DNA from: Armatimonadota bacterium
GTDB lineage: Bacteria; Armatimonadota; Zipacnadia; Zipacnadales; UBA5352
NCBI GenBank assembly: GCA_034722055.1
Contig: JAYENL010000288.1
Span: forward strand, 7,242-58,489
Length of the DNA stretch: 51,248 bases
Direction: 5' to 3'
Shown: positions 1 through 51,248 of the stretch, piece by piece
Numbering within the stretch: the first letter of the stretch is position 1
How the letters are laid out: the number at the start of each line of letters is the position of its first letter
The notes under the pieces: generated by a model
What the model was told of the DNA's origin: nothing
Seen by the model: only the letters and a program-made list of their open reading frames with translations
The model's database searches: none
Program-made: the position numbers and the translations under genes

Positions 1-95
1 TGCCCGACCTACGCGGACGCGAGTACGCGGACGCGAGTGGCTTGAGCCCCACCTACGCGGAAGGGAGGGCGTTGAGGCCTGGAGACCTGTCCTAC
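1..95 (-). repeat. REP-like (GTAG-family) repeat cluster, probably truncated by the window edge
   Basis: Three CCTAC-ending units, read on the minus strand as GTAGGTCGGG, GTAGGTGGGGCTCAAGCCAC and GTAGGACAGGTCTCCAGGCCTC, plus a tandem 14-mer TACGCGGACGCGAG x2 at 10-37, all in non-coding DNA. Confidence 0.5.
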
Positions 96-153
96 GGGAT
101 GGCAAATCACCCACGTTCCCCCTTCCCCGTGGTGGCCGACAGACCTGCCGCCG

Positions 154-180
154 GCAGGTGTCGGGGGCGGTGGAATCGAA
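154..180 (+). promoter_or_regulatory. Putative sigmaH-like promoter GCAGG-N17-TCGAA
   Basis: Same motif and spacing recurs upstream of several other genes in the window; lies 40 nt before the ATG at 221. Confidence 0.5.
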
Positions 181-220
181 GGGGGCTCACGCACTGAAGC
201 GCTCCGTGGAGGTGGTCTCG

Positions 221-3200
221 ATGACGCGTGCGATCCGCGTGGTGATGGTCGTGGCAGCGTTCGCGCTGGCGGCCCCGCTGGGGGCCCAGGAGCTGCTGGC
301 GAACCCAGGGTTCGAGGAGTTCGGCGAGGACGGGGTGCCCGAGGGGTGGGGCCGGTACGGCGGTGGGGTCCCGGAGAGCAGGCTGGAGGCGAGTGAGGAC
401 GCGCACTCGGGGGAGCGGGCCGTGAGGCTGATCGATACCGGCCCCGAGGAGCGCGATAACCGCTACGCCACCGGCGTGGTGCAGACGGTGGAGGCCGAGC
501 CGGGCGCCATCTACATGCTCAGCGTGTGGCTCAAGCAGCTCCAGCGCAACAATGACGGGGCCATGAACCTGCAGCTCCGATTCCTGCCCGGTGACGAGAT
601 CCACAACATCCGCATGGCCCCGGAGCTGGGCACCTGGCGCAAGTTCACCATCGCCGGCAGGGCCCCGGAGGGCACGGAGCAGGCCAGAGTCTACATCTAC
701 ACCATGCACTACTGGACCACCGAGGCCATCATCGATGACGCCTCGCTGGAGTCGGTCGATGCCGAGACGCTCGGAGCGCGCTACCCCCTGGCGGCGCATG
801 GAGCATCCGGCATCGAGCAGGTCCGTGAGCTGAACCTGCGCACGCCGGTGGTCGCGGATGGGGAGGCCGTTGCCACCATCGCGGTGCCGAAGGGCGACGA
901 GTACGCGGCCCTGGGCGATAACCTGGCGTCGCAGATCGAGGCGAAGACCGGCGCGCGGCCGGAGGTGACCAGCGACTGCCGCTCGTTGGTGGGCTCGGAT
1001 GGCACCATCATCGCGCTGGGCAACCTCAACAACAACTTCATCATCGAGCGTCTCTACTGGAATAAATACCTGCAGATCGATGCCCTCGCGCCCGGCCCGG
1101 GCCGCTACGTGCTGCAGACGGTGCACGAGCCCTACAACTGGCCGCGGGGGATGAACATCCTGGTGGTGGGCGCCTCCGACCTCGACGGCCTGACGGCCGG
1201 CGTCGAGGACCTGGTTGGCCGCATCCCAGAGGGTGACTGGGTGCTGGCGGAGCCGCTGCTGGTCGTCTCCGGCGCCGAGGCGATGGGCGAGGAGGCGGCG
1301 CAGGAGTACATCGAGTCCGACGTGGACCTGCACATCCTGCGCCGGTTCTGGGAGGCGGTGCAGCGCTACCGCGACACAGGCGACCTGGCGCACCCCCGGC
1401 GGGCCAAGCACCTGCTGATGCTGGCCGGGGAGCGGTTCATGGAGGACCCGCACCATCACTACACCTGGCCGGAGGAGACCACCTCGAACATGATCGGCGC
1501 CATGTGGGATGTGCTGGAGGAGGCGCCGATCTTCACCGACGAGGAGCGGCTGCACTGCACGAACGTCATCCTCAATGCCCTCTACGTGCTGCCCTCGCAC
1601 ACCTCCTACTACGGCTCGCTTGAGGACAATGACGGCATCATCTGGAACCACACCACCTTCCCGCTGCTGGGCATCTACTGGATGGCCCGCTACTTCGACC
1701 GCTACTACGGGGACGTGGATGGGAAGATCGCGCTGATGCTGGAGAAGTGCGCCGCGGCCTTCACCGGGCAGGTGAAGTCCTGGAAGCCGCAGGAGGACTC
1801 GGCGGGTTACGTCTCCATCGTCCCCCGCCACACCATCGAGTACACGCTTGCCGAGAACGACTACAGCTACTTCGAGAACGGGAATGTGCTGCGGCACGCT
1901 GAGTACGAGGTGGGCTTCTGCGACAATACCGGGGACGCCGCCGGCTTCGGGGACTCCGGATACGGGCACGGAGTCTACGCGCGGAACCTGCACTGGGCGC
2001 TGTGGTACTACAGGGATGGCCGCTTCCTGTGGTGGCTGGATCGCGTCATGGAGGGCGGCTATGAGAGCCCCTACGACCCGTCGGTGGAGCCGGTGGAGTG
2101 GCTGGACCTGGCCGGCGCGACGGTCTTCGAGCTGCACCCGGAGGTCTATCGCTACACCACCGAGCGAGCCGACTATGGCGGTGAGCCCACGCCGCCCAAC
2201 ATCCCGCAGGAGGAGTGCTTCGACAAGATCGCCTTCCGTGAGAGCCTGGACATGGACGCGGAGTACTTCCTGCTGGACGGCTACTCGCGCGGCAAGCACC
2301 TGCAGTACGACGGGAACAGCATCATCAAGTACTACGCCGACGGGCAGGACTGGCTGATCGACGGCGACTACCTGGTGCGCAACACCACCGACCACAACGG
2401 CGTCAGCGTCATCCGGGGCGGCCGGGTGGCGGAGCTGATCCCCTCCTGCGCGGCGCTTCAGACCATCGCCGACCTGCCCTCGGCCACGCTGGTGGAGACG
2501 GCCGTCTACGACTACAACGGCGTGGACTGGCTGCGCAACATCTTCTGGCTGAAGGGCGAGTTCGTGCTGGTCACTGACCGGATGCGGGCCAATGAGGCCG
2601 ATGACTATACGTTTGTGGGCAACTGGAAGACGCTGGCGGAGGGCCAGCAGGAGCTGACCGACGGCCGGGTCTTCAGCACCGTCCGGAGGGGCGTCGGGGG
2701 CGTGGGGAGCCGGGAGCTGATCACGGTCACCGAGCCCGCGGAGGGCGTGGAGCGGGCGGAGAAGTTCGGCACCAGCGTCTCGCAGCTCGACACCGTGCTG
2801 GAGCTGCCGGCGGGGGAGCTGGAGATGACGCTGTTCGCCTCCGGGGTCAGCACCGGCGCGGACAGCTTCTACGTGTCCATCGACGGCGGAGAGCGAACCG
2901 CCTTTCACATTCCCATCGACAGCTTCGGCCCGTCCTCGCGCACCTGGACCAAGGACGAGCCCACGCCCAACATCGAGATCGCCGAGGCCGGAGCGCACCG
3001 GGTGACGATCACCCTTCGCGAGGGCCCGGGGCCGATGCTGGACCGCATCCTGGTGCGGGATGCGGAGGGCACGGTGGTGGCGGAGGTGGAGGCCGAGGAG
3101 GCGCCCCCGCTGCCCGAGGAGATGGTGGAGCAGGCGCCGGAGAAGCGGTTCTTCGTGAAGGCCGACGGGGTGGCGCAGAGCAAGCTGACGGGGCGGATCA

Positions 3201-4864
3201 ACCACGTTGGCCGGCACATCACCTACATGCGCCAGCGGCTGGGGGGCGAGATGGAGCCCGGCGAGATGCGGGCCTTCCACACGCTCTTCTACAACGATGC
3301 TACCGATGAGCCGAAGGCCTATGACCTGCGGCGGATCAGCGACGAGGCCGTGATGGTGACGCGGGAGGGCGAGCCGTGGCTGGTGGTGCTGGTGGGGGAT
3401 GAGGCCATGATTGGCGGACAGGCGGAGATGAAGATGATGGCCTTCACCCGGGACACTGTGTGGGGCGCCGACGTCACCGACTTCCGCGGCGAGATCTACG
3501 CCGAGCAGCCCTTCAGCGGTGAGCTTCGCGCCGACCCGCCGCACATCACCATCGTGGGCCCGCCGGAGCTGACGTCGGTGGTGCTGGGCGGGATGCCCTT
3601 TGCCCTCTACGAGGGCCGGCTGGACATGGACCTGGCCGAGTTCGGCGACGCCGCAGCGGGCATCGTGGAGCTTGAGCGGCTCTTCGACACCTTCGTGGCG
3701 CGGGCGGCGGCGGCCGAAGGCGGGGCCCCGCCGGAGGAGGGCCTGGAGGCGCCGGAGCTGCGGACGGAGCGGGCGCTGGAGGTGCCGGTGGAGCCGGGCA
3801 CCGAGAGGCAGCCGGTGGAGAGGCTTTATCCCGTGGACCTGGATGGCGATGGCGCCGAGGAGCTGATCGTGCTGCGGGCGCGCGTGGCGCGCGCTGTCAC
3901 CGCCACCGGGGAGGAGCTGTGGAGCGTTGCGGCCGGGGGCACCGCCCGCTCGCTGGCCCACGCCGACATCGACGGCGACGGGGCGCTGGAGGTGCTGCTG
4001 GGGGCCGATGACGAGATGATCCACGTCATCGACGCCGCCACCGGCCAGGTGGAGCGGCGGCATCACTGCGACATCCCGCTGCGCGTGGGGCGCTCCAGCG
4101 TCCGCCAGCCCCGCGTGGGAGCGCTGGCGGTCGATGACCTTGACGGCGACGGGCAGCTCGACATCATCGCCGGCCTCATGAACGCCAACCTGGTGCGCTA
4201 CGACACCGACTTCAACCTCCTGTGGCGCTTCGACTCCATCGAGCACGGCATGCTCGACATGGCGCTGCACGACTTCGAGGGCGACGGCGCGCTGGAGATC
4301 GCGGTCGCCAACCGCTACGGCTCCGTCGAGATCTTCGACGCCGAGGGCCGGCAGACGGCCAACGTCCGCTCGGAGCTGGGCGATGTGCAGATGGCCATCG
4401 GGGACCTGGACGGTGACGGCACCGACGAGGTCGCCAACGGCTCATCGACGGGGGCCTTCACCTGCTCCACCTACGACGGCCCGCAGCGCTTCGAATTCCC
4501 CAACTACGGCTTCGCCTTCACGGAGCTGATCGCCGCGGACCTGCACCAGGCGGCGGGGCAGGAGCTTGCGGCGGCGTCGGAGACCGGCTACGTCTACGTG
4601 CTGGACGCCGACGGCGAGGTGCTGGCCCAGCGGGACTTCGGCGACGCCGTGAACGACATCGCGCTGGTGCAGGCCGCACAGGGGGCGCCTCGCGTGGCGG
4701 TCGCCTGCGATGACGGCTCCGTCTACCTCGTCAACGCCGGGATGGAGCTGGTAGGCGCAGTTGCGCTGGAGGGCCGGCCGCTGCGGCTGGGCGTCATCGG
4801 AGCCGGGGATGGCACGCGGCTGCTGGCGGCCACGACGGACACGGTGCACGTCATCGTGCCGTAG
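221..4864 (+). CDS. Large secreted multidomain protein: N-terminal CBM-like domain, heparinase II/III-like lyase core, inserted beta-sandwich and C-terminal FG-GAP propeller
   Basis: GGAGG at 208-212 before ATG 221; signal peptide MTRAIRVVMVVAAFALAAPLGA; LLANPGFEE CBM-type start; WNH and GKHLQYDGNSI...TTDHNGV motifs resembling heparinase II/III-like proteins; repeated DLDGDG/DIDGDG motifs at the C-terminus. Confidence 0.75.
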   Translation: MTRAIRVVMVVAAFALAAPLGAQELLANPGFEEFGEDGVPEGWGRYGGGVPESRLEASEDAHSGERAVRLIDTGPEERDNRYATGVVQTVEAEPGAIYMLSVWLKQLQRNNDGAMNLQLRFLPGDEIHNIRMAPELGTWRKFTIAGRAPEGTEQARVYIYTMHYWTTEAIIDDASLESVDAETLGARYPLAAHGASGIEQVRELNLRTPVVADGEAVATIAVPKGDEYAALGDNLASQIEAKTGARPEVTSDCRSLVGSDGTIIALGNLNNNFIIERLYWNKYLQIDALAPGPGRYVLQTVHEPYNWPRGMNILVVGASDLDGLTAGVEDLVGRIPEGDWVLAEPLLVVSGAEAMGEEAAQEYIESDVDLHILRRFWEAVQRYRDTGDLAHPRRAKHLLMLAGERFMEDPHHHYTWPEETTSNMIGAMWDVLEEAPIFTDEERLHCTNVILNALYVLPSHTSYYGSLEDNDGIIWNHTTFPLLGIYWMARYFDRYYGDVDGKIALMLEKCAAAFTGQVKSWKPQEDSAGYVSIVPRHTIEYTLAENDYSYFENGNVLRHAEYEVGFCDNTGDAAGFGDSGYGHGVYARNLHWALWYYRDGRFLWWLDRVMEGGYESPYDPSVEPVEWLDLAGATVFELHPEVYRYTTERADYGGEPTPPNIPQEECFDKIAFRESLDMDAEYFLLDGYSRGKHLQYDGNSIIKYYADGQDWLIDGDYLVRNTTDHNGVSVIRGGRVAELIPSCAALQTIADLPSATLVETAVYDYNGVDWLRNIFWLKGEFVLVTDRMRANEADDYTFVGNWKTLAEGQQELTDGRVFSTVRRGVGGVGSRELITVTEPAEGVERAEKFGTSVSQLDTVLELPAGELEMTLFASGVSTGADSFYVSIDGGERTAFHIPIDSFGPSSRTWTKDEPTPNIEIAEAGAHRVTITLREGPGPMLDRILVRDAEGTVVAEVEAEEAPPLPEEMVEQAPEKRFFVKADGVAQSKLTGRINHVGRHITYMRQRLGGEMEPGEMRAFHTLFYNDATDEPKAYDLRRISDEAVMVTREGEPWLVVLVGDEAMIGGQAEMKMMAFTRDTVWGADVTDFRGEIYAEQPFSGELRADPPHITIVGPPELTSVVLGGMPFALYEGRLDMDLAEFGDAAAGIVELERLFDTFVARAAAAEGGAPPEEGLEAPELRTERALEVPVEPGTERQPVERLYPVDLDGDGAEELIVLRARVARAVTATGEELWSVAAGGTARSLAHADIDGDGALEVLLGADDEMIHVIDAATGQVERRHHCDIPLRVGRSSVRQPRVGALAVDDLDGDGQLDIIAGLMNANLVRYDTDFNLLWRFDSIEHGMLDMALHDFEGDGALEIAVANRYGSVEIFDAEGRQTANVRSELGDVQMAIGDLDGDGTDEVANGSSTGAFTCSTYDGPQRFEFPNYGFAFTELIAADLHQAAGQELAAASETGYVYVLDADGEVLAQRDFGDAVNDIALVQAAQGAPRVAVACDDGSVYLVNAGMELVGAVALEGRPLRLGVIGAGDGTRLLAATTDTVHVIVP

Positions 4865-4879
4865 ACGTCCGGGGTCGTG

Positions 4880-6499
<1,620 letters not shown>

Positions 6500-6668
6500 G
6501 GCGATGAGTGCGCGCGCTCGGAGGCGCCGTCCGGGCGGATGAAGCCGATGCGAAGCCTGTGCACGACTGCACCTCCGCAGCGCGAGGACGATATGCGGTC
6601 AAGCGAAAGCGGCGCGACGGCGCTGGGGACTCTGGCGGCCACGCGGGCGCGCCGGCGGGACCCGGCGG

Positions 6669-7433
6669 CTACGAGATCACCGGCCAGGCGAAAAGCAGCA
6701 GTGACAGCAGGATGCCCAGCAGAGCCCCCACCGCCACCTCCGAGAGCCTGTGGATGCCCGCCTGCAGCCGGCTCTGGGCCAGCAGCAGGGCCAGAGCCAG
6801 GGCGAGGGCGCTGACCGAGGGGCTGTGAGTGACCAGGGCGATGGAGGCGGCGATCAGAAAGCCCAGGGCGGTGTGGCCGGAGATGACGCCGCCGGTCAGG
6901 AAGGACCGCCAGCCCGTGGCGCGCTTGATCCAGACGATCAGCACCGCCAGCAGCAGCATGCCCACCAGGACGATCTGCAGCGGGCCCAGGTGCGGACGGG
7001 CGGGCAGCTCGGGCGGCCACTGCAGGAGCCGCAGCACGTTCTCGTTGGTGGCGAAGATCATGGCGCCCGCCAGCAGAGCGTAGATGGAGCAGATGAGCAC
7101 AGCGGCGGCGGCCACGTCCTTGACGACCTTGGCGACCTCGTTCCAGTGCTCGATCTCCAGGTCGATGAGGCCCTCAATGGCCGTGTTGAAGACCTCGGCG
7201 GTGAGGACCAGGACCATGGCCACCAGCAGGTGCAGCAGCTCCGCGTTGGTGACGCCGAATCCCCATGCCGCCAGCAGCACCATGGCGGCCATGATTGACT
7301 GGGTGCGCAGATTGTGCTGGGTCTTGAAGACGTAGTAGAGGCCCTCGAAGGCGTGGTGGAAGCTATCCAGGGTCGAGCGGCGCTTCCACGGCCTCTGTGG
7401 CTGCTGCTGGTCGTCCTGGGGCCGATCACTCAT
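6669..7433 (-). CDS. dgkA: Diacylglycerol/undecaprenol kinase (DgkA) fused to a PAP2-like phosphatase domain
   Basis: SFHHAFEG, EVFNTAIE and KDVAAAAV DgkA motifs; C-terminal SGH and SRLQAGIH PAP2-like motifs; directly follows ybeY. Confidence 0.85.
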   Translation of the reverse strand: MSDRPQDDQQQPQRPWKRRSTLDSFHHAFEGLYYVFKTQHNLRTQSIMAAMVLLAAWGFGVTNAELLHLLVAMVLVLTAEVFNTAIEGLIDLEIEHWNEVAKVVKDVAAAAVLICSIYALLAGAMIFATNENVLRLLQWPPELPARPHLGPLQIVLVGMLLLAVLIVWIKRATGWRSFLTGGVISGHTALGFLIAASIALVTHSPSVSALALALALLLAQSRLQAGIHRLSEVAVGALLGILLSLLLFAWPVIS

Positions 7434-7860
7434 CGTCGCTGAGCAGCTCCCTCATGTGCTGGAGGACGCCCTCCTGCAGCTCGGTCATCTCAGCGCGGGC
7501 CTCCGGAGAGTGGTCCTCGTAGCCGAGAACGTGCAGCACGCCGTGGGCCACGAGCAGGCACAGCTCAGTCTGCAGCGAGTGCCCGGCCTCGTGCGCCTGC
7601 CTGCGGGCGGTCTGTGCCGAGACGATGACCTCGCCGGCCAGCCGTCCAGCCTCCTCCTCGGCCTCGAAGGCGATAACGTCGGTGGCGGCATCGGTGTTCC
7701 GGAACCGGCGGTTGACCTCCCGGATGCGAGTGTCGTCCACAACGGCGATGGAGACCGCGTCGAGGGGGCGGTCGCCGGCAGCTCGCGCCCCCCGGGCCGC
7801 CTCGGCCAGGACCCGGTTATCGACGGGCAGCTCCTCCAGATTGCGGATCTCGACCTCCAT
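7426..7860 (-). CDS. ybeY: rRNA maturation endoribonuclease YbeY
   Basis: NRRFR, TDVIAF and the zinc motif HGVLHVLGYEDH. Confidence 0.95.
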   Translation of the reverse strand: MEVEIRNLEELPVDNRVLAEAARGARAAGDRPLDAVSIAVVDDTRIREVNRRFRNTDAATDVIAFEAEEEAGRLAGEVIVSAQTARRQAHEAGHSLQTELCLLVAHGVLHVLGYEDHSPEARAEMTELQEGVLQHMRELLSDDE

Positions 7861-7866
7861 CGTGGC

Positions 7867-10092
7867 TCAGGCGCGGGCGGCGCGCTCGAGATCGGCCTCG
7901 TCCAGCGCCTCCTCTTCCTCCTCCTGCTCCGGGTATTTCAGCCGCTGATGGAAGATGCCGTGCAGCGTGGCGACGAAGCTGTCGCGAATGGTGTGCAGGT
8001 CGGAAAAGGTGAGGGGGGACTCGTCGAGCTGGCCGTCATCCACCTTCTGTTCGATGATGCTGTCCACGAGCTCCTCGATCTGGTCATGCGTGGGGTTGAC
8101 GAGGGTGCGGGCGGCGGCCTCCACGGAGTCGGCGAGCATCACCAGCGCGGCCTCCCGGGTCTGCGGCTTGGGCCCGGGGTAGCGGAAGTCAGTCTCGTTG
8201 ACGTTCTCCTCGCCATCCTGCTCCAGGGCCAGGTGATAGGGGTAGGAGGCCAGGGAGGTGCCGTGGTGCTGGCGCACGATGTCGGCCACCTGCTGTGGGA
8301 GGCCGATCTCGCGGGCCAGCTCGTAGCCGTCCCGGACGTGAGCCATGAGGGTGAGGGCCGACAGGTGCGGCTTGAGCTTCTCGTGCGGGTTCTCCTCGCC
8401 GAACTGGTTCTCGATGAAGAAGTAAGGGCGCGTGAGCTTCCCGATATCGTGATACATGGCGGCGGTGCGGACCAAAAGGGAGTTGGCGCCGATCTCCTCC
8501 GCGGCCGGCTCGGCGAGGTTGGCGACCATTACGGAGGAGTGATAGGAGCCGGGCGCCTCGGTGAGCAGCCGGTGCAGGATGGGCTCATTGGGGTTCGCCA
8601 GCTCCATCAGCCGCAGGTCGGTGACCGCGCCCACGACGCGCTCGAGGGCCATGACTGCGACCACGGCCACGCTGGCGGAGATGAGGCCGGCCAGGACGGC
8701 GGCCAGGACCTGGCTGCTGGCCACCGAGAGGCCGAAGACGTCGCTGGCGATCGCGAAGAGGACGGCGTTGCCGACTCCGACCAGGCCGGCCGCACGCGCG
8801 ACGGTGAGGCTTCTCCCGCCGGCGGCGGTGATGACGTAGGCCGCGAAGGTGGAGCAGATGATGGTGGCTATCACCAGGCGGGCGTCGCTGCCGGTGGCCA
8901 CCAGACCGGCCAGCAGCCCTGCGGCCACGCTGAAGACGATGGCCAGCCGGGTGCCCAGCAGCATGGCGACCATCATGGTCAGGGCGGTGGCCACGCCGAG
9001 GGTGATGGCGCCATAGACCGACCATTGAAGGGCGATGCGGAAGCCCGCCGCGGCCAGCAGCAGGGCCGCGCACAGCAGCAGCATCTGGCGGTCGTCGGTC
9101 CACACCTGGGGCGCGAAGCGCGCCACATAGGCGCCGAAGACCAGGACGATGGCGGTCAGCAATGCCAGCAGACTCAACGCCTGGCTGGGATCGACGCTGG
9201 GCGTCATAAGTCCGAGGGCCTTGAGCATGTCGATGTGTCGCTGGGTGACGGTCTCGTCGGCGGCCACCACAACGTCGCCGGCCTGGATCTGGCGGCGAAC
9301 TGGATCGACCTTGGCCGCGGCCCGCTTGCGGAGCTCGGCCGTCCTCTCCTCATCGAAGCTCTGATTGGGGCGCAGGGAGTTGGCGGCAACGTCAGCGACC
9401 AGCCGCTGATAGGGAGGCGTAAGCGGCAGTTCGGCGGCGGCCTCTCGAACATCCTTGCGGGCCTCGGCGAGGTCGTCCGTGTTGTCCGTGATGGGGTCCT
9501 GCATCTCCTGGGTGGCAAGGGCCTGGGCATCGCGGCGCAACCGTTCCAGGACGCCCTCGCCGGCCGTCACCAGGAGGCGGAGGGTCTCGTCACTGAGCGC
9601 CACCTCGATGACCTGCTGGAGGTCGCGGACCATCTGCTCGACGTCCTCACGGGGCGCCTGAGCCTCACCCTCAGCGGGCTCGCCCGGAGGCTCGGGCGCC
9701 TCCTCGGGCGGCACGGGTGTGGCCGGCTGCTCCCTGACCTGCAGAGCAGCATCGAAGATGTCGTTGACGGTCTGCTTTACCAGCGCCTCGGCCTCGGGAA
9801 CTGCCCTGTAGAGGTCGAGCACCTCCTCGCGCGCCCGCAGCTGCTCGTCCTTGGTGGCCTGGGTGTCGGTGTAGGTGACAGAGCGTGGTGCGATGATGGT
9901 GCGTTCGGCGACCATGCCCGGCTGGAGGCTTACCTTCTGGGGCAGGAGCCTGGTGTAGAGTGCGCCGAACAGCAGCAGGGAGGTGGCCACGGCCATGGCG
10001 GCGCGGGTGTAGGTGAAGGTGTTGAGGCGCACGCCCAGCACGCTGGGCGGCTGTGCGGCGTCGTTGTTGGCGCTGCTACGCCCTCTGCGCAT
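7867..10092 (-). CDS. pgpH: 7TM-HD phosphohydrolase (PgpH-like c-di-AMP phosphodiesterase family)
   Basis: N-terminal TM, extracellular domain, 7TM block, [50 protein letters not shown]; sits between phoH and ybeY. Start 10092 chosen because it overlaps the phoH 3' end. Confidence 0.88.
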
Positions 10093-11089
10093 CCTCGATC
10101 CCGGCCCGCGGTCCGCCAGGACGCTCGGCGGCCGAGTAGGCGCGCACGACGCGCTGCACCAGGTCGTGGCGCACGATGTCGCGCTGGGTGAGCGTGCACA
10201 GCTTGACGCCATCCACGCCCTCGAGGACCTGCAGGGCGTGTCGGAGGCCACTGGAAGCCTCGTCGGGCAGGTCGCTCTGGGTGATGTCGCCGGTGACGGC
10301 CATCCTGGAGCTGAAGCCCATGCGGGTGAGGAACATCTTCATCTGCGCGATCGTGCAGTTCTGCGCCTCGTCGAGGATCATGAAGGCGTCGTTGATGGTG
10401 CGGCCGCGCATGTAGGCCAGCGGCACCACCTCAATGGTGCCATGCTCGGTGAGTCGCCGAGTCCGGTCGGTGCCGATGATGTCGTGGAGTGCATCGTGCA
10501 GTGGTCGCAGATAGGGATCCACCTTGTGCAGCATGTCGCCGGGCAAAAAGCCCAGGCTCTCACCGGCCTCCACGATGGGCCTGGAGAGCACCAGGCGGTT
10601 GACCTCTCCGGCCTTCAGGGCCGCCGTGGCGGCGGCCATGGCCAGGTAGGTCTTGCCGGTGCCGGCGGGGCCGATGCAGAAGGTGAGGTCCAGGTCGCGA
10701 AGCGCCCGGACGTACTCGGCCTGTGCGGGGGTCTTGGGGCGGATGGGCTTGCCGCGGTGGGTGACGATGACGGCCTCAGCCAGCAGGGCCTCGGAGGCGT
10801 CCTCGGACTCGTCGGTGGTGGCGCGCAGGGCGCACGTTATGTCCTGTTGCGTGGGCACGGTGCCGCCGCGGATGGCCTCCAGACAGGTGTCCAGCAGCTT
10901 CGCGGCGGTCTCGGCGCGGCCCCTGTCTCCGTATATCTGCAAGCGATCGTCACGGGGGACGATCACGACGTCCAGCTCATCCTCGATCATGCGCAGATTC
11001 GCGTCTCGCTCGCCTACCAGCGAACTCAGCTCCCCACCCTCGACCTGCACTGAGGTCGTGGGCTTACGCGTGCTCTGCTGTGACGTAAC
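10076..11089 (-). CDS. phoH: PhoH-family ATPase (YbeZ/PhoH1); start either GTG 11050 or non-canonical GTT 11089
   Basis: [11 protein letters not shown]alker [41 protein letters not shown]. Confidence 0.93.
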
Positions 11090-11194
11090 GAATCATCCTC
11101 CTGTCAGGCCGGATCCGGGTTCCGGATGCCGGCCCTCGAAGTAATGGAGCGCGGCGTCTTCACGCCGCGGTCAGATACCGTTCGCACTGCCTTC

Positions 11195-11224
11195 AGTATA
11201 TATCACCGTACCCTCGGAAGTCAA
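11195..11224 (-). promoter_or_regulatory. Sigma70-type promoter of the phoH operon, TTGACT-N18-TATACT
   Basis: Near-consensus -35/-10 in an AT-richer patch about 100 nt upstream of the phoH RBS. Confidence 0.7.
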
Positions 11225-11326
11225 CGGGTGGCGGGGAAGCTGATGGGGGTTTGGGACCGCTCGGGCCCGCGGGCTTGCCCTGACGAGCATCGTCAGGCGC
11301 AGGCCGACATGCGCGGATCATGCGGG

Positions 11327-12373
11327 TCAGCGCATGATGGCCTTGACGAGCTTCAAGGCCCCCTGGTTCCAGGCCACGCGGTGGGTAATACCTGTGGCCT
11401 GTCCCAGCTCGTCTTTGTGATCCAGATACCACTGGTAGGATCGGATCAGCGCCTCAGCGTTGGAGTACTGAGCCGACCAGCCCAGCGTCTGCTTGATCTT
11501 GTCCACGGCCACGAAGCTGTCAGTGTCGGCGGTGCCGTAGACCCACTTATACAGCGGCGAGAGATGCAGCGCCTCCAGCAGCGCCAGGGCGGGCTTGACC
11601 AGCCACGCCGGCGTGCCCATCACGCGGGCGCCGGTGCCCGCATACTCGCACAGCGCCCCCACGTCCTCGCGGACCGTCTGGAACTGTTCGGCGCCCACGT
11701 TAAAGGTGTCGTTGCATATGTCAGGATCCTCGGTGGCGCACAGCCACATGGCCTCACAGAGGTCCTCGACCTCCAGAAGCTGGTAGCGGTTGGAGCCGTC
11801 GCCGATGACGGGGATCTTGCAGCCGCTCTCCACCCAGTCGTAGAGGATCTGGAAGACGCCCAGGCGGGCGGTGCCGATGAAGGTCTTGGGGCGGACGATG
11901 CCGATAGGCAGATCGTCCTGGTACTGATGGCAGACCTCCTCGGCCTGCACCTTGCTCTCACCGTATGGCCCCACGCCCTCCATGGGATGGTCCTCGTGGA
12001 GGGGATGCACCTCCGGGATGCCGTAGACGGCCGTGGAGGAGACGTAGACCACGCGGGGGACGCCCAGCGCCCGCGCCACCTCCAGCGCGTTGCGGGTACC
12101 ATCCACATTCGTCGAGAAGATGTCTTCCGGCTTCCACAGCGGCAGGGCGGCGGCGGCGTGGATGAGGCAGTCCAGCTCCCGGCCCTCGAGAGCCTGCTGC
12201 AAGGCGTCGCGGTCGCGCACGTCGCAGGTGAGGAACTGCGTGCCCTGGGGGTAGTCGGACTCGATGTAGTCGGCGATGTCCAGCAGCACGAATCGGTTCT
12301 CGGGGTCCTTGCGGGCGAAGCAATTGGCGATGTGATAGCCGAGAAAGCCGGCGCCGCCGGTCATGGCGATCAT
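11327..12373 (-). CDS. NAD-dependent epimerase/dehydratase (extended SDR)
   Basis: TGGAGFLG, IHAAA, NVDGTRN, SSTAVYG and catalytic YGESK; GGAGG upstream of ATG 12373. Confidence 0.9.
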   Translation of the reverse strand: MIAMTGGAGFLGYHIANCFARKDPENRFVLLDIADYIESDYPQGTQFLTCDVRDRDALQQALEGRELDCLIHAAAALPLWKPEDIFSTNVDGTRNALEVARALGVPRVVYVSSTAVYGIPEVHPLHEDHPMEGVGPYGESKVQAEEVCHQYQDDLPIGIVRPKTFIGTARLGVFQILYDWVESGCKIPVIGDGSNRYQLLEVEDLCEAMWLCATEDPDICNDTFNVGAEQFQTVREDVGALCEYAGTGARVMGTPAWLVKPALALLEALHLSPLYKWVYGTADTDSFVAVDKIKQTLGWSAQYSNAEALIRSYQWYLDHKDELGQATGITHRVAWNQGALKLVKAIMR

Positions 12374-12452
12374 GATCCCAGGGTCCCTCCAGAAGACGGT
12401 CTGCCGCAGCCACACCAGCGGACGAGCGATGGGATCGCCCGCCGCGGGCAGG

Positions 12453-12479
12453 TTCGGGCACAACCTGCCCTCGACCTTC
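12453..12479 (-). promoter_or_regulatory. Putative sigmaH-like promoter GAAGG-N17-CCGAA for the epimerase gene
   Basis: Matches the recurrent motif; overlapped by the inverted repeat GGGCAGGTT-N7-AACCTGCCC (12446-12470). Confidence 0.5.
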
Positions 12480-12552
12480 AACGCGGCAGTCGGCACCCAA
12501 GGTTCCTGCGCGGCTGCGTGGAGACAGCGGGGCCCGCAAAGACGGCGCTCTG

Positions 12553-12581
12553 TTGACCACCGGGGGAGGCGCGCCTATAAT
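12553..12581 (+). promoter_or_regulatory. Sigma70-type promoter TTGACC-N17-TATAAT
   Basis: Perfect -10, 5/6 -35 and 17-nt spacer, 63 nt upstream of the nucleotidyltransferase ATG. Confidence 0.85.
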
Positions 12582-12644
12582 CGGGGCCACTATCTGGAGA
12601 GCCGCTGGCGGTCACCACGCCAACGCCGCGATGCGAGGTCGAGC

Positions 12645-13340
12645 ATGAACGCCATCATCCTCTGCGCAGGGCACGGGACGCGCCTGCGCCCCCTCACCTA
12701 CTACCTCTCCAAGGCCATGGTGCCGGTTGCGGGCGTGCCAGTGATCGAGCACATCATCGTTCGGCTGCGCGATCACGGCTTCGACGAGCAGATCATCGCG
12801 CTGTCGTGGATGGCCGATCAGGTGACGCACTACCTCGGCGACGGCAGCCGCCTGGGCGTGCAGATCCAGTACTCCATCAACACTGAGCCGTCGGGCACGG
12901 CCGGCGAGGTCCATAACCTGCGCGAGCTGCTGGAGGGCGAGGAGCACATCCTGGTCCATTACGGTGACATCCTCACGAACCTCGACGTGCGCGGGCTTGC
13001 CGACGAGCACCTGGAACGTCAGCCGACCGCCACGCTGGGGTTCGTGACCGGAATCGCTTTCCATGCGGGGGTGGCGGAGGTGGCCGACGACGGCACGGTG
13101 CTCAGCTTCGTGGAGAAGCCGCCCATTGAGAAGCCCACGAACGCCGCGGTCTTCGCCCTCAGCCGCCGGGCGCTGGACTACTGCGGGCCGGGCAGGGACT
13201 TCTCGCGGGACGTCTTTCCGGAGCTGATCGCGGCCGGGGAGGTCGTCCGGGGCTTCGTGGATCGCGAGGCGTGGTGGATTGACGTGGGCCGGCTGTCGGA
13301 CCTGGAGAGGGCAAACGAGTTCCTCGGAGGAGGGCATTGA
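12645..13340 (+). CDS. NDP-sugar pyrophosphorylase / nucleotidyltransferase (mannose-1-P guanylyltransferase-like, no hexapeptide domain)
   Basis: AIILCAGHGTRLRPLT..SKAMVPVAG, GDGSRLG, SGTAG, HYGD, FVEKP, WIDVG. Confidence 0.9.
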   Translation: MNAIILCAGHGTRLRPLTYYLSKAMVPVAGVPVIEHIIVRLRDHGFDEQIIALSWMADQVTHYLGDGSRLGVQIQYSINTEPSGTAGEVHNLRELLEGEEHILVHYGDILTNLDVRGLADEHLERQPTATLGFVTGIAFHAGVAEVADDGTVLSFVEKPPIEKPTNAAVFALSRRALDYCGPGRDFSRDVFPELIAAGEVVRGFVDREAWWIDVGRLSDLERANEFLGGGH

Positions 13341-15673
13341 TGAGCATCGAGACCACGGGCGAGCAGCAGGCGGACCGGGCGCTGACGGCGGCGCTGAAGT
13401 CCAAGGCGGTGGATCTTGGGGCGGACCTGGTGGGCGTGGGGCCGGTGGAGCGCTGGGAGGGCGCGCCGGCGCAGATGCATCCGCTGGGGCACTGGCCCCA
13501 GGCCCGCAACGTGGTGGTGGTGGCGATTCACCATCCGGACGCCTGCGTGGAGCTGGGCGGCATCCCCGACGCGCACCACATGGGCCCCTACGGCGTGCAG
13601 GGGAAGATGAACGAGCGACTGGGATACATCCAGTTCCACCTGGCGCGGTGGCTGGAAGGGCGCGGCCACGGCGCGCTGCCCATCCCACCCACCAACATCT
13701 GGCGCTACCGGCCCTTCCGGGAGATCGAGCGGCCCTTCGGGCCCGACCTGTCGAATATCCACGCCGCGGCGTGCACCGGGCTGGGGGAGATCGGCTACCA
13801 CGGGCTGCTGATGACCCCGGAGTTCGGCACCTGGCAGCGCTTCTGCTGCATGATCACCGACGCCCCGCTTGTGGCCGACCCCGTGTACGCCGGCCCGTCG
13901 CTGTGCGACCGCTGCGACGCCTGCGTCCGCATGTGCGAGGATCAGTGCGGCGGCGCGCTGGCGCACGAGGTGACCGGGGACGTGGTGCTCAACATCGATG
14001 GGATACAGTTCCGGTACGCCGAGAAGAACCTGTGGCGCTGCGCCTGGAGCGAGCACTTCGGCCTGGACGCCTTCCTGGACATCCCACCGCATGTGACCGA
14101 GGAGGTGATTCTCGAGAAGCTGCGCGAGCATGGGCGGCGCGGCGGCACTCAGGGGCCGTGCCTGAAGTACTGCCGGCCGCCGCACCTGCGGGGCCGCTAC
14201 CTGCACAAGGAGGTGCCGCCACAGGCGCCTGCGGATCGGCGGCTGACAGAGCGCATCAGGCGCATGGCGCGCGACGGCCACATGTCGCTGGTGGGGATCA
14301 TCTCGGCCGACCGCTGGGAGGAGGGTGAGGAGAACGATCCCCGCGAGCAGCTTCCGGACTGCCGCTCGGCGATCGTCTTTGCTGTGGACTGGCCGACGGA
14401 CTCCGACGTGTCGGGCTGCGGTCCGCTGCGCGAGCCCTGTGAGGCCGCACGGTGGGGCGCCTCCCTGCTGCTGGATCACCTTGAGCTGGACATGACCAGA
14501 GAGCTGGAGCGCTGGGACTACTACAGCGTCTGCCACACTACCTTCCGACCGCAGGAGGCGGCGGAGAGACTGGGGCTGCTGGAGAGCGTGGACGGCCAGC
14601 TCTTCAGCCCCCGCTTCGGCAATCGCCTGGCGTGGCGGGCGGTGCTGACGCAGGCGCCGCTGGCCGAGACCGCCACCGAGCTGGTCGAGTCCCGGAAGAG
14701 AGCGGCGCCGACGCTCGAGGAGCTTCGGGGCATGGTTGCCGAGGACGGCGCGGATCTGGTGGGCGTGACCTCGGCGAAGGCCGTCGCCGAGATCGCCGAG
14801 GAGCTGCGCGAGCAGATCGACGAGGACGCCCTGAAGGTGAACGTGCTGCAGAAGGGGCCGATCCACGGGCAGATCGAGCCGGAGATCGCCAGTCGGGAGG
14901 GGGCGCGCGTGTTCGCGCCGGAGGACTGGGTGGCGGGGGCGCGGTCGGTGATCGTGTTGGGGATGGGCTACCCGGCGCAGACGCTCGACCGCGCCGGCGA
15001 GGAGCCGGCGGTCGCCGTGGGGCCCTACGCCTTCGCCAGCTATGAGGTGACCCGCGACATCGGCATCGACGCCCTGAACATCGCGCGGGAGCTGGACCGC
15101 CGGGGCTTCCGGGCGGCGATCACCTACGACGTGACGGGCGTGGGCTCGAAGACGCAGAACCCGCGGTTCGCGACGCCGGACATCTTCTCCGGGCGCGTGG
15201 AGGCTGCGGCGGCAGGGCTGGGCGTCATCGGCCGTGGCGGCTTCGTCATCACCCCCGAGTTCGGCGTGCGCGTGCGCTGGGCGGCGGTCGTCACCGACGC
15301 GGAGATCCATCCCACAGAGGCCGTGGAGGGCTTCGACCCCTGCGAGGGCTGCGAGGCGCCCTGCATCCCCGCCTGCCCCGTGGCGGCCCTGGCCGAGGGC
15401 GAGGAGACCTGCGCCGGCGGCCGCTGCTTCGCCGCCCGAGACCTGCTGCGCTGCGACTGGGCGAAGCGCTACGCGCTGGTGGCCGATGAGGGGCCCGGGT
15501 TCATGGGCTCCACGACCGATGTGCCGCCGCCTGCGGGCGAGATCACGGCGGAGGACATCGCGGAGGCCATCCGCACCCGCGACCCTCTCCAGCGGCACCT
15601 GGACTGCATCCTGGAGCCCTGCCTGAAGGCGTGCCACGAGGTGCTGCGGGCGAGGGGGATCGGAGCTGCGTAA
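13340..15673 (+). CDS. Triple-module QueG/reductive-dehalogenase-like cobalamin and 4Fe-4S protein
   Basis: Three repeats of the module (GADLVG.../RSVIV/GLG.IG..G...TPEFG..R...TDA). Modules 1 and 3 carry Cys clusters (CDRCDACVRMC...RCAW...PCLKYC and CEGCEAPCIPACP...RCDW...C.LEPCLKAC); module 2 lacks them. TGATG overlap with the upstream stop. Confidence 0.8.
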   Translation: MSIETTGEQQADRALTAALKSKAVDLGADLVGVGPVERWEGAPAQMHPLGHWPQARNVVVVAIHHPDACVELGGIPDAHHMGPYGVQGKMNERLGYIQFHLARWLEGRGHGALPIPPTNIWRYRPFREIERPFGPDLSNIHAAACTGLGEIGYHGLLMTPEFGTWQRFCCMITDAPLVADPVYAGPSLCDRCDACVRMCEDQCGGALAHEVTGDVVLNIDGIQFRYAEKNLWRCAWSEHFGLDAFLDIPPHVTEEVILEKLREHGRRGGTQGPCLKYCRPPHLRGRYLHKEVPPQAPADRRLTERIRRMARDGHMSLVGIISADRWEEGEENDPREQLPDCRSAIVFAVDWPTDSDVSGCGPLREPCEAARWGASLLLDHLELDMTRELERWDYYSVCHTTFRPQEAAERLGLLESVDGQLFSPRFGNRLAWRAVLTQAPLAETATELVESRKRAAPTLEELRGMVAEDGADLVGVTSAKAVAEIAEELREQIDEDALKVNVLQKGPIHGQIEPEIASREGARVFAPEDWVAGARSVIVLGMGYPAQTLDRAGEEPAVAVGPYAFASYEVTRDIGIDALNIARELDRRGFRAAITYDVTGVGSKTQNPRFATPDIFSGRVEAAAAGLGVIGRGGFVITPEFGVRVRWAAVVTDAEIHPTEAVEGFDPCEGCEAPCIPACPVAALAEGEETCAGGRCFAARDLLRCDWAKRYALVADEGPGFMGSTTDVPPPAGEITAEDIAEAIRTRDPLQRHLDCILEPCLKACHEVLRARGIGAA

Positions 15674-15730
15674 ACGGGGCAGAACAGGGAGAGCGAAAGG
15701 CGAACAGCTCGCAGCGGACATCGGTGAACC

Positions 15731-16720
15731 ATGACCACGGTCAGCCTGCGCGTGCCCGGCAGGATCTGCCTGTTCGGGGATAAGATCGATATCGCCCACA
15801 AGCCCGTCATCGCCGCGGCCATCGATATGTTCATGTCCATCGAGGCCGAGCGCGCTGACGGGCCAGGGGTGACGTTGTACAGCCACGACTACGACGAGAC
15901 CGAGCGCTTTGAGATCGGCGAGGAGCCGGACATCACCGGGCATATGAAGTACGTGCAGGCGGCGGCGTGGCTGCTGCGCGAGAGGCTGCCGGGGGGATTC
16001 TCGATGCGCTTCTCGAGCGGCATCCCTATCGAGGCAGGGCTGAGCACCTCCGCGGCGCTGACGGTGGGCGCGATCATGGCCCTCGATGAACTGTTCGACC
16101 TGCAGATGAGTCTCAACGAGATAGCCGAGACGGCCTATGTGGCCGAGCATGACGTCTGCGGCATCTCCTGCGGCCGCATGGACCAGTATGCCATCGCCCA
16201 TGGCGGCGTGACCTTCATCACCACGGGCGAGCCCGCCTCCGCCGAGGTGCTTCCCATCGACGAGCTGCCGGTGGTGGTCGGCGATTCGGACGAGCCCCGG
16301 CACGCGTCGGAGGTGCTCAGCCGCACCCGCCGGCGCCTGGAGGAGGGCGATCCGGTGGTGGTGGAGGCCTTCGAGAGGCTGCACCAGTACACGCTCGCCG
16401 GCCGGGAGGCGCTGGTGGCAGGAGACGGCCCGCGGGTCGGCGAACTGATGACACGAAGCCAGGTTCAGGAGAAGCGGATCGACGCCTCGACGCCGAAGAT
16501 CGAGCGGCTGTGCGCGGCCTCCGTCGAGGCCGGCGCTCATGGGGCGAAGCAGATGGGCGCCGGCGGCGGGGGGTGCATGGTGGCGTACTGCCCCGGTCGC
16601 CAGAGGGAGGTGGCGGCGGCGATCGAGGCGGAGGGCGGCATTCCGTACATCTGCGACATCTTCAGGTGGTCGCCGGCCACGCAGGCGCGCGTCGGAAGCG
16701 GGGACGAGTCCGAATCGTGA
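15731..16720 (+). CDS. GHMP-family kinase (galactokinase/mevalonate kinase-like)
   Basis: PGRICLFGD, IPIEAGLSTSAA ATP loop, CGRMDQY, GAKQMGAGGGGCM. Confidence 0.9.
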   Translation: MTTVSLRVPGRICLFGDKIDIAHKPVIAAAIDMFMSIEAERADGPGVTLYSHDYDETERFEIGEEPDITGHMKYVQAAAWLLRERLPGGFSMRFSSGIPIEAGLSTSAALTVGAIMALDELFDLQMSLNEIAETAYVAEHDVCGISCGRMDQYAIAHGGVTFITTGEPASAEVLPIDELPVVVGDSDEPRHASEVLSRTRRRLEEGDPVVVEAFERLHQYTLAGREALVAGDGPRVGELMTRSQVQEKRIDASTPKIERLCAASVEAGAHGAKQMGAGGGGCMVAYCPGRQREVAAAIEAEGGIPYICDIFRWSPATQARVGSGDESES

Positions 16721-17991
16721 AGCGATCATCTACTGCAGCGCTCATCGCCGTGCTGGTAGCGGTCGCGGTGGCGCCCGCGCATGCGGGCGACATTGTGGAC
16801 GCCATCACGGCGCGGGTGCCCACGTACGCCCACTCCTACGCCGAGCTGATGGCGGCGCTGCAGGAGCTGCATGTCACCGAGAGAGTCACCTGCAGGAGCC
16901 TGGGGACCACCAGCACCGGCCGGACCGTGGCAATGGCGACGGTTCACGACCCCGACTACGACCCGGCCGATCTGCGCAGGTTGCTGATCATCGCGCGCCA
17001 GCACGGGAATGAGCCGGCGGGCACGGAGGCGGCGCTGGCGCTGCTGCGGCACCTGGCGGCCAGCGAGGGGCGCGCGGAGCGGGCGCTGCTGCGGCACGAG
17101 GCGCTGCTGATGATTCCCATGGCGAACCCCGACGGGGCCTGCCGGTCGGCGCGCCGCAACGCGGCGGGTGTGGACCTCAACCGCGACTGGCAGGCCCTCA
17201 GCCAGCCGGAGACGCGGGCCATCGAGGCGGCCTTCGAGAGCTGGCGGCCGGACGCGGTGATCGACCTGCACGAGCTCCCGGCGGCCTCCGGCAAGCCCTC
17301 CTACCAGGAGAACTTCGTGGAGACGATCGGGCGCTGCGAGGCGCTGCCGGCGCTGCTCGGGGAGCGCTGCGGCCGGACCGGCGCCATGCTCTCGGTGTGG
17401 ATGAAGCGCTACGGATTCCCGCTGAACTGCTACTACGATACGCCCGGGGACGACACGCGGCTGTGCCACCGGCACTTCGGCCTCGTGCATCAGGTGCCCT
17501 CATACCTCTTTGAGTCCAAGACGGGCCGGGGCAGGAGCCTGGCTGCCCGCGCGCGCTATCACATCCTGGGGATGCTGGTGGTCGCCAACCAGGTCGCCTA
17601 CCATCACGATGACCCCCTGGGGGCGGTACAGGTAGCGGCCGCGCCGCCCAGCCCGGAGCCGGAGGACGAGACCCACGTCGAGCCCGTCCCGGCGCGGAGG
17701 ACGGTGACTCTCGGCGAACCCCTGCCGGATGCCCAGCGCGAGAACCGGACGCTGCTGACCTGCGAGCTGGCGGGCGACGCCGGGGAGTTCGCCTACCTGA
17801 CCTTTGAGGTGAATGGGCGCGTGCTGGTGATGACGAATCGGGAGCCCTATCGGTACTCCCTGGATCACGCACAGTGCCCCGAGGGGCAGATCCGGGTGGC
17901 AGCGCGGGCCTTCGACGTCACCGGACGGTGCATCGCCAGCGACGAGCGGACAATGACGCTGCTGCAGCCGGGCGCGACGCTTGGGGAGTGA
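16717..17991 (+). CDS. Secreted M14 zinc carboxypeptidase with C-terminal Ig-like domain
   Basis: GTGA overlap start; signal peptide ending APAHA; QHGNE, NPDG, RRNAAGVDLNRD and IDLHE M14 motifs. Confidence 0.85.
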   Translation: MKRSSTAALIAVLVAVAVAPAHAGDIVDAITARVPTYAHSYAELMAALQELHVTERVTCRSLGTTSTGRTVAMATVHDPDYDPADLRRLLIIARQHGNEPAGTEAALALLRHLAASEGRAERALLRHEALLMIPMANPDGACRSARRNAAGVDLNRDWQALSQPETRAIEAAFESWRPDAVIDLHELPAASGKPSYQENFVETIGRCEALPALLGERCGRTGAMLSVWMKRYGFPLNCYYDTPGDDTRLCHRHFGLVHQVPSYLFESKTGRGRSLAARARYHILGMLVVANQVAYHHDDPLGAVQVAAAPPSPEPEDETHVEPVPARRTVTLGEPLPDAQRENRTLLTCELAGDAGEFAYLTFEVNGRVLVMTNREPYRYSLDHAQCPEGQIRVAARAFDVTGRCIASDERTMTLLQPGATLGE

Positions 17992-17996
17992 GCTGA

Positions 17997-20024
<2,028 letters not shown>

Positions 20025-20070
20025 CGCGGGCGGCCTGTCGCCGCCGGGCGCCGGGCTGGTGGTCTGTGCG

Positions 20071-20097
20071 GCAGGAACGTCAGCGGCGGTGCCCGAA
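20071..20097 (+). promoter_or_regulatory. Putative sigmaH-like promoter GCAGG-N17-CCGAA
   Basis: Recurrent motif about 70 nt upstream of the VanZ-trxA start. Confidence 0.5.
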
Positions 20098-20165
20098 GAG
20101 TTTGAAGTGAGGGTGCGGGACACTGCACTGTGCGGCCTCTGGGACTGATGGAGGGAGGCATTGAG

Positions 20166-20900
20166 TTGGGCTCGCGGGAGGCCTTTATCCGCTACTGGCT
20201 TCCGGCGGTGGTCTGTGCGGGGCTGATCCTGGTGGGGACGTCGCTGCCCAGGCCGCCGAGCCCGGGGATTCCCGGCAGCGACAAGGTGGCGCACCTGCTG
20301 GCGTACGCGGCCCTGGGTGTGCTGCTGATGCGGGCCTTTGGGGCCGAGAGACGGATGCCGGCCGTCCGCTCGGCGTTTGCGGCGGTGCTTGTCGGGGGGC
20401 TTTACGGGGTGATGGATGAGCTGCATCAGACACTCGTGCCGGGCCGATACTGCTCGGGTCTGGACATGGCTGCTGACGGCGCCGGGCTGGTGCTGGGGGC
20501 GGTCATTGTGGTACTGTGGTGGAAACGAAACCGACGACGTTCGGGGATCGCAGTCGCGCAAGGAGAGAGACAGACAATGGCGGAGCCGGTGCATGTTGAT
20601 CAGGCTGCCTTCGAGGTTGAGGTCCTGGGCTCGGACGTACCGGTCATGGTCGATTTCTGGGCGCCGTGGTGCGGGCCGTGTCATATGGTGGCCCCGACCC
20701 TCGAGCAGCTTGCCGCTGACTATGACGGGAAGGCCAAGATCGCGAAGGTGAACGTCGATAACAACCCGGACCTGGCCATGAAGTACGGGATCAGAAGCAT
20801 TCCTGCGCTGCTGGTGTTCAAGGGCGGTGAGGTGGTGGACATGCTCATCGGCGTGCAGCCGGAGGACGTGCTGAGACAGAAACTGGACGCGCTCGTGTGA
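20166..20900 (+). CDS. VanZ-family membrane protein fused in frame to thioredoxin
   Basis: GGAGG 7 nt before TTG 20166 (ATG 20148 is an alternative); DKVAHLLAY, DELHQ..VPGR and DMAAD VanZ motifs; no stop before the thioredoxin domain. Confidence 0.75.
   Translation: MGSREAFIRYWLPAVVCAGLILVGTSLPRPPSPGIPGSDKVAHLLAYAALGVLLMRAFGAERRMPAVRSAFAAVLVGGLYGVMDELHQTLVPGRYCSGLDMAADGAGLVLGAVIVVLWWKRNRRRSGIAVAQGERQTMAEPVHVDQAAFEVEVLGSDVPVMVDFWAPWCGPCHMVAPTLEQLAADYDGKAKIAKVNVDNNPDLAMKYGIRSIPALLVFKGGEVVDMLIGVQPEDVLRQKLDALV
20577..20900 (+). CDS. trxA: Thioredoxin (probable internal start inside the fusion ORF)
   Basis: VDFWAPWCGPC, GIRSIP; AAGGAG at 20560-20565 before ATG 20577. Confidence 0.9.
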   Translation: MAEPVHVDQAAFEVEVLGSDVPVMVDFWAPWCGPCHMVAPTLEQLAADYDGKAKIAKVNVDNNPDLAMKYGIRSIPALLVFKGGEVVDMLIGVQPEDVLRQKLDALV

Positions 20901-20993
20901 GAGGCCAGGCTGCGAGATCCCAGCGCGTGCGATATCAGCGCCGCCCTGGAGGGTGAGGCGGGCCTATGCAAAGAGAGGAGAGCGTGGTGGACC

Positions 20994-22583
20994 ATGGAAC
21001 GAGAGAGCATGACGCACCGGCATTCACACATCATGATTATCCTGGTCAGCATCCTGATCGGGATGCTGGTGGCCACGGTGGCGTGCACGTTGCCCCAGCA
21101 GAGCGCCACCCCGGCGATGGCGCAGGATACGCCCAGCGCCACGGCGCTGGAGACGGAGTTCACGCGCGTCGCCGAGGAGGTGCTGCCGGCCGTGGTGCGC
21201 ATCAACGTCGAGAGCGGCCCGGCCGAGGTGCCCGGGATGGAGGGTGTCCCGGAGCGGTTCCGGGAGTTCTTCCGGCAGTTCCCCTGGTTCGAGTTCCCGG
21301 AGGAGGAAGGCGAGGGTGGCGTGCAGCCGGTGCCACGGCCGCCCCGGCAGGGGGTCGGCTCAGGGTGGATCTACTCGGATGATGGCTACATCGTCACCAA
21401 CGCCCACGTGCTCGAGAACGCCCAGAAGGTGACCGTGGTGCTGCACGACCGCGAGAACGACGATAAGGAGTATCCCGCGGAGATCGTGGGTACCGACCCC
21501 AAGACGGACCTGGCAGTCGTGAAGGTGGACGCCGGCCGCACGCTGCCACACCTGAAGCTGGGGAGCTCCGGTGACCTCAAGGTGGCCTCCTGGGTTATGG
21601 CGGTAGGCGCCCCGTTCGAGCTGGAGCAGACCGTGACAGTGGGGGTGGTCAGCGCCAAGGGACGGCTCTGGAACGACCCGCGCAACCCCTACAACCGCAT
21701 CGAGTCCATCCAGACCGACGCCTCTATCAACCCTGGCAACTCCGGCGGGCCGCTGGTGAACCTGCGCGGCGAGGTCGTGGGCATCAACGTGGCCTACGCC
21801 GCGCCCATGCGCACGGGCAACATCGGCATCGGCTTCGCCATTCCCGCCGATACCGCCAAGCGGATCGTGCCCAGGCTCATCAAGGGCGAGAGCATCGCGC
21901 GGGGATGGCTGGGGATCAAGATCAGCCCCCTCAACGAGAACCTGAAGGAGTTCTACGGCGTTGACCACGGTGTGCTGGTCGCGGGCATCGACGAGGACGG
22001 ACCGGCCGCCGACAGCGACCTGCAGGCGGACGATGTGGTCGTGTCGGTGGAAGGCCAGCCCATCATGGACACCTGGGACCTGCAGTCGGCGATCGCGCAG
22101 AGCGCGCCGGGAGAGACCGTCACGCTCACGGTGGTGCGCAACAAGCAGGAGCGCACCATCGAGGTGACGCTGGGCGAGATGCCGGCGAAGTATGCGGGGC
22201 TGCCCGAGGAGGGGGAAGAGGCAGAGCCCGAAGAGGCGGCCGAGGAGGGTCCCCTGGGGATCTCCGTGATGCCCATTGAGGAGCTGACCCCGGAGATCGG
22301 CGCGCAGCTCGGCATCAAGGTGGAGGACGGTCACATCGCGGGCATCCCGCGCACCGAGGGCGTGGTCGTTAAGGGCCTCAAGCCCGACAGTCCTGCGGTC
22401 GGCAAGGTGCAGCCGGGCGACGTGGTGGCCAAGGTCAACGGCAATGAGATCACCTCGGTCGAGGACTTCCAGAGCGAGATGCAGAAGGCTCTGGAGGCGG
22501 ACCGGGACTTCGTGGTCCTGCACCTCACCAGGGTGTTCGAGGGCGAGGCCCTCACGCGGGTGGTGGACGTTGAGGTGGAGTAG
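20994..22583 (+). CDS. degP: DegP/HtrA serine protease with two PDZ domains
   Basis: TNAHV, DPKTDLAVVK and QTDASINPGNSGGPL catalytic motifs; RGWLGI PDZ1 and LGISV PDZ2; N-terminal signal/lipoprotein-like segment. Start may be 21009. Confidence 0.93.
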   Translation: MERESMTHRHSHIMIILVSILIGMLVATVACTLPQQSATPAMAQDTPSATALETEFTRVAEEVLPAVVRINVESGPAEVPGMEGVPERFREFFRQFPWFEFPEEEGEGGVQPVPRPPRQGVGSGWIYSDDGYIVTNAHVLENAQKVTVVLHDRENDDKEYPAEIVGTDPKTDLAVVKVDAGRTLPHLKLGSSGDLKVASWVMAVGAPFELEQTVTVGVVSAKGRLWNDPRNPYNRIESIQTDASINPGNSGGPLVNLRGEVVGINVAYAAPMRTGNIGIGFAIPADTAKRIVPRLIKGESIARGWLGIKISPLNENLKEFYGVDHGVLVAGIDEDGPAADSDLQADDVVVSVEGQPIMDTWDLQSAIAQSAPGETVTLTVVRNKQERTIEVTLGEMPAKYAGLPEEGEEAEPEEAAEEGPLGISVMPIEELTPEIGAQLGIKVEDGHIAGIPRTEGVVVKGLKPDSPAVGKVQPGDVVAKVNGNEITSVEDFQSEMQKALEADRDFVVLHLTRVFEGEALTRVVDVEVE

Positions 22584-22693
22584 CGTCCTGCGTCGAGAGC
22601 GGCCAGTGCAGGCCCCGGCGGGCGCCAGGGCCTGTTGCTTTCCACCGCCTCCATCAAAACTTAAAGCCTCACCGGAGAGGTCTGGAGGGCATA

Positions 22694-23245
22694 ATGGGTA
22701 ACATTGACGAAATAGCAGACGAATCCATGTACGACTGCTGGCAGGCCTTTGAGGTGGCGTGGGGATGGTGTGCGGTGCGGCGGTCGGCGCGGGGCCTGCT
22801 GGTCACGACGTTGCCGGCCGACGACCGGCCGGCGGTGGTCGCACAGGTGCGTGCTGGGGCAGTTGAACAGCCCGATGACGCGATTCTGAGGCGGGCAGCG
22901 TCGCTGCTGACCGAGTACTTCGCCGGGCGGCCCGTGTCATTCGACCTGCCCCTGGACCTGAGGGGGATGGGGCGGTTCAGTGTGCGGGTGCTGGAGGCGT
23001 GCGCGGAGGTGCCGTGGGGGGAGACGCGAACCTATCGGGAGGTGGCGGCGGCAGCGGGCTCGCCGCGTGCGGCGCGGGCGGTGGGACAGGCGCTGGGGCG
23101 CAATCCGTTGCCGATCGTGGTTCCCTGCCACCGGGTCATCGGGGCCCGCGGCGACCTGGTAGGGTTCGGAGCGGGGCTGGAAATCAAGCGCCGTTTGCTG
23201 CGGCTTGAAGGAATATGTGCGGCGGGCTTGGAAAGGGTCCGTTGA
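22694..23245 (+). CDS. ogt: Methylated-DNA-protein-cysteine methyltransferase
   Basis: GETRTY, AARAVGQAL.RNP and active-site PCHRV; GGAGG RBS. Confidence 0.93.
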   Translation: MGNIDEIADESMYDCWQAFEVAWGWCAVRRSARGLLVTTLPADDRPAVVAQVRAGAVEQPDDAILRRAASLLTEYFAGRPVSFDLPLDLRGMGRFSVRVLEACAEVPWGETRTYREVAAAAGSPRAARAVGQALGRNPLPIVVPCHRVIGARGDLVGFGAGLEIKRRLLRLEGICAAGLERVR

Positions 23246-23270
23246 CGGCCGCGGGGCACGCCAGCGCCCA

Positions 23271-23556
23271 ACCGGGCAGCATCCAGATTCGTGTGCCCAG
23301 CGCGAGGGCCGGGGAGCAGACTGTCGGAATCCCGGTGGTAGTCGAGGAGGGGCCGCGTGAGGCTCCAGCGTGGTTTGCTGGAGCCGAAGCCGGCCCGGCC
23401 GTTCGCCGTTCGAAGCAGCGCCTCGCGACGCTGTCTCGTGGGGTCGCGGGCCGGCTTCGTCGCGCATAAAGGGCATGCGCTCCTCAGGCGACCCCTCCGC
23501 GGGCATCGGCGGCGTCAGTACAGAGAACAGGCCCGTGAATCTGGATGCTGCCCAGT
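23271..23556. mobile_element. MITE-like / structured non-coding element with terminal inverted repeats
   Basis: Perfect 17-bp IR GGGCAGCATCCAGATTC (23274-23290) / GAATCTGGATGCTGCCC (23537-23553), extending imperfectly to ~27 bp; several internal hairpins; no clear target-site duplication. Confidence 0.6.
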
Positions 23557-23588
23557 ATCGCGACGTCAGCGGGGGATTCAGGCCGATA

Positions 23589-23615
23589 CCAGGTGCAGCC
23601 GTGATGAGTCGCGAA
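23589..23615 (+). promoter_or_regulatory. Putative sigmaH-like promoter CCAGG-N17-GCGAA
   Basis: Recurrent motif 60 nt upstream of ATG 23676. Confidence 0.5.
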
Positions 23616-23675
23616 CACAAGTGCGCTGGTCACACGCAGCTTGGCTGCGGACGCTCGAGAGGCAGGGACCTGACC

Positions 23676-26159
23676 ATGCGACCGATGATTGTCTGTCTTG
23701 TGGCGCTCCTCGCGGCATTGCCCTGCGCCGCCCAGGTGGATCTCATACGCGACGGGGTGGCCCGCGCGCAGATCGTCCTGTCGGCGGACGCCCACGAGAA
23801 GGTGTTGCTGGCCGCCGAGGAGCTGAACCTGTATCTGGGGAAGATGGCGGGCGCCAGGCTCCCGGTCAACGAGGAGCCGGCGGACGGACCGTACCCGGTC
23901 TACCTGGGGGCTCCCGACGCCCAATGGCGTGAGGAGGCTGAGCTGCGGGCCCTCACCTTCGACGGCTTCGTGGTGGAGTGCACGGGCGAGCGGCTCGTTC
24001 TGGCGGGGAATGTCCCCGAGGGCACACTCAACGCCGTCTACTGGCTGCTCGAGGAGCTGGGGGTGCGCTGGTTCATCCCCACCGAGCTGGGCGAGAACGT
24101 GCCCGAGATGGCCACCGTCACCATCCCTGAGATGCACAGGCGCGTCGAGCCGCGCTTCCCCTGCCGGCGCAACCACGGCATCGATCGCTCGATCCGCGGT
24201 GAGGGCGAGAAGTGGCGGCGGCGGATCCGCATCACCAGCCACGATCTCAATGTGCCCTTCAACCGCTACTCGCACAACCTCTCGCGCATTGTGCGGATCA
24301 GCGAGCACGCGGACGAGCACCCGGAGTACTTCCCCCTCATCAACGGGAAGCGGCGTATCCCCGCACGAGGCCACGGCTGGCAGCCATGCACGACTAATCC
24401 CGAGGTGGTGGCGCTGGCCGTGGAAGCGGCACACCGGTGGTGGGATCAGCACCCCTACGCCAACTACTTCTCGGTGGGGATGAACGACGGGCGGGGCTGG
24501 TGCGAGTGCCAGAAGTGCACCGCGCTGGATGTCCCCGCACACACCTTCCGCGGCCGGGACGTGAAGTCCGAGCGCTATTTCACCTTCGTCAGGGAGGTCG
24601 CGGAGGCCGTGCGGGAGACGCACCCGGACAGGTACATCTCCTGCATCGCATACTCCAGCGTCGAGCCCGTGCCCCGTGGCGTGGACCTGCCCGACAACGT
24701 GCTGGTGGTCATCACCCAGGACGTCGGCGCGTGGCAGGATCCGGAGTACGCCCAACGGGACAGGGAACTCGCCCGCGCGTGGACGGAGGCCGCGGGGGCG
24801 TTGGGGGTCTACAACTACACCAGCCAGATGTGGCTGCTGCCGCGCTTCTATCCGCACATGATGGCCGAAGCCCTGCGCTTCTACGACGAGATCGGCGCCG
24901 TCGCCATCACCAACGAGTCCTGGCCCACCTGGTGGTATTGCGGCCCCATGATGTATCTGCGCGCGAAGCTCATGTGGGACCCTCAGCAGGACCCTGACGC
25001 GGTGCTGGATAAGTACTACTCCGGCTTCTTCGGCCCTGCGCGGGAGCCAATGAAGCGCCTCTACGAGCGCTTTGAGGAGTGCATGATGACCGAACGGGAG
25101 GGCCGATGGTTCTACGGCATCAGCTCGGTGCCGGAGCAGATCGCGCTGTGGACACCCGAGCGCCTGGAGGCCAGCATCGCGGATCTCGAGGAGGCCCGGC
25201 GTCTCGCTGACGCGGAGCCCTACGATGCGCGAGTCCAGTTCGTCGCGGAGGGCTTCGCGCTGGCGGAGGCGATCCTCCGCGAGTACTGGCAGGCCGAGCG
25301 GGTGCGCGAGATGGCGAGCACCGGCGGCGTGGACACGAGCGCGCTGCTCGATGAGCTTGAGAGACTGGTGCGGCTGACGGCGCGGCGCGAGGCCATCTTC
25401 GATGAGGTCATGCAGGACGAGCTGCTGTCGGGTATCTACCACCGGCTCGTGGAGGAGCGGGGCGGGCGCCTCAACTCCTGGAAGGGTGACATCAACTCCG
25501 CGTTCGGGAGGGCCCTCGCGACGTTATACTCCCGCGGGGGCGAGGAGCTCGGAGAGCGTCTGCAGCGGATCGCGGCGGAGGCCGATGAGAGCGTGGCCGG
25601 GCAGTTTCGGGCCCTGGCCTGGATCATCGACAACCCTGGCGCTCCGAACCTGTGCCCGAACCCGGGATTCGAGGAGACCGAGGGAGACGCGCCCGAGGGC
25701 GTGGACTGGGTGACCGCGAACGCGCCGCCCGGCTGGTCGAAGTGGTCGATCGAGAGCCGGACCGACCGGATCACCTGGGAGCAAGAGGGCGGCCGCACGG
25801 AGCCACGCTGCGGCCGGATCAGCGGCGCCAGGCTCAGCACCTTCATCGCCAGCATACCAGTCCAGCCGGGAGAGCGCTACTACACCTGCATCTGGGTGAG
25901 GAGCACCGGATCAGACCAGCAGAGCCCCAGACTCGCGATCAAGTGGCAGGCCGCGGAGGGGGGCTGGGTTCGCGCTGACAGCGCGGTGACCGTCTCGGGT
26001 GAGGGCGGCGCCGGGCGGTGGCAACTCCTCGGCGTGGTGGTCGAGGTCCCCGAGGGAGCAGGACGGCTCATCATGCTCCCACGCGCGGCAGACCAGCAGG
26101 AGGGCGACGTCGTGCTGTTCGACGATGCCCGGGTCATCCGCCTGCCGGACGACCTGTGA
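23676..26159 (+). CDS. Secreted DUF4838-like protein with N-terminal GH20/GH67-type domain and C-terminal CBM-like domain
   Basis: Signal peptide MRPMIVCLVALLAALPCAA; GTLNAVYWLLEELGVRWF; HPEYFPLING; QPCTTNPEV; NDG.GWCEC..C; YLRAKLMWDP; NLCPNPGFEE CBM start. Confidence 0.8.
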   Translation: MRPMIVCLVALLAALPCAAQVDLIRDGVARAQIVLSADAHEKVLLAAEELNLYLGKMAGARLPVNEEPADGPYPVYLGAPDAQWREEAELRALTFDGFVVECTGERLVLAGNVPEGTLNAVYWLLEELGVRWFIPTELGENVPEMATVTIPEMHRRVEPRFPCRRNHGIDRSIRGEGEKWRRRIRITSHDLNVPFNRYSHNLSRIVRISEHADEHPEYFPLINGKRRIPARGHGWQPCTTNPEVVALAVEAAHRWWDQHPYANYFSVGMNDGRGWCECQKCTALDVPAHTFRGRDVKSERYFTFVREVAEAVRETHPDRYISCIAYSSVEPVPRGVDLPDNVLVVITQDVGAWQDPEYAQRDRELARAWTEAAGALGVYNYTSQMWLLPRFYPHMMAEALRFYDEIGAVAITNESWPTWWYCGPMMYLRAKLMWDPQQDPDAVLDKYYSGFFGPAREPMKRLYERFEECMMTEREGRWFYGISSVPEQIALWTPERLEASIADLEEARRLADAEPYDARVQFVAEGFALAEAILREYWQAERVREMASTGGVDTSALLDELERLVRLTARREAIFDEVMQDELLSGIYHRLVEERGGRLNSWKGDINSAFGRALATLYSRGGEELGERLQRIAAEADESVAGQFRALAWIIDNPGAPNLCPNPGFEETEGDAPEGVDWVTANAPPGWSKWSIESRTDRITWEQEGGRTEPRCGRISGARLSTFIASIPVQPGERYYTCIWVRSTGSDQQSPRLAIKWQAAEGGWVRADSAVTVSGEGGAGRWQLLGVVVEVPEGAGRLIMLPRAADQQEGDVVLFDDARVIRLPDDL

Positions 26160-26263
26160 GGTCAGCGGCGGAGGCGTGATGAGTGTGCGATGATGCACTC
26201 GCGCCTGACCGCTGCCCCATCCAGGGCCGCAGCCATGCTGGTGACGGCCGTGGCGGCGGGAGC

Positions 26264-26590
26264 CTACTCCTCGCCCCCGCGGGCGCGCAGCAGATCGGCC
26301 AGCTCGGCGTAATCGCTCTCCAGCGCCAGAGCCAGGGGCGTTGCCCCGTCGGCGTCGCGGGCGTTGATGTCCGCGCCAGCGTCCAGAAGCGCCGTGGCGA
26401 TGGCCACACGGGCAGCGCTGCGCAGCGCCTGCTCCTCGGGGATGTCGTTGGGGTCCGCGCCCTCATCCAGGAGCTGCCTGACCTGCTCGATGTCACCCTC
26501 GCTGGCCGCCTGATGGATGTCGGCCTGCGCCACCACAGTGCCGACGGCGGTCAGCACCACTGCCAGCGCCAGATTCGCGGCGGTTCGCAT
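26264..26590 (-). CDS. Small secreted ankyrin-repeat protein
   Basis: Signal peptide; IHQAASEGD, GADPN, GADINARDADGATPLALA, LLRARGG; GGAGG RBS. Confidence 0.85.
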   Translation of the reverse strand: MRTAANLALAVVLTAVGTVVAQADIHQAASEGDIEQVRQLLDEGADPNDIPEEQALRSAARVAIATALLDAGADINARDADGATPLALALESDYAELADLLRARGGEE

Positions 26591-26668
26591 CGCCGAATGC
26601 CTCCCTTCGTGACCGTATCACGCGCGGATGTCACGCTGCCGACGGGGTACCTCGTCTCAGTGCTGACA

Positions 26669-26695
26669 TTCCTCGCTGCATAGCAGACGCCCTCC
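26669..26695 (-). promoter_or_regulatory. Putative sigmaH-like promoter GGAGG-N17-AGGAA(T)
   Basis: AGG-N19-GAAT about 80 nt upstream of the ankyrin gene. Confidence 0.4.
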
Positions 26696-26787
26696 GAGGG
26701 CAGAGTCACTAGAGGTCATCTCTGGCCGGCCGGCAAAATGTCCAGAGCCCCGGCATGCGGTCAGCCAGTGCGGCGAGGTGTGACATC

Positions 26788-27768
26788 ATGAGGACAGCGC
26801 CAACGGTCGCGGTGGCACTTATCCTCACAGTCCCGGTGAGGCCCGTGGACGCAAGCTCTCTGCTGTATCCGTGCTTCCGCGCGGATGCTCCCCCCGTCAT
26901 CGACGGAGAGAGGGACGACCCTTGCTGGCAGAGCAGGCCCCTCGCCACCGGCTTCTCGGTCCTCGGGGATGGATTCACGGAGGACAAGCAGACAGCGTTC
27001 AGGGCCTGCTGGGACGAGAGTGCTCTGTACTTCCTCATAGTATGCGAGGAGCCCGATGTGGGCCACCTCACGACGGACGTCCGCGATGGGGGACCCGCCT
27101 GGCTCAACGACGGCGTGGAGATCTTCCTGCAGCCCAGCGACGGCGGTCAGGTCTACCAGTTCGTTGTCACGGCCGCCGCCGCGAGAGCCACCGGGGCCGG
27201 GGCCGCGGACTTTCGCAAGGTTGAGGCAGCGGCCGGCACCGAAGAGACGTCGTATGCGCTGGAGATCGCCATCCCGCACGGGCTGGTGCGGGCGGAGCCC
27301 AGCGTGGGGGACACCTGGGGCGGGAACGTCTGCCGCAACATCTGGACCACGATCTCCGGCGGGGACAAGTTCACGTGCTGGGCCCCGCTGCAGCGGCAGT
27401 TCCTGGAGCCGCAGAACTTCGCGGTGATGCAGCTCCGCGGCGTGCCCCCGGCGGACGAGACGCTGGCGGCCATCACCAGGGACCTCAACCGGCGGTACCG
27501 CGAGCATCTCGTCGCACAGCTTCAGGGAGTTGCTGCACAGGCCCCCCGCTACCTGGCGGTCCTGGAACGGGCGCGCGATAGCGAGGACTTCGCCGGCAGC
27601 GCCCGGCGGCTGTGCTATGGGTGGTACAGGATGAGGCGCATGCAGCGGAGCTCGGAGAGGTACTCCATCCAGGACCTGCGAGAGATGGTCCAGACCGCCG
27701 AGGAGCTGCTGGCGGCGTCCTACGAGCTCAAGTACGCGTACCTGATCGCGGGGCTGTTTCCGGACTGA
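26788..27768 (+). CDS. Secreted CBM9/DOMON-like sugar-binding protein with helical C-terminal tail
   Basis: PPVIDGERDDPCW, WDESALYF, DGVEIFL, YALEIAIP, WGGNVCRN. Confidence 0.75.
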   Translation: MRTAPTVAVALILTVPVRPVDASSLLYPCFRADAPPVIDGERDDPCWQSRPLATGFSVLGDGFTEDKQTAFRACWDESALYFLIVCEEPDVGHLTTDVRDGGPAWLNDGVEIFLQPSDGGQVYQFVVTAAAARATGAGAADFRKVEAAAGTEETSYALEIAIPHGLVRAEPSVGDTWGGNVCRNIWTTISGGDKFTCWAPLQRQFLEPQNFAVMQLRGVPPADETLAAITRDLNRRYREHLVAQLQGVAAQAPRYLAVLERARDSEDFAGSARRLCYGWYRMRRMQRSSERYSIQDLREMVQTAEELLAASYELKYAYLIAGLFPD

Positions 27769-27883
27769 GGGTGCAGAAGAGATCATCGACGGCTCAGCCC
27801 GAGCCATCGGCATATACAGTGACCAGCCCGTGCGACGGATGCGCGCGAGGTATCGTTGAGCCGCCCGAGGGAGTGTCCGGACA

Positions 27884-30800
27884 ATGAAGGCACGGACGCC
27901 GGCGCTGGTGTTGTGCGTTTCCATCCTACTGGGGGCCTGCAGCGCGCCGCTGGGGGCCGCGACCACTGCCGAGGAGGTCGAGGAGGCCAGCTCGCTCGAA
28001 TCCGATCTGGTGACTCCGCACAAGCCGTGGGGGAGGGACTACGTGGGCGGACCCGTTCGGGCTCTCTTCTTCGTCTACACGGGCCCCTACGAGGGCGAGT
28101 GGGAGAACCCCCAGACGAGAGTACGCGAAGTCGTGGAGCTGGGCCAGAGGTTCGATCTCGACGCCGACGCGGTGCTGTTCTGCGGCCGGGGGGAGACGTG
28201 GGTCTTCCATGGCCTGCAGCTCGGCGAACGGCGCGCGCGGCGCCTCCTGGAGAGAAGCTATGACCTCTACGTCATCGCCGGCTTTCCCATGGAGAAGCTG
28301 CCGGCCGAGTTCCAGTACCTGATCCTGAAACAGGTCGCGGAGGGGGCGGGCCTGCTGTGTTGTGGCCCCGGAGCCGGGGAGTACATGGTCCCGCGCCGGG
28401 AGATCACCCCCACCCCGGCCTTCCTGACCGCGGGAATCCCCCCGCTCGACGACAAGGCCGCGGACGAGCTGGTCTCGGCCTACCGGCTGGCCGACGGCCG
28501 CGGCGTGCGGCTCAAGTACGGCACGCAGTCCCTGACCCCGAGGCCGGCCTTCACCCTGGAGGCCGTGGCGACCTACGACTACTGGATGCTTCTGGTCGGG
28601 CGCGCGGCCCTCTGGGCGGCATCACGAGAGGGGGACGTCACTGTCGATCGCGTCTTCGGCGAACAGGCCCTGACCGTGGATCGCTCCGACCCGGACCTCG
28701 CCGGAGAGGTCGCCATCGCCAACGCCTCGGACCGCACCGTCCAGGCCCGCGTCAGCTTCGAGGCACGCCGGAAGTCCGATGGCGCCACGACCGACCTGGG
28801 CGAGCAGGCGGTCTCACTTCCCCCAGGAGAGAGCACGGTGCTGAGCGTGCCGCTGCCACCGCTGAGGGCCGGAGACTACTTCGTGGACGCGATCGTCAGC
28901 AGCGGAGATGGCGTGGAGGCTTTCGGGGCGGGAGCGCTTACCATCGAGAGCCGGTTCGGGATCGAGGAGGTCACAGTTGACCGCAGCTTCGTCGAGCGGG
29001 GAGAGACTATCGGCGGGACGGTCTCGCTTCGGGGCAAGCTCCCTGACGACAGCGAGCTCACCATCAGGCTGCGCGACTGCTACGACCGGATCGTGCGGCA
29101 GCGGGACGTGTCCCCCGTGGCCGGTCAGGATGAGTACAGCTTCCAGTACCGGGCTGATGACCTGTGGACCAACTGGATGCGCGTCGAGGCCCTCGTTCTC
29201 AGCGGCGGTGAGGAGGTGGAGCTGAAGCAGGCGTCATTCAGCGTGCCCGTGCGGCGACAGGGGCAGTTCAACTTCGTCATGTGGGATGCGCCGATGGACG
29301 TGCTGGGGGTCTATGGCTGGAGGCAGATGCAGCAGGTAGGCTACGACGTGTCGCTGCTGGGTAGCATGGGGGCCGAGCCCCGCGCCAAGCCCGGCACGCT
29401 GCAGGCCTGCAACGCCACTGTGGCCCCCTACAGCACGCGCATCCTGGACCCCAAGGACGAGAATGGCTACATGGAGCCGGTGTGCTGGAACGACGAGCCG
29501 GAGGTGACCGAGCACGTCCAGAGCATCGTGGACGGCCAGCGGCTGCTGCGCGAGCATGGCATCTTCGTCTACTCCCTCGGCGACGAGGGCGTCACCAAGG
29601 GCTGCTGCGTGCACCCCGAGTGTATCGAGGCCTACCGGCGCTATCTGGCCGATCAGTACGAGAGCATCGACAGGCTCAACGAGTCGTGGGGCAGCGACTA
29701 CGCGTCCTTCGACGAGGTGGATCTGCTGGATCGCAGCGACAACATGGAGAACGCCGCGCGCGAGACGTGCCCGCCGCGGTGGTACGATCGCCAGGCCTTC
29801 GCACGCTACAACCTGGCGCAGTACACGGCGCGCTTCGGCGAGGCCTACCGGGAGCTCGATCCGCTGTCGAAGACCGGCTTCGAGGGTACCGGCGGCTTCG
29901 GCGATGACTATGATGCCATCCTGGGCAACAACGACTTCTACGGGCCGTACCCCAGCATCGGTGATGACATCATCCGGTCGGCGGCCCCGCCGGAGCTGGT
30001 GAACTCCAACTGGATGGGCTACTCCAAGACCGGGGACGCCCTGTCCGACGCCGCCTGGCGGATGGTCATGAAGGGCAAGAACAGCATATGGTTCTGGATG
30101 TGGGCGGGCATCGGCAGCTTCCGCGGCTACCTGCGCCCGACGCTGGACCTGTGGCCGGCGACGGAGGACCTGTCCGAGGAGATGCGACCGGTGCGCCAGG
30201 GCCTGGGGGACCTGCTGATGCGCTCGCAGGTGAGTCACAGCGGCATCGGCATCCTCTACTCGCTGCCGTCGGCGCTCTCGTCGCAGCTCGGGAACAGCGG
30301 AGAGTTCATCCCGGCGAAGACCACGCACGAGATCTGGACGCAGCTCACCTACGAGCTGGGGCTGGATGTGCGCTATATCACCGAGCGGATGCTGGCCGAC
30401 GGCGTGCTCGACACCGATGAGTTCAGCGTCCTGCTTCTGCCGATGACTCAGGCGCTCAGCCCCGAGCAGGCCGAGCTGATTCGCGGCTTCACCGAGGCGG
30501 GCGGCACGGTCATCGCCGACGTGCGCCCCGGCATCTTCGATGGGCACTGCAAGCCGGTGATGCCCGGGCTGCTCGACGACCTCTTCGGCATCAGCCGCAC
30601 CGGCCGAGGGAGCGCCAGCGAGACGGCCCTGGCTGTCGATGACTTGTGGGATGGCACGGAGGCGAACCTGCGCCTGCCGAAGGTTCGCCTGGACACTGAG
30701 GTGGAGGCGGCGACGGCGGAGGCGGCGGCTTTCGTCGAGCACGCCCCGGTTCTGCTGGCCAACTCCGTGGGCGACGGCCGCACCATACTGCTGAACTTCC

Positions 30801-31474
30801 AGCTCACCAGCGCCAGCGACGGGGAGCCCGGAACCGCCGCCGCCCGGCGGCTCCTGCAGCTTCTCTACGACATGGCCGGCGCCCGCAGCGCCATCGAGGT
30901 GGCCTCCCCGTCCGGGCAGCCCCTCCCCGTGACGGAGACGCGCGTCTGGTCGAACGGCGATGCGCTCGTCTTCGGACTCTGGAGGCAGATGCAGAATGCC
31001 TGGTTCAACCCCAAGACCGGCACCCTCGCGGGGGAGCCGGTGGCGGCCCGCGTTCAGCTTCCGTCCGCAATGCACCTGTATGATCTGCGCGCCGGGAGGT
31101 ATCTGGGCACTGTGGAGCGGGTGGACACCAGGCTGCGCTGGGGCCGCGCAAGCTTCTTCATGGCGCTGCCCTACGAGATTCCGCAGCCGGTGGTGAGGCT
31201 TGAGCCGCGGGATCCTGCTCCGGGCGATGCGCTGACCGCCTCGATCACCATGGACCTGCCCGGCGCGGCCGAGGAGCGGCTCGCGGTGTGGACGGAGGTC
31301 ATCGACCCGAACGGCGACAGCCCGCTGTGGGGGCAGCAGGTGGCGGTGCTCGACGGCGGCAGGGCGCAGGTGCGGGTGCAGGTTGCGCACAACGATTTGC
31401 CCGGGACATGGCGCATACGAGCCACGGAGCTGTTCAGCGGCAAGTCGGCGGAGGCGGGCTGGGAGGTTCGGTAG
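27884..31474 (+). CDS. Secreted GH42 beta-galactosidase-like protein with trimerisation-type domain and Ig-like domains
   Basis: YSLGDE, YRRYLADQYESIDRLNESWGSDYASFDEV, VLLLP...GGTVIADVRPG.FD; C-terminal HNDLPGTWRIRATELFSG. Confidence 0.7.
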   Translation: MKARTPALVLCVSILLGACSAPLGAATTAEEVEEASSLESDLVTPHKPWGRDYVGGPVRALFFVYTGPYEGEWENPQTRVREVVELGQRFDLDADAVLFCGRGETWVFHGLQLGERRARRLLERSYDLYVIAGFPMEKLPAEFQYLILKQVAEGAGLLCCGPGAGEYMVPRREITPTPAFLTAGIPPLDDKAADELVSAYRLADGRGVRLKYGTQSLTPRPAFTLEAVATYDYWMLLVGRAALWAASREGDVTVDRVFGEQALTVDRSDPDLAGEVAIANASDRTVQARVSFEARRKSDGATTDLGEQAVSLPPGESTVLSVPLPPLRAGDYFVDAIVSSGDGVEAFGAGALTIESRFGIEEVTVDRSFVERGETIGGTVSLRGKLPDDSELTIRLRDCYDRIVRQRDVSPVAGQDEYSFQYRADDLWTNWMRVEALVLSGGEEVELKQASFSVPVRRQGQFNFVMWDAPMDVLGVYGWRQMQQVGYDVSLLGSMGAEPRAKPGTLQACNATVAPYSTRILDPKDENGYMEPVCWNDEPEVTEHVQSIVDGQRLLREHGIFVYSLGDEGVTKGCCVHPECIEAYRRYLADQYESIDRLNESWGSDYASFDEVDLLDRSDNMENAARETCPPRWYDRQAFARYNLAQYTARFGEAYRELDPLSKTGFEGTGGFGDDYDAILGNNDFYGPYPSIGDDIIRSAAPPELVNSNWMGYSKTGDALSDAAWRMVMKGKNSIWFWMWAGIGSFRGYLRPTLDLWPATEDLSEEMRPVRQGLGDLLMRSQVSHSGIGILYSLPSALSSQLGNSGEFIPAKTTHEIWTQLTYELGLDVRYITERMLADGVLDTDEFSVLLLPMTQALSPEQAELIRGFTEAGGTVIADVRPGIFDGHCKPVMPGLLDDLFGISRTGRGSASETALAVDDLWDGTEANLRLPKVRLDTEVEAATAEAAAFVEHAPVLLANSVGDGRTILLNFQLTSASDGEPGTAAARRLLQLLYDMAGARSAIEVASPSGQPLPVTETRVWSNGDALVFGLWRQMQNAWFNPKTGTLAGEPVAARVQLPSAMHLYDLRAGRYLGTVERVDTRLRWGRASFFMALPYEIPQPVVRLEPRDPAPGDALTASITMDLPGAAEERLAVWTEVIDPNGDSPLWGQQVAVLDGGRAQVRVQVAHNDLPGTWRIRATELFSGKSAEAGWEVR

Positions 31475-31519
31475 GCACGCATGCCGATTCCGGACGAGAG
31501 CGGTATCGGAGGCAGCAGC

Positions 31520-32686
31520 ATGGATCGTTTCCTGACGGTCGCGCTGGCGTGCATGCTGATGGGCGCAATCGGCCATGCCGGGGCGGATGATGCGCAGCGG
31601 CAGGTGACCGTGCATAACCCGGGCCCGAAAGTGAACCGGGCCACCTGGGAGTGCACCCCCGGCCACGAGATACGCAGGCAGCAGATCACGCTGGATTCGG
31701 GCGTGAGGTCCTACATGATCCAACTCCAGGGCTGTCTGGACCCCAGCCACGGCGATCAGCACCCCTGCAACGAGGGCACCTTCGGGATGCCCGCTCCCAG
31801 CAGGGCGAACTGGTACTGGGGCGGGTTCATGGAGATACTCATCAACGGGGTCAACGCCACGCTCTATCAGAAGGAGCTGCCCCGGGTGCTGGAGACCGGC
31901 GACCGCGGCGTCGTCCAGCTTCAGTGGGCGCACCCGGCGGCGGCCGTCGGGCTGCGGCTGATGATGCTCCCCGGCGGGAACCATCTGCTGGCGCATCTGC
32001 AGTGGCGCCCGCGTGAGGATGACGCCGTCGAGACCGTCGCTCTCAGCCTCACCTGCTACCCCAGCTTCTTCACCGCCGCCCGCAACCGCAGCGGGGACCG
32101 GCGGTGCAGGACGCCCCGGACCGAGGCGCGGGAGGGAGAGACCCTGGAGCTGGTCCCCGGGCAGGACACGTGGCTGTACTACTACGACACCGTCTTTGAC
32201 GTGGCGAACGGGGAGGGCGATGGTCCATGCGCCGCGCTGCTTGCCCCAGCCGGCGTCACAGGCGGTCACGTCACCGTGGGCGGATACGCGGTGACGACCT
32301 CGGTGAACCTGGAGCCGGACGAGGGGCAGGCCCGCCTGGGCTTCTACGACTTCACCGGGATGACCAACGCCGAGGCGGAGCAGTACATGCAGCAGCATGC
32401 AGCGGAGGACCTTGCCCGGCTCACCGGAATGACCTTCCGACCCCAGCCCGTCCGGGAGCTTGACCTCGCGACCTTCACGGCGGAGACCACCCGGCTGCTG
32501 GAGGCGGCGGGCCAGGACGGGGATGCTATCCGGCCGGAGGTCGAGGATCTCCTGCAGCGCGTGACTGAGCTGAAGCCGAGGGCGGATGCGGGCGACTGGA
32601 CGGCGGAGGCCGAGCTGGCAGAGCTTCTGCAGACCTCGTCGGACCTGGTCTGGAAGCTGAAGGCATTCGCGGTGCTCAACAGGTAG
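31520..32686 (+). CDS. Secreted hypothetical protein (beta-sandwich plus helical tail)
   Basis: GGAGG RBS, signal peptide MDRFLTVALACMLMGAIGHA, host-like codon usage, co-oriented with the upstream genes. Confidence 0.8.
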   Translation: MDRFLTVALACMLMGAIGHAGADDAQRQVTVHNPGPKVNRATWECTPGHEIRRQQITLDSGVRSYMIQLQGCLDPSHGDQHPCNEGTFGMPAPSRANWYWGGFMEILINGVNATLYQKELPRVLETGDRGVVQLQWAHPAAAVGLRLMMLPGGNHLLAHLQWRPREDDAVETVALSLTCYPSFFTAARNRSGDRRCRTPRTEAREGETLELVPGQDTWLYYYDTVFDVANGEGDGPCAALLAPAGVTGGHVTVGGYAVTTSVNLEPDEGQARLGFYDFTGMTNAEAEQYMQQHAAEDLARLTGMTFRPQPVRELDLATFTAETTRLLEAAGQDGDAIRPEVEDLLQRVTELKPRADAGDWTAEAELAELLQTSSDLVWKLKAFAVLNR

Positions 32687-32699
32687 CTGGAGCCGGCCG

Positions 32700-32721
32700 C
32701 CATTCTGGGATCCCAGAATGG
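32700..32721. other. Perfect 22-bp palindrome CCATTCTGGGATCCCAGAATGG between convergent genes
   Basis: Identical to its own reverse complement; 13 nt after the stop at 32686; could be a terminator hairpin or a binding site. Confidence 0.6.
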
Positions 32722-32784
32722 GTCCCTCCACCTCTTCACCACCATCCGGTGGCGGGCCCATGCCTGAACCATCGAAGAGTGTGG

Positions 32785-32889
32785 TCAGCTTGCCACGTGC
32801 ACGCTGCGGCGATCTCCTGCTGACTGCAGCGCGGCCTCGACGAACGCAATGATCTCGAGCGTCTCACGCATGTTAACAGGCGATTGCGG
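32785..32889 (-). pseudogene. Orphan C-terminal fragment resembling a Gfo/Idh/MocA oxidoreductase
   Basis: Translates PQSPVNMRETLEIIAFVEAALQSAGDRRSVHVAS*, recalling the P-V-x-x-x-ETLEIIAF-x-EAA terminal helix of that family. Confidence 0.5.
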
Positions 32890-35800
32890 CTACTCGATTG
32901 CGACTGGCGGCTCTCCGTCGAACCCGGCGCTGTAGCCGGCGAGGTCGCCGTCGAAGTGCAGCAGCAGGCGGGTGTGCTCGTCAGGCTGGAAGGTGTCGTC
33001 GCGCGCGGGCGGTGTGAAGTCGTCGGTGTAACGTTGCACCGAAGAGAGCCGCAGCTCGTCGATGGCGCCTGCCAGGTTGTACATCATCATACTGACGGGC
33101 TCGAAGGCCGGCCGGTTGTCCTTCCAGGCGTAGTTGTAGTGCTGCCCGCGGCGGCCGTTGACGTAGACCTGCGCGATGAGCACGTTCTCCTGCGGCCGGG
33201 TGTTGTATCCCGGGTCCCTGGCCTTGATGCCGTCGCGCGGCCCCCAGACCCACGCGATGTGCACCCACTCGCCCGCGTCGAAGACCGTCCGGCGATAGGC
33301 GCGCATTGAGTGGCGGATGTCCGGGGCCTGGGCCATGAAGTATCCGTAGAGCACGTGGGAGAGGTAGAAGTCGAGGTTCGCGTCACGCTGCCGCTCGGTC
33401 ATGTTGTAGGACAGCCGCCACGGCTCGCCCTCACCAACCTGCAGACGCAGCAGCGTCTTCCCCTTCAGGGGCAGATCCACGGTGCTCCAGTCGGGCCTGA
33501 ACCACAGCTCAATGGTGCCCTCGCTGAAGGGCAGGAACTGCCGGCCGTCGCCGGAGGGATGCGGGTCGCCGCCCTCCACGATGAGCCTGCCGCGCTCGGG
33601 GATGTAAAGCGCCTGATCGGCTTCGGCTCCGCTTACGCCATCAACGAAGCCTGTCTCCGCGGGGCGCTCGACGACCTCGGGCGGCGGCTCCGCCGTCCAC
33701 TCGATGGCGGGCTCGAAGTACCCTTCAGGGTCTTCCACCGTGAAGAAGGGCGGGATGTTCCACGTGCGCACAAGCTGGTTGTCCACCGGCTCGAAGGCCC
33801 ACATCCCGGGCATCTCGGCGGGCAGCTCGACCAGGCCGTGCTGCGGCTCCTCGCCCGGCCACGCCTCGCCGTCCGGCGCATAGAGCAGGGCCGAGCCCTC
33901 GAACATGATGCGCGGGGACGCGGCGCCCTCGGGCACCCGGAAGTAGTAGCGCACAGCCGGCGCCTGCGGAGGGGCGGGGCGCCAGTAGTCGGGCGCGTGG
34001 ATCACCAGCGGCACGCGTGTGTCGGCCACCACCATCTGCTGGCCGAAGGTATCCGCGACGATCTCGTACTCCCCGGCCGGCGCGTCCGCCGGCACCGCGA
34101 TGCTCTGCGCGTCATAGGTCTCCTGCTTGACCCACGGCAGCCCCTCGTGCTCGATGGAGTCGGCGCCGGCGGGAATGACCTTGAAGCCCTCGGGAGTGTC
34201 GATGTCGAAGGCCAGCGCCTGCCCCTGGGGCTTACGGAAGACGAAGCCGGAGCGGTTGCCGAAGTCCTCGAACCCCGCCCATGACGTGACCGGCTCCCGG
34301 TCAGCGCCCGACTCCACCAGCACCCGCTCGGCGTCAGCCACGCCCTCGAGCAGGAAGGTCATCTTCTCCGCGCTGTCCGCGCCGAACATCGTCCGGGTCT
34401 CCGGGTCGTAGCCGCTCGCGGCCTGGCGCACGGCGATGGCCAGCCCCTGGGCGTAGCGCGGGTCGCCGGTCTCATCGTAGAGGAAGGCGCCGGTGATGCC
34501 CAGCGGGTTGGTGTAGGTCAGTGGCCACTCGCCGAGGTACTTCTGCCACAGCCAGCGCGAGAGGCGCATCGAGCAGTCGTAGTAGCGCGGCGAGCCGAGC
34601 ACCTCCCATGCCTCCAGCAGCGCGCGGATGTCCACCTGCGTCTTGTAGGTGGTAGAATAGGGCTGGTCGAAGTTCCCCCGCTCCTGGATGAAGCCCACCG
34701 GCGCGTCCGGCCGGTGGATCGCATCGAAGGTCGCCTCGGCCATGGCGCGCAGCTCCGGGTCCCAGGTGAAGGCGTAGCCGCCGACGAGCATGCGCATCAG
34801 CACAAGCTGGCGGGCGTCCCGGTTGGCGCGCGCGGGCGTCCAGAGGCGCTTTATGCCCTCGTTGTACTCCGCGATGTAATCCGCCGCGCGGCGGTAGCCG
34901 GTGAGGTAGTAGTACCACGCGTAGTTGTTCATGGTGGTCGAGCTTGAGATATGTGGGGTGGTCGCCGACTCCCAGTAAAAGGGGAGCTGGCCCTTGCGCA
35001 CGCCGCCGATGGGCAGGTCAGAGCCGCTGTCGGAGACGAACAGCCCTGCGATCTTCTTCGGCCCGTCCCAGTGCGCGGACTTGCCGTCGAAGTCGGTGCG
35101 CACGGAGTCGGCGACGAAGCGGCGGGTATCCCGGTGGCCTGAGCGGGCGTACATCAGCCACAGGTCGGGGCGCAGGGTGTAGGTGATGCCACTGTAGCGC
35201 TTCTGATGCACGTACTCCCGGCGGTAGCCCAGGTGCGGGCCGCCGTAGTAATCGACGAACCCGTAGTCGCCCCACGTCGCGATCCGCTGGTGCCACTGCT
35301 CGATGGCAGTGGAGATCGCGGTCTCGACGATCGGGAAGCGCTCGGGGTCGCGCGGGTGGATGGGCTTCATGGCGCCGGTGGAGCAGACCCATGCCGGGTC
35401 GGCGAGCGCGAAGACCGGGCGGGAATGCAGATGCGAGAGGTGCCCGAGCGTCTCGCGAGGAGCGGCCATCGGCCCGCAGGGTACGAACATCAGGTCGTGG
35501 GTCTTTGACCAGCCGATGGCGTTGGAGGTGTGCGCCCGCATCTTCTCCATGACTTCCTCGTGAGAGAGCCGGTGAGCCTCAGAGACCGCCGCATCGTACC
35601 AGGTCAGCAGGTCCCATTTCTCGGCCAGCGTCTCAGGGCGGAAGTCCAGCTCCTCGCCCGCCCGGCCCGAGAAGAGGTGCATGGTCAGCCGGTCGGGGCG
35701 CACCTCGAACTCCTTGGGGTGCTGCAGCGCCGCCTCCCGGCAGGACACGGCAAGCCCGCCCTGGGGACCCAGGAGCGCCGCCCAGTCGCCACACTCCTCG

Positions 35801-37743
35801 CCCTCCGTCACCAGCGCCCTCTCGCCATCGGCATCCACCGTCGCGACCTCGAAGTGGTTCTCGCCGTGGGCGAAGAAGTAGTGACTGTCCTGCAGCATGT
35901 ACGCTGAGCCACCCTCGTCGAGCGGCACCGACGCCGACTCCCGCCAGTCCTCGCGCGAGGTTCCGAACAGCGCCGCGGCCTGCTCCGGCTGCTCCGTCCG
36001 CAGCTCCCAGCCGATGTCGCGGAACCACACCTCGTTGGTGTCACGCGAGAGCACCAGCGTGTGCGTGATGTCAACCCACGGCTGCCCGGCGTGCATCTTC
36101 ACGCGCGTGATGTGCCGCGCCAGCTTTTCGCCGTCCTGGGTCGCGTATGGACCCTCGAAGCGCACGCAGGCCGACACCGGCCCCTCAGCCTCCACCAGCA
36201 TTGTCTCGCCCTCCGCGGAGGCGCTGGCGGTGCGGCCCTGCTGGTCGATCACGTAGAGCCCGCGCGTGCCGTCGCTGGCAGCGAAGGTCCTCCCGTCGCG
36301 CTGAATGCGTATCAGCGGCGAGGCGCCCCTCCCCAGCACGTAGCGCCACGGGCCGTTCGCGACGGTGATCGTCCCGTCGTCATTCGGGGAGAGCTGCAGC
36401 GCCGGCCCGGCGTGCTCTGCCGGGGGCGCGATCTCGACGAAGCAGCCCTGCTGAGGAGTGACCAACGCGTCAAAGCGCACCCACTTGATCGCGCCCTCCG
36501 GCGCCCAGCGCCCGGCCACCTCCATCTGATGCGGCAGCACGTTCCCCTCTCCGTTGACCAGCCGCAGGCGCTCGGTCTCCCACAGCGCACCCGGCGCGAA
36601 GGGCGCGCCGAATGCCGCCGGCCAGCTCGACACCTCGGCGGCGCCCTCGGGGGGAGTGAGCGTGATCTCGATGCGCTGCCCGGGCTGCAGAATCTGTGCG
36701 GGCTCCTCCGCGCTGACCTGTATCTGAGCCTGCGCGAGCCGCTGGCCGCCCTCGGTCAGCTCGACGCGCAGCGTGGCCTCGGAGGCGTCCAGGGTACGCA
36801 GGTCGGCCAGGACGCGTCCTACGTGGCGGGTGGGGATCGCGCTCGCCCGCGCCAGCGTGGCGCCGTCCGCGCCCACCAGCGCCGCAACCACCTCCGCACC
36901 GCCCAGCCGCGCGGCCGGCAGGCCCAGCAGCACATCACCCTCGATCCAACGATCGCCGGGACGGGCCGTCGCGCGCCTGAAGCGCAACTGTAGCGGCTGA
37001 TTGATCGGAGGCTTTGCGGCCTCATCGGACTCGCCCTCGATTCCCGCAAGCCTGAGCTGTGCCGCGCCGGTGTCCCCATAGCCGCCGGCGTAGGCGCGGG
37101 GATCGATGTTGGGCCCATTGCGGCCGAGGTTGAAGCCCAGGGCGGCCGGCCACTGCGCCAGCTCCAGTGCCCCCAGGGGCAGCGCCATCTCCACCGACCA
37201 GCCGTCGTCATTCGCCGCAGCCGCGTGGCGCCAGTCCGGGTCATGGCCGGGGCCGGCCGGGCCGGCGTCGTAGATCGCGTCGCCGGCGCTGACGACAAAC
37301 TGATAGACCGCCTCGCCCCCGCCGGTGGTGTCGAGCCACAGCTCGATACAGTCGTCGCGCCAGGCGCCTCCGTCCCGCTCCCACTCTCCCGCGACCGGCT
37401 TCTCCCCGAGGCTCAGATCGCAGACAGCCGCGACGTAGAGCGCGGAGCCGTCGTAGCACGCCAGCCCACGTGTGGCCGGCCGGGTCCCTCCATCGCGGGG
37501 GATGTTGAACTGCGCGGCAGAGCGCCACGCGGCCTCATCTGCCTCACCGTTGATGACGGGCGCCTCCGCACAGCGGGGGATCTCCAGCGTGGCCGTCCGA
37601 CCCTCGGCGCGCTCAAGCACGCGCTCGATGGCTGGCGGGGAGAAGTCCAGCCTCAGGGCCTCCTGCGCAAACGCCGGGGCAGCCGCGAAGATGATGGCAC
37701 AGATCAGCGCGGGCGCGATGCGGCGCATCTCCGATGAGCGCAT
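32890..37743 (-). CDS. Giant secreted protein: CBM9-like domain, exo-rhamnogalacturonan lyase (PcRGLX/YetA)-like core, C-terminal LamG domain
   Basis: GAGGTG RBS before ATG 37743; signal peptide; PVINGEADEAAW, DCIELWLD; GAPFAPGAL...RWAPEGAIKWV; EAEGPVSACV; QHPKEFEV; GTIELWFRP, IDELRLS, LLLHFDG. Confidence 0.75.
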   Translation of the reverse strand: MRSSEMRRIAPALICAIIFAAAPAFAQEALRLDFSPPAIERVLERAEGRTATLEIPRCAEAPVINGEADEAAWRSAAQFNIPRDGGTRPATRGLACYDGSALYVAAVCDLSLGEKPVAGEWERDGGAWRDDCIELWLDTTGGGEAVYQFVVSAGDAIYDAGPAGPGHDPDWRHAAAANDDGWSVEMALPLGALELAQWPAALGFNLGRNGPNIDPRAYAGGYGDTGAAQLRLAGIEGESDEAAKPPINQPLQLRFRRATARPGDRWIEGDVLLGLPAARLGGAEVVAALVGADGATLARASAIPTRHVGRVLADLRTLDASEATLRVELTEGGQRLAQAQIQVSAEEPAQILQPGQRIEITLTPPEGAAEVSSWPAAFGAPFAPGALWETERLRLVNGEGNVLPHQMEVAGRWAPEGAIKWVRFDALVTPQQGCFVEIAPPAEHAGPALQLSPNDDGTITVANGPWRYVLGRGASPLIRIQRDGRTFAASDGTRGLYVIDQQGRTASASAEGETMLVEAEGPVSACVRFEGPYATQDGEKLARHITRVKMHAGQPWVDITHTLVLSRDTNEVWFRDIGWELRTEQPEQAAALFGTSREDWRESASVPLDEGGSAYMLQDSHYFFAHGENHFEVATVDADGERALVTEGEECGDWAALLGPQGGLAVSCREAALQHPKEFEVRPDRLTMHLFSGRAGEELDFRPETLAEKWDLLTWYDAAVSEAHRLSHEEVMEKMRAHTSNAIGWSKTHDLMFVPCGPMAAPRETLGHLSHLHSRPVFALADPAWVCSTGAMKPIHPRDPERFPIVETAISTAIEQWHQRIATWGDYGFVDYYGGPHLGYRREYVHQKRYSGITYTLRPDLWLMYARSGHRDTRRFVADSVRTDFDGKSAHWDGPKKIAGLFVSDSGSDLPIGGVRKGQLPFYWESATTPHISSSTTMNNYAWYYYLTGYRRAADYIAEYNEGIKRLWTPARANRDARQLVLMRMLVGGYAFTWDPELRAMAEATFDAIHRPDAPVGFIQERGNFDQPYSTTYKTQVDIRALLEAWEVLGSPRYYDCSMRLSRWLWQKYLGEWPLTYTNPLGITGAFLYDETGDPRYAQGLAIAVRQAASGYDPETRTMFGADSAEKMTFLLEGVADAERVLVESGADREPVTSWAGFEDFGNRSGFVFRKPQGQALAFDIDTPEGFKVIPAGADSIEHEGLPWVKQETYDAQSIAVPADAPAGEYEIVADTFGQQMVVADTRVPLVIHAPDYWRPAPPQAPAVRYYFRVPEGAASPRIMFEGSALLYAPDGEAWPGEEPQHGLVELPAEMPGMWAFEPVDNQLVRTWNIPPFFTVEDPEGYFEPAIEWTAEPPPEVVERPAETGFVDGVSGAEADQALYIPERGRLIVEGGDPHPSGDGRQFLPFSEGTIELWFRPDWSTVDLPLKGKTLLRLQVGEGEPWRLSYNMTERQRDANLDFYLSHVLYGYFMAQAPDIRHSMRAYRRTVFDAGEWVHIAWVWGPRDGIKARDPGYNTRPQENVLIAQVYVNGRRGQHYNYAWKDNRPAFEPVSMMMYNLAGAIDELRLSSVQRYTDDFTPPARDDTFQPDEHTRLLLHFDGDLAGYSAGFDGEPPVAIE

Positions 37744-37839
37744 CTCGGACCACCTCATCATGTGCGAATGACGTGCCGCAGGGCTGCGTTCTCACTGCCT
37801 GGTCGCCGTGACGCCAGGGTCTCAGCCCAGCGATTCAAG

Positions 37840-37866
37840 TTCGCCGGAGCAGGGAAGAGGGCCTTC
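37840..37866 (-). promoter_or_regulatory. Putative sigmaH-like promoter GAAGG-N17-GCGAA
   Basis: Recurrent motif about 95 nt upstream of ATG 37743. Confidence 0.5.
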
Positions 37867-37943
37867 GCGGCGGCAGCGTCAGTCGCCGAGGGTCAGGCGC
37901 TGGATACGGCCGTCTCGGGTGACCGCGAGGATCGGCCCGGGGG

Positions 37944-40900
37944 TCAGCCTGCGGTGAGGAGCTTGTCTGTCCCTGGCGCGAAAAGCAGCTCATGGCCCTC
38001 GGCGACAGGCGCCGCCTCAAATCCCAGGATGCAGGCCTGCCCGTAACCGAAGACGCGGAATGACCAGCCCTCGCGCGGACGGCCGTCCACGCTCACACGC
38101 TGGGAGCGCGGTGACAGATCGTTCGAGCCGATCCACACGTCGCGGGAGACCACCTCGCCGGACGGGTCGAGCACCTCGACCTCCAACGGCCAGGACCGGC
38201 CCTTGTAGGTCAGCGTGAATGCCTCCGTGCCCTCGGGCAGGTCGAAGAAGTAGGGGAAGCCGTCGCCGACCCACGTGCCCTCGGCGAAGATCGGGTAGGC
38301 CTCCCGGAGGTCCGGCTGGCCTTTGCTGATTGGGACCGTCACGAAGAAGTTCCGCCCGCACAGCACGCGCAGGGCGTACTCCGTCGCACCCTCGGCCGGC
38401 ACCTCCAGGTGCAGCACCACGCCGCGGCCATCCTGCTCCGGGGTGCCGCTCGCGCGCACGGGCGGTCCGCCGCCGAGCGGCTCCAGCACCGCCTCGTATG
38501 AAGCACCAGCGTAACCGCTCACGGCCACATCCAGCGCCAGCGGCTCGTCGCGCTCCTGGCTGATGCGCGCGTGGAGGACGTACCGCTCCTGGCCATCGAC
38601 CGTCTCCCGCGAGAGGCAGCGGATGGAGGTCTGCGTCGGCGGCGCGGGCTCGGCCTCGCCGCCGCGCTTCGCCGCTGCTGAAAGGTAGTAGGGCACCTCC
38701 TGCATGAAGTAGGACTGATCGAGGTTTGAGTGGTGGACGATGAACTGACCGTAGTAGCGCGGATCGGCGCCGCGATAGACGTGATCGACGAAGTCGGAGA
38801 CCTGATAGGCCGCCGCCTGCATACACGTGTCATCGCCAGTGTAGAGATATGCATGCGCCAGGATGTTGATCTTGGCGTGATATCCACCAGGCGGCCGGGG
38901 CTGGCTGGCCGTCCAGTCCGCCCAGCGGGCCGTCGCTGCCATCGCGCGGCGACTGCCGGTCAGGTCTACGTAGCGCTGCAGATAGGGCGCGAAGTTCTCC
39001 CACTGCGGGAAGCTCCCATCCTCGCGCTGGGTGTCCAGCAGCGTGTCAACCGTGCGCTCCAGGAACTCCAGGTAGTCATTGTCCCAGGTCAGGAAGTAGA
39101 GCGCCGCCGCGCTGGTGGCGCGCGCGGCGCCCTCGCGGTGCGGACGCGGCTTGCCGTCCTCGAGCAGGGCCGTCCCGTGCTCCAGTGCGGTGGTCAGACT
39201 GCGCTTGCTGCCGGTCACATAGTAGTGCCACAGCATCGAGTCCGCGACCGAGTTGTAGCCCAGCCTGCCCCCGGAGGCCCAGTGCACGAAGCCCTTGTAG
39301 TCGCAGATGCCGCCGACCAGCTTCTGCAGCGGGTAGCTGAGGTCCTCGAGGTCCTCGGTGGTGTAATGGCAGTGATCCACGTCGGCGACGTGACGGGCAT
39401 TCGCGTCGGCCCAGTCGAGCAGGCGCTTGTCGCCGGTGCGGGCGTACATCAGCCACGGCCAGCGCGTCCAGCCGTGGTGGGTATTGCGCCAGATGCGGTG
39501 CAGATTCCACCGCCGCCCCTGCCAGTCCCAGTTGTGATGGGAGTCGCCGTAGTTGAACATCCCGTAGTCGCGGTCGGTGATCCGGTGGCGCATGATGCAG
39601 TCGATGGCGTCCTCAAGCGCGCCCTCGATGCGCGGGAAGCGCTCCTCGTCCCTGGGATGCAGCCTCCCGAAGACCTCGCTGGCGCAGACCCACTCGGGCT
39701 CCACGACCGCGGCGGGCGCCTCCTGGAACACCTCGTTGAGCTGGCGCGAGCCGGCGCTCTCCCAGTCCCGGGCGTGGAAGTAGAGCAGCATCTCGTGGGT
39801 CTTCGCCAGGCCGATGGCGTTGGCGACCTTCGCGTTGGGGTAGTTGTAGGTCTCGCTGTCCTGCTTGACGTACTCCAGGACCTCCTCGGGGACCGTGAAG
39901 TCCAGGACCGGTCCCTCGTGCGCGAACCACTGCTGGTAGACATTGCGGATGCTCAGGTTCTGACCGGTGCGGATCGGCTCCTCTGCGTGCTCCGGCCAGA
40001 AGTGCACGGTGACGCCCTCGGGCGAGACCTCGAGCTCCTTGGGGAACTGCTGCCAGAAGTCGCGGACGGCGAGGGTCATGAACCTGCCCGGGGCGCCGGC
40101 GGTCAGCCAGCCCTCGGCCTTCTCGCCCTCCTCCTTGAATGCGCCCTCCTCGTAAACGCGGAAGAAGAGGTCGTCGCGCTGCAGCAGCCACGCACCCAGC
40201 TCCCGCACCCGCCCGCCGCTCACGTCGGGCGTCCCCAGGACGTACTGATAGCCGCGAAAGGGCAGGTGGTGGCCGATGCCGCGATATCGGGCCTCATCGG
40301 AGTCGGCGGTGATGATGAAGGTGTGCTCCACGCGCAGCCAGGGCAGGCCGCGGGAGGCGTGGATGCGCACGATGTACCTCCCGAGCCGCTCGCCCTCCTC
40401 GGAGACATGCCAGCCCGAGATCCTGACGCAGGCCCTGAGCGGACCGGCCTCCTCCAGCACCGCCTCGGCCCGGTCGTCGCGGATGCCGAGGAAGCGCTCC
40501 CCGGCCTCGTTGACCATGAAGGGCCCCGTGGTCTCGTCCGCGTCCAGCGCCATCTCCCCATTGGCGAATTGGCCGTCGCCATCGCCATCGAGCCACACGC
40601 GGCCGATGCCGGCGGAGCCGTCGCGCGGTGTGACGAGCTGCAGCGGACCCGTGCGCAGGGCGATGGCGTCATCGGTCCGTTCAGCCTCCAGCGGCCCAGG
40701 CACCTCCGCCCGGCGCACATCGGGGCCGAACTGCAGCGTGTACTCCCGGCTCTCGCCGCCGACCGGGGGCATGAAGTCGAGCTGCAGCCACCTGATGCTC
40801 CCCCGCTTTGACCAGCGCCCGATGGTCTTCACCTGGACCGGGACCTCGTTGCCGCTCTCATCGAGCAGGCGCACGTTCTCCTCCGAATCCAGCGCGCCCC

Positions 40901-42053
40901 AGGGGAAGGGCACGCCGACGGTGATCGGCCACGCCTGCTGCTCAGCGGGGGCGGGTGTGACTGTCAGCGGGATGCGACCCGAGCGCTGCACTGAATGGTC
41001 CTCGACGACGAACTCCTCGGTGGCGCTGGCGAAGACGCCGCCGTCGTCGCGGAGGCGGACCTGCATCTCATACACGCCCGGCTCCAGCCCCTGCAGCCGC
41101 CAGTCGAAGTCCAGCACGCGCGCGGTCACCGGCTGCACCGTCCGGGCCTGTATCTCCTCACCGCCGCGCAGCAGGGCCAGTTCGACCGCGGGGTCCCCCT
41201 GCGTCTCAGGACCGGTGTCCCCGGCAACGATTCGCACCCGTCCGGTGGCGAGCGGCTGGAAGGTCGGATAGCGATCGCGGTCGAGGTAGAGCGCAGCGTT
41301 GGCGTCGCGGGGTAGAGTCGAGAGGAGCGCAGCGTGCTGCTCGGCGGTTCCCAGGATGAGCTTCGCGGCGCCGGTCACGTCCCCGTACTTCTCCCCGAAG
41401 GCCGTGGTGAGCTGGCCGTTGGCGCGGTCGTTGCGGCCGCAGGTGAACAGCAGAGCCGTTCCTGGCTGCAGCTCCTCGATTCCGAGCGTGCTCAGCGGGA
41501 TCGCCATCTCCAGCGCGTAGGCGTCCTCCCCCAGCACCGCCGCGCATGACCACTCGCCGTCCCACTGGCCGGCTCCGTTGCGGGTGTCCTGGCGGGCGCC
41601 GTTGGCATTGGCGAGGAACTGCAGGATGGTCCCGCCACCATCCGGGGACAGCTTGAAGTCGATGCAGTCGTCGCCCCACACGTTCCCGTCGTGGACCTCG
41701 GCGGGCACGTCTCGCTGGAGGGCGTCAATGTCGCTGAAGCCGCAGAGCGCGGCGAGGTAGAGGCTCTGCGTGTCGAAAGCCACGCGCAGCGACGTGGGGC
41801 TTGCGGCGGCCCGGGGTCCGAAGTGGAACTGCGGGGCGACCATCGCGTCCTCCCACCAGGCTTCGTCGAGCGCTCCGTCGAGCGCCGGCGGCGCCTCGAT
41901 CCGCACCGCGTGGACGATCGCGCGTTCCGCCGCCTCCTCGCTGCGAAAGTGAATCGCCTCGAAGCGCGCGGCAGCCACCCGAAGGGCCGTGGCAATGACG
42001 AGCAGGCTGATCACGGCAGGGACTCTCGTGCGTCGGTGGCTTGTGGTGAACAT
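37944..42053 (-). CDS. Giant secreted paralog: CBM9-like domain plus PcRGLX/YetA-like core
   Basis: PALDGALDEAWW, DCIDFKL; GVPFPWGAL...RWSKRGSIRWL; EEAGPLRACV; FWQQFPKELEV; DYGMFNYGD; colinear with 32890-37743. Confidence 0.75.
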   Translation of the reverse strand: MFTTSHRRTRVPAVISLLVIATALRVAAARFEAIHFRSEEAAERAIVHAVRIEAPPALDGALDEAWWEDAMVAPQFHFGPRAAASPTSLRVAFDTQSLYLAALCGFSDIDALQRDVPAEVHDGNVWGDDCIDFKLSPDGGGTILQFLANANGARQDTRNGAGQWDGEWSCAAVLGEDAYALEMAIPLSTLGIEELQPGTALLFTCGRNDRANGQLTTAFGEKYGDVTGAAKLILGTAEQHAALLSTLPRDANAALYLDRDRYPTFQPLATGRVRIVAGDTGPETQGDPAVELALLRGGEEIQARTVQPVTARVLDFDWRLQGLEPGVYEMQVRLRDDGGVFASATEEFVVEDHSVQRSGRIPLTVTPAPAEQQAWPITVGVPFPWGALDSEENVRLLDESGNEVPVQVKTIGRWSKRGSIRWLQLDFMPPVGGESREYTLQFGPDVRRAEVPGPLEAERTDDAIALRTGPLQLVTPRDGSAGIGRVWLDGDGDGQFANGEMALDADETTGPFMVNEAGERFLGIRDDRAEAVLEEAGPLRACVRISGWHVSEEGERLGRYIVRIHASRGLPWLRVEHTFIITADSDEARYRGIGHHLPFRGYQYVLGTPDVSGGRVRELGAWLLQRDDLFFRVYEEGAFKEEGEKAEGWLTAGAPGRFMTLAVRDFWQQFPKELEVSPEGVTVHFWPEHAEEPIRTGQNLSIRNVYQQWFAHEGPVLDFTVPEEVLEYVKQDSETYNYPNAKVANAIGLAKTHEMLLYFHARDWESAGSRQLNEVFQEAPAAVVEPEWVCASEVFGRLHPRDEERFPRIEGALEDAIDCIMRHRITDRDYGMFNYGDSHHNWDWQGRRWNLHRIWRNTHHGWTRWPWLMYARTGDKRLLDWADANARHVADVDHCHYTTEDLEDLSYPLQKLVGGICDYKGFVHWASGGRLGYNSVADSMLWHYYVTGSKRSLTTALEHGTALLEDGKPRPHREGAARATSAAALYFLTWDNDYLEFLERTVDTLLDTQREDGSFPQWENFAPYLQRYVDLTGSRRAMAATARWADWTASQPRPPGGYHAKINILAHAYLYTGDDTCMQAAAYQVSDFVDHVYRGADPRYYGQFIVHHSNLDQSYFMQEVPYYLSAAAKRGGEAEPAPPTQTSIRCLSRETVDGQERYVLHARISQERDEPLALDVAVSGYAGASYEAVLEPLGGGPPVRASGTPEQDGRGVVLHLEVPAEGATEYALRVLCGRNFFVTVPISKGQPDLREAYPIFAEGTWVGDGFPYFFDLPEGTEAFTLTYKGRSWPLEVEVLDPSGEVVSRDVWIGSNDLSPRSQRVSVDGRPREGWSFRVFGYGQACILGFEAAPVAEGHELLFAPGTDKLLTAG

Positions 42054-42122
42054 ATCTGGCCCCCTGACCGAATCGCAGCGTGCGGTCGCGAGCTCCGGGT
42101 GATCTGGCGTCTGCGAGAGCAT

Positions 42123-42148
42123 TTCTTCCGGGGAGCCCTCAGTCCTTC
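42123..42148 (-). promoter_or_regulatory. Putative sigmaH-like promoter GAAGG-N16-AAGAA
   Basis: Variant with a 1-nt shorter spacer, 70 nt upstream of ATG 42053. Confidence 0.35.
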
Positions 42149-42280
42149 GGGGCATGGAGAGCACGCGGCAGTAATTGACACAGGTGGGCCTCTGGCTGGA
42201 GGCGGAGGCGACAAAGCTGCACGGCTCGGGCGGGGCTCGGTCCTCTCCGGCCCCGCCAGCGCCATGCCGGGCGCAACGCC

Positions 42281-42316
42281 CTCACTCTGACTGGCCCGAA
42301 GAATGGGGGGAGGTCA
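42281..42316 (+). mobile_element. IS3-family right-end remnant, copy 1
   Basis: CTCACTCTGACTGGCCCGAAGAATGGGGGGAGGTCA, 33/36 identical to copy 2; the terminal GGTCA resembles IS3-family ends. Confidence 0.6.
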
Positions 42317-42475
42317 CCCGGACCGAAGTTGTGAATGTCGCAGACAGTTGAGGCGGTAGTTGCGCGTCCACTCGGTGCGTTACGCGAATCCGATTGTCCT
42401 TGGCGTCCGCCGTCGCTGTGGTTGCATTCGGCGCGGCGAGTGCTTTCGTCGTTGTCGCAGGAAAGGGGCTGAGCG

Positions 42476-43413
42476 ATCGTCGCACGGATAGCGACGATCG
42501 TGGCATTAATGCTGGTATGCTGGATGGCGATCGCGCAGCAGGAGCAACTGGCGACCTTCGAGGAGATGCTCGAGCGCGTCAGAGTTCACGTCTACGCCTG
42601 GCGCGCGGAGGAGGCCGTCCAGGCCGCTGAGGCCCTGGTCGAGGCACACCCCGACAGAGCTGAGGCGTACTACCGGCGAGGGGCGGCCCGGCGGGCCACC
42701 GGCGATAATGAGGGGGGCGAGGCCGACTATCGCCGGGCCGTCGAGCTGGACCCGGCATGCTGTGGGGGCTCCGGTCGGGCTACGCCCTCCCTCCGCCCCC
42801 ACAGCGCCCGGGAGGCCGCAACCCTCTCACTCTAACTGGTCCGAAGAATGGGGGGCGGTCAGAGGCGTTGTTGTGCTGGGAGGAGTGCCTCCGCGTCGCC
42901 CCTGACCGCGCCGGCCCCCATCAGCGCCGGGCGAGTATGCTGTGGCGGGATCTCGACGATGCGGATGGCGCGCTGGCGGCCTGCGATGAGGCCATCGCCG
43001 CCGAGCCGGACTCGCCGCTCGGCTACGTGGAGAAGGCGGACATCCTCTGGCAAGCGCTCAGCCACCCCGAGCAGACAATCGCCGTCGCGACCGAGGGCCT
43101 GGAAGCGGCGGGAGAGAACTACGGCCTGCACATCCTGCGCGGCTACGCGCTGTCGGAGCTTGGTCGCCACGAGGAGGCGCTGGAGGACATGAATGCGGCG
43201 GTGAAGCTCACACCCCTTGGCGGCATCAGCTACTACCATCGCGCGACGGTGCTCTATGAACTTGGCCGCTATGAGGAGGCCTGGCGCGACGTGCACACCG
43301 CCGAGAGTGGGCTCTCACAGATTGGCTGGACCCCTTCACAGGGCTTCATCGACAAGCTCAGCGAGGCCATGCCGGAGCCCGAACGGGATGCCGATGACGG
43401 AGCCGGCGGATAG
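42476..43413 (+). pseudogene. Secreted TPR-repeat protein interrupted by an IS-end remnant
   Basis: 5' part (AEAYYRRG...DYRRAVELDP) and 3' part (EALLCWEECL...GRHEEALEDMNAAV...GRYEEAWRD) lie in different frames, separated by the 42758-42861 insert. Confidence 0.7.
42758..42861 (+). mobile_element. IS3-family right-end remnant, copy 2, with subterminal hairpin
   Basis: GCTGTGGGGG...CCCCCACAGC stem enclosing CTCCGGTCGGGCTACGCCCTCCCTCCG, then CTCACTCTAACTGGTCCGAAGAATGGGGGGCGGTCA; no transposase. Confidence 0.65.
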
Positions 43414-43492
43414 CGCCAGCCATGCCCCATTCCGCTCAGCCGTATGGAGATTCGCCCCGTCCGCGCGTCAGTACCGGTGAAGGGAGGCGGAC

Positions 43493-44725
43493 ATGCAGCA
43501 GAGGCCGGTCGCGGACATGGTGAGGCGGGCGCAGGGCGGTGACAATGAGGCGTTCGCCGACCTCGTGCGGCGATACCAGGACGCCGTCTTCGGCGCGGCG
43601 TATCAGCGGGTGCTGGATTTCGAGGCCGCCCGGGATATCGCGCAGGAGGCCTTCGTCAGGGGATACGAGCGGCTGGGGGACCTGCGCGACCCGGCGGCCT
43701 TTCCGGGGTGGCTGCTGCGCATCTGCCGGAACCTGGCGGCAAGCTGGCGGCGCAGCCCCGAGCGCGACGTCGAGCGCCTCGATGCGCATCGCCTCGCCGC
43801 CGAGGACCACGCCGAGCGCATCGCGACCCGCGATCTCGTATCACGCGCGCTGTCCGCCCTCCCGGAGGACAACCGGCTGGCGCTGACGCTCTTCCTGGTG
43901 GACGGGTACACCTACGCTGAGGTGGCCGACCTCACCGAGGTACCCGTGACCACCGTGAAGGGCCGGATCGAGCGCGGCAGGCGACAGCTTGAGGCGGAGG
44001 TGCTGGCGATGACCGAGGAGACCCTCAGGGGCGAGGGCCCCGACGAAGAGTTCACCCTCGATACGGTGCAGCACATCCTGGCGGACGCGCGTGACGCGGC
44101 CGATGCGCACAAGATGGCGCACGCGCTTGCCATCGCGGACGATGTCCTGGAGCGCCTGCCGGAACTCGATGCAGAGGACGAGGAGCGGCGCGAACTGGAG
44201 TTGGAGGCACTGGGCGTGGTCGGCCGCGCGACGTTCTTCCCTGACAGGGAGCGATGGACTACTACCCGCCGCAGACAGATACGAATCCTCGAGGAGTTGG
44301 GAGATCGCAAGCGACTGGCGATGTTCCTTCAAAACTTCGCCTATCAGGCGAAGGGGCTGACGAAGAGCGAGCGGGCGAGGATCAGCCGGGCGCCCGAGGA
44401 TCGCGAGAGCGACTCGCCCGAGGCCGAGTTGAACAAGATCTGGTGCGGCCAGTGGTACTGGTGGTTCGCGAGGGGCGTGGGGCCCGTCGCCTTCCGCCAC
44501 GAGGCCGAGAACGGCATCACAGAGCACGCTCTGCTGTCGCGCTTCGACTGCTCGGAACAGCGCGAGGAGTGGTTGCCGCTCGTGGAGGGGGCGCGCTGGG
44601 AGTATCAGCCCGCCGAGCCGCCGGAGGACATCGACGTGGACATCGTGGTGCAGCTCAGGCACATCGACGAGGATGGCACGGTCTATCTGCCGACCACCGT
44701 GGTGGCAAACCGGAGGGGGCAGTGA
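43493..44725 (+). CDS. ECF (sigma-24-like) sigma factor with long C-terminal extension
   Basis: AFADLVRRYQDAV, DIAQEAF, FPGWLLRICRN (region 2), GYTYAEVA...VKGRIERGR (region 4), then ~240 extra residues; GGAGG RBS. Confidence 0.88.
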   Translation: MQQRPVADMVRRAQGGDNEAFADLVRRYQDAVFGAAYQRVLDFEAARDIAQEAFVRGYERLGDLRDPAAFPGWLLRICRNLAASWRRSPERDVERLDAHRLAAEDHAERIATRDLVSRALSALPEDNRLALTLFLVDGYTYAEVADLTEVPVTTVKGRIERGRRQLEAEVLAMTEETLRGEGPDEEFTLDTVQHILADARDAADAHKMAHALAIADDVLERLPELDAEDEERRELELEALGVVGRATFFPDRERWTTTRRRQIRILEELGDRKRLAMFLQNFAYQAKGLTKSERARISRAPEDRESDSPEAELNKIWCGQWYWWFARGVGPVAFRHEAENGITEHALLSRFDCSEQREEWLPLVEGARWEYQPAEPPEDIDVDIVVQLRHIDEDGTVYLPTTVVANRRGQ

Positions 44726-44760
44726 CCGCGCATGGGGCCGGACGTGGAAGAGGGTCAATC

Positions 44761-46233
44761 ATGAGCAGAAGCACTTGGTCCTCGGGAGTCAGTGCGGCCG
44801 CGCGTCTGGTGCTGTGCGGTGCAGTGTCTCTCGCGCTCGGTGCGGGCGTTGGCGCGGCCCAGCCTGAGGGGGTCTTCACGGATCGAACCGCCGAACTGGG
44901 CCTGGAGCTGCACAACTCGGCGGCCTGCTGGGTTGACGTGGATAACGACGGGTGGACTGACCTGTGTGCCGGCGGCGTCATCTGGAGGAACAACGCCGGG
45001 CAGGGCTTCACTCGCCTCACGGACGGCGTCGGGACCGTAGTCGCGGCGGACTTCGACAACGACGGCTTCGTTGATCTGTTCTCATGGTCCTCGCTGCAGG
45101 CGTACCGCAACGACGGCGGGGCAGGCTTCACCCCGATCGCCATGCCCGAACTGCCGCCGTGCGTCTCACGTGGGGCCTGCTGGGCTGACCTCAACGGCGA
45201 CGGCTTCGTGGACCTCTACGTCGGCGGCTACGAGGACTGGAACGCCGGCATCACCTACCCGGATATGGTCCTGCTGAACGACGGCGGGGTGGGCTTCACC
45301 GTGGCCTGGACCGATGCTCGCTACCGCGCCCGCGGAGTGACGGCGTGCGACTTCGACGAAGACGGTGACGCCGACATCTACGTGTCGAACTACCGCCTGC
45401 AGCCGAATGTGCTCTGGCTCAACGACGGCTCAGGTGCGCTGGAGGATGTGGCCGCGGCCCGCAACGCCGTCGCCTCATCCGCCGGCTTTGACGGCGGCCA
45501 TTCCATAGGCGCCGCCTGGGGGGATTTCGACAATGACGGGCGCATGGATCTCTTCGCCGGCAACTTCGCCCACGTGGATCACCGCGGCGACCAGCCGAAG
45601 TCGCGCTTTCTGCGCAACCTCGGCGCCGGGGCCGGATACACCTTCGAGGACCGCGGCACGTGCGGCGTGTTCTACCAGGAGTCCTACGCCAGCCCCGCCG
45701 CGGGCGACTACGACAACGACGGCGACCTGGACCTGTTCTTCACCACCGTCTACGGCACCGCCTCGTTCGGGAGGAAGAACCACCCGGTCCTGTTCCGCAA
45801 CGATGGGGACTTCGTGTTCAGTGATGCAAGCGCAGCGGCGCAGGTGGCCGGACTGCCCCCGACCTACCAGGCCGCATGGTCAGACTTCGACAACGACGGG
45901 GACCTTGATCTGGCGACTGCCGGGAAGCTGTTCGTCAATGGCGGACGCGGGAACCACTGGCTCAAGGTGCGAGTCCAGGGCGATGGCGCCGCCCTCAACC
46001 GTTCCGCCATCGGGGCGCAGGTCCGGATCAGGCTGGAGGGCATGACGCTGACACGGCAGGTGGCGGCCGGCACCGGAGAGGGCAACCAGAACGACCTGGT
46101 CCTGCACTTCGGCCTCGGCACACATGGGACGCCGGTGAGCCTCGAGATCCTGTGGCCCGGCGGCACGATGCAGACCGTAGATAACGTCGAGGTCGATCGC
46201 CTGGTCACCGTGCGCTTCGGCGAGCAGCCGTGA
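44761..46233 (+). CDS. Secreted CRTAC1-like protein (FG-GAP/VCBS repeats plus ASPIC/UnbV domain)
   Basis: Repeated D(V/F/L/Y)DNDG..DL motifs; NHWLKV...NRSAIGAQV...LHFGLG...ILWPGG ASPIC/UnbV signature. Confidence 0.88.
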   Translation: MSRSTWSSGVSAAARLVLCGAVSLALGAGVGAAQPEGVFTDRTAELGLELHNSAACWVDVDNDGWTDLCAGGVIWRNNAGQGFTRLTDGVGTVVAADFDNDGFVDLFSWSSLQAYRNDGGAGFTPIAMPELPPCVSRGACWADLNGDGFVDLYVGGYEDWNAGITYPDMVLLNDGGVGFTVAWTDARYRARGVTACDFDEDGDADIYVSNYRLQPNVLWLNDGSGALEDVAAARNAVASSAGFDGGHSIGAAWGDFDNDGRMDLFAGNFAHVDHRGDQPKSRFLRNLGAGAGYTFEDRGTCGVFYQESYASPAAGDYDNDGDLDLFFTTVYGTASFGRKNHPVLFRNDGDFVFSDASAAAQVAGLPPTYQAAWSDFDNDGDLDLATAGKLFVNGGRGNHWLKVRVQGDGAALNRSAIGAQVRIRLEGMTLTRQVAAGTGEGNQNDLVLHFGLGTHGTPVSLEILWPGGTMQTVDNVEVDRLVTVRFGEQP

Positions 46234-46409
46234 TCTCCCCGGGGACCCAGTCGTCACCCGTCGCCACGGCGCCGGCATCTATCGGCACATCGGCGTGGCG
46301 GTCTGCCCGAGGTAGCGGACCGACGGCCACAACGCCCGCCACGGGAGCTCGGGCGGCCCTGCTGGAGCACGCCGCGCTGTCCGAAGTAGCTGCTGCTGCA
46401 GAGCCGTGG

Positions 46410-46802
46410 TCAGTCGATCACCGCAACCGCGTCCACCTCCACCATCCACTCCGGCCTCACCAGCGATGATACCTCGACCAGCGTCGCGGCCGGGTAGGGC
46501 GCGGGGATATACTCCGAGCGGACCTCCACGAACGCTGTATAGTCCGACATGTCGGTCAGGAAGGTGGTCATCTTGACGATGTCGGCCATGCTCCCGCCGG
46601 CCTCCTCCACGATCGCCTGGAGGTTGCGGAAGACCTGGCGCGCCTGGGCACGGAAGTCTTCCTCGCCCACGAGCTGACCATCCGCGTCCAGGGCGACCTG
46701 TCCGGCAATGTAGAGGGTGCGTCCGCCCTGGACCTCCACGCCCTGGGCGTACTCCGCAACCGGCTTCGGGACGGCGTGGGGCTGGATCTCTCGGCGCTTC
46801 AT
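46410..46802 (-). CDS. RidA/YjgF/UK114 family protein
   Basis: YAQGV, LYIAGQVA, QARQVFRNL, DIVKMTTF, PAATLVEV..L..PEWMVEVDA; GGAGG RBS. Confidence 0.92.
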   Translation of the reverse strand: MKRREIQPHAVPKPVAEYAQGVEVQGGRTLYIAGQVALDADGQLVGEEDFRAQARQVFRNLQAIVEEAGGSMADIVKMTTFLTDMSDYTAFVEVRSEYIPAPYPAATLVEVSSLVRPEWMVEVDAVAVID

Positions 46803-46894
46803 CGCAATCAACCTCCATGTGATAGTCAGTGCGGCATTCCCGCGACGTCCGCCAGTGACCCATCGCGCGGCAGCTTCAGGTCATGCTGGCGGCG

Positions 46895-47050
46895 TCACTC
46901 GACCTTCACCCGCTCGTCTCGCTGCTTCTTCCGGACATTCCCATCGCGCTTCTGGCGCCCGGGGATGCCCTCGCCGCAGCAGCAGTGATCGCAGTCCGCG
47001 CCCAGCCCGCACCACTTCCCGCGAGAGAGCTGGCGGACCGAGGAGGCCAT
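46895..47050 (-). CDS. 51-aa Cys-rich small protein
   Basis: GAGGAGGA 7 nt before ATG and an extended -10 just upstream; sequence MASSVRQLSRGKWCGLGADCDHCCCGEGIPGRQKRDGNVRKKQRDERVKVE. Confidence 0.55.
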   Translation of the reverse strand: MASSVRQLSRGKWCGLGADCDHCCCGEGIPGRQKRDGNVRKKQRDERVKVE

Positions 47051-47073
47051 GTGCGCATCCTCCTCACGCTGCA

Positions 47074-47082
47074 ATCTTACCA
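47074..47082 (-). promoter_or_regulatory. Extended -10 promoter TG-G-TAAGAT
   Basis: TGnTAnnnT match 8 nt upstream of the small ORF's RBS. Confidence 0.5.
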
Positions 47083-47200
47083 TATCCTCGCCCCCGGAGG
47101 GAGCAACGGCGGGTGGGCAAGGAGGCCCGCCCCCGCGTACGGCACGCAGGCGTCGCGGTCAGCTTCCAGCCTGGGGCCCGTGTGTGACTACTGGAGCCCG

Positions 47201-47226
47201 GCAGGGAGCGAGCGCGCGGCCGCGAA
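47201..47226 (+). promoter_or_regulatory. Putative sigmaH-like promoter GCAGG-N16-GCGAA
   Basis: Motif variant about 48 nt upstream of the SDR ATG. Confidence 0.4.
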
Positions 47227-47273
47227 ATGCCAGCCGGTCGTCCCGAGAAAACGTGACCGGGAGGGGACACGCC

Positions 47274-48029
47274 ATGGGCGTTCGCGAGATGTTCGAGCTG
47301 GATGGGAGGGTGGCGGCGGTAACCGGGGGCGCGCGAGGTATCGGCCGCGCCTGTGCCGACGCCTTCCAGGAGATGGGCGCGCGCATCGTGCTGCTGGATA
47401 TCCTGGAGGACCGGCTGGCGGACTCGGCCGAGGAGATGGGGGACGGGACCATCGGGATCGCCTGCGACATCACCGACAGGGAGGCGGTGAGCTCAGCCTT
47501 CGGGCAGATTCAGGACCACTTCGGGCGCCTGGATATCCTGCTCAACAGCGCCGGGGTGTGCATCTGGGCCGACGCCGAGGAGATGACCGAGCAAGAGTGG
47601 CACGACGTTGTGGATGTGAACCTCACGGGCATTTTCCTGACCTGCCAGGCGGCCGGTCGCCTGATGATCCCGAAGGGCGCCGGCTCGATCATCAACATCG
47701 CGTCCATGTCAGCGAGCATCGCCAACCGCCCGCAGCACCAGGTGGGGTACAACGCGTCCAAGGCCGGGGTGGTGCATCTCACCCGGAGCCTGGCCGTGGA
47801 GTGGGCGCCGCACAATGTGCGGGTGAACAGCATCAGCCCCGGCTACACGCTCAGCGAGCTGACCAGGCAGTTCCCGGAGCACTTCGACAACTGGACGCCG
47901 CACATCCCCATGGGGCGGATGGCGGAGCCGGAGGAGCTGGTGGGCGCGGCCGTGTACCTGGCCTCGGATGCCGCAAGCTACACCACCGGCCACGACCTGG
48001 TGATCGACGGCGGCTATACCTGCTGGTAG
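47274..48029 (+). CDS. Classical SDR oxidoreductase (sugar/polyol dehydrogenase-like)
   Basis: TGGARGIG, LLNSAG, INIASMS, YNASKAG, VNSISPG, DGGYTCW; GGAGG RBS. Confidence 0.92.
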   Translation: MGVREMFELDGRVAAVTGGARGIGRACADAFQEMGARIVLLDILEDRLADSAEEMGDGTIGIACDITDREAVSSAFGQIQDHFGRLDILLNSAGVCIWADAEEMTEQEWHDVVDVNLTGIFLTCQAAGRLMIPKGAGSIINIASMSASIANRPQHQVGYNASKAGVVHLTRSLAVEWAPHNVRVNSISPGYTLSELTRQFPEHFDNWTPHIPMGRMAEPEELVGAAVYLASDAASYTTGHDLVIDGGYTCW

Positions 48030-48062
48030 GCGCCGGGGCGATCCTGAGTCGGCCGGCGTGCA

Positions 48063-48090
48063 AGCGCCCCGCTGTGGTGAGCGGGGCGCT
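48063..48090. terminator. Probable bidirectional terminator hairpin
   Basis: AGCGCCCCGCT-N6-AGCGGGGCGCT perfect 11-bp stem between convergent genes; no U-tract. Confidence 0.5.
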
Positions 48091-48116
48091 GGTGGGTGCT
48101 TGCGGGCGGAACGACG

Positions 48117-48944
48117 CTACTGTTTTCGGCGGCGAGTGCGCAGCACGAGCGCGCCCAGGCCGGCGGCCATCAGGGCCAGGCTGGCGGGCTCGGGAATCCC
48201 ATATTTGACGTCGTCGAAGTATGCGTCGGCCGTCACCTCGGAACCGGTGGCGACGGCGCCCACGCCGCCATAGCCAGTGTTGTAGTAGCTGCTGATGCCG
48301 CCTGCGCTGCCTGGATTATCGCTGTCGAGTGTCCACTTGGCGGGCTCCGATTGGCCATCCACCCAAACGCGGCTCAGCAGTCGGGTGTCGGCGTCAGTTC
48401 CAGTTGCCATGAACCGGACCCAGACATCCTGGTAGGAGCCGCTGACCGTCACCGCGTCGGTGATGGCGGTGTAGGTGGTGTCGTTGAGCTGATACAGTTG
48501 AGCTGTGATCGCCCCCGCTGCGTTGTATGTAACTGACACGCCATATCCGGTGCCGAAGCCAAGTGACGGCGGGCTGTAGCGCAGCATGTAGAGCGCCGCC
48601 CAGTCATCGCTCTGCACCGGGGAGGTGTCAACCCACCCCTCGATGCCCTGGTCGCCCAGCGAATCAGATACATAGGCTCCGGACCAGCCGGCGCCCGCGT
48701 CCGAGTAATACGGAGCGGTATGGCGGAAGGCGTAGTCTCCCTCCCAGGTCGTCACCGAACGACTTGCGCCCGGACTGCCAAACGCAGTCCATGTGGGATT
48801 GCTGGTGTAGTCACCGTCCTCGAAGTCATCCTGCCACACCACGTCCTGCCAGGTGTCCGCATGAGCGGCAACCGCGCAGACCAGCACCCAGGCGAACACC
48901 AGGTAGGCGTACCGCCACCAACCGACGGAGCCGCGCAGCATCAT
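48117..48944 (-). CDS. PEP-CTERM sorting-domain surface protein
   Basis: Signal peptide ending AVAAHA; Ser/Thr/Gly/Tyr-rich beta domain; C-terminal IPEPASLALMAAGLGALVLRTRRRKQ. Confidence 0.92.
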   Translation of the reverse strand: MMLRGSVGWWRYAYLVFAWVLVCAVAAHADTWQDVVWQDDFEDGDYTSNPTWTAFGSPGASRSVTTWEGDYAFRHTAPYYSDAGAGWSGAYVSDSLGDQGIEGWVDTSPVQSDDWAALYMLRYSPPSLGFGTGYGVSVTYNAAGAITAQLYQLNDTTYTAITDAVTVSGSYQDVWVRFMATGTDADTRLLSRVWVDGQSEPAKWTLDSDNPGSAGGISSYYNTGYGGVGAVATGSEVTADAYFDDVKYGIPEPASLALMAAGLGALVLRTRRRKQ

Positions 48945-48986
48945 CTCTCCGCGCCTCCTACCGGTGCACCGTGTTCTGGCGCGAAC

Positions 48987-49015
48987 ATTCTACTCCAATT
49001 GGCCCTTCAAACCAA
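48987..49015 (-). promoter_or_regulatory. Sigma70-type promoter TTGGTT-N17-TAGAAT
   Basis: 17-nt spacer in an AT-rich patch 42 nt upstream of the PEP-CTERM start. Confidence 0.6.
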
Positions 49016-49101
49016 GGGAAATGGTTAGAACTGTCGAAGGAATCTCGGTGTGAGCCAGTGGCTCCGGAGGGGAACACTACTTGGAGCTTGAGAGCTGGCG
49101 C

Positions 49102-50526
49102 TCAGCTCTGTCGGAGCCGCCGGAGGATGTCCCAGTAGGCGCCGCGCGCGCCATCGGCGATTGCATCCACGAGCACCTGGTTGTCATCGTAGTCGTAGTC
49201 GGCATCATCGCCGCTGCCCCCGAAGAAGAAGCGCCGATCGCCCTCGATGACATCCGCGAGGAACGCTGCCGCCTCCTCCGGTGAGCCGAGCTCAGGCGAG
49301 AGGTAGAAGACCGGCTCAAGAAGGCTCTCGTTGTCGGCGGTGTGACCCCACAGGGCGGGGTTCTGATCCATGGGCCCCTGTCGGGCAATCAGCGCGGCCA
49401 TCCCGGTGCCCGGGTAGATGCGCACGCCCAGCGAGATGCCCACACAGGAGGGGTCGCAGGCCCTCGCCATGTCGATGCTTCTCCTGGCGCTCTCACGAGT
49501 CTCGCCCGGCCCGCCAACGAGCAGGTCGAGCATGACGGCGATGCCCTGGGCGCGGCAGGCCCTCACAGCCTTCGCGGTATCCTCAGGAGTGAAGTCGCGC
49601 CCCAGCCTCCGCAGCATCTCCTCGGTGCCGCTGTCGGCGCCGAAGTCGATGCCGCGGCACCCCGCGCGCCTCATGGCCGCCGCCAGGTCATTTGAGAAGG
49701 GCTTCGGAGCAAGGTAGCCGTACCACCGGATCCTGTCGCCGAGACCTCTGGCGATGAGCTCCTCGCACACCGCGCGGGCGTGCTCCTGGGGGATGTTGAA
49801 CTCGCTGTCGCAGATATGAAAGACGTCGCAGCCCCTGCCCAGGAGGTTCTCGACCTCATCGGCCACCGCCGCGGGCGAATGTTCCCGCAGGATGCGCCCC
49901 TTGCTCAGCGGGTCGGCGCAGTAGATGCACCGCCGGTCGCAGCCTCGCTTGGTCTCCAACCCGACCTGCCCGCCGTGGCGGAAGTAGCTCTCAATGTCGA
50001 TGCTGTCTCTCTGCAGCGGCACATCCTCGAGGGAAGGCCACGCTGGCGCGTTGGCGTGCATCTCACCGTCGGACCAGACGAGGCCCGGCACCTCTGAGGG
50101 AGGCCGCCTGCCACGCACCGCCTCCAGCAGCAGGGGCAGGGCACGCTCACCATCGCCCACGATCCCGTAGTCGGCTCCGACTGCTGTCAGCACGGCCTCA
50201 GGAGCCACAGAGAAGCCGGCACCGCCCAGCACGATGGGGGCGGATGTGGCCGAGCGGATCGTGCTGACGACCTCCTGGAGATCGGGAATGAAGGAGTGGG
50301 AGCTGAGCAGGTAGCAGTTGTCGGTGTTGCGGAGGCTGACGCCGACCAGCTCCGGCTCCGCCTGCAGGTGCTGACGGAGGGCTCGATGCGGATCCGGCTC
50401 AAAGCAGAGGTCAATGACTTCGACGTCAACGCCCTGCCGGCGACAGGCCTCCGCCAGGTTTTCTATCCCCAGCGGGGCCACGGCGGGCTTGATGACGTTG
50501 GCGTTGACGAGGGCGACCGCTGCCAC
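49102..50526 (-). CDS. Cobalamin-binding radical SAM methyltransferase, TsrM-like clade
   Basis: GGGGAGAG RBS before GTG 50526; B12 domain (GVSLRNTD, LGGAGFS, GDGE); TKRGCDRRCIYC; DSEFN; GGPGET; C-terminal DYDDN...GARGAYW. Confidence 0.88.
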   Translation of the reverse strand: MAAVALVNANVIKPAVAPLGIENLAEACRRQGVDVEVIDLCFEPDPHRALRQHLQAEPELVGVSLRNTDNCYLLSSHSFIPDLQEVVSTIRSATSAPIVLGGAGFSVAPEAVLTAVGADYGIVGDGERALPLLLEAVRGRRPPSEVPGLVWSDGEMHANAPAWPSLEDVPLQRDSIDIESYFRHGGQVGLETKRGCDRRCIYCADPLSKGRILREHSPAAVADEVENLLGRGCDVFHICDSEFNIPQEHARAVCEELIARGLGDRIRWYGYLAPKPFSNDLAAAMRRAGCRGIDFGADSGTEEMLRRLGRDFTPEDTAKAVRACRAQGIAVMLDLLVGGPGETRESARRSIDMARACDPSCVGISLGVRIYPGTGMAALIARQGPMDQNPALWGHTADNESLLEPVFYLSPELGSPEEAAAFLADVIEGDRRFFFGGSGDDADYDYDDNQVLVDAIADGARGAYWDILRRLRQS

Positions 50527-50560
50527 TGTAGCGTTTCTCTCCCCATTCGGACCTGACGCT

Positions 50561-50903
50561 GGCCAGTGTCGAGTGGCACAGGCCAGCGTGCTGCCCGGCC
50601 CCTCAGGCCGAGAGGGTGGAACGATCGTGTTGGGCCGGCCTCGCGCCTGTGGCGCTCGTGCGGCCCCTCCAACGGCGAGAGCAATCGCGCACAGGCGCCG
50701 ATACATGCAGGGGCCGGTGTCGAGTGGCACAGGCCAGCGTGCTGCCCGGCCCCTCAGGCCGAGAGGTGGAACGATCGTGTTGGGCCGGCCTCGCGCCTGT
50801 GGCGCTCGTGCGGCCCCTCCAACGACGAGAGCAATCGCGCGCAGGCGGCGACACATGCAGGGGCCGCACGAGGACGGGCCAAAGGTCCGGGCGAGGTCGG
50901 CCC
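50561..50903. repeat. Two near-identical ~151-bp tandem units of REP-like palindromes plus a partial inverted copy (BIME-like)
   Basis: Units start at 50566 and 50717; each contains minus-strand GGAGGGGCCGCACGAG...GCGAGGCCGGCCC; a plus-strand relative GCAGGGGCCGCACGAG...GCGAGGTCGGCCC lies at 50857-50903. Confidence 0.8.
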
Positions 50904-51173
50904 GCCCACGGCCGTTGGCCTGCGCCGCAGGCCGAGAGCAGCGCATAAACGCGATCTTGAGCCAGTCTTGCGCTCTTAGGGTCCGGTGGCCGCTCCATCA
51001 GAGTATTGCCCATCCTCACGACAACCTGCCTGGCGAGTAGCTTGGCCTCAACGTTCCGCGCATCCCGGTCGCGGTCCTTGGCGCGCGACGAGAACCGGGC
51101 GTCGCAGGGCACGCATTCTCACTTGGACGCCCCGCTGGTCTCGGAGGTCACCACGCTCAGCGGCGCGTCCGTG

Positions 51174-51248
51174 TCAGTCCACGAGCAGGAAGTCGCCGCG
51201 ATCCACCGGCACAGTCACCACCGGGACGCCGCCGTCGCGCCTGATCTG
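51174..51248 (-). CDS. 3' end of a CDS running off the window
   Basis: Open frame QIRRDGGVPVVTVPVDRGDFLLVD* with GC3-rich codons. Confidence 0.55.
   Translation of the reverse strand, partial: QIRRDGGVPVVTVPVDRGDFLLVD

Follow-up and report, generated by a model that had tools for sequence, protein, structure and literature searches.

The window (the whole stretch of 51,248 nucleotides of Armatimonadota DNA that was analysed) contains an epimerase-like gene and, divergent from it, a run of genes that starts with a nucleotidyltransferase (NT) and ends with an HtrA-like protease. The features are as follows:

11327–12373, − strand: extended SDR (NAD-dependent epimerase/dehydratase family), 348 aa, PF01370, transcribed divergently
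12553–12581, + strand: sigma70-like promoter match TTGACC-17-TATAAT, 11 of 12 consensus matches
12645–13340, + strand: NT, 231 aa, PF00483, of the short sugar-1-phosphate type
13340–15673, + strand: three-module reductase with the RdhA/QueG fold, 777 aa
15731–16720, + strand: GHMP kinase of a distinct galactokinase-like subfamily, 329 aa
16717–17991, + strand: gene of the M14 zinc carboxypeptidase family, overlapping the end of the kinase gene
18003–20024, + strand: DNA ligase-like gene, within the conserved NT string
20130–20900, + strand: VanZ/thioredoxin gene, within the conserved NT string
20994–22583, + strand: HtrA-like protease gene, end of the conserved NT string

The SDR, NT, reductase and kinase genes had been proposed in a first-pass annotation to form one B12-dependent sugar-nucleotide pathway, and all four are indeed open reading frames at these positions. 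The near-consensus sigma70 promoter that it placed ahead of the NT is also present, 64 bases before the NT start; two such sites occur in the sequence (0.4 ± 0.7 in shuffled sequences), and a similar site lies less than 150 bp upstream of the NT at 8 of 19 loci in the family to which the window's genome (the host genome) belongs, versus none of nine other loci. As had been described, the NT stop shares the sequence TGATG with the reductase start (13338–13342). The kinase does lie downstream of the reductase, after a 57 bp gap, but the first-pass annotation had omitted the M14 peptidase gene that the kinase in turn overlaps (GTGA). The promoter match and the overlaps are what was seen that bears on co-transcription, and they suggest that these genes may share a message. 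Pfam and NCBIfam assignments could be made for the SDR, NT, reductase and kinase, but none lies above an NCBIfam cut-off, and the gene at 18003–20024 is one that we take from its motifs to be DNA ligase-like. The closest relatives of the locus are in Armatimonadota, several of them labelled Ca. Zipacnadia, a group whose members, in the available part of its description, live in sediments by anaerobic fermentation and acetogenesis (PMC10290634). Brine metagenome runs from one study contain the window's DNA and may be where it came from; no RNA data set containing it was listed.

The 777-aa reductase is built of three repeats. Units 1 and 2 and units 2 and 3 are homologous at a profile-profile probability of 99.7%, and the unit-1 profile matches unit 3 with an E-value of 9e-29. 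Units 1 (about residues 12–290) and 3 (about residues 455–772) each contain seven cysteines, every one of which is kept in 99–100% of homologs, whereas unit 2 (about residues 296–445) has neither an Fe-S motif nor conserved cysteines among the 104 homologs aligned (out of 120 matches listed, with close duplicates and fragments excluded). Reductive dehalogenases hold their two 4Fe-4S clusters with eight cysteines; an eighth here, C756 of unit 3, is found in 59% of homologs and has no counterpart in unit 1. The earlier description of a triple QueG-like gene is thus correct as to the repeats, but the iron-sulfur cysteines are confined to two of the three, and unit 2 is likely structural.

An AlphaFold2 model of the protein (pLDDT 96, pTM 0.94) found its best Foldseek matches in NpRdhA (E 1e-12), PceA, QueG and MMACHC, in that order. 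VIA-align of the model gave Z 17.6 (rmsd 2.9, 219 aligned) with PceA, Z 17.5 (rmsd 3.1, 216 aligned) with QueG and Z 10.1 (rmsd 4.2, 182 aligned) with MMACHC; these alignments cover mainly residues 8–439, and the fold of unit 3 was placed by profile. A B12 core and a ferredoxin fold are both found in this predicted model, from which we infer that the protein binds B12. The reductive dehalogenases PceA (4UQU, 8Q4H) and NpRdhA (4RAS, 6ZXU) share with it the cobalamin core, the ferredoxin module, the CxxCxxCxxxC motif and an equivalent of PceA Arg305 (Z 16–17.6), but differ in that the window's protein combines three cores in tandem on a single chain, two of them with Fe-S cysteines, has seven fully conserved cysteines in each of those units and no TAT motif, and is only about 20% identical to them. 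No TAT-like motif was found in the first 60 residues of any of the 104 homologs, scanned with what we take to be the usual pattern. MMACHC (CblC) has the nitroreductase-like B12 core in common with the reductase (Z about 10) but is only 12–14% identical to it.

According to the available text of the QueG structure report, the active-site residues of PceA are Tyr246, Asn272 and Arg305, the Arg is missing from QueG, a DYH motif is strictly conserved in the QueG active site, for which Asp130 is also named, and MMACHC lacks the ferredoxin module (PMC4646009). In our alignment the equivalent of PceA Arg305 is R646 by counting, and its unit-1 counterpart, R167, is invariant in the homologs. By the same kind of count, D597 of unit 3 would lie at about the position of QueG Asp130 and PceA Asn272; the PceA Tyr246 region is gapped, with conserved Y84, Y563 and Y568 nearby. 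QueG (5D08, 5D6S) has the same fold, but the reductase lacks both the DYH motif, which is also absent from the family consensus, and the C-terminal helical repeats (the HEAT repeat domain had no match in it, and does appear in the true QueG at locus L200), and it possesses the RdhA-type Arg that QueG lacks. It scores 60.4 against the QueG model TIGR00276 (cut-off 200) and 55.3 against the RdhA model TIGR02486 (cut-off 160.35). By its predicted fold, then, it would work like a class III B12 enzyme, yet by these membership tests it is neither a QueG nor an RdhA. The host genome, which is 93% complete, also contains six single-unit paralogs of the reductase. It has no match to CobS, so B12 would have to be salvaged.

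The kinase belongs to a subfamily in which the motifs PGR, GDKxD and CGRxDQ are invariant (60 sequences aligned of 120 matches listed). When it is aligned with archaeal galactokinase (1S4E, 2CZ9), PGR, the Asp of GExxD, AE and CGxxDQ all correspond, but the galactokinase signature GEHxD is replaced by the invariant GDKxD. The kinase thus has the PGR Arg and the CGxxDQ Asp of galactokinase, residues whose roles there we take as generally accepted. Its scores fall short of the cut-offs of PF10509 (21.9 vs 23.1) and TIGR00131 (96.8 vs 226.65), and its ESM Atlas matches are clusters of galactokinases, glucuronokinases and heptose kinases. Its best NCBIfam models are those of mevalonate kinase, yet it lies below their cut-offs as well. 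Mevalonate kinase needs Lys9 and His16, as given in the available part of PMC6283576, and at these positions the subfamily has invariant Arg11 and Lys18. The host genome has Dxr and, at 93% completeness, no match to HMG-CoA reductase. Together with the galactokinase-like motifs these observations rule out mevalonate kinase, in agreement with the first-pass assignment of a sugar-type enzyme. The likeness to HddA/HddC that was drawn there extends to the arrangement, a kinase beside a PF00483 transferase, but not to the proteins, both of which are far below the HddA and HddC cut-offs (NF049969, 70.9 vs 600; NF049965, 68.4 vs 300). Within the phylum the kinase is restricted to the host family (8 of 301 Armatimonadota genomes), no relative was found on viral contigs, and among the matches listed its nearest named relatives outside are Asgard archaeal, at about 50% identity. 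The available portion of a study of Asgard RDases (PMC6737245) contains nothing on this cluster. The subfamily, which is shared with Asgard archaea and goes by the label of mevalonate kinase, offers another lead, though a lesser one.

The surroundings of the NT differ within its taxonomic order. It opens a gene string found throughout the order, NT – M14 peptidase – (ligA) – VanZ/thioredoxin – HtrA, and in three other families of the order the M14 peptidase gene directly follows it in 19 of 19 genomes, usually with VanZ/thioredoxin and then HtrA after that; the window continues with the same string. Eight of these 19 genomes were also searched for the reductase, which lies on another contig in all eight. 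The sole NT found outside the order (genome G287) has neither a reductase nor an M14 neighbor. In the host family, on the other hand, the reductase directly follows the NT at 20 of 20 loci (some of them the same genome twice), and this junction stays tight down to 62% reductase identity. Of 18 genomes of the family, 17 have the reductase and 15 have the kinase. The space between these two genes varies from 57 bp to 3.3 kb and can hold unrelated genes, DUF3800 and DUF4838-GH2 among them, and in G304 an intervening gene reads in the opposite direction; in G176 the kinase lies beside the peptidase on a contig other than that of the reductase, and G140 has no kinase match. Among the window's near relatives, synteny is no stronger for the sugar genes than for PhoH, the peptidase and the ligase-like gene. 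Because the NT–M14 adjacency holds in all 19 genomes of the other families, parsimony suggests that the reductase and kinase genes are an insertion, and it is likely that they entered an older NT–peptidase string in the host family, a direction that we infer with the order left unrooted.

GHMP kinases of three kinds, unrelated to one another, occur close to NT orthologs, two of the kinds at 7 of 20 loci outside the host family, many of which are kin and several of which have short flanks. The first kind is the window's own subfamily; the second is a divergent one found in G211, G635, G637, G625 and G631, three of which have a different epimerase; and the third is galactokinase-like (G243 and G287). 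A QueG-like gene near the NT of G287, considered as independent support for an NT–reductase link, proved to be a canonical QueG (395 bits). The recurrent pairing of the NT with some GHMP kinase bears out that part of the original proposal and supports a role in sugar salvage, with the reductase the odd one out.

The epimerase is not a constant member of the cluster. SDR orthologs occur in 77 of 301 Armatimonadota genomes, 56 of which, by hand count, lack the triple reductase. Their neighbors differ from those in the window in 11 of 11 genomes outside the host family, the gene is nonadjacent in G301 and G140, and in sister families the NT, reductase and epimerase are on different contigs.

The triple reductase is far more widely distributed than the locus in which it was noticed. 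Scoring of 8,000 candidates yielded at least 233 full-length clusters of the triple form, a pattern match to the family occurs in about 1,700 metagenome stretches, and the triple form is present in 35 of 301 Armatimonadota genomes, with named matches also in Lentisphaerae, Planctomycetes and Ruminococcaceae. It was not found in 301 genomes of the order around G309, a set without a positive control. Its ESM Atlas matches are all unnamed or QueG-labelled clusters, and a literature search by title and abstract (mostly without subscription journals, and with supplements unread) returned nothing on the family. Removal of 24 loci of the window's near clade and one single-unit match (L013) from 122 reductase loci leaves 97 distant ones, 86 of them distinct at 90% identity. 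The commonest gene beside the reductase in these is an IclR gene (32 of the 83 distant loci with at least 800 bp upstream), followed by an AraC gene (14 of 83), family names that were checked on two or three members of each cluster; other neighbors vary (201 ORFs within 3.5 kb, from rough gene calls). Two queries of the host genome for an IclR ortholog gave no match. Glycoside hydrolase genes occur among the neighbors, an occurrence recorded without a background comparison.

GHMP kinases lie near 2 of the 97 distant reductases, in 0.67 Mb of flanking sequence, where about 1 kinase would be expected at the density of the host genome (9 in 6.14 Mb); only 41 of the loci have a flank of 5 kb or more. 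Both exceptions (L074 and L077) carry kinase–NT pairs that are unrelated to the window's, and at L077 the pair faces an IclR–reductase operon. Two such pairs exceed background, since the host genome has only one, but neither L068 nor L060, their nearest neighbors in the tree, has a pair. The NT-linked reductases form one clade with a support of 1.0 when 89 sequences are placed in a midpoint-rooted tree, which points to a single linkage event, and only in this near clade do kinase, NT and reductase matches share contigs (a weak test, made by eye). In unit 1, residues H64, H65, E71, Y84, Q87, N119, W121, R122, D136, R167, R233, W236 and E238 are identical in 12 of 12 near and 89–92 of 92 distant homologs, and nine positions, including R165W and G610F, differ consistently between the two groups. 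The simplest reading of these sequences is that the near clade would run the same reaction as the IclR-linked copies.

Taken together, these observations make it somewhat probable that the 777-aa protein is a stand-alone B12/iron-sulfur reductase of the cytoplasm that acts on a small molecule of catabolism, and that the kinase and NT form a separate salvage pair. By analogy with its structural relatives, a low-potential carrier such as ferredoxin would pass electrons to the Fe-S clusters of units 1 and 3 and thence to base-off cobalamin, the resulting cob(I)alamin would reductively cleave a C-O or carbon-halogen bond, and R167 and R646, the RdhA-type arginines, might help to protonate the leaving group. 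The substrate would most likely be a small soluble molecule released when polysaccharides are broken down, and it would also induce the IclR regulator encoded beside many relatives; of all the steps this one is the weakest. Within a single Armatimonadota family the reductase, without IclR, would have joined the older NT–peptidase string together with the galactokinase-like kinase, and the kinase and NT would likely carry out a separate salvage from sugar to sugar-1-phosphate to NDP-sugar. The preserved junction and the retention of reductase and kinase throughout the host family argue against independence of the reductase and may reflect selection rather than inertia. Against the B12 chemistry stand the seven rather than eight fully conserved cysteines of units 1 and 3 and the catalytic tyrosine of QueG/RdhA, which could not be placed.

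That retention is also an argument for the original proposal, in which the kinase and NT make an NDP-sugar that the epimerase and the B12 reductase modify by deoxygenation or ring opening. The single promoter match and the TGATG overlap, the sugar-type motifs of the kinase, the two distant loci with kinase–transferase pairs, and the unrelated GHMP kinases near the NT in G211, G635, G637, G625, G631, G243 and G287 all favor it. We nevertheless consider this reading unlikely, as the flanks examined are free of kinase genes at 95 of 97 distant loci, the tree neighbors of both exceptions show no pair, the linked reductases are a single clade with the conserved residues of the family unchanged, synteny extends equally to the peptidase, the ligase-like gene and PhoH, and the epimerase fails to stay with the others. 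The proposal is thus partly supported, in its view of the kinase and NT; the neighborhood analysis found no consistent link of the reductase to them outside one Armatimonadota family, which is largely the outcome that the first-pass annotation had named as speaking against it. With the linkage so restricted, the sugar pathway probably does not exist as a unit, and it is improbable that the four genes function as one. No described example of a B12-dependent sugar deoxygenation or ring-opening route was found in the literature searched. A broader version, in which the triple family is a third class III B12 branch that cleaves sugar C-O bonds and the Asgard-type kinase and the NT activate the same sugar, appears similarly doubtful.

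Still less likely is a catabolic reductive dehalogenase of the cytoplasm whose substrates would be organohalides that occur naturally in sediments and brines. RdhA proteins do come first both by profile and by Foldseek, the RdhA-type Arg is kept, the lack of a TAT motif is like that of catabolic RdhA, and the IclR partners score best with PcaR/BhcR types, although far below cut-off. On the other hand, the TIGR02486 score is about a third of its cut-off (55 vs 160), structural identity is 18–22%, neither an RdhB anchor nor an NADPH-reductase module was seen among the neighbors scanned, the catalytic Tyr of RdhA could not be placed in the alignment, and one fermentative genome has another six paralogs, each of a single unit. 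A role in cobamide handling or electron relay, either MMACHC-like dealkylation/decyanation or corrinoid reactivation for MtaA/URO-D-like enzymes, is very unlikely. MMACHC is the next fold neighbor, one reductase clade adjoins ECF/CbiQ transport genes, and genes of the URO-D family lie beside the reductase at 8 of 97 distant loci, but those eight are close kin and such adjacency is expected when the host genome alone has 61 URO-D matches; moreover, a dedicated IclR or AraC regulator suggests an inducible substrate. Finally, the database label of many homologs, tRNA epoxyqueuosine reductase (QueG), has in its favor the shared fold and weak TIGR00276 and DUF1730 matches and can hardly be right, given a score of less than a third of the cut-off and the missing DYH motif and HEAT tail, and the host, in which no QueG above the TIGR00276 cut-off was found anywhere, has QueH and QueA; here the first-pass view that this is not a tRNA enzyme was sound.

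The stand-alone reading gives the window's locus a smaller part than it first seemed to have, as its sugar genes are a local arrangement, and the IclR-linked copies offer a better way into the function of the reductase. Two reactions of class III B12/Fe-S reductases are known, the removal of halogens and the reduction of an epoxide in tRNA. Of most interest here is the triple family itself, a widespread variant of these enzymes. Further families of the class were expected by the authors of the QueG structure, in the available text of their report (PMC4646009), and the triple family, often mislabelled QueG, is a concrete candidate for one. Once its substrate is found, the known B12 reactions would grow by one, and annotations in anaerobes that degrade polysaccharides could be put right.

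The strongest independent hint of a link between the reductase and sugars comes from locus L077, where genes for a Zn-dehydrogenase, a GHMP kinase and a GlmU-like transferase (L077:4060-10262) face an operon of IclR regulator and reductase genes; this arrangement is missing in the close relative L060. The window has the following features beside its reductase gene.

6669-11050 (-), the phoH, 7TM-HD, ybeY and dgkA string
11195-11224 (-), second promoter match, between the epimerase gene and phoH and preceding that string
12645-13340 and 16717-17991, nucleotidyltransferase and M14 peptidase pair, found order-wide
15731-16720, GHMP kinase
23370-42164 and 49102-50946, large genes of carbohydrate-active type (DUF4838, CBM9, GH42-like and a PcRGLX-like pair), together with a gene for a B12-binding radical SAM protein

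The kinase belongs to a tight subfamily, defined by the motifs GDKxD, CGRxDQ and KQMGAGGG, which is common to one bacterial family and the Asgard archaea; gene transfer is a possible cause of this distribution. In Asgard archaea, databases frequently label these proteins mevalonate kinase, but they are likely sugar kinases under a wrong label. The transferase and M14 peptidase pair gives weak matches to the MurU and MpaA models, both far below cut-off, which hint that the pair might act in cell-wall recycling.

The host genome carries six single-unit paralogs of the reductase (contigs C256, C259, C216 and C221; loci L215-L218). Two lie in tandem on C259, with sulfatase-bearing flanks on either side, and one of the six is upstream of two genes, one spore-photoproduct-lyase-like and the other apiosidase-like. 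Across the whole genome there are 61 URO-D/MtaA-like matches, only 6 matches to the B12-binding domain PF02310, and no match to CobS.

Elsewhere, one reductase clade (L021, L025, L114 and L119) is adjoined by ECF S-component, FmdE and CbiQ genes, and may be connected with cobalt or B12 uptake. Variants are seen in L226 (G219 C189), L229 (G250 C18) and P0104: paired tandem triple genes with IclR alongside, a reductase copy broken into two ORFs, and a fusion with an IclR-HTH. A triple reductase gene at L016:8001-10307 lies on a contig that looks archaeal, with TiaS and a family B DNA polymerase, and the range of the reductase family therefore likely extends to archaea.
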